Origin: Phoronis australis
Taxonomy: Eukaryota; Animalia; Phoronida
Assembly (NCBI GenBank): GCA_002633005.1
Contig: NMRA01000853.1
Location: 47,933 to 111,932, forward strand
DNA length: 64,000 nucleotides
Direction of reading: 5' to 3'
In this document: positions 1 to 64,000 of the stretch, in pieces
Layout: each line of letters starts with the position of its first letter
Numbering within the stretch: position 1 is the stretch's first letter
Program-made: the position numbers and the translations under genes
Notes under the pieces: model-generated
Told to the model about the DNA's origin: nothing
What the model saw: the letters and a program-made list of their open reading frames with translations, nothing else
The model's database searches: none

Positions 1-97
1 GCGTTGACTTTACCGTGCGAATCTGTTCTATTCTACTTTTGTTTTGTGCTGTTTTTCAACAATTGTCGCCACCACTTTCCATCGGCGAGTATTCTGC

Positions 98-993
98 NNN
101 NNNNNNNNNNNNNNNNNNNNNNNNNNNNNNNNNNNNNNNNNNNNNNNNNNNNNNNNNNNNNNNNNNNNNNNNNNNNNNNNNNNNNNNNNNNNNNNNNNNN
201 NNNNNNNNNNNNNNNNNNNNNNNNNNNNNNNNNNNNNNNNNNNNNNNNNNNNNNNNNNNNNNNNNNNNNNNNNNNNNNNNNNNNNNNNNNNNNNNNNNNN
301 NNNNNNNNNNNNNNNNNNNNNNNNNNNNNNNNNNNNNNNNNNNNNNNNNNNNNNNNNNNNNNNNNNNNNNNNNNNNNNNNNNNNNNNNNNNNNNNNNNNN
401 NNNNNNNNNNNNNNNNNNNNNNNNNNNNNNNNNNNNNNNNNNNNNNNNNNNNNNNNNNNNNNNNNNNNNNNNNNNNNNNNNNNNNNNNNNNNNNNNNNNN
501 NNNNNNNNNNNNNNNNNNNNNNNNNNNNNNNNNNNNNNNNNNNNNNNNNNNNNNNNNNNNNNNNNNNNNNNNNNNNNNNNNNNNNNNNNNNNNNNNNNNN
601 NNNNNNNNNNNNNNNNNNNNNNNNNNNNNNNNNNNNNNNNNNNNNNNNNNNNNNNNNNNNNNNNNNNNNNNNNNNNNNNNNNNNNNNNNNNNNNNNNNNN
701 NNNNNNNNNNNNNNNNNNNNNNNNNNNNNNNNNNNNNNNNNNNNNNNNNNNNNNNNNNNNNNNNNNNNNNNNNNNNNNNNNNNNNNNNNNNNNNNNNNNN
801 NNNNNNNNNNNNNNNNNNNNNNNNNNNNNNNNNNNNNNNNNNNNNNNNNNNNNNNNNNNNNNNNNNNNNNNNNNNNNNNNNNNNNNNNNNNNNNNNNNNN
901 NNNNNNNNNNNNNNNNNNNNNNNNNNNNNNNNNNNNNNNNNNNNNNNNNNNNNNNNNNNNNNNNNNNNNNNNNNNNNNNNNNNNNNNNNNNNN
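98..993. other. Assembly gap (896 N)
   Basis: Run of N; the six ORFs spanning it are artefacts. Confidence 0.99.
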
Positions 994-1733
994 ACGCAGC
1001 AACAGTGTGGCATGTTGACTGACTAGTAAATGAAAGCAAACGACGACGTAACTTAACACAACCGAGGTAGAACAATGACTGACTTGGCAGCTCTCACAGT
1101 CAGACTATATGAAAAGAAATTGGCGCGAAATGCTTGCCTCCTAAAACGTCACTTCCGGAGTAGCGGACGAGTAATTAACAAAATTACGAAAAGCTGTAAT
1201 TAAGTGGAAAATATATCTAGGATAACCAACCAACCTTATTTTAGCTCAAAATGACATGAAAAAAGGTTGCCTTCGCCTTTAAAAAGTTGGGCTTCTTGTT
1301 TGCCGAACGCTTGGTGACTACAAGTAATAACTTTCAAGTTATATGGCTTTAAAAACATATTTTGTCCTGTTTAGCAGGTCTCATAATATTCCTTACAGCT
1401 ACGAGTTCTATTTCCATTACCGGCTCAAGTCACTCTGCGCCATTTTCGAATACGCAATTTTAAAGTACATCTAGGACAACCCCAATAAACTTTTGAAGCG
1501 TTTTCTTGAGTAGCTGGTGTTTTCGGGTTTCTTGTTGGTAACTGAACTAAAACCATATCACTGTAAGGAATATTTAGAGACCAATTTCATGACAGCAAAA
1601 ATCCTAATTCGGTTTTCGTTTTAAACAGCGAAACAGGGCGAAATGCATCTTTAACACTATGATTTTAATTATAAATTAAAAAATATTGCTGAAATTATAT
1701 CTGTTGACTGCCACGATTGTCAATATATTTCAG

Positions 1734-1899
1734 GGAAAGAAAGGAATCATTACATTCCGCCACTGCACCTGGAAGAACAACCCCAAGCATCCCACAGGAC
1801 ATATCGATTTGTGGGACGGCAAGAACTGTAGAAACAAGTGTTACTTCAAAGAGTGTAAAGAGTATTGCTTATTCGAGATCCCCAAACCAAAAGCCTTCG
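1734..1899 (+). CDS. Gene 1 exon, type C (His-containing C-terminal third of a Tae4 domain, internal form)
   Basis: tttcag|GGA acceptor, TTCG|gtgagt donor; GKKGIITF...TGHIDLWDG. Confidence 0.9.
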
Positions 1900-4321
1900 G
1901 TGAGTATCTTAAAAGTCAAGTTAACTGCATAATGGCAGAGTGAATATTTATTAGACTCTCATGAACCTGAACAATGCCTTGAACGTTTTGGTGTTACTTA
2001 TTACACTTGTGTGTCTACTGTATTCACAGAACCCAAGTTTAATGACATCTGGAAGAAGTATCCGAATCCGAAGATTAAGAAACCCGCCATGTGGAAAAAA
2101 GCTGGGTTTGATCAGAAGTATCTATCACACTGGGACACCTGTGGACTGAGGTTTAGTTACGCCACCTATAGTTTAGGTAAGTGCCCGTATTGCATTGACA
2201 ACCAGTCAGAGTCTCATCAGGCACTACACACACCCGTTAGATGTTAAATTGGCTGTTAAAGATAGGACATCTGTTGGCTCATTTGTTGACTAACATACTT
2301 TACTGCCGAACGTATACAATGCAGTCGTACCGCCGAGGGCTGTCGTTCTGAATAGCAGTTTCCATGTAAGTGACTGTGTTTACCCTGAACCCGCGTTTGT
2401 GTGAATTGCGTTGAGCGTACCACGATCGTTTGAGACATCTACTAGTTTTTACGGTTTTGCTCCGAGTGAATTTGAATCATGTTATAAACTGTTTCTGATG
2501 ATACGATTGTCAAGTGCGCATGTCTATACGTGCGTTGTTACGTGCTGCATGGAAGAATTGCAATAAACCAGCAAACTTCGATATGTCTGTTTTGAGCGCG
2601 AGACGAGCTTTTTGAGAGACGTGGCAACCGTTTCACTGGCTTTGGTGAAGCTTTGATGAGGTGGGAAAAATTGCCACGCCTTGTTAAAGATGCGCAGGTT
2701 AAGGTAATTGTCAACCTTCGTGAAGCCTTTTTTAGATTCTATAAAACAACTTAACTGTATTTTTAAATGCTTGTCTTAAAGCGTGACTGCTCTTTTTGCG
2801 AAAGTTATCAATTTTAATTTAAACATGTATTTCTAGAAAATCTGACATTTGAAATACAATCGCACTTGTTCTTATTGCCAAATACACAGGGAGGTGTGTC
2901 TCAGTTTTTCATGTATTCAAAAAAAAAACAGTGAAATCTTTGTTGTTGGACGGAAAACGAAATATCGGGGATTTTTTTCCTCGGTCATCGAATCAACCAA
3001 GGCATTCAAGAGAAATCGACGTCCAAACCTTTTAAAGCGGCGAAAATCAAAAGACCTAGAATTGCCTGACGAAGGTTTTCCAGGTATTTGGAATTGATTG
3101 AAGTCGTTCAAAACAACTTGCATATTCATGTAATGCGTTTAAAGAAATATTATAGAAGAAATGAAAACATTCCACGAAAGTTGGAAATTTCCAAACATAT
3201 TTTCAAATTTTAAAGAATGTGTCTATGGAAGAGTGTGACAAATAACAATGGCCAATAATAACCATTAGTGATATTAGTAGTAGTATTAGTAATAGTATTA
3301 GTAATAGTATTAGTAATAGTCCTGTTGGGATATACCGATGATTATTGCATTTTAAGTTTATTTCCATGCAGTTTAGACTGACATGAACTATTTTTAAGAG
3401 GTGTAGATAACCCATAGCATTCAGATATAAGCATGCTCAAGAGAGTTCCCTTTTTTAATACATTTCATTTCAAGAAAAACAGATAATTTTATTATTGAAA
3501 TTACATCTTTAGTTCTACTTTAAAATGAAATACAGGCTTTGGTGAACACTCGGCGATGGGTACCACAATTTATGCTATGAACAGTTAACAGAGCTGATGT
3601 TGACCACTCCGTTCCTAATGACATCATGCCTGTCGTTTCTTGTTTTACTGCAGGCTACACGATTGGCATAACGAAAGCCGATAATTGTAACTGGTCGGGT
3701 TTTAAGAACAAACGGGGTCAGAAATACATCATCAGGGCGGACACTTGGCATTGTTATCTGACGAAGATACTCAAGAAACCACTGTGTGTGAAAAACAGAG
3801 CAAAGTTGCAGGTAATTCTCAAATTTTTTTCGGATTTCATCAAGTGTTGTTTTCTCTGAAGTTATTGATCCTTTTCCTATGTGCATGGTTCTCAGTGTGG
3901 AGTCGAAGACATTTTGTTTACCAAGCTGGATAAAAATATTCAATGCGTGTAGGACTTCGTCTGTGATATATCTGGTTCAGTTTCCCTCTCGGTACCTGTA
4001 CGTTAATTACGTGCTCATTTCGCATACTTACGTTATTGCGCACGTCCAAAATTATTCATAAAATTATGTCTTGTGTTTGTCTTATAGCGCGTTTTCAAAT
4101 TTCTTAGCGAAGCCAATAATGAAATTTCTCGCACAAATGTTATCATAAAGCAACTGTTGTTTCAGGGAAAGAAAGGGATTATAACGTTCCGCCACTGTGC
4201 TTGGAAACAAGACCCCAAGCATCCCACAGGGCATGTCGACGTGTGGAATGGGAAGAAATGCAGAAACAAGTGTTATTTCGACCAGTGCAAGGAGTTCTGC
4301 TTGTTTGAAATTTCGAAATAA
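1734..4321 (+). CDS. dae4: Gene 1: 5'-incomplete Tae4-like (domesticated amidase effector, dae4-like) multi-domain peptidoglycan hydrolase; exons 1734-1899, 2030-2176, 3654-3811, 4166-4321
   Basis: All four exons have canonical AG/GT boundaries with compatible phases (0-1, 1-1, 1-0, 0-stop). They splice to GKKGIITFRHCTWKNNPKHPTGHIDLWDGKNCRNKCYF...EPKFNDIWKKYP...WDTCGLRFSYATYSLGYTIG...GQKYIIRADTWHCYLTKILKKP...GKKGIITFRHCAWKQDPKHPTGHVDVWNGKKCRNKCYFDQCKEFCLFEISK*. Motifs match Tae4 as recalled from the Salmonella enzyme (PSFNEAW, NACPIRMSY, YIYRV..MIDYL....GKP, GKKGII, GHVTLWNG..C...C). Confidence 0.88.
2030..2176 (+). CDS. Gene 1 exon, type A (catalytic Cys, DTCGLRFSY)
   Basis: cacag|AA acceptor, TTAG|gtaagt donor; Cys codon TGT at 2140-2142. 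Confidence 0.9.
3265..3320. repeat. Low-complexity (AGTAATAGTATT-like) microsatellite in a gene 1 intron
   Basis: Tandem agt/aat/att triplets. Confidence 0.8.
3654..3811 (+). CDS. Gene 1 exon, type B (middle third of Tae4 domain)
   Basis: ctgcag|GC acceptor, CAG|gtaatt donor; YTIGITKADNCNWSGFKNKRGQKYIIRADTWHCYLTKILKKPLCVKNRAKLQ. Confidence 0.9.
4166..4321 (+). CDS. Gene 1 terminal exon, type C
   Basis: tttcag|GGA acceptor; GKKGIITFRHCAW...TGHVDVWNG...FEISK TAA; AATAAA at 4485-4490. Confidence 0.9.
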   Translation, partial: GKKGIITFRHCAWKQDPKHPTGHVDVWNGKKCRNKCYFDQCKEFCLFEISK

Positions 4322-4511
4322 CTGTTTCCGTGACTTCACGATCTCACTTGATTATCGTTCATGTAGAATCTGAACATGCTACTTAACTGACCTATAGGCC
4401 ACGTGACAAGTTTGAATATAGTGGCTTTCGCGCTTCCTTCTTACTTGGCAATTTGAGCTGCGTTTGCTTAAACCCTCCATCTGAAATAAACAAAAAAACA
4501 AACAACAAGAN

Positions 4512-5274
4512 GCATTGTTATCTGATGAAGATACTCAAGAAACCACTGTGTGTGAAAAACAGAGCAAAGTTGCAGGTAATTCTCAAAATTTTTTCAGATT
4601 TCATCAAGTGTTGTTTTCTCTGAAGTGATTGATCCTTTTCCTATGTGCATGGTTCTCAGTGTGGAGACAACGACATTTTGTTTACCAAGCTGGATAAAAA
4701 TATTCAATGCGTATAGGACTTCGTCTGTGATATATCTAGTTCAGTTTCCCTCTCGGTACCTGTACGTTAATTACGTGCTCATTTCGCACACTTACGTTAT
4801 TGCGCACGTCCAAAATTATTCATAAAATTATGTCTTGTGTTCGTCTTATAGCGCGTTTTCAAATTTCTTAGCGAAGCCAATTATGAAATTTCTCGCACAA
4901 ATGTTATCATAAAGCAACTGTTGTTTCAGAGAAAGAAAGGGATTATAACGTTCCGCCACTGTGCTTGGAAACAAGACCCCAAGCATCCCACAGGGCATGT
5001 CGACGTGTGGAATGGGAAGAAATGCAGAAACAAGTGTTATTTCGACCAGTGCAAGGAGTTCTGCTTGTTTGAAATTTCGAAATAACTGTTTCCGTGACTT
5101 CACGATCTCACTTGATTATCGTTCATGTAGAATCTGAACATGCTACTTAACTGACCTATAGGCCACGTGACAAGTTTGAATATAGTGGCTTTCGCGCTTC
5201 CTTCTTACTTGGCAATTTGAGCTGCGTTTGCTTAAACCCTCCATCTGAAATAAACAAAAAAACAAACAACAAGA
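4512..5274 (+). repeat. Near-identical direct copy of 3748-4510 (partial exon B plus terminal exon C at 4930-5085); probable haplotype-overlap assembly artefact
   Basis: 763-bp repeat at offset 764, separated by a single N at 4511, starting mid-exon, with only scattered SNPs. Confidence 0.85.
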
Positions 5275-6148
5275 GTGTAACTAATGTCGACCAGCGTCAC
5301 CTCATGGGTATAACATAACTGTACAACTCTTTGGGTTGTGTGTAATTCTCATGTAATTCTAAGGACACATAGTCATTGTTTGCTGTTATACAGGGGAGAA
5401 GAGTCAACAAGTGCGGAAGGAGGACGACGATAATTCTTAGCAAAAATAATGAAACTTTTTTAGGTTTTATTGTGCACGATAACTCTTATAGGGACGCTCC
5501 TTTCACGAGGGCCAACAGAATTAATGGCTAGCCTCTTTTCATGCTATCCAGGTTCTTTATATCAGTTGCGCTTATAAAACTGTTCAAAGTGAAGCGTTTT
5601 ATTGCACTTGGCTTTTAGTGACTAAATGCATATAACGAAAACATGTAAGCTTAACATGCTGTTGCCGTTTATTTTAAAGTTCATAACTCAGTTCCCTGAT
5701 TACCTGTTTTGTGAATACGCCAAACCATAAAACTATCATTAGAAAGCACGTTGTACGAATTTAGTCAACTCGGGAAACACCTTATTGTCAATAACTGTTG
5801 GGCCCCTGTTTAAACCGTCTTGCCATCAATTTTCGTTTGGAAAACTTTAGAAATGTCTTATTCAATATCTCGGGTTATAGGAAGCTAAAATAAGTGTCAT
5901 TTCAAGCAAAAATGTATCTTCTTTTAGAGCAGGGTATGCATTGACCTATAGGCCCAAATAGAACTTGAAATTGTTTTTGCCATTCGTTCTACTATCGTAC
6001 AAACTTATGCTTTGTGTATGTTATTGTGAGCTCGTGTGTATCATGATCTCGTTGGGACATTCCCAGATGAAATGAATTCTCGATAGGATATGACAGCAGT
6101 ATTCCTATGTATGTGGGACAACCTATATTTATACGTCATATGCTCGCC

Positions 6149-6418
6149 ACTTATACCATATCCACGGGCTTATTAGAAAAGCCCACTGATGTACAGTGCA
6201 CACCGAAATTTGGGTAAGATGTCTCCTCTAAGTCTGGTTCGATTTCTATAATGTGGTAAGGGACAGCTCATTGGACTTGAGCGCCTGTACTTTTAGTAGA
6301 TAGTCCAGAAGTTCGAGCCCCGGTCGGACAGAGCTCTTTTCAGACTTAACTAAAGCTCATGTACTGTGACCAACATATGTCGTGGAAGAAGACTAATAAA
6401 TCTTACTTATACCATATC
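6149..6418 (+). mobile_element. Possible tRNA-derived SINE-like insertion
   Basis: 14-bp direct repeat ACTTATACCATATC at 6149-6162 and 6405-6418; A-box-like AGCTCATTGG near 6266 and B-box-like GTTCGAGCCC near 6311. Confidence 0.45.
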
Positions 6419-7619
6419 AACGCTCTGATTTATGACAGCAAAATCATATAATAGATACTTAACTTTAGTTCGTTCACCAGAAAAATATCAAAAATAATTT
6501 CGAGTTCGATTTTGAGTCTGGAAATTAGACATCGTTCCTGATTATGCAGTGATAAGTGTTCCAAAAGTTTGAATGAAAATTGTTAAGAGTAACACGTTTC
6601 ACTTTCACCTGACCGTCATGTGAAGTGGTTACAGAACCGGATATGTAACCGCAAAGCACCAAATAACGTTTTTGTTTTGAACCATTTTTGGAAGAAACTT
6701 TAACTTTACCTTTTCACAAACTTGTAGAACATCGACACTTTCACTACTTCTCAGCTACGAGGGAAAATTTATTCAACCTGAAATTAACTTCGTTGATACG
6801 ACTGAAATTACTTCAGCTGAATGCATATGGAAGACGTAACAAAGTATTTTGTTGTAGTGTGCAGTTAGCTAAATAGGAGCAAACGTACGCTACCAATAGT
6901 TTTAGACATGAGCTTAAACTGGTGTGTCGCTAATGTATCATGCTCTACGAAAAGGTGCCAAGATATTTTTTCTTTTTCTAGTTTCGATTTATTTTAATTT
7001 GATGAATCAGTGCTCACAGACGTGAACAGTTACTAGCTACACGAGAATCCAAATCGGCAACAACAAATTTCGAAATTCAATGAATTAAGCCATTGTCTGA
7101 AGGCTATGCTTTCTAAGTGTGACGAAAGGTAGCACTGTGCGCTGATCATGTAACACGACTTCTCATTGGTTGGTGATCCATATTCAAACATTCCGAGTGC
7201 TTGATGCTGAGAAACGCGTCATTTTTTGCTCCATCTATAGAGAAACGCTTTTAAAATGCTTTTGTGGCTCGCGGTTGAAGAAACCAGAACTAAATCGATG
7301 CATTACACACAAGTTTGTATTTTTGACACACTGTAGTTTTGCTGTTCATTGTCGTACCATATCAGGGGCATAGCCACCAAAAACGCAACTATACACGTGC
7401 GTCTTGAACAAGAATGGAATAAATTTTATTTTCTTGTGTTTTGCTATTTATTGAATAGGCAAACGTGTAATATAGAAACGGAAACCAGCATGTAATGATG
7501 CAACATCCAAATTCCTGTTATAATTGATCATGGATTGACAGACATTCGCATCACAGGCAAGCAAACTGTATTCATTACCTAGAATCACCACACCACAACG
7601 CCACAGAATTGTTATTAAA

Positions 7620-9280
7620 ATTTGCCATTCGTCTTTAAAATATTCTTCATTTCCTTATATTTAAGCTTTTTTAAGTAATAAGTTAATTCAGACTTAAAAA
7701 TTGCGACCCATGGCACTTGGTACTTCATTTGGAGGGAAAATATGTATTTTGATAAAAGCATTCAGTGACTTAAAACTGCACCCACTTTAATCCAAATGTG
7801 ACAGTGAAAGCATCCAAATTAGGTTTTGAACATTTCTCTACACAAAAAGGAAATTCGGAAATACTTTCCCAAAAAGCAATGTTCTCTGGCTTTGCAGGAC
7901 AGAAGCTTCATCAATCAGACTCTTTAGCCCCTATTTGCAAGAATAACTTATTTGTTCCAATTGTTCTATGGACATCTGTATAGTAGCCACTTTAGACATT
8001 CATTGTTCACTAGGCTAAAGTCAAAAGCATAAATAACTTGCAATTCGGGGTTTGATTTAATGTTAACTCCAAAACCAGTTTCCCATTTTCGTTTTTGTGT
8101 AATTTTATAAGAAAGCGCCGTGTAAAATGCCCGAATACCCTTATTATCACATAGCATTTTTGGCCCATCAATGGAAAAAGTGGAAACTTTATTTGAAAAG
8201 GATTTATCTCTTTCGACGATAAATAATAGAATTTGCATTAAGGAATTGAGTACATCTCGACAGAAATAATTCTTACATCCATCAGCTAGTCTTAAAGTAG
8301 GCATCCCCCATCTTGCTGAAATGCACTTTGTTCTTCAAATAGTGGAAATAAATAATTTCTTTCCACTAAGAACCAGTATTTTGTAAAACTTTACTATGCT
8401 ATTTCCAATGATATGTTGAAAGAGTCAACATGTATCATATTTACTCAGTCTACTTTTGGACAAATTTTGACATAACAAACGTCGAGAGATTTTTTTCATT
8501 TTTGTATCCCCATGTAAATTTGTTGAACAAACGTTCAGTTTTGTGCACGGTTTCTCTTTTTTGGGAGACGACAACCTTAAGAACAAAGGTGTCAATTTAC
8601 AAGTTGACAAGGATTTAACCGCAAATTTTTCCTACTACCGTCGGGAGTTTCTTGGACGAAAATCCTGTATCTTTTTCTATTTCATGCAGGTTTTCAGAGT
8701 AGCTGTCTTCAATTGTTTTGGAAAGGTCTACACACAGTATATTCCCATCTTTTTGAAGCCACTTGTTCAATTAATTAGCACCTATCCACGCACAGTATGT
8801 TTTTCAATCTTGGGCATTAGGCCGAAGAACTTGTCAGAAGATTTGTCAGAACCACCAAGAACACTAAGTTGGTCGTCTGCATTAACTTATTTTCGAGGTC
8901 ACCAACCCTGAGCCCCCTTATGCCTTTTTTTCCTGAACAATACTCCTGAAATTACACAGTGCATAGGTAAGGAGATAAAGGGTCCCCATGCTTGCAGGTT
9001 TATGAATTTTAAAAAACTGTGAAGTTATTCCATCTTGCATGACGCACAAGCTTGATCCTTAGTTAAGAATTTTAGCCACTTGCAAAATATATCACCAAAC
9101 ACCAAACGTTTCACAAATACAATCCCATGTTAATGAATGAAAAGATTTTTCAAAGTCGATCAATGTTGTCAAACTTGGGATATTTTTCAGTAAAAGACAG
9201 AATATCACATAGTGTTGTGGTATTCTATTTAATAAATCGTCCAAGGAGAAATACAGAGTGGCCCATCAGTATATTCTCAT
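7620..9280 (-). mobile_element. Decayed L1/Tx1-like LINE ORF2 (RT and downstream region)
   Basis: Minus strand near 8960-8990 encodes GDPLSPYL; near 8880 an ADD remnant; ORF 7966-8304 resembles the Tx1 ORF2 C-terminal region; many stops and frameshifts. Confidence 0.6.
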
Positions 9281-9667
9281 TCTAACGGCTAAACACGCAG
9301 AAAGAATTTCACAAATTTCATTTAGTTACGACACTGGACGACAGTTCGGCAAAAACTCACGAGGTTTATTGCACTAAAAGAGTGTCATTAAAGCGTCCTT
9401 TAAAGACAACCTCCAGCGGCTAAAACACCTTTTTGACACCAGATATGCTAGTATTGTTCATAAAGAATATTGTTTTTGCTTCTTACATACCACGGAAAGT
9501 AATTAATTGCAGCGCAAATTACACCGCTCATAATCCGTAGCCCCTCAACCAATCAGCGTAAAGTTGTTCACATGACATCGTGGCCACGAAATTACTCGGA
9601 AGCCACACTGCGTAACAGCTGAGTGCCACTTTGTAGACGTTCTTTACTTGTCGATCTCTGGGCTAAA

Positions 9668-9826
9668 ATGCCGCGTTGCGGGGTGTGCGGGTGTAGCAAT
9701 GTCAGCGGCAATGACATACATATGCACAACTTCCCCACCGATCACGTTGTGTGCCGTGCGTGGAATAGATTTGTATCCACGACAAGGACTGGTGACAAAG
9801 TTACCGATCAGCAAGATCAGTTCTAG
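9668..9826 (+). pseudogene. THAP zinc-finger fragment, likely from a DNA transposon (Kolobok/P/Harbinger type)
   Basis: MPRCGVCGCSN...HMHNFPTD...RAWNRFV..TR matches the THAP N-terminal C-x-C...FP...W pattern; truncated before the C-x2-H. Confidence 0.65.
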
Positions 9827-11479
9827 ACTAGGTGCAAAGCTGTATACAAAATCAACAGCTTTGAGCCGATGTGGATAAAAATGACGAAAAAAAATCTGAC
9901 TAAGAAGTAGTGTCATTAAAAGCTGCACCACTCCTTGAGTAAACCAAATTATTTATCGGTATTGCAAAAATTATCGTTCTGCCGCTCATCTACTGCTAAA
10001 ATTGAAGTGCGATCTTGTAAGTCGGCTTTCGGCGATTACGTCACCGGACCTGAACAGTTTCTTTTCCCCGGTTTATTCTTCTATCAACTGTTCTTTGCTG
10101 CCACGATGTTGCGTACAGTCACAACAAATCGTCGGAACTGGTTTCATTTCGTTATAAGTTTTTAGTATTTTTAAGACCAGCAAACCGAATGTTAGAACAA
10201 ACTTTACTGCTGCGAAGCTGTCATCATGTCCCAACGAGCGTACTGTTTTCAAAACGACAACAGACTTTCTTCGTTAAAATTGGCGGAGAGTAATGCTAGA
10301 AAATGACGTTTATTAGACTGTTTTTCACTTAAACGACTGGCAACGGGCAAGGTGAGTGTTCGAATTGTCTCCCAGATTTTGCATGCACCCCGTCGGTCGT
10401 TGGCTCTTCGATATAAGTTTCACGACGAGGTGATTAACACAACTCATACCCGGCCTGTATGAAATTTCGAGGTCTAACGAAGCTCAATTCACAGTGTTAC
10501 CTAGCTGTATTTTGGCGATAGTCTTCAAACATCTAGTTGGCTGGCTACAAAAAAATCTGCAGTACGCACTTCGACGTTTCGTGTTACTGTTCCGGCCAAT
10601 CCGGCCCAAATCGAAATATTCTGCCTGATTTGGGTCGTTCCCGTAGGCCTAACGGAACTTGAATGCTGAATTTAAAACGTTCAATTGATTATAAATTCTT
10701 ATAATTCGGTATGTTTTCATGCAATCCAGACTTTATTTCATGGTTTTAATTTATTACACACACTCACAACAACTAAATTTTCGATCTTTTGAGGTTGCTC
10801 TAGTCAAAAAGGCGGCGATTATGGGTTGCAGCATTTCAAGGCGAATTATTTTGAAAATTGAGTTTGTAATATAAAATTTTCAATGAATTTGAATGTAATT
10901 GCTTTGTACGAAAAGATCAAGCTGGTAAGTGTTGTAACGTTTCCACGTAATTTGCACCAAATTAAGCGGCTTATTGTCGTCTAGTCCAACACGGGACACA
11001 CACTCGACAGCGGCCCGTATCGGAATCGCGCAACATTCACACCTTCGGCTTCAAAAAGCATGAATGCGAAGTTCCTAACATCAAAAGTTTTGTATCAAGC
11101 AAAATACACTTTATAATAAACATTGCGAAATTGCCTGATAACAATTCGGACCGTCGAAGCGTTTTGTTTTTCCGGCTGTTTCGGCGACCCCAGTCACACT
11201 CCCGGGGATTCCCATACGGGCCCGTATTAGAATGTGTGCTAAATAATTGAATAAAAAATTCTAAATGTGCTGATTTTGATCAATTTTAATATTAATTGAC
11301 ATGAAATGAACATTTAAGGTGTTTCCTTGATTTTCCACGTATTTTGCACTAAATTAAACGATAAGTCATCGCTTAACGATGATGTCGTAGATTTCGGTTA
11401 GTGTACGCGCCATCTCAAGTTCTTTTTTGACGCTAAATGGGGTTCGTGATGGGACTACTGTATTATCAAAGGCCTACTT

Positions 11480-13000
11480 AATCAACGACTGGGGTATGCC
11501 ATGACACAGCATTTTGATGTGTTTTCATCAATAAATGTATTTTAGATATAAAACCTGTCATTTTGGCACCATATTAAGCCTTTAATTGTGAATTTGAAAG
11601 CACCCTAGTATCCAAACTCAGTGCTTAAAATAGAGAAGATGACCAACTCTTGAAAACATATGTGAACTCCTGCAGCAGTGAAATTGTCAATCTCAGGTCT
11701 TTTATCATATATTTATAACATTTTCCAGTTCATGGTATTTACATAGATGTTGAATAATATCTGTGTTTGCGGAAATTTGATCAGCCTCCTCGAACAAATG
11801 TTCATAATATCTTTTAATCTCGCCAAGTAATTCATCTTATGCAGTTATTGTACTGCCAGATTGGGTAACATTCTTGTTCAATTCTTCTAATGTATTTTCT
11901 CCCTCCTCGATCCATTTACAGCCAGCTCTTAACATCCTTCACCCATACTTTCTAACTCTTTTACTTTTAGTCACTCGTCCTCGGTCGTTTCAATGTAACA
12001 TAAAATTCACAGATTCAATACACTTTACCAAAGCCTTTGGTTTTATATGAATTGAAAAGCCATTTGTCACACGCACTTTTTTCAGCACTACTTCAAAATG
12101 AAGTTTGTTATAAATTAAAAACTAGGATCTTTCGATCATATCCTCATTACCGTCAGTTAGGATATCTTATACTCATTAACATTATTTGGAATAACATCTT
12201 TCAGTGTAGTGACGTATAACTCATGGGATAACAAGTTGTTAAGTCGCCGGAAGCTAGGTCCTTTTTTAAAATCGCAACATTTCAAGGTCACTGCTATAGC
12301 CGAGTCACCAGTTTTATAACCACATAGAATTTCCACCTTTTCAAGAAATCCTGTGGGTTCCTCACTGACCAGAAAAAAGCCCGATCTTGCACATATGTGT
12401 GGGTTTCTTTTAAGCCACGTGTAGCATCTTATTGCAGGATATCTAAGTCTCCAAGATTTACCTAAATTTAACCTAATTTTAATTGTCTAATTTTCCCTTC
12501 AGATACAGGATTGTTGTCACGCTTATTGTATAGCCATAACAACCTAAATTGTAATCCTGGACAGCAGTCCAGTTCCCACACATAATTACAAACTCTGACG
12601 CAAATTCATTCAGCAGGCTTCTAAGGTGTCGGAAAAGAGGGATTGTCTTTATGTGGATCATACATAAAAAACAGTTTCCATAAATTTTGACTCAACTGTT
12701 CAATTAATTGCTAGCTAATTCCCAACTAAATCGTGCTCAATATCACAAAATGTTAAATTCAAAGATATCACAAATTAGTATGGCAAATCCTCTTAAATTG
12801 CTCGATTCATGGGAACTCTAACACTCAATTGAATGTTTTTAAAACATTTTAATCACTTATGATGAGAAATGAGTATTCGTAGATAATAAATACAGTATTC
12901 CTATTCCTTAGTAAGCAAAAATATCCTTTCGTTTTCTAGGACCCCAGTCCTGTACAATTCAGTGACATTATTTTTAGCATAAGAAAAAGAGTATTCTAAA
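11480..13000 (-). mobile_element. Decayed L1/Tx1-like LINE ORF2 5' part (AP endonuclease region)
   Basis: Minus-strand remnants such as IMCGNWT (for GDFN) and TWLKRNP...AR..FFLVS. Confidence 0.5.
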
Positions 13001-14357
13001 TAGCATCAAGGTTGGTGACCGCATCAGAGCAGGGCCCCTGACAGGGAGCTAGTCAATTCAGGTAGACATGAGCGTAGACCGGAAGCAGAAGTTCCTTTCA
13101 AGTGTAGGTTAATTCTTCATAACTTTTCTTTTCACAGTAACAACTCTTACACTATGGCATTGGGAAGCTAGTAATTTTAACACGACAAATGAAGAAGTCA
13201 CGCGTACATGTACTACGTAGCCTCCGATAACAACACAATAGCAAGATACCGAAGGCGGATGCGACCTCATCGAGAATTCGAACGGGCAGCTATTTGAGGT
13301 CGTTTTTATTCGGGCGTCTCATTGCTTTCTTGAATCGGATGCAAAACAAGCACGCGCCAATGTACTAGAGATTATGAATACTATACTGCGTGATGTCACA
13401 TGACTTCTTAAAGTGACATTCTCGGCAAGAAAATTTAGTTTACAGGAATTAGTAGAAGCGCGGAACAACCGTAATTCTGCGCTGAACCAAGTCCACGTAT
13501 TAAACAGGAGATCCATTTAATGGCATTTAAATGGTAAAGCCATGGGGATTGATTTCAGAGAGTATGGCAGAAATTAGCGGCTGATAATAAAAGAATGACC
13601 TCTTTAATGCAGAAATAAAATGGAACCTCTACTACATTTTGAATTAGACCACTTGTCTCAGCTTGCTAAAAAGTGATTTTGGCCTTGCATTGCAGTTTCC
13701 CTCACTAGATAAGTTTAAGGTCAAGGGACTATTTATTTCTCCCAAGAAAGTGAGCAATACTGTGCATCCCTGCACAGAGCAAAATATACCAAACACGGCC
13801 ACTTTGGCTGGGAAGAGCACATATTCAAAAACTAGATCACTCAAATTACAAGTAGATTGTAAATGTTGTGCAGCTTTCTACTGCATTTTACAAGAGAATA
13901 CCTTTTAATACTGGACACTAATGCAGCCACATTTCCATGAACAGGAAGTTCTACTGCTATAGCGCCACAAGGTGTCACTTGCCTCTAAAATTACCCTCTG
14001 TACTAAGAGTCTGATGACAACTCAGATAAACCAATCAATCGATTCTAAGGCCCCCCATGTGGATGCCCGGGACCGTCGCCCAGTCGCCCCCTCGTTCTGC
14101 ACACTACCGATTTTGGCCTTAAGAAATTTCATGAACTTAGCGGGACTGAAGGCATTTTGGTCAAAGGTTGCCCAATTTTGGTTAAGTTAAGCCAGAAAAT
14201 TTGTTGAAACGGGCCCCTGGCTAACCCAGGCGCCCGGGTTGAATTTGTGTACCTAAAAGGTAACAGTTCAAGAAACTTGACGTTTTTATACATTTGTGGT
14301 CCGAAGACGGTATCAGATACTAAAGACCGTGATCAATTAGTTTATTTATTTCAACAG

Positions 14358-15730
14358 TTAAGCTGCTAAAAAGATATGTGGAATGTCGCGCAACAGATAG
14401 GACTCCATTTCAAAATCAATTTTAAATGAGGAATATGTATTAAGTTTTGAGCTATTCTCCACAGCAAAGTTCCAGTCTTGTAAAGAACAATCTTTAATTC
14501 GCTGTTCAAAAATGCCAAGAAAAGATTCTTCGCAGCCAACTCCTTGATTGTGACATATCAATCCAAAACCATACTTTTGCAGCAAATTCCTAACAGATGA
14601 AGCCCAATTTTTCCTACCAGCCTCATCCAATGTGACAAGCTTGTCATATACTGATTTTGGATTTCGATGTGATGGCATTTTAACAAACTAAACCAATACT
14701 TGATCACTTTAACAAACAGCTTTAATAAATTGGATACCATCCCAGTTCTCCCAGGACAGCATAATTTGGACAATTACTTCCAAAACCCAGCAGTTGCTTA
14801 CAGAATTTTAACTGGACGCTCTCGATACTAGAATATTCTTTAGATCACCACATCTCACTGCCATAGCTAATGATTGGGTTATACCATTTTATCAAAAAAC
14901 TCTAGTGCAATTTTCAGTGAAAGTCGTCCACATTTTTTACTTAAAGAGTTTAATTAAAAAATGCTTTCTGTGCCTGGTGAGACAAAGTTTCCATGGCTTG
15001 AGTCCAGACTAACTTAGGAGTAAGTCAAATACCCAGGTACTTATAAGATGAGACGACAGAAATTTTGTCTTTTCCATTTTTCGTATTTTCTCAATCGTCC
15101 GCCTTTTGTAAATACCATTATTTTTGTTTTTTTAAGCTTAACTTTCATACCCCAATCCTGTCAGTATTCATGCAGAACCTTAATGTGTTGCTGTAGTTTA
15201 AATGCACAACCAATCATGTCATCAGCGTATAGCTACATACAAATTTGAGGTACATTCTCATTTACGTAAATTCCGCTATTTAAAGATTCTTTTAAGTAAT
15301 CAACGAACACGTCCAAATTCATACTGAACAGTAAAGTACCAAATGACTACTGAAAAAGTCAGTTAACCCACGCTAAGTTCATACACACGCTCTTAGCTTT
15401 GAATACATACTTTTCATCAAATCTAAAACATTACCATGAATTCCCATTTTTGTAGCCTATTCCACAAAAATCATGTGAATTGTTGTCGAAGGCCTTAGAA
15501 AAATCCACGTATACGTATATAGTATAAAATCTGTCCCTGCGCTTAGTCAAGTACTTATGAACAATTCCTTGTAACGTAAAATTTTGATCTATTGTACTAT
15601 ACCCTTTTCTAAAACCAGCCTGAGTTTAGTTAAATAAGTCGTTATGGTTGGCTCAACTTGTTAGACGAGCGTTCATAAGTTTCGTAAAATTTTTCCCGAT
15701 AACAGGCCGAAGTGAAATACCGCGAAAAAG
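14358..15730 (-). mobile_element. Decayed non-LTR retrotransposon RT/3' fragment (RTE-X-like)
   Basis: Remnants QAGFRKGYST.DQ.F.L, DFSKAFD, YADDM, AVLGELG, NWASSVRNLL; same type as 18480-22560. Confidence 0.75.
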
Positions 15731-15989
15731 TACGTGATGTTTCCTATAGCACGATTTTACTAGCTGCCAAAACGTTTCTATGATTGTTAACATTTTCAAT
15801 TAATTTCTTTTCTCAGGAAATCTTTAAATAGCTTTCTCTTGACTTAAAATCGCTTTGAATTTTTGTCGCAATTCTTTGTACTAAACACAATTTACCTGAT
15901 TATGATAGTTTCGGAAACCAGAAAACGCACAATTTCTCTCTCTTTTCAATGCCTCTAGCTCTTCATCCCACAACGATGAAAATTTCAAT

Positions 15990-17097
15990 GTGTTTCCAGG
16001 GTATGTTTTTAATACATATGGAGGTATTTTGATCTTTAAATCAAATTATGATTGTAAATTGCTGTCTCTTGCAAATATTGATACCTTCTATCTTGACATC
16101 TTGATTGCTTGGGAAGAAATTAGTGCTCATTTACAAAAGGACATAACAATTGTAAACCAAGTAGTGTGGAATAACAAAAAGATATTGATTAATAGGATTA
16201 CTGTATTCTTTAATAGTTTTTTTGAGGTTGGTATTACTTTTGTGAAGGATCGTTTGAATTTTGAAAATAAATTTCTGGAATGGGAGGTTTTGAAAACTAG
16301 ATATAAGCTTTCAAATTGGATTCAATATGTTGCTTTGAGACGTGCGATTAAGTTGAAAGCTGATCCTTCGATTTCAAAAAGCATACATCCCCAGTCAAGC
16401 CAAATTACTGATGTGTTTTCTAGAAATATGTTGCTTTCCAAAATTGTTTGCCTCCTGATATAGAGTACAGCTTAACTGACATTTACTCTAGACAACGAAT
16501 TAAACAAATTTATGTTCTTCCACACAAACTCTTGTTACCTCCTTATGTTAAAACCTCTAAGTACTTCTATATTCCTAGAAAAGTGTTTACAAAACTTATC
16601 TTGAAAAAGATGAACTTAGTCAGTGATGACAAGTGTGCATCTTGTGGAACTGTTAAGACTTTTAACCATATGTTTGTGGAATGTGGTTCTGTGAAAACTT
16701 TGTGGTGTGAAATCCAGAAACTTTAAATTTACGTACCGCAGAACACGATTTCATCATAGATAGAAATGTTATTCTGACAGCATATTGGATGTAATTTTGA
16801 AGATATCAGTACCATATTAACTATTTGCCAATATTTCATTCATAAATGTTCTAGGAGCCAGATTATTCCTAGATATTCACAATTTCAATGTTTCTTGTAT
16901 AATTATTGTAAAGTAAGGAATATACAACCCCGCAAAACTGCCTTTTGGGAAACCATCAATGCCTATTTATTTTAGACCAACCGTGAATTTCTATAATTTA
17001 GATATGTGTGTGCGTGTGTGTGCCTGTGTTTCATTCCCAAAGATCTTATTGTTTGTTTATATTAGTGTATTTAGAAATAAAATGTATTAAAAAAAGT
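15990..17097 (+). mobile_element. 3' end of L1/Tx1-like LINE (ORF2 C-terminus with CCHC zinc finger, polyA tail)
   Basis: FY.DIL.AW, VVWNNKKI, CASCG..KTFNHMFVEC..VKTLW; ends AATAAA..AAAAAAA. Confidence 0.75.
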
Positions 17098-18479
17098 TTT
17101 GAAAGAAGTGCATCTTCAGTCAACTTCTCCCCTTCACAAGGTTAACAAATAAGAGAAAACTGGTTTCACTTTAGTATTTTGTCCATTAAGTTATAGAAAC
17201 CTGCGAACTGAATTTCATGTCAGAAAGCCTCCGAGTCAGTAAAGCTATCACTATTTCCTGATTTTACGTCGTTTTCATGATACAGGAAATTTCTAAACAG
17301 TGGTCTGGGCAACAATGATTTCCCAGTTTTGTTACCCAACATGCGCCCTGCACGCAGTCTCGGAAAATATTAAGTTACTGTTTGTTTCCAAAAAAGCACT
17401 CATTGACTCTACTTTTTCGTTCTTTTCCGAAAATGCTCCCATGGGCGCTTCGTACAGGACTCCCGGTAACTGCCACTGTCACGAGCCCTGTCTACTTCTT
17501 AAGTATCCACTTCTTACAAAAAGCTGTAGAAGGGGTGCAAGTATGTGACAGTTATTTAATCGCGTATCCTTTAGTCATTCATAACGCGGAGCAAGGTCAT
17601 TGTCAGCCAAATGCATGGATTACAAAAAATTTTTGAACCGGGTGTTCTACAGTGATATAACATTTGTGTTGAGTTGACTGCAAATCCGAATTTTAATGGA
17701 GAGATCTAGCCTTATCTTCGAGAGCAATTCCTGATTTACAGCACCTAGATTCAACTATATAGCTGACTGGCTATTTGGGAACGCGCTCGCACCCACTAGA
17801 TTTATTATTCTACAACGGAAAACGCTGGACTTAAGACAGATTGCGGTCCCGGTTGTAACGAGCCATGACCATCGGCAACACCATTGCTTTGCAGTGAATA
17901 TAGCGACAATTTTCCTACGTTTACTGTTTGAATATTTCTTATCATCTCAGAGAGTAGAATCGCCAAAACACGATCAGTAATTATATTTTAACTATGTATA
18001 CAATTAAATATTAGAACGTTGTTTTGATCTGCTAATTCGGGGCATGAACACGGCTTTGTATTAGGCATTGGAGAGTGAACAATCCCCCGTGATGTACAAG
18101 CTTTGTTTCAGGGAGAACTTAATACTCATGAGTTTTGTAATTTAGTGTCCGTTTTTCCTCAATAAGCAACGTTAACGAAACAAACTACGAGAGTGACGTA
18201 CAAATAAACCTAAAAAGTCGTGTAGTAAAATGGTCTATCATGTCATGAGGTTGCACCTGGGTGAATGAAATCAAATATCGAATTACATACGTTCATACAG
18301 TTTTGCAACATTAGAAGAGAAGAATACATGTATTTGTTTCCATGTTCAGTCACTGATGTCAAGTACTCAGCAATTTGACATTGAAATGCGATTTAGATTT
18401 TACATCTGCCTCCTGTCTCCCCATACTGGAAAGAAATTGAAAACAACACACCTATATTTTAATATAACCACAGACTGAA

Positions 18480-21400
18480 GTATGATATATTAGTTTTAGT
18501 GATACATATTTATTGAAAAATACACAGAACATACAAGAAAATTAATGACATTCCCAGAAATCACGAGGCAATATCAGTGATTTTATTGAAATGGTGGTAT
18601 TCGTCCTCTACACATCCCGAATTACATAACTCATACATCCTATTTTCATAGGGAATATTTGTGTGGTGACCTCTTCCACTATTAACGAATGATTTGAAAA
18701 TCGAAATTGAGTTCGAGACTGGATAAAAAAACACGTGGGATACTAACTATCTCAAGGTAATTTTCAAGACAATACACAGTAAGGTAGTTTTTGTGTTATG
18801 ATCGATATCAGATTGCCAGCCTTGCAAATAACAGTCGTTGACAAGTTGAGAAAAAAATGTCAAGAAATACGCTTGAAAACCATAAACAAACGGAAGTTTT
18901 CTTACAAAACTTGCCGACCAGGTCTGACTGAAAAAGCATATGATATGCAGCCTTTACCCCACGATTACCAGGCATCTCCAGGATTTTGAACCAGTATTTT
19001 ATACAGGATACAAATTATTTAGTAAACAATGGGAATCGACCACAATCTCTCATAAATACCGAGTTTGAACAACAACTGCGTACTTCTAAAATACATTTAC
19101 AAAACTTGATGTGTTCGTTTTCAAATTGTTCATATTCCTTAAAGCCGCGTATCTCAGACCCGTAACACAGAGGAGGTAAACCATTTTATCGAACAGGTGA
19201 AAGACTATTGACGTAGGTAGATGACGACATTTTCGCTTTAATTTAAAAAATTGCAAAAGCAGCATTATTTGCTTGACTAGATAAGGCTTTGATGGCTTTG
19301 GTCCACGAAACTTTTCGATTAATAAGTACAGTGTAGTCCAAGGTATTTTTAATGAGACACCACATCGACCAAAGTTCCATCGTAAAACCATTTCTAAACC
19401 ATCATCTAAGGGGACCGCCATTTCTGAAAACGACATCTTTAGTTTTCTTCAAGTTTACTTGCATGCAGTTGCTCCAGAAATTCATTTAGATACAACACAA
19501 ATGATAATGGGATGATCATGCAACCCTGGCGAGTGCCAACAGTACAATCAAAGAAATCTGTAAGACCATCTTGAGTTTTCACACAAGTGCTCAGTCCACT
19601 ATACATAGAGCGGATTATTTTTGAAAATTTTATCATGCACATCAATGTTTTTCAATCTGTGGAAGAGTAAGTTATGGGGGATTCGATCGAATGCCTTCGA
19701 GAAATGTACAAAAGCACAGTAAAATCTACCCCTATGCCGACTCAGATACGTGCGACACGTAGCTTGAAGTGTAAACATTTGGTCAATCATAGAGTAGCCT
19801 TTTCTAAAGCCAGCTTGAGACTCATATAGTTTATCATTATTTTCAGCCCAGTAATAAAGACGACTATTTATAAGTTTGGTAAAAAGTTTTCCCAAAGCAG
19901 ACAACAGGGAAATACGTCTATAGTTATTTTCGTCATTGATATTGCCTTGTTTATGTACTCGGGTAAGCACGACGTCACATCAGGTCTCGGGATAACACCC
20001 AGAATCAAAAATTGCATTAAATAACTTATTCAAAACTGGTACTATCGTTACCTCAGTGCACTTCAGCATTTCAAAAATCACCCCATCATAACCCACAGTC
20101 TTGCCATTGGGCAATTGTTCAATGACCTCATATATTTCAAAAGGCAAAAAATCAGTATTAAGATTAAATGAGTAATTGTTAGTACACTTTTCACAGGAAC
20201 TATCATGTTCAATCATTTCATGCGAGGCAAATTCACCCAGACTCGTCAATAGAGCAGTTTTGGTTCAATAAATCCTTGGAATAGTCGTGCCATTTCTGAA
20301 AACTAACTGTAGAAGACATACGGGATGTCCGAATATTGGATTTAATTATTTGCCAGAGCTCATTAGGGTTATTTTTGGACCGTTTAATGGCTTCATATAC
20401 TTTCTCTTTCTATTTAAACAGATCACGGAATGCCTTCTTTTTTACTTTATACGCGTTTAGGTAAGAGTTTTCACCAAACAGTTTTAAAGACCATTTTTTG
20501 CTCGTTTGGCCGAAGCCAGTCATCATCCCACCCGGGTGGCTACTTTGTCGCTGAGTTCCGATTAACTTTAGTCTGACTATTAGTAGACGTACAAGTTTTC
20601 ATGGTTGATACGTCTGACTGCCACAGCAAATCTGTTATGGATATGACCACATTTTCTAGATTGCCATTAGTCACCGAGCTAGCCACGGCCACCACACAAT
20701 TCTCAGCACCAGCTGAAAAAAATCCGAGAGAATGCCTGTGTATTAGAGCTCTCTGAATCTGGCTATGCGGGTGTAACAATGGAACCTTAGGACTGATCTC
20801 TGACCTACAACACCTAAACTTACAAATAACTTGTAGATGATCAGAGTCATCATATTCATCCACAACAATAGTTATATAGATAAATAATACATAATCCACA
20901 AGACTACGCCCGCCTCCCGACAGACAGTTAAACTCACCCCTATACCGGAAAACGACCGTTGACAATATGAATACAAAGTTCGTGACATAACTCAATGAGA
21001 GTTTTACCGAAATTGTTTACAACTTCGTCCTTAGAATTCCTAGGCAAACTAAATGTATCTGCTTCATACCAGTCCAGCCATAGCAAATATTTTGGACTAT
21101 CATCTAAAATGAAGTTTATCAGATTCCCTGTTCTAGCATTTAAATCGTCCATAATTGCCAACAGTCACTGAAACGATCAGTCAAGATTGTAAACTCTCTC
21201 GCTGTTCTCTGGTGAACCTGTCCCATTAAAATATGAACTTGAGCCCTCAGGGGGTAAATAAGCAAAAAAAACATGAAAACATCCTGAACAACACGAAATA
21301 GGTCCTTCTCGCATTTCAAACAGATACCAAAGGGAGACTGTGAATGTTTGCGCTTGAAATATTTAGAAATTAATTGTTTAATGAAAATACTAACACGCCT

Positions 21401-22560
21401 CCAAAGTATCTACCTTTTCTTTTTTTTCTTTTTATAACACAGATTAAACGAGTCATAGCCAGACATCTCAAATTTATCTGAGCGTTTTACCCATGTTTCA
21501 CAGATACAAATTATATGGTAAATAGATAAGTATATTTGAACTTAGTCCCTAACAATTTTATTTTCTAATCCTTGCGCATTCCAAGAAACCATTGAAAGTG
21601 TAGGGCCGTGGCCTGACCACTAGTAACCTGCTGCGCCATTCACTTCACGTTCGTAAACATCAAGTTTCCGTTGGTTGTCCAGAAACCTTTGGCTTGCGCT
21701 CCATCACCTCATCTGCTTTGACATTGTACACGTAAACACGACCTTGGTATATTAATTTGTTGTACCAGTTCTTACCACGTGAGAATTCATACAGACGCCG
21801 CCTCGCCTTCTTCACAGGTGCGGAGAAGTGCTGAGTGACACAGACATCAGTATCATAGTTGTTCTTCTTATTCTGTAGAACCTTGTCTTAATCTTTAGAC
21901 CTCATTTCTACGATGATCGGGCGGTGTTTGTGTGCAGTTTTTCGGCTAATTCTGTGGGCTCGTTCGATTATGACACCATCAACATCCAGGCAGTCCTTCA
22001 AAAAGTCGGTGACTTTGGACTCAGACTGTTCCCACGATTCGTGATTCTCCTCTGGTATGCCATGAAAGATCAAGTTGTCGCGTCTTGATCGATTCTCCAA
22101 GTCGTCTAATTTAGACTCAAAGTTTTTCACCTTTTCATGTAGACGACGATTTTACTTTCGTTTTACGCAGTAGTCTTTTGTCGCAGAGCATTTAGTTTTT
22201 TACATACATCGGATTTCAGGTTCTCAAATTTACCATTCAAAAGTTATATATATGTCAGTGGTAGACGGGCCCACTTGAGATAGATAAGACGAGTTCCCCC
22301 AGGTTTGCGGCCTACTAGTTGGAGTGTTCTTGGGAGGCATGGTGAGAGATCAGTTACGAAACAATCGATGTAGGTCGAGAACATTAAAATGTCCGACGAC
22401 TGTTTCAGTAATGTCAGGGCGACAAGCGAAAGTATGCAGTAACAGAATGTAGACACACGCAGACAGCACCATCCCAAAACAAAGTCTTTCTGGCTTGATA
22501 GCAATTAAAGTGCAGAAACCAGATTACTTGTGCATACACATGTAAAACACACAACTAGGG
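18480..22560 (-). mobile_element. Near full-length decayed non-LTR retrotransposon (ORF1 + EN + RT; RTE-X-like)
   Basis: ORF1 LENRSRRDNLIFHGIPE...IERAHRI (21888-22130); EN WNAQGL, DLNARTG, SLVDY; RT NYRRISLLSALGKLF, QAGFRKGYS..DQ.F.L, FSKAFD, GTRQGC; minus-strand AATAAA near 18511; frameshifted throughout. Confidence 0.85.
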
Positions 22561-22939
22561 AGAGACAAACTTCAAGCGTGGAAATACTACGACAACGCCA
22601 CCTAATATATCTGGGTTGTAAACATTACACAGATAAAAGTAGTGTATATAGAACTTTATACATGTAAGAAATACACTGTATCTAATACAAGTATTCAACT
22701 ACTTAGATATGCTGTTACTAACATATTAAAATAAAACATGTGGAGATGTGGAAATCAGATGATTTATAAGCGATGCATAAAAATTGCAAACACTACTTAA
22801 AAGGAAATCATTGAGAAAGAGGTCGAAAGTTTACACTACCATTTAATAATAATGTAAATTTAGTGGATATATCATTACAGGAATTGAATGCAATTACAAT
22901 TAATTGGTTTTAATTGAGTGCTCCAAATAATGATACACA

Positions 22940-25900
22940 AGGTATAACAAAATATTCTGAAAAACAAAAGCCAGAAAATAGTCTGCATGGGTACTGATGT
23001 TCACTTTTCAGTATTTCAGGAATCTCAAGGTTGCGTTTTGTGGCAAAACAAAAACGGTATCCAGTGGCGGATTTAGGGGGGGGGGGCAAAGGGGCCATGC
23101 CTCCCAAATTATCCCAAATTCCATTTGGCAGTTCGGTGGTAAAATGACGGGCAAAATCCCCGGCTGGCTAATACTCTGCCTGCCCCACTCAAAATCTTGG
23201 ATCTGTCCCTGGTATCTGTGATTTTACTTGCTGCAGTTTACTTAATTGTCAGTTGTCACTGTACTTCGAGTGTTGAGTACTGGGCGATATTAAATTTCAG
23301 TTTGTAAATCCTAATTACTGACAAATATTGCGTTTCAGCAGAACCACTGACATCTACGAAATACTTATTTATATTTTGGCTGTGCCAATCCTAATAACAA
23401 GATGGAATTCAACCAATTACCATCCACGAGTCATGCCATATATTAGAGAGTTTCGGCTACATTTCAGAGTCCTTATCTTAAAGTTTTATCTACATCAAAA
23501 CTTGAAAATATATACCGAAATTAGAAATATGTAAGTATCATGGTACAATGTTTACCTAATTTCTGTTATCAAACTAAAAGCCTTTTTGAGCAAAAACTTG
23601 TACTTTGGCGGAGATCAGAAGGTCATCGACTATCCCAGTGTATTTTCGTGACTCAAGTTCCTTGTGCATCAGTTTGGGACGATTCCTGAATGACTGGCAT
23701 TTTGTCCTTGAAAACGTATTGATATCCCCGTAAACCTGCTATCGTTTTTATTTTGTTTGATTGTTTTGGTTCTCGTTTTGTTTCTTTTTACACAAATTTG
23801 ATTATCGATTTCCCAAATTTTATCCGCAAAAGTATTTAAATGCAATCATAAGTGGGAATTGTGCGCACGTCGCATTTCCTGGAGCCATTACTACTGAGGT
23901 GCCCCGACTCATCGCAAGGGTACGTCAAATTTCAGCAACTGTACCCGTTTAGGTGATAAATTAGATGAAAAAACTTTTCTAGATTGGGAGATGTCCTTGT
24001 TTTATCGCCATATCATGAAACCGATGCAAAGTACCAGCAACTGTCGTGTGTCTGACACCTCATTTCGTAATTTGGCAGCAAATCGGCACCTGCTTTACTG
24101 GAAAGAAAAAACATCAACACTACGATGTTTAAACAAACAAAAACATTTGTATTCTTTCAAAACAGTGCACTCCTCACCTGACTTGCAATAACGCTCTCCT
24201 ACGCTTATTTGTTCTGCCTCATTAGACAAAAGATATATTGAAACGTGACAAGAATTTATAATCGATACCTCCAATAAAAATCACGCGACTGAAAAAGTAA
24301 ACAGGTGGAGCGGAGTGAACCGTAGTCTATGAGTTGAATGTCTGCGACCGGAAGATATTGTAGTGTTAGGAGCATGTTGCAGCAAATTTTTTTAGTCACT
24401 TGGTCACATGAACTGCTGTTATTCTAGGCCCGTGGAGTTAATTAATATATTCATCCTGTGCCGCGAAGCAGTGATGTTTGCGACGAGGCGGCAGGGCACC
24501 GGAACTAAACTTACAATGTATACGAATGCTTCAGGCTGAATTAAAATTCTTTCTTTCATTTTCAACTCATTAATGCTTTTATTATGCTATTTGGCAACAT
24601 TTTAAGCTTTCTTTCTTTCGCCACCAGTTGCCAGTTGGTATTCTATAAGAAATAGTCCGTCAGCCGTCCAACAAAGTCGCCGGAGGCCATCGGTATGTTA
24701 GTTTTCCATGTTTGAATTTGTTTTCAATATTTTCGCAAGTTCAATTGTCAGAATATTCTTGTTTTATATCAATTTTATTTATTTACTCAGATATTGCATA
24801 TTCGTTTTTATGTTCATACTGTTTACTAGAGTTTATTACTCCCTATAAAACACGCTTAGCCTTGTCGAATAGACGTCCTTTTTATTCAATTTCACTTCCT
24901 ACTTAGCGGCAAATCCAAAATGGTGGAGTATCATTCGGCTCTAGTTCGTGAAGAGTGAGCATTTTTGCGATTTTTTGCTTATGTGTTTCGTTATGATTAA
25001 CTTGTAGGTACTGATGGCATGTTCTAACAATCTAATAAATTTTAAAAGCGTGTAGTACTAGGTCTACGCGAACGCGAACGTGTGAGGGGAGGCATTCTTT
25101 GCTTAAAGTCCTTCTCTCAAACTGCCCATGTGGTTCCAGTATCCGAAAATACTTACTACATAAAATCTTCTTTTCGACACCCTTTCTTTATATTCTTTCG
25201 CCTTTTTTCGCGATTTTTTAACAGTATTTGACCCTTCTCTGTGAGCGTATAATTACCGTCTGTCATCGGTTATTTCCGTACCCACATTTCCGGCTCATCA
25301 GTTCAGGAACTTGTCCTGAACGCCGCCATTTTTCCTTGTAACTGAATGTGCTATGGCTTGCTCGAAAAGTCTTCATTATTTTGTTTTATTAGTAATATCT
25401 CGTGATTCGTTTGTATATGTAGTATATTTATAGTTTGTGGTTAGTGGTGGTTGATTTTTTTGGAATGTTACGCGTACTTAGTATGTTAAAATAGCATTGG
25501 TGTTTAGTTCCTTACGTAGGCCGGTCGAACCTAGGAACCAATATGGGTCGAACCAATTTTTTTCGGTTTTATTTTTTTTTCTCGTTTTGAAAAAGTACTT
25601 TGATATCATCGGAAAGATAGTGCATTCTACTCAGTAAAAATCGAAAAAAGTATCAAAATCCGGGCAAGCAGTGTAAAGTTAGTGCAAGTTTTGTGGCGAA
25701 ATTTCGGTCACTTTGTTTGGATCGCGTCGGCCATATTAGAGGACAGCGGGATAAGTTACGAGTTTAAAATTTTGTGTAAATTGTTTTCGCCAACAAATTA
25801 CGGTGAAATTTAGTTAGTCATATCTTTACTTACTATTCTGCACGATTTAACAGTGTTCACCAAATATCCGCCTCGTAGTTGTTACTCATTAAGTGATAAA

Positions 25901-27447
25901 TGTGCTCACAATTCCCGTTGGACTTCGTCTCATTTCTGGCGGCACCGACAACATGGCGACTTTTGCTGAACTGAAAGGCATGTTCAATCGGCTACTTTGT
26001 AATTTGTGAAGATTTATCGTTGATACATTTTGACAAACGTTGCTAAAAAGGAAACGTTGTTCAATTTTCGTGTTTTTTGTGCACAAATATAAGATATATT
26101 CGAATTATTTTACTGTAAATTTCCCAATCAGGTGATCTTACACTAAGCTAAAAAAAATAGTTGAAATAATTTTGAAATGGTTTTTTGTTTGACTGTCAAC
26201 TGCTGTTCAAGACTTGATTCGGTGTCACAAAATGATTCACATTTTTCAAAATTTTAAGTCTCAATTGCTTTCAAGTCATGTTTTGTAACTTATTACTTCT
26301 TAATTAAGGTTATCAAGTCAACAATATGAATAATCTTAATTTGAGAAATAAGCTATGTTGGATTGTGAAGCTTCAAGCCTCTAATTCTTGCTCCTTGCAA
26401 CTTCATATTTTTTTAAATGATGCTTGTCAAATTCTGGTGTAAGGAAACACTATTCCGTCACCATGGTAATAGTTACATGTATGTCCACTTTCATATCATG
26501 GAAACTGTTGCTGTTGAATAGTGTTTGTAATGCTAAATGTTGTAAAGTATTGTGCATTTTAAGTTACTTATTATGTTAAAAGTTTGAATCATTTTGGCTT
26601 AATGAATAAAAAATGATAACATGTTGTATTGGACTTGTCATACTTATGTGCTCGAACGAGCCCCCTTTTTGGAGAGCTGGAAAAGGTCTGCCTCAGTCAC
26701 AGAAGCACGAATTCCGAAAAAAGTAGAAAATGAGACAATATTCCACTAGAAGACAGGAAGTACCAAAATTTAGCGTCTGCAATTCATAGCTCTGAACATA
26801 CCCACTGAATCTTATAGTAAAAGATAGACATTCCCAAAAATTCCAGCCCCCCCCCATTCTTTTAGGCTTGGTGCGCTCATACAAGTCTGGGAAAATGTCT
26901 ATTGAAAGCCAACAACTTTGCACAGTTCGCCAGAAGTACCCAAGTTCTAAATAAACCTCGTTTGAGCGAGCGCTGTGGCCAGCGACCAGTTAGGCCTAAG
27001 GGTAGCCTTGGCGCAAAGCTGTATAGGCCTACTAACAAGCTATATTTTGACGATAGTCTTCACTGGTAGCTGGTGACTGAGGCTAACTAAGGTCTGCCGC
27101 GGCAGTGTGACACAGGACTAACCAGCCCGTAATTTCATGCAAGTGTCTGAAACTACCCTTGAATATATGCAGTATTTATGATTTGACTATTTTACGTCGA
27201 CAAAACAGCTTGCAACCGCATGCATTTACCGTTCGCCAGTGTCTGGTCTCGATCCGCACCGGGTCCGATAGGCTGCGGTCCCGAGTCTGGCAAAATAATT
27301 TTTGTCAAAATTTTTTCACCACATTTCTTCAGCAAATTCGATAAAATTGTCCGTAGTTTGATTTTATTAAAATTAAGGCCCGCTGTCGATTATTTTATCC
27401 CCGTTTGCTGGCTGGTAACAGTACAGGCACTGCTCCAGTCGCACTGA
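22940..27447 (+). repeat. Intergenic block collinear with 58815-63692 (segmental duplication, copy A)
   Basis: Ordered diverged matches, e.g. 23010~58884, 23447~59157, 23892~62296, 24847~63287, 27236~63491, 27430~63678. Confidence 0.7.
23062..23211. mobile_element. 150-bp hAT-type MITE with 5-bp TSD GTATC
   Basis: Ends CAGTGGCGGAT...ATCTGTCCCTG; GTATC on both sides; absent from the paralogous site near 58925. Confidence 0.7.
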
Positions 27448-28119
27448 AAGCGTTTTCTCGGCCTGGGTTCCTGGATGAGTTGTACTTCCGGGTTCGCGGC
27501 AAGTTCAAAATGGCGGTGGTTCTTCGGGTGCGAATCGTGAGTAGCGCGTTCATTTAAACTTTTTTCGAGTACGGATTGTGTATTAGTTATGGGGTAAGTA
27601 CTTCTTGGATCCTTATAACATCCTCTAACCATGTAATAAGGGTTAACAACGCGTGAGAGAAGGACTTTAAGGTCAAAATGTTGACCTACATTTTAGCTTT
27701 CATCCCCGTCACATGGACGGAAACAACACGAATACCCCTGATCTCACGTAAGTGAAAAACGTCAATTTTAATTACCGATTTATCGTAAAGGATCGTTAGA
27801 TGTATGCAACGTAATAATATTTTAGAAAGTTTAGCTACTCAGTACCTTAATGCATGTGTCTAACTCGGTTGGTTGTTTAAAACGTTGTCTTTGTTCTCAG
27901 AAGCCCTCTTTAAGTTGTCGATTTTCCAAAAAATATCGCCCTAATCAGGTGGTAGTAAGTGACACCGAAATAGTATACTCGCGCCAGAGCATCTCAATTT
28001 TGGTTCTATTTAATGAAAACATATGAGAGAAATGCTTTGCTTACAAGTATTCAATGTGAACAGTAATAGCTGAGAGTATGTGAATTAAACAAAAACCTTT
28101 TTTCAGTGCATTTCGCCCC

Positions 28120-28720
28120 AAATCACATTTTTTTCATGTTTTTATTATGACTGATAAACAAGTACAAAAACAAGCAAACAAGCACACCCATTCATTCACG
28201 CATGCACACCTCAGGAGAGACCATTCTCCTATCTCGTAGAAAGTGAACAACTGCTACTTGGAGTTATTGTGAACAATAAAATTTTCCCTTTTTCTAGAGA
28301 AGCTGTCATACACAAAATTTTAGTATGCAATTTTTCAGCAGTAATCATGTGTTTCAAAATGTCCAAGAATAACACGTTTGTAAGAGAAACAGTAGGGAAG
28401 CTGAACGAGACACTTTTGAAGTAGTTTTCTGAATTCCTTCCAAAAATCTTGTACAAAGGACATCCCCAAAAAGGTGTGACAGCGTCTCTGGAGCTTTATA
28501 ACAAAAGGAATATAAATTAGAATCCCGAACTTGGATTTTGACTTGAAAGTATTTGTTGCAATAACCATGTGTAAAATTCAAAATTAGAACCATCTAATGA
28601 TGGGATCCTTTGTAATGTTATAAGGCAATGTGTATATTTTCTTCTAATCTTAACTATCTCCTAACTACTAAGTTTCCCACTTACATTCTGACTTAGAAGG
28701 CTTCTTAAAGAGTTCCCACC
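28120..28720 (-). mobile_element. 3' end of L1/Tx1-like LINE (zinc-finger region)
   Basis: Frameshifted SFCYKAPETLSHLF..C.FVQDFW; minus-strand AATAAA and A tail near 28128-28147. Confidence 0.65.
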
Positions 28721-30162
28721 ATGACCATGTCAGGAGCTACACTTTGTTCGGCACATTTCAAGGAATGGTGTTTTGACCAAACTCAAAAACGGCGTTACGA
28801 GGAAGGACTCGCCATGTTGTAAGTGTATTTGCAAATTTTATAAATAACGAACAAACTGCTTCCATTCTAGGGCGAGTGAACCCAGGCACCGGCACAGATC
28901 GAGTGCTACGATCTGTAGGCCTATGCGTGGTGTTTAGACCGTGGGCTCATTCCATCATCACAATAGTGAATACTAGAGACCCAGGTTTACTGTGGCATGG
29001 TCAGTGTATATTTTGTGAAAACTGACCACCCCTTGGTTCAATTCGTTGTGACCCACATTTATGTCTGCAGCATTTCTCGTGCAAGTGGGTCGAGTACATA
29101 AGGCTTCAAAGTCGATGAAATTTCGCCAAGTGGGAAATCGAATTCATTGTATGATTCTTCAAGTACCTGAGTGTGATGCCCGTACCCTCTCCCTTCTCTG
29201 TCTGCTTAACAATTGTCCAGTTCTCGCTCAAAATCGTCCCCGGTGTGTTTTTTTTTTTTGTCTTAATGAGTCGTGGCCTCAGTCGAACCGGCCGGCGTAC
29301 GAGATACTTTCTCGAAGCCAAACAATTCGGAGGTATTCGTCCGTCATGGCCTGCGTTTACCGTTTACGCCTACTAGGTCGCGTACACAATATTCGGCGGC
29401 GAAAGAATTCAAAGAAACTATGTCAACGTTGAAATTCAAGGAAAGCGAAGGGACGGCCTCGGTATTTTATGCACACCAGTTCGCCGCCGCGTAGGCGCCT
29501 GTGTGCTGCGGTCGCGTGCTTCATGGAGAGACCTACTAAGAATCCACTACGACGAGCTGAGAGTTCCACGCTTATTCTTCCCGTTGTAAAGGTACTTTTA
29601 TATTAGAGGTATGTGGCCAAGATCTTAACCTGTATTCCAGTCTTTAGTGCTGTGGCATCGATACATGTAAATCCACTTTTTGTCCATGTAAAAAGCGAAC
29701 CGAGGCCCATGCAGTCACGCCGGGGATTTCCTTTGTCTCCGGTGTAGGCTTACAACTACTACCCACAGAGTCAACTGCTCAAAAAATTCGCGTTTCCCGT
29801 TTCAATCATTTATTTCGGCGGGCGTTAAGGCCTGATGTGGAATCAGTCCTGCAGCGGAATATTATGGTCATAAACAGCAGACAACCACCACATTTTTACA
29901 TTTTGGGCTCAAGACAGTTTCAAGTGTTCGGGGTTTCCCGCATCAGGTCATGTGTTAATGTTTATTTGGGTCAACCTTTTGCCACGTGGGACTGGTACAG
30001 AATGACATAACTTATCCCGCTGGGCACTTTCTTTTAATGGTTTAAATTTTCAAGTTGTCAAATAAGATTGATCACGTCTAGAATCGCATTCATGGGTGCC
30101 AATTTCCTGTTATTGTGTGTGTCATGCCAAATAATAGTGAGTGAAAATCCAAACCTTTTAGA

Positions 30163-33100
30163 CTAGCCTAGGAACCAGTAAGAGAAGGAATAGCAACGCG
30201 GCAAACAACAAAGCATAACTGTGTGGCTAATCCTATAATTGGTCTCGGGACTTCGTTGCGGTCTTGCCTGGGAAATTACCCAGGGTGCCCTACGCAGTCA
30301 CCCGGATGTACCGCTTGGAAACTGACGCGAAGTTGTGGTGAGGTCAGCGTCGATTTTGATCCGTCGCTTTGCGTCAGGTCTCACTTCGAAAGGTCTGAGA
30401 ACTTGTCTACAGTAAGTATTAGAAAAAATTTTGATAACTACGTATAGTTTTTTCAAAACTTTTGGCGTAATTTTGTGTAATTGTTTATGCAAATTCACCA
30501 AAACGTCTAAGTCGAATATTTAAAAATGGCGGCCGGCGTGGCTCAGGTGCTGCTTGTGAATTTGTAAGCGGTTCAAAGCCAAATCAAGGACGTAAATTAC
30601 TATACGTATTTATATTTTCAGTCACCAGTAATATTATTTTTGAAATTCTGTACCACAAGATTAACAAGCGTTTGCTTTAGAAATAAACGATGATTGAATA
30701 TGCCCCTCAGTTCAGACTTACTGGGTCTATAGATAACAGCGTCGACCTGTCACCCTCACTGAGTATTTTTCCATTAAAGTATCTTTAGTTTGGTGTTATT
30801 ATGAACATTTACTTTAAAATTTATTTTTCAAGTTGAATTGCTTCATTGTAGTGTTCAGAGATAATGTAGCTTTCCTCAGCACAAGCCAACTCAAAAACAC
30901 CTTTTTGCAGAATTTGTTTGCAAAAACGACACTTTTATAATATTTGCAACCAAATTTCTCTGAAACGATAAATTTTCTGTCATCACCAGCTCACTGATCC
31001 TGAGATCTAGGTGTTGTATAAGGATAAAAATACTATGACAGATGATATTGAGAAACAAATTAATATATAGGTGGGTCATAATTCCTGGTTTCTGGCAGCT
31101 TTTCATGGGAAAACATGAGATTTGACTAATTAAGCAACCACTTGCTGCAAAATCGGTGTATTCCATAGTCCTGAATTTTTTTGGAGTTGATGTCTGGCAT
31201 TTGAAGTGGGTAAATAACACTTAATGAGACCTCTTATTGAGAGGCACATTTTCATTTAACATGTTTGAAAATTGACTTTTTGTTAATTTTCCTAGCGCTG
31301 ACATGCAGTTTTGCAATTTTTACAACCATTCATAAACCAAACGCTGCTTTCCAACCTCTCGTAAGCTTTGTGTAACTGCAATCTGCTTACTGAATTATCA
31401 AAAAAACATTGTTTCACCTCCTATGGGTGGATACATTTCATTGGGGTCTGCCTCAAAAACTGCTCAGAAACACTAGTTAAGTGGTTTTGTTTTCATTCGT
31501 ATATTGTTGTAACTTGCCCAACCTAAGAACCGATCTTAGAGGATCCAACTGCCTTATCTGCTAAACTATATGTTTCCATCCAGTAGGTCTGTTAAATGAA
31601 ACTTAGGTAGGAAGCTGTGAACAAGAAAGGCTGGTCTGAAGCTAACATAAATCAACTTTTCTAATATTTCATGGGTTTTACAATTTTCTTGGTTGGTTTT
31701 GTGTTTTCTGAAACGAAAGCGACTGTTAATTGCAGATGCCCTTGCACAAGAAGAAACAAATTGGCAAAAGGAAAAAAGGTCTGTTCAGGAAGTACAAAGC
31801 CTGTCACCTCCAATCACAGGGTGAGAAATCAGGTAACACAACTTCTATATTTGGATGTGAATCTTTTCAATTAATTACAATAGTCAGTAATGACGACAAC
31901 AAGAAATCTTCGAATCATTAACATGCTGAGACTAAAAGCTTCTGCTGATTAACATGTATTGTGGAATTTGTTACTCAATTGTTATCTGTCCTTTACTGAA
32001 GTTAAATTTGATGTTTGCTTTTTTCACATGTAGCTTCCGAAGCAAGTGATTCAGAAGATGACATCCCCTTAGCAAAGTTTAAAGCCCCATTAAAAGAAAC
32101 AGTGTCGCAAGTGTTGGAAGATGTCTCACTTGAACACATTCACCATGTCTTAGATGAAGGGACATTGACACCAACCTTGTCACAGTCTTGTGACTTTCCT
32201 CAAGCACATAATGAGTCCTCCTCGGTGACTGCTGATCTTCACTATCAAGGTATGATAATCAGTGAGAGATGCTAAGTTTTCTTTACGTTTGGGTAACACA
32301 ACTTATATATTTGGATGTGAATCTTTTTAAATCAATTAATTTAGAATAGTCAGTAATGACAATGGCAATAGATCTTCAAATCATTAAAACACTGAGACTC
32401 AAAGCTTTATTTTTAAAAACTCGACTGATTAACATTTATCTCATAGGCGTTGATTCAATCGAGTGCAATATGGCCATGTGATAATGATTTCTGTATTCAC
32501 GTTCGACACTACTTCAACAGCAACCTCTGACATGGAAAGTTCAAAACGTACGTCAACATTGATTTGATGTTGTTGGCTGGTTCGATCATCAAACTTTCCA
32601 AAATTTAAAGTAATACAATTGCAGCAGTGTAAATAACACTCAACATGCAATATTGTCCCAATCGCAACATATTGAACTGGACTGTTAGTTAAATGAAAGT
32701 TCTGTCTCAGTTTTCAATTGATTAATATTATATCGTCCGCTACTCAGGCGCTGATTCCTCAGCAAATGAAAACCCAGATGTTAATCAGTTCAATTTCAAC
32801 ACTGCGTCACTTCGAGTGCAGAAGTCATGTGCCATGAAGAAATTCAGTGCCAATACACGAGGTGCCCCCGATGATAGGGTTATTGACAACACTCCTCTGC
32901 CCAAGAGACAGAGAAGTGGTCTTTAATATCTGATGAGTGGTCAATGCTGTAATGGTTAGATTTTGCTCAATATATTGAAAAATTTGAAACCAGTTGGACA
33001 TAATACGTGTTGATGTACACAAAACAGTATCGTGATATTGCGTTAGTTTCTGTTATATGTAACAATGCAATCAACTTTACAAGCATGCTAATTCAATAAA

Positions 33101-34596
33101 ACTGTACATATGTATTTAAATCAGTTGCTTTCTCTATTTACAGATGAGGTCATTGAACCAGTTGCTGTCTATTTACAAATTAGACTCAAAATACTGAGCT
33201 ATTACGATATTTTTGCTAAAGATGCACATTGCATTATTTTCACTACTTCATAACTCATCAGTCGAAAGGTGTCCCAAAACTACAGAAGATCATTCAATAA
33301 ATTTAGTTAGCGTTAAGTTCGATACACCGTTATTTGTAGAATGTTTCGCATTGAAATATGTTCTGCAAAATTTTGAACAAAAGTGAAATGGAAAGAGTAG
33401 CTACCAATGACAAGGTCTCTTTACTATGAACATCCAAAAGGCACGAGCACCTTTCTGTGTGATGAAATGTGCTTATTCAACATACACTTGCTTAGTCAAG
33501 GCAGTAGTATTAGTTATCGGATGCACATAATTGCTTCTTAAACAATTGCCTTTGACTGAATGACCAATTCTGCAAATTTAATTATTAATGCACAGTAATA
33601 ATTCTAGGCGTTCAGTAACTCCTGAGTGTTCAATAAGCACATTTCAATGCATAAAAATGTACTCGTTTACAACCCCTTAGGCACAACAAAATTTACATAT
33701 TAGATATATTTTTTAGTGTCTTCCTCAAGCCCTTCTCATACTTAGGATTCTTTGACTCAGTTTTCTGGTAGCTTTCAAACAGTTTTTTTTGGAAAGAAAA
33801 CCCCCTGATGGTGACGAACAATTTCACAAACATAGACATAACATCTAACTTAACCCCTTGAGTAAACCCAACAGTGGCGTTCTCCCACTTAGACAGTAAA
33901 ATTTCATTTTGTAGCGCGCTACTCANTTCGGGGTCTAAACGAGCTTAACACACAGTGGCACTCAGCTGAACCTTGACGATAGCCTAGTTAATAGCTGGTT
34001 AGCTAGTCTCTATAACATGTACGATGTTTACACCATCGAGTCGACATCCTAAACATTAATTATTTAACTTACCAGAGAAAGACAATGACGGGTCGTGATT
34101 TTTCACGTGCCTTGTGATTCCGGACGCCGTTTTCAACTCTTTTTGGCACACAGGACACTCGTACACAGCATCGACATCGCCGACCATGTCGACCTTCATA
34201 ACTTTTGTCCTTTGTTCTACAGTATCGTCACTGCTATTACTGACATCGCCGTCTTCGAAACTAACATCAAGTATACTATTCCAATCAATGCTACTATCAT
34301 CAAACGAAATAAAACTATCTTTAGAATACATAATAAATGAATCGACTTCAGAAACTCTGCTACAAACAATATGGCGACTGCATTCTCGTCACTCGAGAGA
34401 ATTCACGTGAATCAATGTTCGGTAATCACCGCTGTCCGGAAATACCCGACAGACGGGTTGATTGCGGCTTAACTCCGTGGCGCCTATGTTTTGTACGACG
34501 ACCGACTGACTGAAAAGATTGCAAGCCCGCAACGGAGCTCGTATCAATAGAGTTTGTCGCGTTGCTATTCCTTCTCTTACTGGTTCCTAGGACTAG
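30163..34596. mobile_element. 4.4-kb DNA transposon with ~44-bp TIRs (Academ-like termini), internally decayed
   Basis: CTAGCCTAGGAACCAGTAAGAGAAGGAATAGCAACGCGGCAAAC at 30163-30206 is the near-perfect reverse complement of 34552-34596. Confidence 0.8.
34073..34331 (-). pseudogene. Acidic + C2H2 zinc-finger first exon inside the TIR element
   Basis: YECPVCQKELKTASGITRHVKNH followed by a G|gtaagt donor on the minus strand. Confidence 0.6.
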
Positions 34597-36814
34597 CTAA
34601 CTGGACTCGACCTGGCAAGCATTCTTTGTTATGGGCAAAAATCCCGTATGTTGCAGGTTACTCAAACCTAATGGAAGCACCGGTAATCCTGCCCTGATAT
34701 TAGTAACTCTAGGACTTCATTGAAAAGCAAGATTTCGCAAGATTACGTGCGATGTTGCCATGTATTTTGAATGAGAACGCGTAATTTTGGCTAGATTTTT
34801 TGTGAGCTCCTAGCATTACTGAACTCTACCCTGTTGAATGGACATGTTAAAACTCGTCGTGGAGATCACATATGTATCAAAATGGCTCCCAACTCCCAAG
34901 TATATTTGATCGTTGTTTTTCTTTTCTCTTTTACAGGTACCGGTTACTACGAAAAAACAACCCAAGATTAGAAATGCCTTTTTGTAAATAATTATTTAAA
35001 AATCTTGATTATTGGTTGAAAACGTCATCTTAATAAATGGAAAAGAGGGAGCAAAGAATTTTATTGGGCGAGGGTCTTCGAACTTTACTGCCTACGAACA
35101 CTAATTTTCCATGAACCCAATCGAACATCATTTGAACATCTGCGTGCAAAACAGATACGTCAGGTACTGCAAACGTTGAAAGAGGTGTGTGGTTAGTCTT
35201 CATTTCCAGGAAAACAACACAGTGTGAGACATGGGTTCCGCAGAAGCAGCTGTATTCTACATGCCAAGGCCAGTGCGCTTCTCTTTGCCACATGATGTTC
35301 GCACAACAATCTACAGTGATGGGAACAGCACCAAGCTAATTTGATTGATGACTTTGTTCACTACAGCTAAACACGTGAAACAAACATTCACAAACAGATC
35401 TGTACATGTGAATTTGAGGTACAAAGACACGCTGTGTGTATATATCTCGTGTGGTGAAATAACTATTAAACGGACGTTCGACAAATAATGAAATGCGATA
35501 AACAAAAAAAATGGATGGCAATAGCAAATAATACTTAAAAGCATTAATAACAGCACAGCTTTTAGGTGATGTTTCTGTTTCCTAACTCAAGCATGTATTA
35601 CCAGGCCAACTTCCCATGTGTAGCGTAAACTGGTTAAAGCTGATTCCCATACACTAGCTGGTATCCTTGCGAAGCACGGGTTCCAGCTAGTTGGTATTAA
35701 CACTATTACATTCACTTTTAAATAGACTATTTAAAACCTTCTTAGAACAGGTAGAACACCATTATATGCTTCAAAAATTAGTTTTCACATCGAACCCATT
35801 TGGTCTAAACTAACGTAATCGCCACCAGAGCAATACTTGATTAATATTACGCCTTTCATAAACCAAGACATGAAAAAACACTTCTGCCTCCGATCCCCAA
35901 GTTACCAGTAAACCACAAGGTTGATTGAAGTCTTCTTACTCGGAACGATTATTTTCTCATAGAAAGTTGCCATACTTCAAAATACGTCGCGCCAAATAGA
36001 AATTATCAATTAGAGTCAACTTCAACTTAATAAAGTTTTCTCCAAATGAAGCAATGTAAAAAAACGGGTAGAGTGAGTATAATAACCAGTGAAGGATCGA
36101 ACGGGAAACCGAATTCTATAATGGGGTCGACATTGTCGGCCAAAATCACTATTGGTACCACAAAAAATGACTAAATGGCATGTTCATTGTTTACATTGGG
36201 TGAGAATATAGTGATGTAGCCTTATTTTCCCCACCCCCGACTGCCCCGAACTCCCAAGGTTTCACGCTTGCAGTCGTCAGCCAGTTGCTGGCAACCGAGT
36301 CACCTTTATGGGTCTCTGATTTCAGAATCACAGGTGTTACTGAATGGAAGTAACTGGTTTTGAAATCAGGAATCAATCCCGGACCCATAAATCCCTCGAT
36401 TATCCAGTTGTCACTCTTGCTAGTCACTGTCGTACCACGCTGTCATCGTTTCTGATGCCAATTGGTACGTCGTTTTGTTACCGGTAAGGTGCTCGCTCGC
36501 TGTTGCCAATCCATAAGCAGTCGCCCCTGTAAAGTGATTGTCACCCCAGTGTCAGTCATACTTTTCTGCAGTCGCGTTCGCGTTCAACATGTACACGAAG
36601 AACTCTAATGGAACCCAACGCATACGCGATCGTGAACTTGTGACCTCCAGTGAATCACGTGTTCGTGTTTGTGTTGAACGTGTAGCATAAAATCTCTTCT
36701 TACATGTCCCCTGTCACCTGCGCTGCATTCATTTACGATACGGATCGAGGTTGGAAGGTTTTATGAAAACTGCCGATAACTGTTCAGATAATTTAGAGTA
36801 TTCTACTGTCTAAG

Positions 36815-36862
36815 ATGAAGAACGTCGTTGCATTGCTTTTCTTCCTCGTTTTGGAGCTACAG
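36815..36862 (+). CDS. Gene 2 exon 1: signal peptide MKNVVALLFFLVLELQ
   Basis: AAGATGA start context, basic N-terminus plus hydrophobic core, CAG|gtttga phase-0 donor matching the next exon. Confidence 0.65.
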
Positions 36863-39800
36863 GTTTGAAAAGTTAATTCAAAATTAATTATTTGTTGTCA
36901 TATAATCGGTGTTACTTTCAGAAAGCATTTTGGGGATTATTGTTGGACGAGATAGATTTCTTGAAGTTCCTTAGCTTTCACCATAGCTGTAAACAAACAA
37001 AATCTCAGTGTTTTGAGGACTTTTCAAAAAGAAACACCAATTACCACAGTTGTCCTCCAGAGATTCGTTGAAATCAAAGCCGTTGCCTTTACCATAAAGA
37101 GACCGTTAAAAGACCTGCAACTTAACGCGTTGGTTTTGAGGCTCAGCGGTAGCGTGTCCGGTTGTTACTACGGTAGTAGTAGATTCGATTCCATACTGCT
37201 TCTAATTTATATGAAGTTTCTTTTCTAGCAGAGAATCTCCCCTGGAGGCTCACTTCCTTCTTCCTTGTGTACTCAATATAGAAGATATGAAATAGCATCG
37301 TTCGTTTCCCCTACATTTCTTTAATAGTAATAGCAGAAACACGTAAAAACGTTTAGGTATAATGAGATATCTTTTAGATACAATTCACTTATCTAAGTAT
37401 CACCGATAACAAGTTACAGGCAAGCATGTTTAATCTGGCCTTCCAATTTATATATGAATGAGTTTTACTTGTGTGCTACTACCATATTCTATCGAGAATC
37501 TATTTCAGCTAGGAAGGTCCCAACGAGACCAAAACTTTTTTTTGTCTTTACAAGTCCAGAGTTCACTCAGATTTGCATAGGTCCTCCCACTGCCCTGCCA
37601 TACAGCAAATCAATGGGTGAAAATCTTGTGCATCACTCTCGGACTTCCCGCCCTTTTGCGATCGTCTCGTCTCCTGGTAGATGTCACAAGATCTGCTCAA
37701 TAGAATCCCTTCAGATGCCACTCCTAGCCAATACAAGTTGCTGGTGGTACGGTCAGTTGTCTTCCTAACACCGAGATATCCTCCGTGGGTAAGCCTCGTT
37801 ACGGCTTAATAGGCACGACAACTTGTTTCACGTCATCTCCATCCTTATTCTTGAACAGCCGATACAGTATCCCTCGCTTGACCTCCATCAGCCTCTGGTC
37901 TGTCATTCGACTTTTGCTTCTGCTTGACCCCAGAGCTATTTTGAGGATAATCTTCTTCCTAGACTTCCTTGAACTGTCGAAGTTCCATGTCCTGTGTGGA
38001 ATGGGACTTCGGTCTTCTAGACTTTTTCGAACACGTATCAACCCATATGTTAGGAATTTTTTAACATATTTTTGGGTGTTAAAATCAAGTTGTTGTTAAT
38101 TTGATTTCTAAGCACTGATATTTTAAGTAGTATTTACATATACCCGTGAATTAAAATTTTAAAAATGCCTGGTAAATGGATCCAATCCAATACTTTGTGT
38201 TACAGACAGCGGACACCACTCTTCCAGCGGACACCAGGCCAACAACGTCTTCAACGAGCATGCCCACTGCGCAATCGCCGCCCTGTAACGAAACAAAGAA
38301 AATAGCAGGTATGACCAAAAGCTTTTCACAAATGGGTCCTTTAAATCGCGCTGACTGCACGTTTCGGGATACAACCCTTCAGAAATATGGTTGAATACTC
38401 TCGAGGAACAGGGACTAGGTGGGATATCTGCAACTAGGTATCTAGGTAATAGTGAACATTTTTCATCTGTTCACAGGACGTTGTCAGTAGTCGATGTGCG
38501 CTTTAATCCTGTAAATACAATGCTATTTTCCAGTCACCACGGTGGAACACTCAAAATTGTACGATGACACGTGGCTTACCTCAATTTCTAAATGCCAGTT
38601 TACAATCTTTGTAATTGGCCCAATATGTTGCCCTCCCAGCAGAACTATTGGAGAAGGATAATGTCAGTACACTATTTTCTAGATTTAGGTTATAAAAGCT
38701 ACATTTCTTGTCCGATTTTCAAAATTCAAACACCTAACCATGTGCATCCAATTATTACGTTACTAAAAACTATCTGATGGATATTCAAAAACACTATTGT
38801 CGTCCCGAATGTTTATAACTATGTTTGAGATGTTCAAGTTCGCACCTGATTACCCAAGTTAATCTCCAAACGATTATAACATCAGCAGAAGGTGGATGCT
38901 CTCTTTGAAGCTAGCGGCAGGTATGGTTATCCTACCGGTCAAATTGAGGCGAGGGTGTCGATCACGTAGGATTCATTTCATGACAGAGTTACAGTCGACA
39001 TCCAGAATTTGACGAGGTTTTGTCATAGGTCATGCTTATTCCTACACTAAATTTTTGACTAAATTTTTGTCTAAATTTCACCTGCTGTGTACCATTTTTG
39101 AAAATTAGCAGACATGTAAGAGTTATTTCGCAAATTTGAAAACATTTGCTGGGCCTTTGAGGCCATTTTGAACGCTGACAAGTCAGCTGCAATGCAGAGG
39201 GGTAATCTTACCGTGATGTCGGAAATAATTTTCACGGTAGCCTCTACATTTTGAGGGTATAAATTCAAATAACAGGCACTATGAGCCCAGACGTTTCGAA
39301 AAGTAGACAACAGCCAGTCCTAACCTATTCTATTTAGTCTGCAATGCGAGAAGAAATACAGGTGCAACTTCATAATGTACAGATACTTTTGCAGATTTCA
39401 AGTTCAAAGTCGACTTGTGGGCCAAGTACCCAGACCCAAAGACGTTTCCGAAGGCTGATATGTGGAAAAAGGCGGGGTTTGATAAGAATTACGGAGACAC
39501 ATGTGGGATGAGATTTAGCTACACCCTTTACCAACTGGGTGAGTAGAAACTCATGGTCGAGTGATGCATTTATAATCACGTTCTGAACTCGAAATTGGTC
39601 AATTAACCAAGTCAATAATATAGAAATATAGATCGATCACGAGCGTAATATCAGGTGTATAGAGCAAGGGAGAGTAATGTTGCCGGTTGCCTGACACTGA
39701 TTTTTGATTGGTAAGTCATTTCAAGCTTTGATGAGCTGCCATCCACTGCTCGGTAAGTTTAATTACGAGCTCAGGATTATCATGCCAATATTTGTATGAT

Positions 39801-42800
39801 GACACTTGACTCATTCCATTTCTTACTGATGCCTGCTATTTAGTGAGCCTTGGGTCTTGATAGGCAACTGACCTATCGTCAGGATTGTGAGTAGCGGCTT
39901 AACTGAACAAGCACAACGCAATATTCTTGACACACCTTCGTCTGCGTGGAACTTGCGATAGGTCATTTACGATGGTTCATAAACCAGTAGGCAGCAGTTG
40001 GAAATGGATGCGAATCAAGTTTCATAGTACAATTATTCCAATGATAATCCTGAACTCGTAAACAAAGCTAACGAGCGCAGAGGCCGACAGCACACCGAAG
40101 CTTGAAATAACATACCGATCTAGCATCAACATGGCTAGATCTAAGTGTAATTTTGCACTCCTTACGAAGTCAATGGCGGTTAACTTCCTTCACGTATCTT
40201 CCCAGCGCCCTCATGTGACCGGAACAAAAACTTTTATCAGTGACAAAATGGCAACGCATCGGCAGAAATTCTTGGTTCGTTTTTTCTTTCGAAATTCCAA
40301 TCACAAAAAGAAAGGAAAGTTTTTGTTCGGTAATCAATGATATCGTTTGCGTGCAAGGGTCAGCGCCGAAAAATAACCGAATCGGGCGTTTTTTAATCCA
40401 CTTAATGGTCAAAAGTCCTCACGCTTTGCTTAATTTGTTCATGTCATTGCGTGTAAAAGTTAACAACGGATAAACGAAAATCTTCTGTCACTAGAAAATT
40501 TGTTAAGTTTTTACTATCCTATTTTAACTTGAGATAGCTATTGACTTTGAACTTTGTCTTCGTTAGTGACAAGATGGCGACGAATTGCTAGAAGCTCTGG
40601 CAGATTTTTGTCAACCACAGAATATTGGTTACAGTAACTTTTTAGTAAAAAGTCCATTGGCAATTTGAACGTGACTAAATGTGACTTCTCTTCGCTCAAG
40701 CCACTGTTTGGGCGTGCTGAACAACAGATCCACCCTCCCAGTCTTCCGCCACTTGAAAAACAATATCGCCATTGGCACTGTGTAGATGTCTACTGTTCAA
40801 ATTCACTTTGAAATAGACGTTGGGTTCGGTACTGTAGTGTATTACTAATAATTACTAAGAAAAGAGTATATTTCTACTTAACTAAAAAACACGTGATCCC
40901 CCGGAAGCCACCGCTACCAGAGACTTCTCGTGGTGATCTCACAAACTAGTGAGCAGGGTATGCCACAGGTACAGCGCGTATTTAGGCCCGTAGCCAGGGG
41001 GATTCGGGGGGCTCGATCGAACCCCCTCCAGGGGGTAGGGTCGAGCCCAAGCATATCCGTTACGCATAGGATATAGATGAGCAACAATATCAACAAAACT
41101 GTTGCAGTTATTACTGGTACCACTTAATACACTAATTAATCAAGCTGTTAATAATTTCAAAATTGGTTCGGAATCCAAGTGGCTAATGTATTTCGGTACC
41201 ATTTAAGAGGTTCATGCAGACGACGATTAGCGGACTCTTTGCGCGTGGAGTCTGTAACATAGGGTAAGACGGGCCTTAGAACTAAATGTCTATACCTACA
41301 TGTATATAGCAACGAGATGTCTCAAAAATTGTGTGGAAACAGCTTAAAAGTTGTCAACTATCAAAATAACAGAAGATATTAGGTTTGTTAACTGATTTTT
41401 CTTTATAGCTGCCAGCATATAGTGATGTGCAGGATTTTTTAATTTTCGAATTGAAAGTTTTCGTCGAATATGTTGTTCATCTAGTGCATGCTTTGGTTGT
41501 GGATTGGTGGATCTTTTAAATGCAATACACATAACTTTAATAGGAAGTCCTCTGTCGTTGCTCAAAAAGCAGAATTTCACTTCATATGTACCGTGTTTTT
41601 GTGCACTGACAAAGTCCCGCCGACGAACATGCTCACATCATTCGGTAAAAGTAGGATTAGACTTAATAAAAATTTTTGTTCAACGAAATTTTCGTCAATG
41701 GTGCACAACCTCGCAGACTTCATACGAACAACAAACTTGATGGAAGAGATTTCCACAATTACATATTACTGCTCCTAAGGTTTACTATAGTAAAACCATG
41801 TTCACAAGTCCCCCCCATTCCGTGCTATGCGCATCTACAATCGTGGTTTGCGCAAATGCTTACAACCGGACAAAATGTTGCCCCCCCCTTGCGATATTCT
41901 AGATCTGCCACTGGTATCTGCTAATGAGGTGGCACTGACATTCATAAACTACTGTACTTGTGTATAGTAACCATTTAAAGGGTGTGCAAAAATTAACAGT
42001 TCTTAAATTATTGATTGCATTGTTTGCAAATGAGCTCAGTTCCAATCATTCACAATGATATCGCGATTCTTCAATCTAAAACGATTCATTTTCAAAACAG
42101 GGACAACATCGTGGACACGGAGGTATTTTATTTGAGGCGACTTACGGGCAGCTTTAAATTTGGAAAGACAGGACGTGACTCTCTCACTTGCTTTAGACTT
42201 GCAGGGGTAGGGTAGCCTGCAACATTTAGTTCCGATCCGGCCATGGCGCTTGTTTCCGTTATTGTGGGTGAGGTTGAAGCGCTGCGGATAAACTTTTCAG
42301 TCGCGATGTGGAATGGTGTAATCTTGACATGGATTTGTTGAATGTGTCGTGGTTCATAAGTCGTCAATAGTCCTACTTCACATTCTTTTCAAAATGAAAG
42401 TACGCATTGATTTTTCCGTATTCATAAGAAACGTTTTTGGACCCCACATTCGCGTAGGCAAGAAACCCAAACAGTTAAAGTTTATTAATATCAGGGCGTT
42501 ATTCTCGGAATCATAATCATTACTAGGTACGCCACTGCGTCTAAACCAGCTGTTCCCATCTCCCGAATCGATATGAGCAACTTTAGTAACCTGACAAAAA
42601 TTTCTTTACGTCATTCTCGGACTACATGAGTCCTTGCGAGTACGTTGGGTTCGAAAGTTCAGCAGAGGGTAACGCTATGTAATCCAGAAAGAGAACTTTG
42701 TGAACCACAATACATCCGAACTTGGGTTCTGTTTTTTGCAAATAAGCGTCATATGCCATCCTCACTTTTGGATTGGCCTACCAATTCCATCTTATCTCAG

Positions 42801-45800
42801 GAAAATGGAGCCGCCAAGAGTCATCACCGTGTATACGTTTTTCCCTTCTGCCGGGTTTAGCTGCCTAAGTGTGCTACAAAAAAATGGCGGACGTTTGCGA
42901 AATATGATCAAAAGGTCCACCATTTAAGAAATTCGAACCACCCACAGAGCAGTGCTGGCTACGGGCCGGGAATAAAATTATAGTTCGGTCAAGTTGCACG
43001 CCATGTTCAAAACGCGCTTTATCGGCACGACCAAGCATTGGCTTACTGCAATACTCCAAGAAAATGTCGTTAAAACCGTCAACGAAACAAATAGTATGTT
43101 TTCGACTGAAGTCATCAATTGGATCATTCTTTTAAAAAAATTCAGTATCATCGAAACGAAAATGCATCCCTCACTACAATTTTTGAAGAATATCAAATTT
43201 GAGTGAAGCAGTATAACGTTGTTGCAACTTTTGTGGTGAATTCTGGGTCACTTGGATCAGTCCTTTTTGGACGACAGCGGCACGAGTTACGAATTTCAGC
43301 AATATTTTACATTAAAGTTTAATGAGACATGAGTTTGACTACTGTTTAGTGTGAGTCAACATTTTTCACTACAATTTAATCACTCAGATGTTTCTAATTG
43401 ACTGATAAAAGCCCACAATTCCGTTACCGGCAGCATGACGACTCCCTCCTTCTCTCCCTTCCTGCCTCTCTCCTTCCGTGTTTCTGTCAGAAAGGTAGAT
43501 TTAGTTCTTTTGAACATCCACGCTGACATTTTCATTGTTCTAAAGCTTGCGGGATTTAGTTAAACGCTATAACAGTTACCACAACCAGTCAATAACTTCT
43601 GCGACGTATTTTCATTATCATATGGTAAAAGCCTTTGAACTTCAATTTTGAGAACAAGTTGTTATTATTTCTTTTTATTCAGACAGTGGCGGATCTACGG
43701 GGGGGGGTTCAGGGGGTTTAAACCCCCCCCTCGGGCCAGGACCCAAAAATTAAAAAAACAAAAAACAAAACAAAAACGTCTCCAGCAAAACAAAAACGCC
43801 GGCACCGCCAGCGTGTGTAAACCCCAAGTAAACCAACCTGGAAAAAAATGAGGGGGGGTTCACTCTGAAAATATATTTTTTGCATTGTGAATTGCTGTTA
43901 TGAAAATCAACGCGTTTCGAGTCTTCGTGGCTCATCGACAAAACCCCGGAGATCAATTGTGCGCGCGCTTCCGACGACACTTCTGAAGTAGCCAAGCATT
44001 TTAGATGGATCCACCGCTGAAAGAGCAGCTCTATAGCTGATTTCTTTAGATAACTAGCTTCTTTACTCTAAGATATGTTTTGATTTGATTAGGGAAATAC
44101 TGTGGTGCCCCAACCCTGATATTCAGGCGAATTGACGTGCAACGTTTTTACCTCATCTGTCATGCCGTGTCATCGTATTACACCCCACACGTTTGAAACT
44201 CGAATTTGAGTGGTGTACAGTAAAGTTGTCTTGCGCAATATCATACGGTGTACATGTACATGTAATACTTTTGAAAAAAACTTGTTTTCCGAAGAATTGC
44301 TATTGTGGCGGGCGCCGTGGTCTGGTCGCGAGTCTGTTTGAAGATGCACTCTAACAAGTTTTGTCTATACAAGGAATGACCAAGGGGGCACTCACATTGA
44401 CAAAGTGACCGCATTCGCGAACAGTTTACAGTACCAGAAATTGCGGGGAGCCTGTATTTTCACAACAAAGTCTTGCGGGACTCGTGCGATGTTCAATGGG
44501 CCTCCTAAGGAGCCCTAGTGCCGACCTCAACACCTACCGTCTTTCTACCTGCAATAAGCACCACTGCCGTTTTCTATACTGGGAATTTCCGCAGAAAGGC
44601 CCAACCGACGAAACGCCCATGCTCATGGGCATTTATTTGATGTTTGTACTTCGGGTTTCAAGCGTTCAGACACTGGGACGTTTATTTCGAAAATTGCAAG
44701 AGATGCAAATGGGTCCTGGGATACATCGTCAAGGTTTGAAGTAGTCCATGATGAACGGATCAAATTTAGTTGCGCATGCTGTAAGTCTTTTGAATGGACT
44801 TGGTAACCTCAGGGGGCTTAGTGCCAACTGAGCTGCGAAACGAGATGCTGACAATGTAGAGGCGTACAAGCTCATTGACACAGCAGTTGACGAAGTGCAA
44901 GCGTTGGGAACAAACGTCGAAGATGTCTGGGTAGAATGGTTCCAAGAGCAGCAAACCATTGGATCCGATGTACAGATTCCTCGGCAGTCTAGACAACAGA
45001 AAGATAGGACCAACGTTCCTGGAGAAACACCCAGGTAATAAGTTATAATTATACACAGTTTGTAATAATGTCGGTTTTTTATGCTTGTGTACAATGAAAA
45101 CGAAATAGAAATTATTTTTGGACATGCCAAATTTACCCAGTACAGCAGAGGGTCTACGAGAGCACAGAAACTGATTCTGGTTTGTATTTCCACTTGAGTC
45201 TATCTGCTTCATATCCAAAATCTTATTTCACGTAGTGCGTAGTTAAATCTGTACTCCATACTTGTTTCTTCCAGTGAGTACTACAGAACGGTGCGAAAAC
45301 CCTTCCTAGACAACCTCTCGCAGCAGTTACCACCAGATGTATGAACTACACGTATGAGCATCCACTGGGGATTAAAAAGTGTCTAGAGAGAAGTTTTCAA
45401 TTCAAAATTTTTCGCAAAGTACGCTTTAGGTCTCGCGACGGACCAGGCCAGCTTGATTTGTGTAGATATCGAGTTTCAGTGTACTTCTGGTCCCTCGGCG
45501 AACTAGACTTGTGATGTTTTTTACCAAAGTGTGCTTTGTAAAACTATTTATCTCAGCCAGTACTGTTTGGTCCCGCGACAGATCGACTATTTTATAGGGA
45601 TAACAACCAGAGGTGTACTTTTGGTCTCGTGACGGACCAGGCCAGAGTTTTTGTGTACTCTCAGTGTACATCTGGTCCCTCTGCGAACTGCTCCTGTGTA
45701 TCTTTTCATCACGGTGTAGGCCTACAGAGTGTCATGGTTTCGTGAAACTGTTTTCAGATGATTTGTTTCCTGATACATTTGACGTTTTTCAATTGTTGTC

Positions 45801-48800
45801 AACGTGATTCAGCTTAATAAAGTGATACTTAATTGTTTTTGTCGCTTTTAGTAATAAACTATGAGCTGAGAGCACCATCGTTCGCCAGTTTTTCTCGTAA
45901 CGAGACAGAACACACGTTTATTTCCGGACTAACAGTACAGGTCTTCGTTCTTAAACAGCTTGAGGCTGTTGCGATCATCTTATATTCAAGTTTTTACGCC
46001 CCGTCGGTGCTCCTTATGCTCTTGAATATTTGGTAATTTGGTAGTTGTCTAAGCCCCTGTGCACAAATCACACTTTTTCGTATGCTAAAAAGGTGCGTGT
46101 AAGCAGATGTTCCAACAAAAAATTTTGCTGGTGGTGTGACTCATACTCAGATGTGCACAAATACGGTTTCACGAAACTTATGAGCCAAGTTCATGTGAAG
46201 AAATCGAGAAGGGCTTTTAATTATCTTAAGAAAAATTCCTGTTAAGTGCCAGAAACGTACCAGGATGCATGGAAATTTCACTGTTTGGCTAGAAAAATAA
46301 AAAGTTATCTTAAACGGGAGGGAGGTTTACCCCCCTCCCGACCTCCCCCCGCTCGGCGCTACGCGCCTCGGATTCGACCTTTGCGGGAATCCTACTGAAA
46401 ACGTAGATCCGCCACTGTTCAGAAATATTTTTGTTACCCTTTTCGGATCCATAACGGTTTCCCCAGTTTCACTGACAATTGGCCCTTGATGATTTCATTT
46501 CTAAATGTTCACAGGTATGCTAACCTTTTCAATTCCTATTGTTGGCCTGTCTTTTTACTCCCATACCCACATTTCTAAGGCTCAAAATTCCTGGGCCGCA
46601 ATGTTAGCTGTCTCCCCGGCCTGGTGCTAACACCAGTTTTAATTAATTTCCTAATACTGTTAATAATAATTAAACATATCCGTATGGGTAGGTTCGAATG
46701 GAAGCCTTCTTAGTTTAGACGATATTTTACAGGCTACAAGATATGCATCACGAAAGCTGATAATTGTAACTGGTCAGGCTTTAAGAACAACCAAGGTAAA
46801 AAATACATAATCAGGGCTGACACTTGGCATTGTTACCTGATCAAGATCTTCAAAAAGCCACTCTGTGTAAAGAAAAAAGAAAAATTAGCGGTAAGTTATG
46901 CAGATTTAACAGCTACAAACATGGCAAGTCATAGAAGCTGATACGCGCACTTTGATCACTCAAATTGCCCGTTGTGAGAATGCCTCAGTGTCTTTGGAAT
47001 TCAAGTCCAGGGCACTTGACAATGGCACAACTTAACAGTTAAAAAAATAAAATAGTATTCCAGATCTTCCTGCTTGCCGACCGCTTGATGACGACTAGCT
47101 GTATTTCTCTCGGTTTAGCTGACTTAAAAGAACGTAAACTGATTTCGCCTTTCTGTTCTCATAATATAGATCGCATAATATTCCTTACCGTGATAAGTCA
47201 TATTTCCATTACCAACTTAAACCACAGGCAATGCGTACATGTATGGTGGGCCGTTGAGGGGAAAGTGTCGCCGTAAAACTACGCTCGAAATTACGAGCGT
47301 AAATTAAATTGCAGGAGTGTCGCCGTACAATTACGCTCGTAAATTATATGGGGAAAGTTTCGTCGTAAAATTACGCTCGTAAAGTACCTTATGAACGTTC
47401 CAAATTTAAACCAATCAGTAATGACCTAACATACACGACTGTTGCTGGGCAGCTCGTTCTTGCACAATGGTTGACAGGGCAGCAGCGATTTGATCCGCCA
47501 TGATTCAACGCTCGTATCATAGACATGGAATAAATATTTCCATGAGCGCGCGCGATCTTGGATTGTAAAACCCAACGTCATTGGCTAAGAGTTTAAACTA
47601 AATTACGCTCGTAATTTTACGGCGTAATTAACGGCGTAAATAACGGCGTAATGTACACAATTACGCTCGTATTTTTCCGGCGACACTTTCCCCCCAGCGG
47701 CCCATCATATAGATGTGCTATTTTCGTTTGCGCAATTTTGGAGCTGGTCATCACAATGAATTCAGAAGCACTTTCTTGAGTAGCTGATGGTTCGATGTTC
47801 TTGTTGGTTACGGAAATCAAACTCTATCACTGCAAGGAATTCTTAGTAGCCGACTTCATAGAATTTAACATCCTAATTCGATTTTCGGTTTTCAACCATC
47901 TAAACAGGAATTTACACGGGTGATGAAGATTTATTTAATGCGGCAGCAAAATCAACTATTTTGTTATTTCACTCTACAGTATAGAAATGTTAAAGAAATT
48001 ATATCAAAATTATGTCTCACTCTTTTGACTGCTACGAGTTTTCGATGGACTCAGTTGGCAATATTTTTCAGGGAAAGAAAGGAATCATTACGTTCCGCCA
48101 TTGTTCCTGGAAGAATAACCCTAAGCATCCCACGGGGCATATCGACTTGTGGGACGGCAAGAAATGCAGAAACAAGTGTTACTTCAAAATGTGTAAAGAA
48201 TATTGCTTATTTGAGATCTCCAAACAAAAGGACTTCAGTGAGTATCTTTAAAAACAAGTTAACTGCACAATGGCAGAAAGATTACAAGTCTGAATATTTG
48301 TTGGCCACTCATGAACCTGAATTAACAATGCCTACAAAGTTTTGATGATGCCTATTTGATTCTTGCAATTTACTGTATTCACAGAACCCAAGTTTTATGA
48401 ATTCTGGAAGAAGTATCCGAATTTGAATATAACGAGGCCTGAAATGTGGAAAAAAGCAGGGTTTGATGAGAAGCACACACAATGGGACACCTGTGGTCTG
48501 AGGTTCAGTTACGCCGTCCACAGTTTAGGTAAGTGCCTCTACTGCATCGACAACCAGTTGGAGTTATATCACGTGGAGCACATACCCGTTAAATATACAA
48601 CTGGCTTTAGTGAATTCATTGATGAGGCGAGTAAAATTGTTAGTCTCTCCAAAGATGCGCTGGTTAAAGTAACGGAAACCTTCGTGAAGCCCTTTAGATT
48701 TCATAAAACAGCCCAACCGTATTTTCTGAATCCTTGATACCTTCAAGAAGAACCGCCTTTTCTGTAAAATTGTCATTTTTCATTTGAACATGTATTTCTT

Positions 48801-50392
48801 AACAAAATCTATACTTGGGTTGCTCCATGTTTGATTTTCTATGTATTTGGCATTTGGTCTTATTGTCAGCACCCGAAACTTTTTCTCAGTTTTCTCTGTT
48901 GAGCTGAGTATTGGCTATGGTTTCTTGTCATATTTTGATGTAAGTTTCCATACAGTTAGCTGTCTGGTTAGCAAATGATCATTATTCTTCACGTGATTCG
49001 ATGCAATTCAAACTGACCTAAACAACTTTTGAAGAAGTGTAGAAAACCATGCTCTTTTTAGCCTGGTATTGAAGCAAATGCAAATCCCCACAGCCTTCCC
49101 GTTTTGTGACATTCACGGATAGTTAGAAGTTTTGAAAATCAAATGGTTTTGTTATTGGAATTGAATTTTTTGTTCATCCATTTTAAAAGAAAATACAGGA
49201 ATAGTGAACATTCAGCGATGTTTATCACATTTTATGTTGTGAACAGTTCAAAGCGCTGATATTTACAACTCGTTCCCAGTGAAATTACTCCTGTCGTTTC
49301 TTATCTTACTGCAGGCTACACGATTGGCATCACGAAAGCCGATAATTGTGGCTGGTCGGGTGTTAAGAACAAACACGGTCAGAAATATATCATCAGGAAG
49401 GACACCTGGCATTGTTATCTGACGAAGATCTTTAAGAAACCACTGTGTGTGAAAAACAGAGCAAAGTTGCTGGTAGGTCTTATATACATCAATAACATCT
49501 TCTGTCTTCAGCAGTTGTCATTTTCTCTGAAGTAATTGACTTTTTTATGATAATTATGTGTATGCGTGTCAGTGTGGAGTTTTAACACCAGAAGTCATTG
49601 CGTGCTATTGCGACATCGGTTGTTTTGTTTAACCAAACCGTAATTACAATGTTACTGAAAGTATGCATACCTCACACTGCTGGTCGCTAAATGTTTTCCA
49701 ACGACTTATTTGACATGTTTTCAGGGAAAGAAAGGAATCATTACTTTCCGATACTGTTCCTGGAAAATTAACCCTCAGAGACTTACGGGACATATCGACT
49801 TGTGGGACGGCAAGAAATGTAGAAACAAGTGTTACTTCAAAAAGTGTAAAGAACATTGCTTTTTTGAGATCTCCAAAACAAATAAATTCGGTGAGTAAAT
49901 TAAAGGTCAAGTTAACTGCACAAATGGCAGAAAGGTTACAAGTCTGAATATTCATTAGCCACACAGGAACCTGAACAATGCCTTCAAATTTTATATGATA
50001 TCTATTACTCTTGTGGTTCTTTTGTTTTTCCAGAACCCTGGCTTAATGAAGTCTGGAAGAGGTATCCAAATCCAAATAATAGGAAGCCCGCAATGTGGGA
50101 AAAAGCAGGTTTTGATCAGAAGTACCTGTCATACTGGGATACCAGTGGTCTGATGTTTAGTTACGCCATCTATCGTGTAGGTAAGTGCATCTAATGTATT
50201 TCCAACCAGTTAGAGTTATATCACGCGGTACGCGCATTTGTTAAATGTTAAACTGTCTGAACGGTAGGACATCTGTTGGCTCGTTTGTTGACTTACCTAC
50301 TGCCCTGCTGCACCTGTACAATGTAGGCGTAGCGAGGGTTGCCGTTCTGAGCAACACTTTGCATGTCAGTGACCTTTGAATGACTGTGTGTG

Positions 50393-50440
<48 letters not shown>

Positions 50441-52277
50441 TGTGTGTGTGTGTACCCTGAACCCGCGTTTGTGTGAATTGCGTTGAGCGTCCCACGATCG
50501 TTTGAGACATCATCAAGTTTTTACTGTTTTGCTCCGACTGGATTTGAATCATGTTATAAACAGTTTCTGATGATACGATTGTCAAGTGCGCATGTCAATA
50601 GACGTGCGTTGTAAGATGTTATTGAGAAAATCACAATAAACCAGTAAACCTTGATGTGTCTGGTTCGTGTGCGAGACGTGGCAACCGTTTCACTGGCTTT
50701 GTTGAAGCCATTGGCGAGGCGGAAAAAACTGCCACGCCTTCTTGAAGATGCGCAGGTAAAGGTAATTGTCAACCTTCGTGAAGCCTTTTTATTTTAGATT
50801 CCATAAAACAACTTAACTGTATTTTCTGAATCTTTGTGACTGTCCTTTTTGCCGCGCGGAACTTATCATTTTTACATTGAACCTGTATTTCCAGAAAGAA
50901 ACTCTGACATTTGAATTACAATGCACTTGGCCTTATTGTCAAATACGCAAGGAACTGCGTCTCAGTTTTTCATGTATTTTCAAACAGAAGAGACGTCTCC
51001 GTTGTTAGACGGAAAACGAAATATGGGGTGGGGGTTCTTCAAAAGGCCTAAAATTCGAAAGTTTTCCAGGTATTTGAAATTGATTGAAGTCGTTCAAAAC
51101 AACTCGCATATTCGTGTAACGCGTTTAAAGAAACGTTATTCGGATGTGTAGTGATGAGGTGTCATGGCTGCAGATGACGCAATTTGGACCCGGAAATAAG
51201 AATGAACATGCCGTCACACTGGGTACAAAGCGTCATGCTAAAGAAAATTTTCCTCGAAAGTTGGCAAATACCTAACATATTTTTAGGTTTTAAAGAAGTT
51301 GTCTATGAAAGAGTGTGATTTTATGACCAAGGATAATAAAGAGGCGGTAGAAAAACCCATAACATTCAGATAAATGTACACTCAAGGGAGTTCCCGTTTT
51401 TTAATACATTTCATTTCACGAAAAACTGATGATTTTATAATTGAAATTACATCGTTAGTTCTATTTTAAAATCAAATACAGGAGTCAGTGAGCACTTAGC
51501 GATGGGAATCATATTTTTATTGTAACCACTTCAGAGCACTGATGCTAACCACTCTGTTCCCAATGAAATCATACTCGTCGTTTCTTATCTTCTACAGGCT
51601 ACACGATTGGCATAACGAAAGCTGATGATTGTAATTGGATGGGTCTTAAGAACAAACGGGGTCAGAAATACGTCATAAGGCCGGCCGCTTGGCAATGTTA
51701 CCTGACGAAGACCTTCAAGAAACCACTGTGTGTGAAAAACAGAGCAAAGTTGGAGGTAATTCTCAAATAACGTCTTTTGTCTTCATCAGGGTGGTGCTGT
51801 TTTCTGTGAAGTGATTGATCTTTTACCGATAACAATGTGTATGGTTCTCAGTGTGGAGACGATGACATTTTGTTTGCCAAGCTAAATAACAATATCAAAT
51901 GTGTGTATGCCTTTATCTGTGATATACCCTGTTTAGTTTTCCTCTGGGTGTTGTACGTTCATCCTCCACTCATTTGGCTCACTAACGTTATTTCGCATTT
52001 CCAAAGATAATCAGAAAGTTTTATCTTGTTTTTCGTCTTATAGCGCGTTTTCAAATTTCTTTGTGAAGCCAACTATGAAATTTTTCGCACAAATATTATT
52101 ATAAAGTAACTGCTGTTTCAGGGAAAGAGAGGGATCATAACGTTCCGCCATTGTGATTGGGACCAAGACCCCAATCATCTCCCAGGCCATGTCGACCTGT
52201 GGAACGGCAAGAAATGCAGGAACGGGTGTTTTTTCTACAAGTGCAAAGAGTTCTGCTTGTTTGAAACTTCGAAATAA
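36815..52277 (+). CDS. dae4: Gene 2: secreted three-domain Tae4-like (dae4-like) peptidoglycan amidase/endopeptidase, 515 aa; exons 36815-36862, 38206-38308, 39395-39538, 46733-46890, 48072-48237, 48385-48528, 49315-49472, 49725-49890, 50034-50180, 51598-51755, 52122-52277
   Basis: All 10 introns are GT-AG with matching phases; the exons sum to 1548 nt with no internal stop. Architecture: signal peptide, T/S/P linker, then 3x(A-B-C) Tae4 domains with DTCGMRFSY / DTCGLRFSY / DTSGLMFSY and GHIDLWDG / GHIDLWDG / GHVDLWNG. The first two exons are less certain than the domain exons. Confidence 0.87.
37580..38040 (-). mobile_element. Gypsy LTR-retrotransposon integrase-region fragment in intron 1 of gene 2
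   Basis: EVKRGILYRLF...KQVVVP, RSCDI, FSPIDLLYGRAVGGPM remnants. Confidence 0.6.
38206..38308 (+). CDS. Gene 2 exon 2: Thr/Ser/Pro-rich linker with single Cys
   Basis: ttacag|ACA...GCAG|gtatga; TADTTLPADTRPTTSSTSMPTAQSPPCNETKKIA; phase 0-1. Confidence 0.7.
39395..39538 (+). CDS. Gene 2 exon A1 (catalytic Cys TGT 39502-39504)
   Basis: ttgcag|AT...CTGG|gtgagt; FKFKVDLWAKYPDPKTFPKADMWKKAGFDKNYGDTCGMRFSYTLYQL. Confidence 0.9.
43684..46417 (+). mobile_element. hAT-family DNA transposon (15-bp TIRs, 6-bp TSD TTCAGA) containing a decayed transposase, in the gene 2 A1-B1 intron
   Basis: CAGTGGCGGATCTAC ... GTAGATCCGCCACTG, with TTCAGA on both sides; internal remnants LS..LQ...D.VEA, RQ..R.NVPGETP|SEYYR....PFLDNL. 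Confidence 0.8.
46733..46890 (+). CDS. Gene 2 exon B1
   Basis: ttacag|GC...GCG|gtaagt; YKICITKADNCNWSGFKNNQGKKYIIRADTWHCYLIKIFKKPLCVKKKEKLA. Confidence 0.9.
47242..47709. mobile_element. MITE with ~32-bp TIRs and internal TTACGCTCGTAA/TTACGAGCGTAA repeats
   Basis: TATGGTGGGCCGTTGAGGGGAAAGTGTCGCCG ... CGGCGACACTTTCCCCCCAGCGGCCCATCATA; absent from the homologous gene 1 intron (~1430). Confidence 0.8.
48072..48237 (+). CDS. Gene 2 exon C1
   Basis: tttcag|GGA...TTCA|gtgagt; GKKGIITFRHCSWKNNPKHPTGHIDLWDGKKCRNKCYFKMCKEYCLFEISKQKDF. Confidence 0.9.
48385..48528 (+). CDS. Gene 2 exon A2 (catalytic Cys TGT 48492-48494)
   Basis: cacag|AA...TTAG|gtaagt; PKFYEFWKKYPNLNITRPEMWKKAGFDEKHTQWDTCGLRFSYAVHSL. 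Confidence 0.9.
49315..49472 (+). CDS. Gene 2 exon B2
   Basis: ctgcag|GC...CTG|gtaggt; YTIGITKADNCGWSGVKNKHGQKYIIRKDTWHCYLTKIFKKPLCVKNRAKLL. Confidence 0.9.
49725..49890 (+). CDS. Gene 2 exon C2
   Basis: tttcag|GGA...TTCG|gtgagt; GKKGIITFRYCSWKINPQRLTGHIDLWDGKKCRNKCYFKKCKEHCFFEISKTNKF. Confidence 0.9.
50034..50180 (+). CDS. Gene 2 exon A3 (catalytic Cys replaced by Ser, AGT 50144-50146)
   Basis: ttccag|AA...GTAG|gtaagt; PWLNEVWKRYPNPNNRKPAMWEKAGFDQKYLSYWDTSGLMFSYAIYRV. Confidence 0.9.
50385..50453. repeat. (TG)n/(GTGC)n microsatellite
   Basis: Direct reading; the homologous gene 1 site (~2375) has only TGTGT. Confidence 0.95.
51598..51755 (+). CDS. Gene 2 exon B3
   Basis: ctacag|GC...GAG|gtaatt; YTIGITKADDCNWMGLKNKRGQKYVIRPAAWQCYLTKTFKKPLCVKNRAKLE. 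Confidence 0.9.
52122..52277 (+). CDS. Gene 2 terminal exon C3
   Basis: tttcag|GGA; GKRGIITFRHCDWDQDPNHLPGHVDLWNGKKCRNGCFFYKCKEFCLFETSK TAA. Confidence 0.9.
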   Translation, partial: GKRGIITFRHCDWDQDPNHLPGHVDLWNGKKCRNGCFFYKCKEFCLFETSK

Positions 52278-52950
52278 CTGTTTGTCCGTGACTTCACCAC
52301 CTCACTTGGCTGTTGTCCACGTAGAGGCAGAATATGTCAGTGTGGTTCACGTTCGAGTTATCTGTAATATAGGCTACTTGAGCAGATTAAATGTTAGAAC
52401 ACCTTGTTTTGGGGGTTGTAACAAAATGAACATGCAAATTGTGGCGTTGGGGCTTCTTTCTTATTTGGCAAGTTGAGCAGTGTTTGTATAGTGCTTCTAT
52501 CTCATGTAAACAAAAGACAAAACAAAAGGAGTGCACTGAACCCATAATTAGCAGGGTCACCTGTTGATTATATACCTGTATAGCTCTTTGGATTGTGTCC
52601 AAGTCTATTGTAATTTTAAGGAGAAATGGTTATTGTTTCCGGTTATATAGGAGAAAAGAGTCAGCAAGGGCGGACCACGGGCGTTGATAATTCCTAGCAA
52701 AAATGTTGGAACTTTATTTAGGTTTAATTGTGCATGATAACTCCTACGTGAACTGTTTTTCGCATGGACTACCAGAATTCTTTGCGAGTTTCTTTTTATG
52801 GTATCCAGGTTCTTTCTGTTCTGTGGTTGCGCTTATAAAACCGTTCAAAAGTGAAGCGTTTTATTGCATTTAGCTATTGGAGAATAAATACATTTACTGA
52901 AAGCGTGTTAGCTTAATATACTGTCGTCATATGATTCAAAGTTCGTAACA

Positions 52951-53109
52951 TGTCCATGGTGTTAGGTTAGCTGTTCCCTTGCGCATGCGCGTTTGTCCTT
53001 TTAATAGTCATCTTAGATAATAAACGTCGATTTGAATCACTCCCTCCCAAAGCCCCGTGTTACTCAACAACACAGTTACGTACAGCCGATTGATATATGG
53101 TGGCAGCGG
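52951..53109 (+). mobile_element. Probable short LTR plus tRNA-Leu primer-binding site
   Basis: Starts TGT where homology to the gene 1 3' flank ends; TGGTGGCAGCGG at 53098-53109 is complementary to a tRNA-Leu 3' end. Confidence 0.5.
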
Positions 53110-53322
53110 CGGAAAGGACCCAGTACCGTTGGGATTTTATCTGTGGGTGAGATTGCGCTGAAACGTATCCAAGTTAAGCGATTCTGATTTGACCAAGTTC
53201 GCGCTTCGTCACTCTGACCGAGAAGTGTAGTATAAAGAGTTCCCTTGTGAGTTCGCTGCTATCGCTACTACTAGCGCCGCCAAGTGGTGCATAATCAACG
53301 GTCAAGTAGGAAGCGCGGGAAC

Positions 53323-53420
53323 AATGGGGAAGAGTTCATTTTGTAGTGCGATAAATTGCACTAATTCATCCATGAAAATCTCAGACGTATCATACGTTTC
53401 CTAAGGATCAAGAAAGATAA
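53323..53420 (+). pseudogene. THAP-domain 5' fragment (DNA transposon derived)
   Basis: MGKSSFCSAINCTNS...(frameshift)...HTFPKDQER. Confidence 0.5.
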
Positions 53421-54536
53421 GGATTATTTGTTATTTAATAATATGATACATTGTCTTTCATTGTGTGTGTTCTGTTCACGGTTGGAATACAAGTCGATCT
53501 CAGTCTCGGTGCCGCTGTATCTGCAGTGTAGGCTACTGCACAGACTACGCTCTGCCTTCTGCAGATACTTTGTTGTCAATGTACGTCTACTAAAATTATA
53601 TGTCAGGGAGCATCAGAATGGACTTGTCTTACTTTTTTCTTACTTGTGTTACACCTACTGTACAAACCAATTGTCTGCGCTGGTAGTAGCCTTGGAAGAC
53701 ATTCAAAATTGTGGAACGAGCACTGAGTTAGGAAAGCTTTGTAATGAAAAGTTGGAAAACACCTAGGATGGTACTGGGGCATGATGTCAACCTGTCATTA
53801 CAACCAAAAGTCCTTAGGTTCATGCACAGAACGAGGGCCAAATCTTATCACCCCCTCAGCACAGGTTGTCAATAGGGGAACAACCAACATTTGTGACGAT
53901 GGGAGGGGCTCAACACTCATGTGGCATATCAAAGTGGTTTTTACCTGTTTAGCACTCCTCCACTGTTCCTCCCTGGGAAGGGGTCAACACGTGCCCTTCT
54001 GCGCCCACCTTGTTTGCACACCTCCCGGGCAACTTTCCCCTGAACACCCAGGAGCAATCACTAAAATTATGTAGTCCATGGAGGTATGAAATGTTATAAA
54101 GAACCCAAACATGTAACAAAACCATGATGGCTTTTGAAGGGAGCATCAAGAGAATGAAAGCAAATACACTTTAATATCGATTAAAACACACTTTTTTCAT
54201 CCTCATTCGATTATAACTGGATGTTGTCACTTTACGTATGTTACCCATTTTCAATCACACTGTAACGTTATTGCATGTCGAACGTCATTAAAGTATTAAT
54301 TTATCAGTGTTTACATGGTTCGGACTGCGCCGCTAAATTGGTGTTGCTTATTCGCCGCTTGGGGCGCTACTTTTTCGACCGATAACCACTGTGGCGAATG
54401 GCAAGATGGCGGAGTGAACTCTCCTATTCTTCGTACACTTCATGCTCTGGCTGTGCTAAGTTGTGACTCGCATTTTGCCGATAGATCTTGCTACCGGACA
54501 CTGTTGTTTTACTCCGTGCTCTCGTGGTTGAAAATC

Positions 54537-56869
54537 ATGTCGGACTCTGAATAAAGCACTCACTTGAACAAACTGGTAATACATAAAAGCCCCCAAGCCC
54601 TATAAGCTTGCTACTGACCCTCAAGTGGAAACTGTGGAAGCAAATATATACAAACTGTACTGCGTAATAACTGAACTTGACGACTGGTACGGTGGCGTAC
54701 AAACGTGCGTTTTTAATCTCTGTGGTGGGCACTGAAGCACTCGAACTGTTCAGCACCTGTGATCCCAAAGACCCAGACACCCCCACCAATATTTTAAGAA
54801 AGTTTGATAACCGCATTCTCGGAAAGATTAAGGAAACTTTTCAGCGTTATCGTTTTAGTGCACGAAGTCAACAGTGGAGAGAATCGATTGACACTTACCT
54901 CGTTGAACTGAAAAAAATGCAAAAATTTGCAACTTCTGTGAATGTCTACAGGATACCCTCCTGTGCGATCAGTTAGGCTTGCTTGACCCGAAAACCAGAA
55001 AACGCCTACTACAGGAACCAAATCTAACACTTGAGCTCTTAGTTGACATTTGTAAATCTTATGAAACCACGGACACTCAATTACGCCAGGACGGGAAAGA
55101 ACGACAAACGGCCTCAACGACGTCAACACGCAGAAAAAAAGTAAAAACTCAGCACAAGGTTTCTTGTACTCAAAACAAAACTGTGCCCGTCATACGGCGA
55201 ATCACGTAACACTTGTCATCAGAAAACCATTTTGCAGGTTCAGAGTAGTGAAAAACACCCATCTTACCACTCTCCCCAAAAGGAGTGTGCCCACACAGTT
55301 CATGACACAAGTGATAGCTCTGACGGTGAACCGATAAATGCTGTTAATACACATATTAACCCAACTGATAAACCACTATATTGGCAGATGCTGGTGGAAG
55401 GGCAACCTGTCAAATACATGATGCGCACTCTGCCTCAAAAACTAGTCCCCCAGGCAGCGCCAGTTATTAGTTACTTTGTCATTGTTGTGGCACATACGTT
55501 TGTGCGACCCCTGTCGAGTCGTCTGCTTCTCCCGCTTTTGTATCACGAGTTTGCGTTTGAATACAGTTGCATATTTCGCTGCACTTTGGTGTTTGTTTGT
55601 CTACTGGCGCAGTACAAAACAAAACGAAACCTCCGTCAATATCACTTCTCATGTTGAACAATGCGAAGTTCCAACCAACTGGGGGTGTGCTACTTATAGT
55701 AAAATCTCTAAAAACAACAACACTTTCGACAACAACCTTACACCACTCCTTGGATCACCCATTATCGAGATGATGGGTCTGGTAACAGTCAACTACGAGA
55801 CCGTCATGCAAGTGAACACTGTACTAGAAGAATCAAAACTCTTCCAACATCAATCATTCCCTGTCGGACTCGGAAAGTTACCTGGCATAGTCCAATTGAA
55901 GTCGCGACACGATGTAAAGCCTTTAATCTGTCCACCACGCAAGCTGCCTGTGTCACTGAAGGAAAGCACGTACGGAACTGAACAGAATGATGCAACTTGG
56001 AGTCATCGCTAAGGTTGACGAACCATCCAACTGGGTCAGTCAGATGGCCGTCAGTTTCAAACGCTCTGGTGAACTACGCACATGCATACACCGACGACCA
56101 CTCAATGCAGCCCTCAAGCGGGAACACCTCCAGTTACCAGTCATGGATGATCTTTAACCAAACCTTGTGAATGCCAGAGTTTTTTTTTCAAAATTAGAAT
56201 TCACAAGTCGGTACTGACATTGCGATTTTTCAGAAGTGCCTGCTTTTAGCTGTGAATGGTCTGGACGATGTTTTCTGTGTGGCCGACGACAGCGTCATCT
56301 ATGGTGTTGGCGGCGATATACAGCAAGCTCATGTCGATCATTACTCAAAGTTAGAGTCATTTCTCAAACGGTGCACCGACCAGGCATCCGTCTAAAGAAG
56401 AAGTGTGAGATCTGTGAAGCAGAGATAGCTTTTCTGGATCATCTCCTCACATCAGATGGATTGAAGATCGACCCCTGACAAGTGTGCTGCTATCCTTGAT
56501 CTACATACCGCCACCAATGTTGAAGAAGTGCAACGTCTCAATGGCATGGGAAACTATCTCGCTAAGTTTCTACCACGACTATCTGATATGATGGAACCTA
56601 TTCGTCAACTCACACGACAAGATGTTCCATGGCACTGGTCGCACGTTCAAGATGAAGCACCTCTTCTTAGCTACTACAGCCCCCAAAAAGAACTGGTTAT
56701 CCAGTGTGATGCTTCGGACAAAGGCCTCGGTTCTACCCTGTTTCAGAAAGGCAAGCCTTTCGCTTTTGCCAGTCGTGCATTGACCGATAGAGATATTAGG
56801 TATGCACACACAGAGATTGAGACTCTAAATGATGTGTTCGCACTGAACAAGTTTCGTGAGTACACCTAG
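54537..56869 (+). mobile_element. Decayed Ty3/Gypsy gag-pol (gag, protease, RT, RNase H)
   Basis: AFLISVVGTEALELF, RYRF..RSQ...ESIDTY, PPRKLPVSLK, EPSNWVSQMAV, LNAALKREH, QRLNGMGNYLAKFLP, IQCDASDKGLG..L.Q.GKP.AFASRALT. Confidence 0.88.
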
Positions 56870-57215
56870 TAAACATACAGGTATTGGACCCTGAGCTGTT
56901 TTCTGTATTGGCCTAATGGTGTAGGCCAGAACTGGCCCAATAACATTTTGCACACCTACTCGGTATTGGGCCGGTATAAGATTGCGATATCGGGCCAGTA
57001 AAGGGCCAGTACCAGGCCATTACTGGGCCAATACACAAAAAAAAAACGGTTTCGGCCCTATAAAGGGTCAGTATTGACAGACTGTGTTGGCCCTGTACAG
57101 GGCCATTGATGGGCTCATATTAAGCAAGTATACTAATTACATAGGCGAAAGTGCAGTGGTGGGCCACTACAGTGCCAATATTGAACCACTAATGTTGCCT
57201 TTACAGGCCCAGTGC
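56866..57215. repeat. Array of short GGGCC/GGCCC(A) subterminal-type repeats; probable non-autonomous DNA-transposon end truncating the Gypsy element
   Basis: Many TATTGGGCC/GGCCCA/GGGCCAGT motifs starting where the RNase H ORF stops. Confidence 0.5.
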
Positions 57216-59384
57216 AGGAATATTACTGTTCGTGGGTATAACGAAACAACAGATTTGTCTTTTTCAATGCTTCAGGTTTTTAATTCCTACAACGTTCGTT
57301 TTGTTGGTCATTTCAATCCTACTGCATGTGCAGCTGTGACTTACAAGAAGAAAAGGCTCTTGTTCTTTAATAGTACCTTTATTACCATGAAACTGTTAAG
57401 GTAAAATACTTACAAAAATGACGAATTGTATAAATAAAAACTAAGCAAATAATTATTTGTTACGAAACTGTCTCGGGCTTGTTAGTGGACTGGCAGCTTC
57501 ACACAGTCTTCGCCCTCCCTCTATGTCGCCAGCGTTTCGGAACCTGGTGCCGGTCTCTTGCTATAAAGCTTCTATTAGCATTACTGTGTTCCTTGATCAC
57601 AATCTCTGAAATAAAACAACGCCTGCTTAGTATCTCAGAGTACAAACTAACAGATTCCCTGTATATTTTTAGATAAGTAATGCATAATAAGAATTACCTA
57701 ACGACAGTGTATACCATTCCAACACGAAATTTATTTGAAATGCATAATCTGCAAGATAATTATATAAATGTTTCATCCTTTGTTAACACAAGTATTACAG
57801 CTGGTTGTAAGACTTTACTTTCTTGTAATGAATATTTTCAGAAGTGACTTTTTGTTCATTTCTTTTCTTCCCAAAATGTCTATTTCGTTACCATTTAAAG
57901 ATTCCTAAAAATACTTCACAATCTGTTACAAAAAGTCTTGCGAGCATCAACTGATGGTTTTGCTCTGTGTTTACACACCATTGACACTGATGTGACCTTT
58001 TCAACTTCGTCCCCACGCCTCAAGATGGCGCTGATCGGTTTAGCCATTTGAGGCTTGGTTATGGCAATTACTTTCTGCGCAGTGATTGACCGATGCCTTG
58101 ATGTCATTGAACAAAGGCAGGTTATAATTATTTTCACATTGTAGCCATTCAAGCGAGAGAAGGCATTGTTTTAGTTTTTGTCTGAAATAAAGGTTGTACT
58201 TGTTTTCAATTCTTATTTATGAATAGTATTAATCTGTTTTCGAATGGAGTAAAAGAATAGTTGTTTCCAATGTTCAATGACTAACGTCAAGCACTCAGCG
58301 TTTTGGCATTGAAATGTTGTTCATACTTAGCATCTGTCTCCTGTCACTCCAGATTGGAAGCAATTGAAAACAACACTCCCATATTGAAGTACGTGACATT
58401 AGTCATAACATACATGTCCGTCGCCTCACAAACAGGCAAATAGCAAGCCGTGGCATTATAATCACGGCTTGTCACGTAGGCTTTGCAACCTGAAAAATAA
58501 ATTCCGATTCTGTAAATAGCTTTCAAAAATTATGTCATTGACTGCACCTGACTGACCTTTCCGTTACCGCCGAGTTCACCGGGTCAAAAACTTTGCGGGA
58601 CTGCGCGAGATATTGCTAGGTATTTTAAATTGGAGCACGTGATTTTGGCAAGATATTACTAGCAGCAAGACAGCTATTAATCTATACCCTGATTGGTCTG
58701 CAAGTTGAAAGTTAGTCGTCATCGGGAACCAGTCAGATGTTTTAGGGGTTGACCGGGGGAAATTGACGAAGTAATGAAATGCAGCCATGCTGCATAAGGT
58801 GGAAAGTGTTAACAAAAAATATTCTGAAAACTGAAAGCCAGAAAGAAAATGGTATGAATTGGAACTACTGGTTGCTTTTTTGCTATTTCAGGAATCCCAA
58901 AGTTACGCTCTGTGGTAAAACAAAAAAGTGTTTGTTATTTTAATAGTCATCATTTACTCAACTGTCAATTGTTATTCTACTTTGAGTTTTGAGTCCTGGG
59001 CAATATTAAATTGTAGTTCGCAAACCATAATTTCAGGTCAAAAACGGTGTTTCATCAGAGCCCCTGCCATCTACGAAATTCATATAGCAGTTGTGCCAAA
59101 CTTGATCGTAGGAGGGACTTCAATCAATTACCATTCACGTGTCACGCAATGTATTCGAGAGTTTCGGCTACATTTTAAACGTGTGTGAGGTATGCATTCT
59201 TTGCATACTGCGTCACAATGTTGACCTACATTTTCGCTTTCAGTCTTTTAAGATAGTGGTTAAAACCACGTAAGGACAAAACGTGAGTTTTAATCGTCAA
59301 TTGACTGATCGTTAAATATACGCAACTTCTTTTAAAATAGTTTTCGGCAGTTTCGCTACCAAAGAGAAGATTTACCTTAGTGCA

Positions 59385-61860
59385 CTCACATTAACAAGTT
59401 GACCGCATTCGAGAACAGTGTACAGTGAATTCCAGAAATTGTTGGTAAGCTTTACTTTCTCAGCACAGTCTTGCGGGACTCGAGTGGTGTTCAGTAGGCC
59501 CCCTAAGGAGGCTTGGTTCCGACCTCCGCACAGACCATCTTCCTACCAGCAATAAGTATCACTGCCGTATTCTATACCGAGAATTTCCGCAGAAAGCCCC
59601 ACCCGATGAAACACCCATGTCCATGGGCGTTCATTGGTGTTCCAACTTCGGGTTTCAAGTGTTCAGACATTGGGACGTATATTCGAAAAATTGCAAAATG
59701 CAAATTGGTCCTGGGATACATCGTCTTTGATAAAAGAGCAAGTTTTGCAGCAGTCTATGATGAAAGGGTCGAAAATAGTTGCGCACGTAACTCTTTTGAA
59801 TGGACTTTACAACCTCAAGGAGCTTAGTGCCAAGCTGCAAAAACGAGATGATGACATTGTAGAGGCTCACAAACTCATTGACACAGCAGTTGACGAAGTG
59901 CATACATTAAGAACAAACATCAAAGATGTTTGGATGGAATGGTTCCAAGACACGCAAACCGTAGCTGAGAACATTGGATCCGATATCCACGGCAGTCTAG
60001 ACACCAGCAGCATAGGACTGACGCTCCTGCAGAAACACCCATGTAATACACTATAATTCTATAGTTTCTACATAATGTCGGTTTTCAGACTTACTTTTTT
60101 GTTTGATGATTGTGTACAATGAAAACAAAATAGAAAGTATTTTTAGACATGCCAAATTTACTCAGTAAAGCACTGGGTCTACGTGCGCACAGAAACTGAT
60201 TCTTGTTTTTATTTTCACTTGGCTCCTTATCTGCTTTGTAACCAAAATTTATGCGCGTAGTGCGTAGTTAAATTTGTTGTAAATACTAGTCTTTCTTCTA
60301 GTGGGTACTACAGAAGAGCAGTGGGAATACCCTTCTTAGACAACCTCTCCCAGCATCTGACTTCCAGGTTTTCGAAGACAACAGGCAGGTTGAAGCTGTC
60401 AGTTCTTGTGCCATTAAGAGGATGAGGAATGCAGACTTAGGCTCATTGGAGGATCGGCTGCATTTGTGAGACATAGACTTGCCATCATTAGATTCGCTGA
60501 CTCCCTCCGTCGTGTCTTCGGTTAAATCATTGATTGTCCTATGTAATAGTAGAAACATAATCAATACATGTACCTCTTGCTCACAATTCAGCTAGAACTC
60601 CGACGCTGGAAATCTTTCTGGAATGCTCGAAGTCGAGAGGAGTTGCCAAGTAACTTGTGTTCCAAACTCAAGCATGCAGTGTATCCCCTATTGAATCTTG
60701 TGAGGCAGAGAAATTATTTTCTATGCTCAGGCGTGTGAAGAAACATTTGAGGGCTACTATGTCTGAGGAAAGGCTTACTGGGTTATCACTGATGGTCATG
60801 CATTACGAAACAACAAAAAGGCTAGACACGTCACTGGTCGTCAAGCGCTTTATCCAGAGCAACCCAAGACATGTGGTCAGCAAGTGAATCTTGTTTGGTT
60901 GTAAGTTTTGTCACAGAGTAGCGGCAAGATGTATCAAATATTTGTATGAGCAACCAATTTGGATCAAAAAGTGTATGGGGACTAGGTTTCTATTCTGAGG
61001 ATATTTTGCAAAGTGTACTTTAGGCCTCGTGAAGGACAAGCTCAGCTTATTTGTATAGATATTGGCTTTCAGTGTACTTTTGTGCCCTTACATGAAACAG
61101 TCCCAAACAGGGACTCAACTAAGTTCCCTAAATCTACTGCGTATTTTTGGACTTGTGAAAACATCGATTGCCCTTTCTTCAATTATTTTAGTTTCATTAC
61201 TAAGTCAACTTTTGATTTTGATACAAGTCGAGAGTGATTCTTCGTTTAAATTGTCAATATTATCGAAAATATTTAGGAATCTTTTCATGCAACACCCCCA
61301 ATTTAAGGACTGAGTCCCTATTTATTTTCAATGAACTCTGGGCTCAGTTTGTAGTTCAATGATTAGAAAATTTCATTAATCAAGGAGGAGCTTATAATGA
61401 GGATGATCTGATAGAAAAATATTGCATCTGTGAGTCCATAAAGACACAAATACGCAAAAAGACTTAGGAACCTTAGTTGAGTCCCTATTTGGGACTGTTT
61501 CATGCAACCGGCCACTGGTCCCTCGGTGAACTGTTCAAGTGATTTTTTTTTACCACATGGTACTTTGTAAATCTATTTACCTTAGTCAGTCCTTTTTAGT
61601 CACACGACTATTTTTGTAGGGATAATAAGCATAGCTGTACTTTTGGTCTCGTGACGGACCAGGCCAGCTTATTTGAGTAGATATTGACTCTCAGTGTACA
61701 TTTGGTCCCTCGGCGAACTGGTGTTGTATATCTTTTCACAGCGGTGTACAGTATGTTTTGGTTCCTTAAAAAGGTTTTCAGGTGATATGCTTCCTCATAC
61801 ATTTGACACTTTTCAATTATTGCGACAAACTGGAACTGCAAAAATCAACGTGATTCAGCT
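59385..61860 (+). mobile_element. Decayed hAT transposase (ZMYM1/THAP12-like group) with C-terminal dimerisation domain; homologous to 44388-45815
   Basis: LKELSAKLQKRDDDIVEA, YYRRAVGIPFLDNL, SCEAEKLFSMLRRVKKHLRATMSEERLTGLSLMVMH. Confidence 0.85.
61083..61513. mobile_element. MITE (PIF/Harbinger-like) with ~40-bp TIRs nested in the hAT remnant
   Basis: CATGAAACAGTCCCAAACAGGGACTCAACTAAG ... CTTAGTTGAGTCCCTATTTGGGACTGTTTCATG; absent from the homologous site near 45487. Confidence 0.75.
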
Positions 61861-64000
61861 TAAGGTCCTTATCTCAAAGGGCATTCTAGTTCAAAAACTT
61901 AAAAATATATATCAAATTAAGTAATATGTAACATAGCATCCTTTCTGTTATCAAACACCTTTTTTAACACATTTTTGTACCTCAGCCGAGATCGGAAACC
62001 ATCGCGGACTATTCCCGTCTGTTTCCGTGGCCTGAGTTCATGTGTGTCGGTTCAGGAACGATTCCTGAATGCCAGCCATGTTGTCCTTGTAAACGTATTG
62101 ACATCACCGTGAGCGTAAATGCGTTGTTATTTTGTTTGGTTGTTTTTGGTTCCCATTTTGGTTCTTTTTTAAATTTGATTATATTTTGTCCAAATTTTAC
62201 CTGTTCTTTACATATGACGGATGGTATTAAATGCATAATCATAAGTTTGAAGTACCGGTATCGTCCGCAAAGTCTCCGGCGTAGCCAACGCTCGGCTACT
62301 GAGGTCAGCCCTCATTCATCGCGAGGGTACGTCAAATTAGCAGCAGTAACCGTTTAGGTCTTATCTTTAACGCCATATCTTGAAATTGATGCAAAGTACC
62401 AGCCTGAATCATTAAGTGGCAATTGCCGTGTCTCGGTGACTACCCGGACGTGTAAGCGTTGTGCGTAATCGGCAGCAAATCGGCACCGAAAAAACATCCG
62501 CGTACGGCGATGTTTCGACAAAAAACAAGTTTTATTTCTAAACAATGAGCTCCACATCTGTGGTTGATTTTGCTTCCAGGATACAGTAACTGGTGAAGTA
62601 ATATCCCGGCCCTGCAGTCGTCGTGACTCTATAGCCGGGAACTCAGTGATAATCACTTGCTAAAGTGGCTTTGATTTTCAGTTATCAAGGAAAATATATT
62701 TTCAAACCTCACAAAAACAAACTTGCAATATATGCCTCTGTTGTCTAAATAAAAAAATTCCGTGATGCGGCAAACAGGAGCGGGGGGGGAGTGTAGTGAA
62801 TGCTAGTCAATGAGCTGAATGTCGGCGATAGGAATATATTGCAGTGTTAGGAGCATGACGCATTGTTTTTTATCCTCTTTGTCACAGGAATTTCACTTAT
62901 TCAGGGCCGGGTAGCTAACTAATGTTTTCATCTTGCCCTGCGCGGAGCACAGATGTCCGCCGGCGCACGGCAGGACAGGCGGTCCGGCTTCGCCGACTAG
63001 CAGCGTGTACGAATGTTTCTGGCTAACTGGGGATTATTCCTTTTACTTTAAACGTATTAATACTTATATTATACCACTTTGGCACCATGGCAAGTTTTCT
63101 ACCTGAAGTTATCTCGCCACCAAATCGGTATTCGTCAGCCGCCCGGCTGTAGGGAATTAAAGCGCATTTTCGCAAGTTTAGGTGTCGGGATATTCTAACT
63201 GTATAGTAATTTTATTCAATAATTTGATGTTGCATGTTCGTCGTTCTGTTTATACTGTTTGTTTACCAGAGTTAATTAAACCCAGTAAAACACGCTTAGC
63301 CTAGCCTCATGCGCCATAGTCGGCCCCGGTTGTTATTCAGTCGTTGGCGCAGGACTCACGGTTAGGCCCTACTAGTCCGTAATTTTATACCAGTGTCGCA
63401 AACTATCTCTGTGTGAATAAGGCATTCATGATCGAACCATTTATTCCGATAAAACAGTCACGGACGACATGCCTTTGTCTTTTGGCAGTACCAGTGGTCT
63501 CGATCGGTCTGCACCGGTCACCGGCTGCAGGTCCGAGCCCGGAAAAATAATTTCTGTCAAAGTTTATTTTGCCACATTTTGTCAGCATTTTCAGTACAAA
63601 TTGTCCCTATTCTGGTTTTATTAATGTTGAGGTCTGCTGTCGATTATTTCATCCCCTTTTGCTGTTTGGTAACAGACACTGCTCCAGTCGCACAGACGGG
63701 GTATAGACCTTAGGAGGCACAGAACAGTTCTCACTGGGTTTTGCCTAGCAAAACACACATCACTTGATTTGTAACCTTTTCTTCACTCTGTCAAAAACAG
63801 GATGCAAAGAATGGCATGTTTTCAATTATTTCACATAAAAAGCCCAGCAGATGAGCACAGAAACTTTATTCTTTCTTGTATTTTTGACCATTTCATTCCC
63901 ACTGACAACCAAGCTAGACTAAGAAAAATAAGGGCAAAAAAATGCAAAATCGGCACTTTTCACCCGAAAAACACCACTTCCCTGCCGATGCACGACTAAA

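Follow-up and report, generated by a model that had tools for sequence, protein, structure and literature searches.

A probable intron-containing dae4 gene of Phoronis australis with three tandem Tae4 domains

We found a candidate domesticated amidase effector 4 (dae4) gene in a 64,000-nucleotide stretch of the Phoronis australis genome (hereafter "the window"). On the evidence of its sequence, the favored and reasonably probable reading is an intron-containing animal dae4 gene with three tandem Tae4 domains, encoding one 515-residue, likely secreted antibacterial enzyme that is predicted to cut peptidoglycan. The gene is a variant of domesticated amidase effector 4 and not a new system, enzyme class or mechanism. 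The dae genes are a textbook case of animals turning bacterial weapons to immune use; horizontally acquired dae genes in eukaryotes were reportedly described by Chou et al. in Nature in 2015.

The gene model was rebuilt from window coordinates. Its 11 exons at positions 36815-52277 join to 1548 nt (515 codons and a terminal stop), and each Tae4 repeat is divided into three exons, A, B and C:

36815..36862, + strand: exon 1, ATG and hydrophobic N-terminus, a signal peptide predicted from hydropathy, 16 codons
38206..38308, + strand: exon 2, linker rich in T, S and P, containing one Cys and a single N-glycosylation sequon
39395..39538, + strand: exon 3 (A1), predicted nucleophile helix of repeat 1 with Cys87 (codon at 39502)
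46733..46890, + strand: exon 4 (B1), middle part of repeat 1
48072..48237, + strand: exon 5 (C1), His174, Asp176 and CxxxC; reads open into a phase-1 GTGAGT donor
48385..48528, + strand: exon 6 (A2), Cys243 (codon at 48492)
49315..49472, + strand: exon 7 (B2)
49725..49890, + strand: exon 8 (C2), His330 and Asp332; reads open into a phase-1 GTGAGT donor
50034..50180, + strand: exon 9 (A3), Ser400 (AGT at 50144) at the nucleophile position, Met403 replacing a conserved Arg
51598..51755, + strand: exon 10 (B3)
52122..52277, + strand: exon 11 (C3), His487, Asp489 and TAA stop; Pfam match below cut-off
~52386, 52883 and 53019: polyA-signal-like hexamers

The spliced 515-codon frame has no internal stop and all ten introns have GT...AG borders, which reproduces the original prediction of 11 exons joined in frame. 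The donor consensus was matched at 7 or more of 9 positions in 8 of the 10 donors, as compared to 37 of 1000 GT sites across the gene span, and CAG is present at every acceptor. Within the N-terminal core encoded by exon 1, 9-residue hydropathy windows reach 3.5. The T/S/P linker that had been claimed is present but short (17 of 27 residues are T, S or P).

Exon lengths are closely similar from repeat 1 to repeat 3 (A, 144, 144 and 147 nt; B, 158 nt in each; C, 166, 166 and 156 nt) and the phases recur (A 1-1, B 1-0, C 0-1). Given these phases, any three consecutive repeat exons can be removed in frame. We rejected the possibility of three separate genes, as introns 5 and 8 (147 and 143 nt) have no room for a gene start and the translations have no leader. 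Intron 3 contains repeats.

The claim of three Tae4 domains was backed by Pfam, by a PDB match and by a second profile. Each exon was scored on its own against Pfam Tae4 (PF14113, cut-off 27 bits). All three C exons matched, C1 with 29.9 bits, C2 with 29.6 bits and C3, below the cut-off, with 25.6 bits; none of the three A exons and none of the three B exons did. Exon 5 matched Tae4 in the PDB (E 0.003); used by itself in a word-index search, it gave no match. A profile of 108 prokaryotic and metagenomic Tae4 domains, which were gathered using window-derived profiles and include no window or Littorina sequence, located domains at residues 57-200, 208-356 and 367-513 with scores of 82.9, 80.8 and 59.9 bits, respectively, compared to 5.5 bits for the best of 500 shuffles. 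These sequence comparisons support membership of each repeat in the Tae4 family. The motifs listed for the repeats were generally recovered, but P.F...W is strict in repeat 2 only and repeat 3 reads KYVIR and GKRGII. Among 213 fetched proteins the best whole-domain identity was 38%, to an animal Dae4, and the best C-exon identity in prokaryotic loci was 46% over most of the exon length.

Repeats 1 and 2 have intact triads (C87/H174/D176 and C243/H330/D332) and are predicted to form two active sites. Catalysis of the His-x-Asp type is described, in the part of the report available, for the Serratia and Agrobacterium proteins SmTae4 and AtTae4 (PMC6277958). The triad of repeat 3 is incomplete: S400 occupies the nucleophile column and M403 replaces the conserved Arg, while H487 and D489 are retained. 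In our alignment, the nucleophile column is Cys in 36 of 36 non-animal rows and in 11 of 12 other animal rows. The changes Cys400→Ser and Arg403→Met make it likely that repeat 3 is inactive as an amidase. That the C/S variation in the DT(C/S)G motif takes away the nucleophile of repeat 3 had been missed in the original prediction. CxxxC follows the catalytic His in all three repeats, and excerpts of PMC3695027 describe this pair as important in Tae4. The domains are unusually cationic (net charge +22, +23 and +14 for domains 1 to 3) and contain 8-10 Cys each. One Cys column is occupied in 4 of 4 window rows and 9 of 12 other animal rows, and in none of the 36 non-animal rows.

The phylogeny placed the window repeats among animal Dae4 with moderate support, in agreement with the proposed kinship. 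In the best tree the four window rows, 12 other animal domains and one SH3b-bearing protein form a branch (92/87, not starred); the corresponding animal grouping had 94/87 in a smaller tree, and an animal-only clade was not rejected (AU p 0.41). The same branch of the best tree includes Nematostella nvDae4 (LOC5507694), whose Cys63 shares a column with C87, C243 and S400. According to the sections consulted, nvDae4 is secreted, cleaves peptidoglycan and kills Bacillus subtilis, and C63A abolishes this activity (10.1101/2021.05.13.443009, PMC8713801). Like the window repeats, to which it is 32-38% identical, nvDae4 is an animal Tae4 domain whose catalytic Cys column and His-x-Asp agree with theirs; in contrast to them, it is a single domain with a net charge of +9 and 5 Cys. 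A Cys-less Dae4 copy also occurs in Nematostella, although there it is a separate gene (P0218) whereas the window copy without the nucleophile lies inside the triple. In Littorina saxatilis, XP_070201879.1 resembles the window protein in having a predicted signal peptide, a T/S/P linker with a Cys and an N-glycosylation sequon at its end, and a Cys-rich Tae4 domain, but it has a single domain, a linker of ~250 residues and 30-35% identity to the window.

Bacterial Tae4 (PDB 4HFK, 4J30, 4BI3 and 6IJF), an endopeptidase that cuts gamma-D-Glu-mDAP, shares with the window repeats the CxxxC past the His and probably the papain-like NlpC/P60 fold, and with repeats 1 and 2 the Cys-His-Asp triad. On the other hand, the bacterial proteins are type VI-injected, Tai4-paired and intronless, while the window gene has ten introns and a hydrophobic leader. 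Two Tae4 domains in one prokaryotic protein were found in none of 20 long homologues and none of 75 Tae4 ORFs (73 of 75 loci). P0203, for which two stretches were listed, has one Tae4 domain only.

Intron pairs 5/8, 6/9 and 7/10 are homologous (73-83% identity), which shows that the third domain arose by tandem duplication of a C-A-B block of three exons together with its introns. DNA identity between repeat exons is 64-86%. Amino-acid identity is 69% between repeats 1 and 2 (dN/dS 0.21) and 66% between repeats 2 and 3 (dN/dS 0.32), and dN/dS ranges from 0.06 to 0.40 across all six repeat pairs. Third-position excess was significant (p<0.05) in five of nine exon pairs; it was not significant in the other four, to which each of the three close pairs with repeat 3 or B2-B3 belongs. 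Related sequence lies near the start of the window:

1734..4321, + strand: partial paralog, in frame (C, 1734-1899; A, 2030-2176; B, 3654-3811; C-stop, 4166-4321)
4512..5274, + strand: 98.3% copy of 3748-4510 (end of B and C-stop), directly after a single N at 4511

The original prediction does not mention this paralog. The 5' part of the paralog is lost in an N gap (98-993), and its last domain retains both the Cys and the Arg. The DNA 5' of its first C exon resembles intron 4 and not intron 7, and the paralog is probably a two-domain gene. The 4512-5274 copy is likely an assembly or haplotype duplicate.

Expression was assessed in three raw-read RNA runs of the same species, of which 18-19% each was read, with matches at 90% likeness. 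Thin, mostly one-strand (sense) depth was observed in the bins of exons 1, 3, 5, 8, 10 and 11 (1.7-2.4 for exon 10), but none of the exon-exon joints of the gene was among the 15 joints listed of 47. The exon-7 bin was empty in all three runs, and those of exons 6 and 9 were near zero in two. Reads at this likeness may derive from paralogs or other alleles. The listed joints were dominated by the intron-3 repeats.

Since no exon joint was listed and the exon-7 bin was empty, the predominant form may be an allele or isoform with two domains. In the strongest competing explanation, the dae4 is real but commonly yields a two-domain (or one-domain) protein, with the middle block haplotype-specific or skipped in frame and the triple a copy-number variant and not the functional form; we regard this as unlikely. 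The empty exon-7 bin alongside depth on exons 5, 8, 10 and 11 points this way, as do the phases, which permit in-frame loss of a three-exon block, and the apparently two-domain adjacent paralog. If unused, the C1 donor leads to a stop within 4 codons and the C2 donor to a stop within 2, which would allow proteins with one or two domains. However, the middle block has diverged without acquiring a stop or a frameshift and with its splice sites intact, which suggests long-term translation. Furthermore, RNA depth was very low in the fraction of each run that was read, and the run animals may have another haplotype.

If the triple protein is made, its signal peptide would export it and disulfides would form. 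The polycationic protein could then bind anionic bacterial surfaces, where repeats 1 and 2 would cleave peptidoglycan stem peptides, as Tae4 and nvDae4 do, killing mainly Gram-positive bacteria. Repeat 3 might bind peptidoglycan without cutting it, or might be a copy in decay. In the history that we propose, the gene acquired introns once it had been transferred from bacteria, and these divided the domain among three exons; the phases of the exons, by permitting duplication or skipping of any three-exon block in frame, gave rise to two- and three-domain paralogs.

Another possibility is that peptidoglycan cutting serves to digest ingested bacteria or to trim immunostimulatory muropeptides rather than for immune killing. 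It is consistent with statements in the available portion of 10.1101/2020.04.10.036376 that tick Dae2 does not kill Escherichia coli and that Dae enzymes are unable to cross the outer membrane. We consider it improbable, as nvDae4 kills B. subtilis and responds to cGAMP by induction that depends on NF-kB (10.1101/2021.05.13.443009, in the portion available), and the very high positive charge of the window protein suits binding of intact bacterial surfaces.

That the triple is an artefact of assembly or a pseudogene in decay is very improbable. The window has flaws (the N gap and the 98.3% duplicate past the single N at 4511), two active-site residues are lost in repeat 3, and repeats lie in intron 3. 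However, 36815-52277 contains no N, the 11-exon frame is open and dN/dS is below 1 in all six pairs; mis-assembly of the triple was ruled out by the divergence of its exons and introns, too great for mis-joined reads. Bacterial contamination or very recent transfer, suggested by the mainly prokaryotic distribution of the family, has a negligible probability, being contradicted by the ten spliceosomal introns, by the transposon-rich, retrotransposon-bearing surroundings with animal-like GC, and by the identities given above.

The available parts of the nvDae4 and tick Dae2 studies (10.1101/2021.05.13.443009; 10.1101/2020.04.10.036376) treat these proteins as single enzymes, and the original prediction held that a three-domain form may be undescribed. 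This stands in part. We found no published description of the window gene or of its amphioxus counterpart in the literature searched, beyond whose reach Chou et al. 2015 lies, but RefSeq already contains a protein with three Tae4 domains, the predicted, uncharacterised Branchiostoma floridae XP_035684889.1 (LOC118421628, 657 aa; Pfam, three stretches). The two proteins share a hydrophobic leader, a T/P-rich linker and three Tae4 domains per chain, and the amphioxus domains are ~33-35% identical to the window repeats. The amphioxus protein differs in having an additional lectin-like domain at its N-terminus (Lectin_C E 0.023, which misses the cut-off) and near-identical, acidic repeats (net -9, -4) joined by acidic linkers of ~25 residues, whereas the window protein is cationic; it also keeps the Cys in all three domains, while window repeat 3 has lost its nucleophile. 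In the best tree, the amphioxus triple falls among single-domain amphioxus genes (93/93), which favors a separate duplication as its probable origin, although a clade uniting it with the window repeats was not rejected (AU p 0.16).

A broader and decidedly tentative proposal is that an intron-made three-exon cassette was concatenated at least twice independently, in the window lineage and in amphioxus; that a protein with a net charge of about +60, two cutters and a pseudo-enzyme binder could grip and get through the Gram-negative envelope, a barrier to single-domain Dae enzymes; and that domain number varies among paralogs, alleles and splice forms. The locus documents steps after domestication, namely exon-block duplication, differing domain number in neighboring paralogs, a strong shift towards positive charge and the loss of an active site. 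The locus lends itself to testing directly whether concatenation and charge broaden killing range or raise potency, and it draws attention to an overlooked parallel in amphioxus. A single-sequence AlphaFold model of the amphioxus multi-domain protein P0217 had a pLDDT of 40.2. The model of the single-domain Littorina protein (P0027, pLDDT 88.8), a stand-in for the window protein, resembles Tae4 structures (Foldseek E 9.5e-11).

A six-frame motif scan found Tae4-like motifs on the plus strand at 39.4-52.3 kb and also at 1.7-5.1 kb, corresponding to a main gene and a partial neighboring copy (the paralog):

36815-52277, plus strand: main gene, 11 exons; exon 1 is hydrophobic (16 codons), exon 2 is short and T/S/P; each of repeats 1-3 has an A exon (nucleophile helix), a B exon (middle) and a C exon (His-Asp strands), A1-C1 being exons 3-5, A2-C2 exons 6-8 and A3-C3 exons 9-11
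1734-4321, plus strand: paralog, C-A-B-C-stop in frame, oriented like the main gene and ~32 kb away from it

Splicing by coordinate reproduced the in-frame GT-AG gene of the original prediction: all ten introns ran from GT to AG, and the 1548 nt product comprised 515 codons with a single, terminal stop. Eight of the ten donors matched at least 7 of 9 consensus positions, as compared to 37 of 1000 GT sites across the gene span, and all ten acceptors were CAG. The exon joins of each repeat (A, B, C) were in phases 1, 0 and 1; C1 and C2 read openly into GTGAGT donors while C3 terminates with TAA.

Pfam Tae4 (cut-off 27 bits) matched the C exons of all three repeats (29.9, 29.6, and 25.6 bits, the last below the cut-off) and both scanned C exons of the paralog; none of the eight A or B exons scanned singly matched. 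Against the PDB, exon 5 hit four Tae4 chains (E about 0.003), and Tae4-labelled clusters ranked first in an Atlas look-up of this exon, which is weak evidence given the low recognition value. The mixed A4 profile hit seven members of the Tae4 family; because A4 contains homologues, these matches are not independent evidence. Another profile was built from 108 domains of prokaryotic or metagenomic origin, collected using window-derived queries and free of window or Littorina sequence. It detected three domains in the spliced protein at 82.9, 80.8, and 59.9 bits (best of 500 shuffles, 5.5). The predicted fold of a single-domain Littorina relative, used as a stand-in (pLDDT 88.8), matched Tae4 by Foldseek (E 9.5e-11).

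Repeats 1 and 2 carry the triads C87/H174/D176 and C243/H330/D332, of the His-x-Asp type reported for the Tae4 proteins of Serratia and Agrobacterium (PMC6277958). Repeat 3 carries S400 and M403, each codon one base away from repeat 2 and the paralog, and retains H487/D489. Tae4 toxicity is reported to require the CxxxC pair (PMC3695027). C87, C243, and S400 share an alignment column with C63 of nvDae4, the tested Nematostella vectensis protein, which is described as secreted, as cleaving peptidoglycan from E. coli and S. epidermidis, and as killing B. subtilis except when C63 is changed (10.1101/2021.05.13.443009). By analogy with nvDae4, the spliced protein would be secreted, the cationic protein would bind bacterial surfaces, and its two Cys-His-Asp sites would cleave stem peptides. 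Net charges were +22, +23, and +14 for repeats 1-3 and +22 for the paralog, compared to ranges of -9 to +15 among the other animal domains (n = 12) and -14 to +11 among non-animal ones (n = 36). Gram-positive bacteria would be the default targets, since the outer membrane is reportedly impassable for Dae enzymes (10.1101/2020.04.10.036376). Repeat 3, with its fold residues and His-Asp kept, may bind without cutting; alternatively, it may be a decaying copy. dN/dS was 0.06-0.40 in all six repeat pairs, and third-position excess was significant for five of nine exon pairs and non-significant for four. The top value, 0.40, came from comparing repeat 3 with the last domain of the paralog and may reflect relaxed constraint.

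Introns 5/8, 6/9, and 7/10 are homologous pairs (73-83% across local stretches), and C1 and C2 are 86% identical, with lower values against C3 (76% and 70%, respectively). These data indicate that the duplicated unit was C-A-B with its introns, bordered by phase-0 introns. The paralog's introns are about 72-86% identical to those of the main gene, and its last active site is intact. DNA 5' of its first C exon resembles intron 4, not intron 7, and no B exon was found between the N gap and this C exon; the paralog is therefore probably a two-domain gene whose start is missing in the gap. Its corresponding intron aligns on each side of a MITE-like element in intron 4 (47174-47872; inverted ends, internal short tandem repeats). 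A 98.3% duplicate of 3748-4510 at 4512-5274, directly after a single N at 4511, is probably either a haplotype that was left uncollapsed or a duplicate from assembly.

Searched with a profile, 1.84 billion representatives yielded 1343 matches at E 0.001. Among the 150 matches listed, one (P0068) had three stretches and one (P0203) had two; Pfam gives P0203 a single Tae4, and we rejected it as a two-domain form. Ten proteins were looked up because they scored highly or were cysteine-rich, and eight of them proved to be named proteins of animals (4 Branchiostoma, 2 Ptychodera, 1 Exaiptasia, 1 Nematostella); ten further look-ups gave no named eukaryote. The P0068 cluster includes a predicted gene model of B. 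floridae, XP_035684889.1 (P0214; 657 aa, predicted secreted), with a leader, a weakly matched C-type-lectin-like domain (E 0.023), a T/P linker, and three near-identical, acidic Tae4 domains, each with its Cys. All 20 long homologues from a word-index search had a single Tae4 stretch, including Littorina XP_070201879.1, with a signal peptide and long T/S/P linker. No two-domain Tae4 ORF was found (0/75, across 73 of 75 loci of prokaryotic or metagenomic origin), nor any close relative of the window gene among 213 fetched proteins (top identity 38%). In Ptychodera flava XP_070570416.1 (P0101), a DUF6973 precedes a fused Dae4-like domain.

Neither a multi-domain Dae4 nor XP_035684889.1 was found described among the literature matches listed, a scope outside which Chou et al. 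2015 and its supplements lie. The suggestion that the three-domain form may be undescribed is weakened, because RefSeq already includes a predicted triple and the architecture is therefore not unique to the window. The window gene is real and probably a new Dae4 variant.

A tree was built from 16 animal domains together with 36 others, which were picked from 194 as closest by BLAST and thinned for redundancy. In it, the animal rows and one unnamed SH3b-bearing protein formed one branch (92/87). The four window repeats (repeats 1-3 and the paralog's last domain) formed a clade of their own (100/99), and the amphioxus triple's repeats fell amid single-domain amphioxus genes (93/93). This placement suggests that the present-day repeats were copied or homogenised independently in each lineage; the two triples may have had an old multi-domain ancestor. 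None of three constrained groupings was rejected by AU tests: an animal-only clade (p 0.41), the window repeats together with those of the amphioxus triple (p 0.16), and the window repeats together with all Branchiostoma rows (p 0.38). The unnamed P0089, P0136, and P0184, with Tae4 plus SH3b or peptidoglycan-binding domains, adjoin or fall inside the animal branch and are candidates for donor-like or protist lineages. We take the direction of dae transfer from 10.1101/2021.05.13.443009 and 10.1101/2020.04.10.036376; Tae4 transfer has also been described for Giardia muris.

We mapped 18-19% of each of three raw RNA runs from the same species (X1/X2/X3) to 36300-52800 at 90% likeness.

First-mate-minus depth in X1/X2/X3 (sense only if libraries are stranded in the usual way)
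Exon 1 bin: 0.58/0.07/0.36
Exon 2 bin: 0/0/0.6
Exon 3 bin: 0.88/0.37/0.05
Exon 4 bins: repeats mixed in
Exon 5 bin: 4.59/2.05/2.07
Exon 6 bin: 0/0.03/0.24
Exon 7 bin: 0/0/0
Exon 8 bin: 1.5/0.99/0.17
Exon 9 bin: 0/0/0.45
Exon 10 bin: 2.42/1.73/1.98
Exon 11 bin: 1.4/0.63/0.41

The gene family appears to be transcribed. The gap over exons 6-7 counts against a triple mRNA in the sampled animals; the depth pattern could be explained by reads from paralogs, by divergent alleles, or by a two-domain form. No exon-exon joint of the gene occurred among the 15 of 47 joints displayed, where repeats in intron 3 dominate, having absorbed most RNA reads.

The intron 3 repeat (43400-46350) drew reads on both strands, to a depth of 144, and has a second copy at 59382-61822 (76-85% identical); none of three ORFs tested matched Pfam. 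A co-linear match chain (69-79%) joins 22949-27447 and 58816-63696, which suggests an ancient segmental duplication or a repeat common to both regions. The window also holds remnants of retrotransposons, with fragments of RVT_1 and RT-RNase H, at 19602-19979 (minus strand) and 56465-56866 (plus strand), and a single C2H2 finger-like ORF, below the Pfam cut-off, at 34059-34388 (minus strand).

Follow-up and report, generated by a model that had tools for sequence, protein, structure and literature searches.

The third and last Tae4/Dae4 domain (D3) of gene 2, in which serine replaces the catalytic cysteine, would on its sequence be an inactive, still folded passenger on a three-domain amidase, a reading to which we give an even chance. 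Gene 2 and the tail of its paralogue, gene 1, lie in the window, by which we mean the whole 64,000-nucleotide stretch of Phoronis australis DNA that was analysed. Following duplication of the gene, the sister copy of D3 stayed under purifying selection, whereas D3 lost both the Cys and the Arg three residues after it (Cys+3), changed about neutrally outside its central sheet, and kept its frame, its splice sites and that sheet.

Layout of gene 2

Gene 2 is probably a spliced, animal gene. Its 11 exons join to 1548 nt, or 515 codons without an internal stop, and the introns all run from GT to AG. These features agree with an earlier note on this DNA, which had described the frame, the splice sites and the catalytic His as intact; D3 keeps the motif G-H-V-D, with the catalytic His and the triad Asp at His+2. 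The features to which we refer are:

1734..4321, + strand: tail of gene 1 (paralogue), with exons C 1734-1899, A 2030-2176, B 3654-3811 and C 4166-4321
36815..36862, + strand: gene 2 exon S, ATG and a signal-peptide-like stretch of 16 codons, with a GT donor and an open frame
38206..38308, + strand: gene 2 exon T, a linker rich in Thr, Ser and Pro and containing one Cys, with AG/GT ends and a fitting phase
39395..39538, + strand: domain 1 exon A1, catalytic Cys codon TGT at 39502-39504
46733..46890, + strand: domain 1 exon B1, placed by sequence and splice fit
48072..48237, + strand: domain 1 exon C1, catalytic His; Pfam Tae4 E=6e-7
48385..48528, + strand: domain 2 exon A2, Cys codon TGT at 48492-48494
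49315..49472, + strand: domain 2 exon B2, placed by sequence and splice fit
49725..49890, + strand: domain 2 exon C2, Pfam Tae4 E=8e-7; altered pre-His loop (NPQRLTGH)
50034..50180, + strand: domain 3 exon A3, placed by sequence, a DNA contig and 2 RNA reads
50144..50146, + strand: AGT (Ser) at the catalytic Cys position, aligning with Cys63 of nvDae4
50153..50155, + strand: ATG (Met), replacing the Cys+3 Arg
50388-50450: GTGC repeat
51598..51755, + strand: domain 3 exon B3, carries IRPAAWQ
52122..52277, + strand: domain 3 exon C3, His codon 52188-52190, Asp codon 52194-52196 and the stop codon

The product is probably a secreted three-domain peptidoglycan amidase, as predicted from these exons. 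A hydrophobic run suggests the signal role of exon S, and exon T is a putative assignment; RNA depth at both, as elsewhere on gene 2, is at trace level, with that on exon T mostly from run X7. Pfam PF14113 is matched by all five C exons and by none of the eight A and B exons taken alone (exon C3 by itself reaches E=1.4e-5 and 25.6 bits, short of the 27 bits set for the whole domain). Tae4 is the only family that Pfam finds on the exons of the window, with the PGRP family absent, and the 515-codon frame is free of any membrane or signalling part. Against animal Dae4 proteins, the spliced D3 sequence reaches E ~1e-24, and a Tae4-type NlpC/P60 fold is modelled for homologue P0006 rather than D3 itself (pLDDT 91, with Tae4 structures as the top matches). 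D3 and the last domain of gene 1 are sisters in the codon tree, and also by introns A-B and B-C.

Loss of the catalytic cysteine in D3

Exon A3 encodes DTSGLMFSY where the remaining three A exons in the window encode DTCG(L/M)RFSY, which is the replacement that the earlier note had described. Its two other motif changes, IRADTWH to IRPAAWQ and WKQDPKHPTGH to WDQDPNHLPGH, likewise hold against the last domain of gene 1, and that domain does keep its catalytic Cys (TGT at 2140-2142). Cys occupies this column in 125 of the 132 database domains that reach it, and the Cys+3 Arg is invariant in 65/65 homologues (alignment A5). Cys-to-Ser replacement nearly inactivates papain-fold enzymes. Cys-to-Ala replacement abolishes the activity of nvDae4 (10.1101/2021.05.13.443009), and likewise that of StTae4. 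These results support D3 as a Tae4/Dae4 domain that lost its nucleophile after internal duplication, as the earlier note had it, and D3 is likely to be catalytically inactive, as judged from its residues.

We also examined whether AGT is present in sequencing reads. A 591-nt contig at depth 26 from DNA run X1 spans the codon with 0 differences, so an assembly error is unlikely, even though the assembly itself may come from the X1 sample and the contig is therefore not independent evidence. RNA run X7, from another sample, gives two reads on A3, both at least 99% alike, with the reference letter as the sole letter at 50144; both end at the donor of the exon and may derive from one molecule. Run X5 has no read on A3, which says nothing either way; the RNA runs were picked on the species label alone. 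Together, the X1 contig and the two X7 reads make an assembly error or a private allele an unlikely source of AGT.

The eight structural Cys of the earlier note are all present in D3 (8 Cys vs 9 in the last domain of gene 1), of which six recur in 70% or more of the weighted animal homologues; "structural" is a putative label for the eight. Retention of the eight is not significant alone as a sign of selection (P 0.10-0.14).

Rates and positions of change in D3

Branch and site-class tests were run on four domains and have little power. In the branch model, dN/dS on the D3 branch is 0.94 (profile interval ~0.4-3.4) against a background of 0.19 (p=4e-4), and it does not differ from 1 (p=0.91), whereas the sister domain in gene 1 has a dN/dS of 0.10. 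The D3 branch carries 34 amino-acid changes and the sister branch 4, with 32-36 expected on the D3 branch under neutrality at an intron-calibrated divergence of ~0.11 per branch. Domain 2 is relaxed or accelerated too, despite its Cys: its dN/dS of 0.49 vs 0.14 (p=0.03) is not different from that of D3 (p=0.50) nor from 1 (p=0.27). Exon C1 of domain 1 is under purifying selection (exon-C dN ~0.008). Positive selection on D3 is without support in the branch-site test (p=0.41). The earlier note had motif changes clustering in D3, which is right for D3 as compared with the other domains (p=4e-4); along the sequence, clustering is not beyond chance (P 0.27-0.92).

The central sheet of D3, one of 11 residue classes tried, has 0 of 22 residues changed vs 4.7-5.3 expected (P 0.003-0.006), with dN/dS near 0 in the sheet and 1.04 in the remainder of the domain. 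All 22 residues are encoded by exon C3, the last exon, where a stop escapes nonsense-mediated decay, and the conservation of the sheet thus needs a reason at the protein level. The frame of D3 is intact (P of no stop 0.05-0.10, P of no frameshift 0.028), and the replacements in it are a little milder than expected under neutrality (mean BLOSUM -0.09 vs -0.59, P=0.046). The unchanged sheet together with the intact frame rules out free, pseudogene-like decay of D3. D3 as a folded protein still under selection is therefore supported, with sheet conservation pointing to a retained fold.

The walls of the crevice, with boundaries hand-drawn after the changes were known, are richest in changes (17/55 vs 17/97 elsewhere, Fisher p=0.046). 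Crevice dN/dS is 1.44, which does not differ from 1 (p=0.47), vs 0.63 elsewhere (p=0.019) and vs 0.21 in the other domains (p=0.0002), indicating that the groove is not kept by purifying selection. In StTae4 the crevice is described as a conserved element linked to substrate specificity (PMC3695027), and Arg53 of Ssp1, the Cys+3 Arg, is described among the contacts of the active-site-blocking inhibitor Rap1a (PMC3852654). Family-conserved sites in D3 are not significantly spared (8/46 vs 26/106, p=0.23); those altered include F3L, C37S, R40M, T122P and Y138F (D3 numbering), and those kept include the His, the His+2 Asp, the Arg of the IR motif and the aromatic core. Compared with its sister, D3 falls from 32 to 27 in K+R and rises from 10 to 13 in D+E.

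D3 as a proposed folded passenger and competing explanations

Under the passenger reading, the two Cys-bearing domains upstream would make the activity of D3 redundant, so that its active-site groove and surface may have been released, while residual selection would remove whatever harms the whole protein. Premature stops and frameshifts upstream of the last exon junctions would be purged through nonsense-mediated decay, and an unfolded Cys-rich tail through retention in the ER. Peptidoglycan would be cut by domain 1 and perhaps domain 2, with any residual affinity of D3 for the cell wall incidental. Several points weigh against a passenger. A dN/dS near 1 can average purifying and positive selection, a real function explains the conserved sheet as well as folding quality control does, and Ser is the mildest replacement of Cys in a domain that retains its His and His+2 Asp; the peptidoglycan-binding protein RipD and the Cys-less, still immune-induced paralogue of Nematostella vectensis count on the same side. 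Protein searches found no D3 orthologue from another species.

Tentatively, D3 may instead be a toxin domain becoming a recognition part within the chain, its fold frozen, its nucleophile gone and its groove rebuilt by selection as a grip on the cell wall that serves both active domains, or as a decoy for bacterial Tae4 inhibitors. The form closest to the earlier note, in which selection keeps D3 as a non-catalytic module that binds or targets peptidoglycan and would tether two active domains to the cell wall, seems to us rather unlikely. It would fit the conserved fold and frame, the retained His and Asp, the isosteric Ser, the transcription of A3 in a second sample with two reads ending at the splice donor, the RipD precedent (PMC12067865), and the induction by cGAMP described for both tae4 homologues of Nematostella, one of them Cys-less (10.1101/2021.05.13.443009). 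Against it, the crevice is the most changed part of D3, including the invariant Arg and a Pro adjoining the His strand; the net positive charge is below that of the sister; domain 2 is relaxed as well; and gene 2 is scarcely present in three RNA runs. Ser is also two of the seven possible single-base missense outcomes of TGT and requires no special explanation. The earlier note, which took D3 to have become a binding or sensing module, had itself named a dN/dS near 1 as refuting, and with the value found for D3 and a crevice that is its least conserved part, that claim is not supported; the case for a sensor is weak.

Gene 2 as a whole could be a little-used paralogue in early decay, with D3 its most degraded part, which we regard as improbable. 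All reads at the diagnostic sites of exon C1 (11/11, 5/5 and 5/5) carry the non-reference letter, which is the letter of gene 1 exon C, and only two reads match A3 in ~35 million records, with 18-19% of each run read. Paralogues lying outside the window entered the analysis solely through mapped reads. The dN/dS of domain 2, not different from 1, also fits decay. Low counts nevertheless say little about gene 2, since nvDae4 is inducible and the tissue and state of the libraries are unstated, and decay sits poorly with 515 open codons and all splice sites, with the low dN of exon C1 and with the unchanged sheet of D3.

More improbable still is a D3 groove that diversifying selection has reshaped to take a new ligand, or to act as a decoy for Tai4/Rap-type inhibitors from bacteria. 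The contrast between crevice and frozen sheet would suit this, as would several Lys-to-acidic or Lys-to-neutral changes in D3 and the bacterial Tae4 inhibitors, which bind the same face and block the active sites. However, neither the crevice test against 1 nor the branch-site test is significant, the crevice limits were set after the changes had been seen, and the literature found holds no report of Tai4-type inhibition of animal Dae4, a step that is speculative. That D3 is still an enzyme, with a Ser-His-Asp triad in a papain-like fold, is very improbable: it keeps the His and His+2 Asp of the AtTae4/Ssp1 triad, and homologues P0018 and P0031 also have Ser at the catalytic column, but each of these is a single-member cluster, the groove around the Ser of D3 is eroded, and Cys replacements inactivate enzymes of this fold as given above.

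Animals acquired Dae genes from bacteria, which use them as weapons, and the fate of their extra copies is little studied; literature data on Dae4 come down to one paper, in a search with thin coverage of subscription papers. The locus offers a natural comparison of a conserved Cys-bearing sister, a partly relaxed domain and an apparently dead one, with countable changes. An idle D3 would be an ordinary instance of a duplicated domain made redundant, and would warn that an unbroken frame and a preserved fold are no proof of a new job. If D3 binds, it would be a compact, testable case of an enzyme turning into a recognition module, and if the recognition reading is true, an animal Dae4 that carries its own non-catalytic module, found nowhere else in the searches made.

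Comparison with known systems

Homologue searches gave no protein from Phoronis australis or a close relative, with best identities of 30-41%. The four A exons, used as queries of the word index, gave 33 candidates and no match, a PDB sequence search gave no match, and a search for longer proteins gave seven matches, with amphioxus the sole named animal among them (weak evidence). Non-catalytic PGRP receptors have the Amidase_2 (PGRP) fold and are linked to signalling; D3 has neither, and the likeness is one of analogy only. Precedents for D3 come from Nematostella, which has a Dae4 without the Cys, from amphioxus, where Dae4 domains stand in tandem, and from RipD.

Nematostella vectensis is described as having two tae4 homologues, only one with the catalytic Cys (10.1101/2021.05.13.443009). 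nvDae4 (LOC5507694) is a Tae4-derived secreted animal amidase, of a family to which the genes in the window probably belong too, and its Cys63 aligns with the Cys/Ser column. LOC5507684 (P0047), which has Tyr at that column, is probably the Cys-less homologue of that study. Both are single-domain genes, whereas the Cys-less domain in the window carries Ser and is one of three repeats in a chain. Branchiostoma XP_078604954.1 and XP_035684889.1 resemble gene 2 in joining tandem Tae4 domains in one animal protein; unlike in gene 2, the catalytic Cys is present in every complete repeat, and these repeats hardly differ from one another. The Branchiostoma proteins are acidic, the longer one with an extra N-terminal domain, whereas the window's Tae4/Dae4 domains are basic (pI 9.5-9.8) and ~33-36% identical to them.

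Bacterial Tae4 proteins (AtTae4 6IJF, StTae4 4J30/4JUR, EcTae4 4HFK and Ssp1 4BI3) have the NlpC/P60 papain-like fold of Pfam PF14113, share the Cys-x-x-Arg and G-H-x-D motifs with the window family, and are matched by the model of an anemone homologue at E down to 5e-10. They are injected, single-domain, active and paired with immunity partners, whereas D3 is without the nucleophile and the Cys+3 Arg. RipD (Rv1566c) of Mycobacterium tuberculosis is described as an NlpC/P60 domain that has lost catalysis and binds peptidoglycan, encoded by a stand-alone gene conserved across Mycobacterium and with an Ala-Ser-Glu triad (PMC12067865). RipD falls on another branch of NlpC/P60 (E=0.58 in Foldseek against the Dae4 model), and D3 shows no such long-term conservation; like RipD, D3 has lost a catalytic residue and, as its unchanged sheet suggests, retained the fold.

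Two probable Dae4 genes in the window

Two related genes with introns lie on the + strand of the window. Gene 1, nearer the window start, is visible only as its final four exons, following an N gap. Gene 2 joins 11 exons into 1548 nt with GT-AG introns and no internal stops, its two 5' exons being assigned from phase and splice signals:

36815 to 52277, + strand: gene 2, from ATG to stop; one signal-like exon, one exon rich in Thr, Ser and Pro, then the three-exon unit A-B-C three times

Each A-B-C unit encodes one Tae4/Dae4 domain (D1 to D3). Pfam Tae4 matches all five C exons tested and none of eight A and B exons on their own, sea anemones, acorn worms and amphioxus supply the named relatives among the best matches, all of them Dae4-type proteins (30-41% identity), and the structure model of one relative, P0006 (pLDDT 91), resembles solved Tae4 structures, with bacterial AtTae4 ranking first. 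Both genes are therefore likely to be animal Dae4 genes. The linker exon of gene 2 (38206-38308) contains one Cys and a D1 exon (46733-46890) one extra Cys (YKICIT); speculatively, the two might form a disulfide.

In gene 1, the final exon C and a portion of exon B occur twice, in a 763-nt direct duplication (3748-4510 and 4512-5274; 98.3% identity, a single N between); the assembler has likely joined two haplotypes here. Patches that share 69-77% identity follow each of the two genes on the downstream side (5182-5687 with 52438-52949; 22949-27447 with 58816-63696) and suggest an old segmental duplication that would far exceed the genes in size. In the region 41716-47700, the 7-kb A1-B1 intron carries high-copy repeats with RNA from both strands, one part of which is found again at 59382-61822. 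By eye, broken open frames at 15909-21016 and 54794-60056 resemble pieces of reverse transcriptase, retrotransposon protease/RNase H and transposase, and no other host gene is evident in the window. The A3-B3 intron contains a (GTGC)n microsatellite (50388-50450; about 16 units) that the matching gene 1 intron lacks, and gene 2 alleles could perhaps be typed with it.

Serine at the catalytic position of D3

Exon A of D3 (A3) reads AGT at 50144-50146 and ATG at 50153-50155, with Cys and Arg at the corresponding positions of the remaining three A exons; the Ser and Met substitutions described in an earlier note are real and were accurately described. In the alignment, the Ser column matches the motif N-x-C-x-I-R seen in Tae4 structures, and also Cys63 of the Nematostella enzyme nvDae4, whose Cys63 Ala mutant is reported to be inactive (10.1101/2021.05.13.443009). 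Among 148 database domains, near-duplicates included, 16 fall short of this column and the other 132 show 125 Cys, 2 Ser, 1 Tyr, 1 Leu (poor alignment) and 3 gaps, while the Arg three residues after the Cys is present in 65/65 aligned homologues. Ser is also found at this position in homologues P0018 and P0031 from outside the window, both single-member clusters, one of them named from a Planctomycetota bin.

A contig from DNA run X1, which may be the assembly's own source, spans the AGT codon without differences at depth 26, and two further X1 contigs (placed at 80% or above) are paralogous A exons with T at 50144. RNA runs came from three other samples (X5, X6 and X7), with 18-19% of each run covered. 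On A3, X5 gave no reads, X6 gave five of a Cys-type paralogue, and X7 gave two, possibly from one molecule, that are at least 99% alike and retain A at 50144; both stop at the A3 donor and continue in different sequence, as expected of spliced reads. From these two reads, the Ser allele is present in a second sample and A3 is transcribed at trace level. Elsewhere in gene 2, all reads at a diagnostic site of exon C1 carry the non-reference letter (11/11, 5/5, 5/5), so these libraries contain almost no gene 2 transcript.

Run X1 also contains a variant C-exon contig at 48092 (depth 196) and a Cys-type A-exon contig at 50062-50188 (depth 46) whose intron start matches none in the window. Both are signs of additional Dae4 repeats that are not in the window sequence, and the N gap at 98-993 is one place where they could lie.

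Substitution rate, frame and fold of D3

D3 and the last domain of gene 1 are sisters in the codon tree, and likewise in introns A-B and B-C. A codon branch model of the four complete domains, each of about 150 codons and open to effects of gene conversion like all our rate tests, gives D3 a dN/dS of 0.94 versus 0.19 elsewhere (p=4e-4), indistinguishable from 1 (p=0.91; interval about 0.4-3.4) and 0.82-0.88 once one extra column is added; the sister domain has 0.10. We infer 34 amino-acid changes in D3 versus 4 in its sister, with 32-36 expected without selection at the divergence of introns and 3' flank (about 0.11 substitutions per site per branch). Positions that animal homologues conserve are changed in 8/46 cases and other positions in 26/106, which is no significant sparing (p=0.23). 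The earlier note had proposed that D3 became a peptidoglycan-binding, targeting or sensing module and had itself named a dN/dS near 1 as refuting this, which is the value found. The sensor reading is possible but not favoured.

Free decay of D3 is nevertheless ruled out by the absence of stops (2-3 expected if neutral; P of none 0.05-0.10) and frameshifts (about 3.6 expected if indels arose as often as in the introns; P of none 0.028) and by the unchanged central sheet. With secondary structure taken from a homologue model, 0/22 sheet residues are changed where 4.7-5.3 would be expected (P 0.003-0.006, among 11 classes tried), and sheet dN/dS is near 0, similar to other domains, versus 1.04 for the remainder of D3. 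All eight other Cys are retained, which is not significant alone (P 0.10-0.14). At the sequence level, the pattern reads as one of fold and frame kept and groove released.

Possible roles of D3

The simplest account, to which we give roughly an even chance, is that D3 is an idle passenger: with Cys-bearing domains upstream, its chemistry would be redundant and dispensable. Selection would still purge stops and frameshifts, as these would cost the shared mRNA through nonsense-mediated decay, along with changes that leave the Cys-rich tail of the secreted protein unfolded and so exposed to ER quality control. Because the central sheet falls in the last exon, the mRNA argument cannot account for it, and protein-level constraint is therefore needed.

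A peptidoglycan-binding role would also supply that constraint, yet we consider it unlikely: a binder that relies on the original groove should retain it, and this groove is the most altered part of D3. D3 has lost positive charge, and the residues changed include the Cys+3 Arg, whose counterpart in the bacterial effector Ssp1 is reported on the inhibitor-blocked face (PMC3852654).

Less probable still is a decay of gene 2 as a whole. Domain 2 (48385-49890) still has its Cys, but its loop before the His is altered (NPQRLTGH) and its dN/dS of 0.49 is raised against 0.14 (p=0.03), with no difference from D3 (p=0.50). This suggests that relaxation increases gradually from the first domain, whose exon C is almost unchanged, towards D3.

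A remodelled groove is a slightly weaker candidate again. The crevice walls, which were drawn from elements named for StTae4 in PMC3695027 but once the changes were already known, have 17/55 residues changed versus 17/97 elsewhere in D3 (p=0.046). Their dN/dS of 1.44 exceeds the background (p=0.0002) but is not significantly greater than 1 (p=0.47), and a branch-site test, again on the four domains, found no positive selection in D3 (p=0.41). A decoy role would likewise supply protein-level constraint on the sheet. Groove loops are reported as remodelled in active domesticated tick Dae2 enzymes (preprint, 10.1101/2020.04.10.036376), so groove change alone is no mark of lost function. That D3 works as a serine enzyme is highly improbable.

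Comparison with known systems

A Cys-less Dae4 is already in print: Nematostella is reported to have two tae4 homologues, both cGAMP-induced, with the catalytic Cys in only one (10.1101/2021.05.13.443009), and its LOC5507684 has Tyr at that position. A dead repeat within a multi-domain Dae4 was not found in the literature or protein databases covered; the original Dae paper may list further Cys-less members. RipD offers a known NlpC/P60 protein that is described as non-catalytic and peptidoglycan-binding (PMC12067865). Amphioxus Dae4 has tandem repeats as in gene 2, but its complete repeats keep the Cys. Among Branchiostoma proteins (P0043, P0068), one Dae4 carries an N-terminal domain ahead of three Tae4 repeats, which are acidic, and a relative bears the name 'C-type lectin domain-containing'; this is a separate route by which Dae4 gained a possible recognition module.
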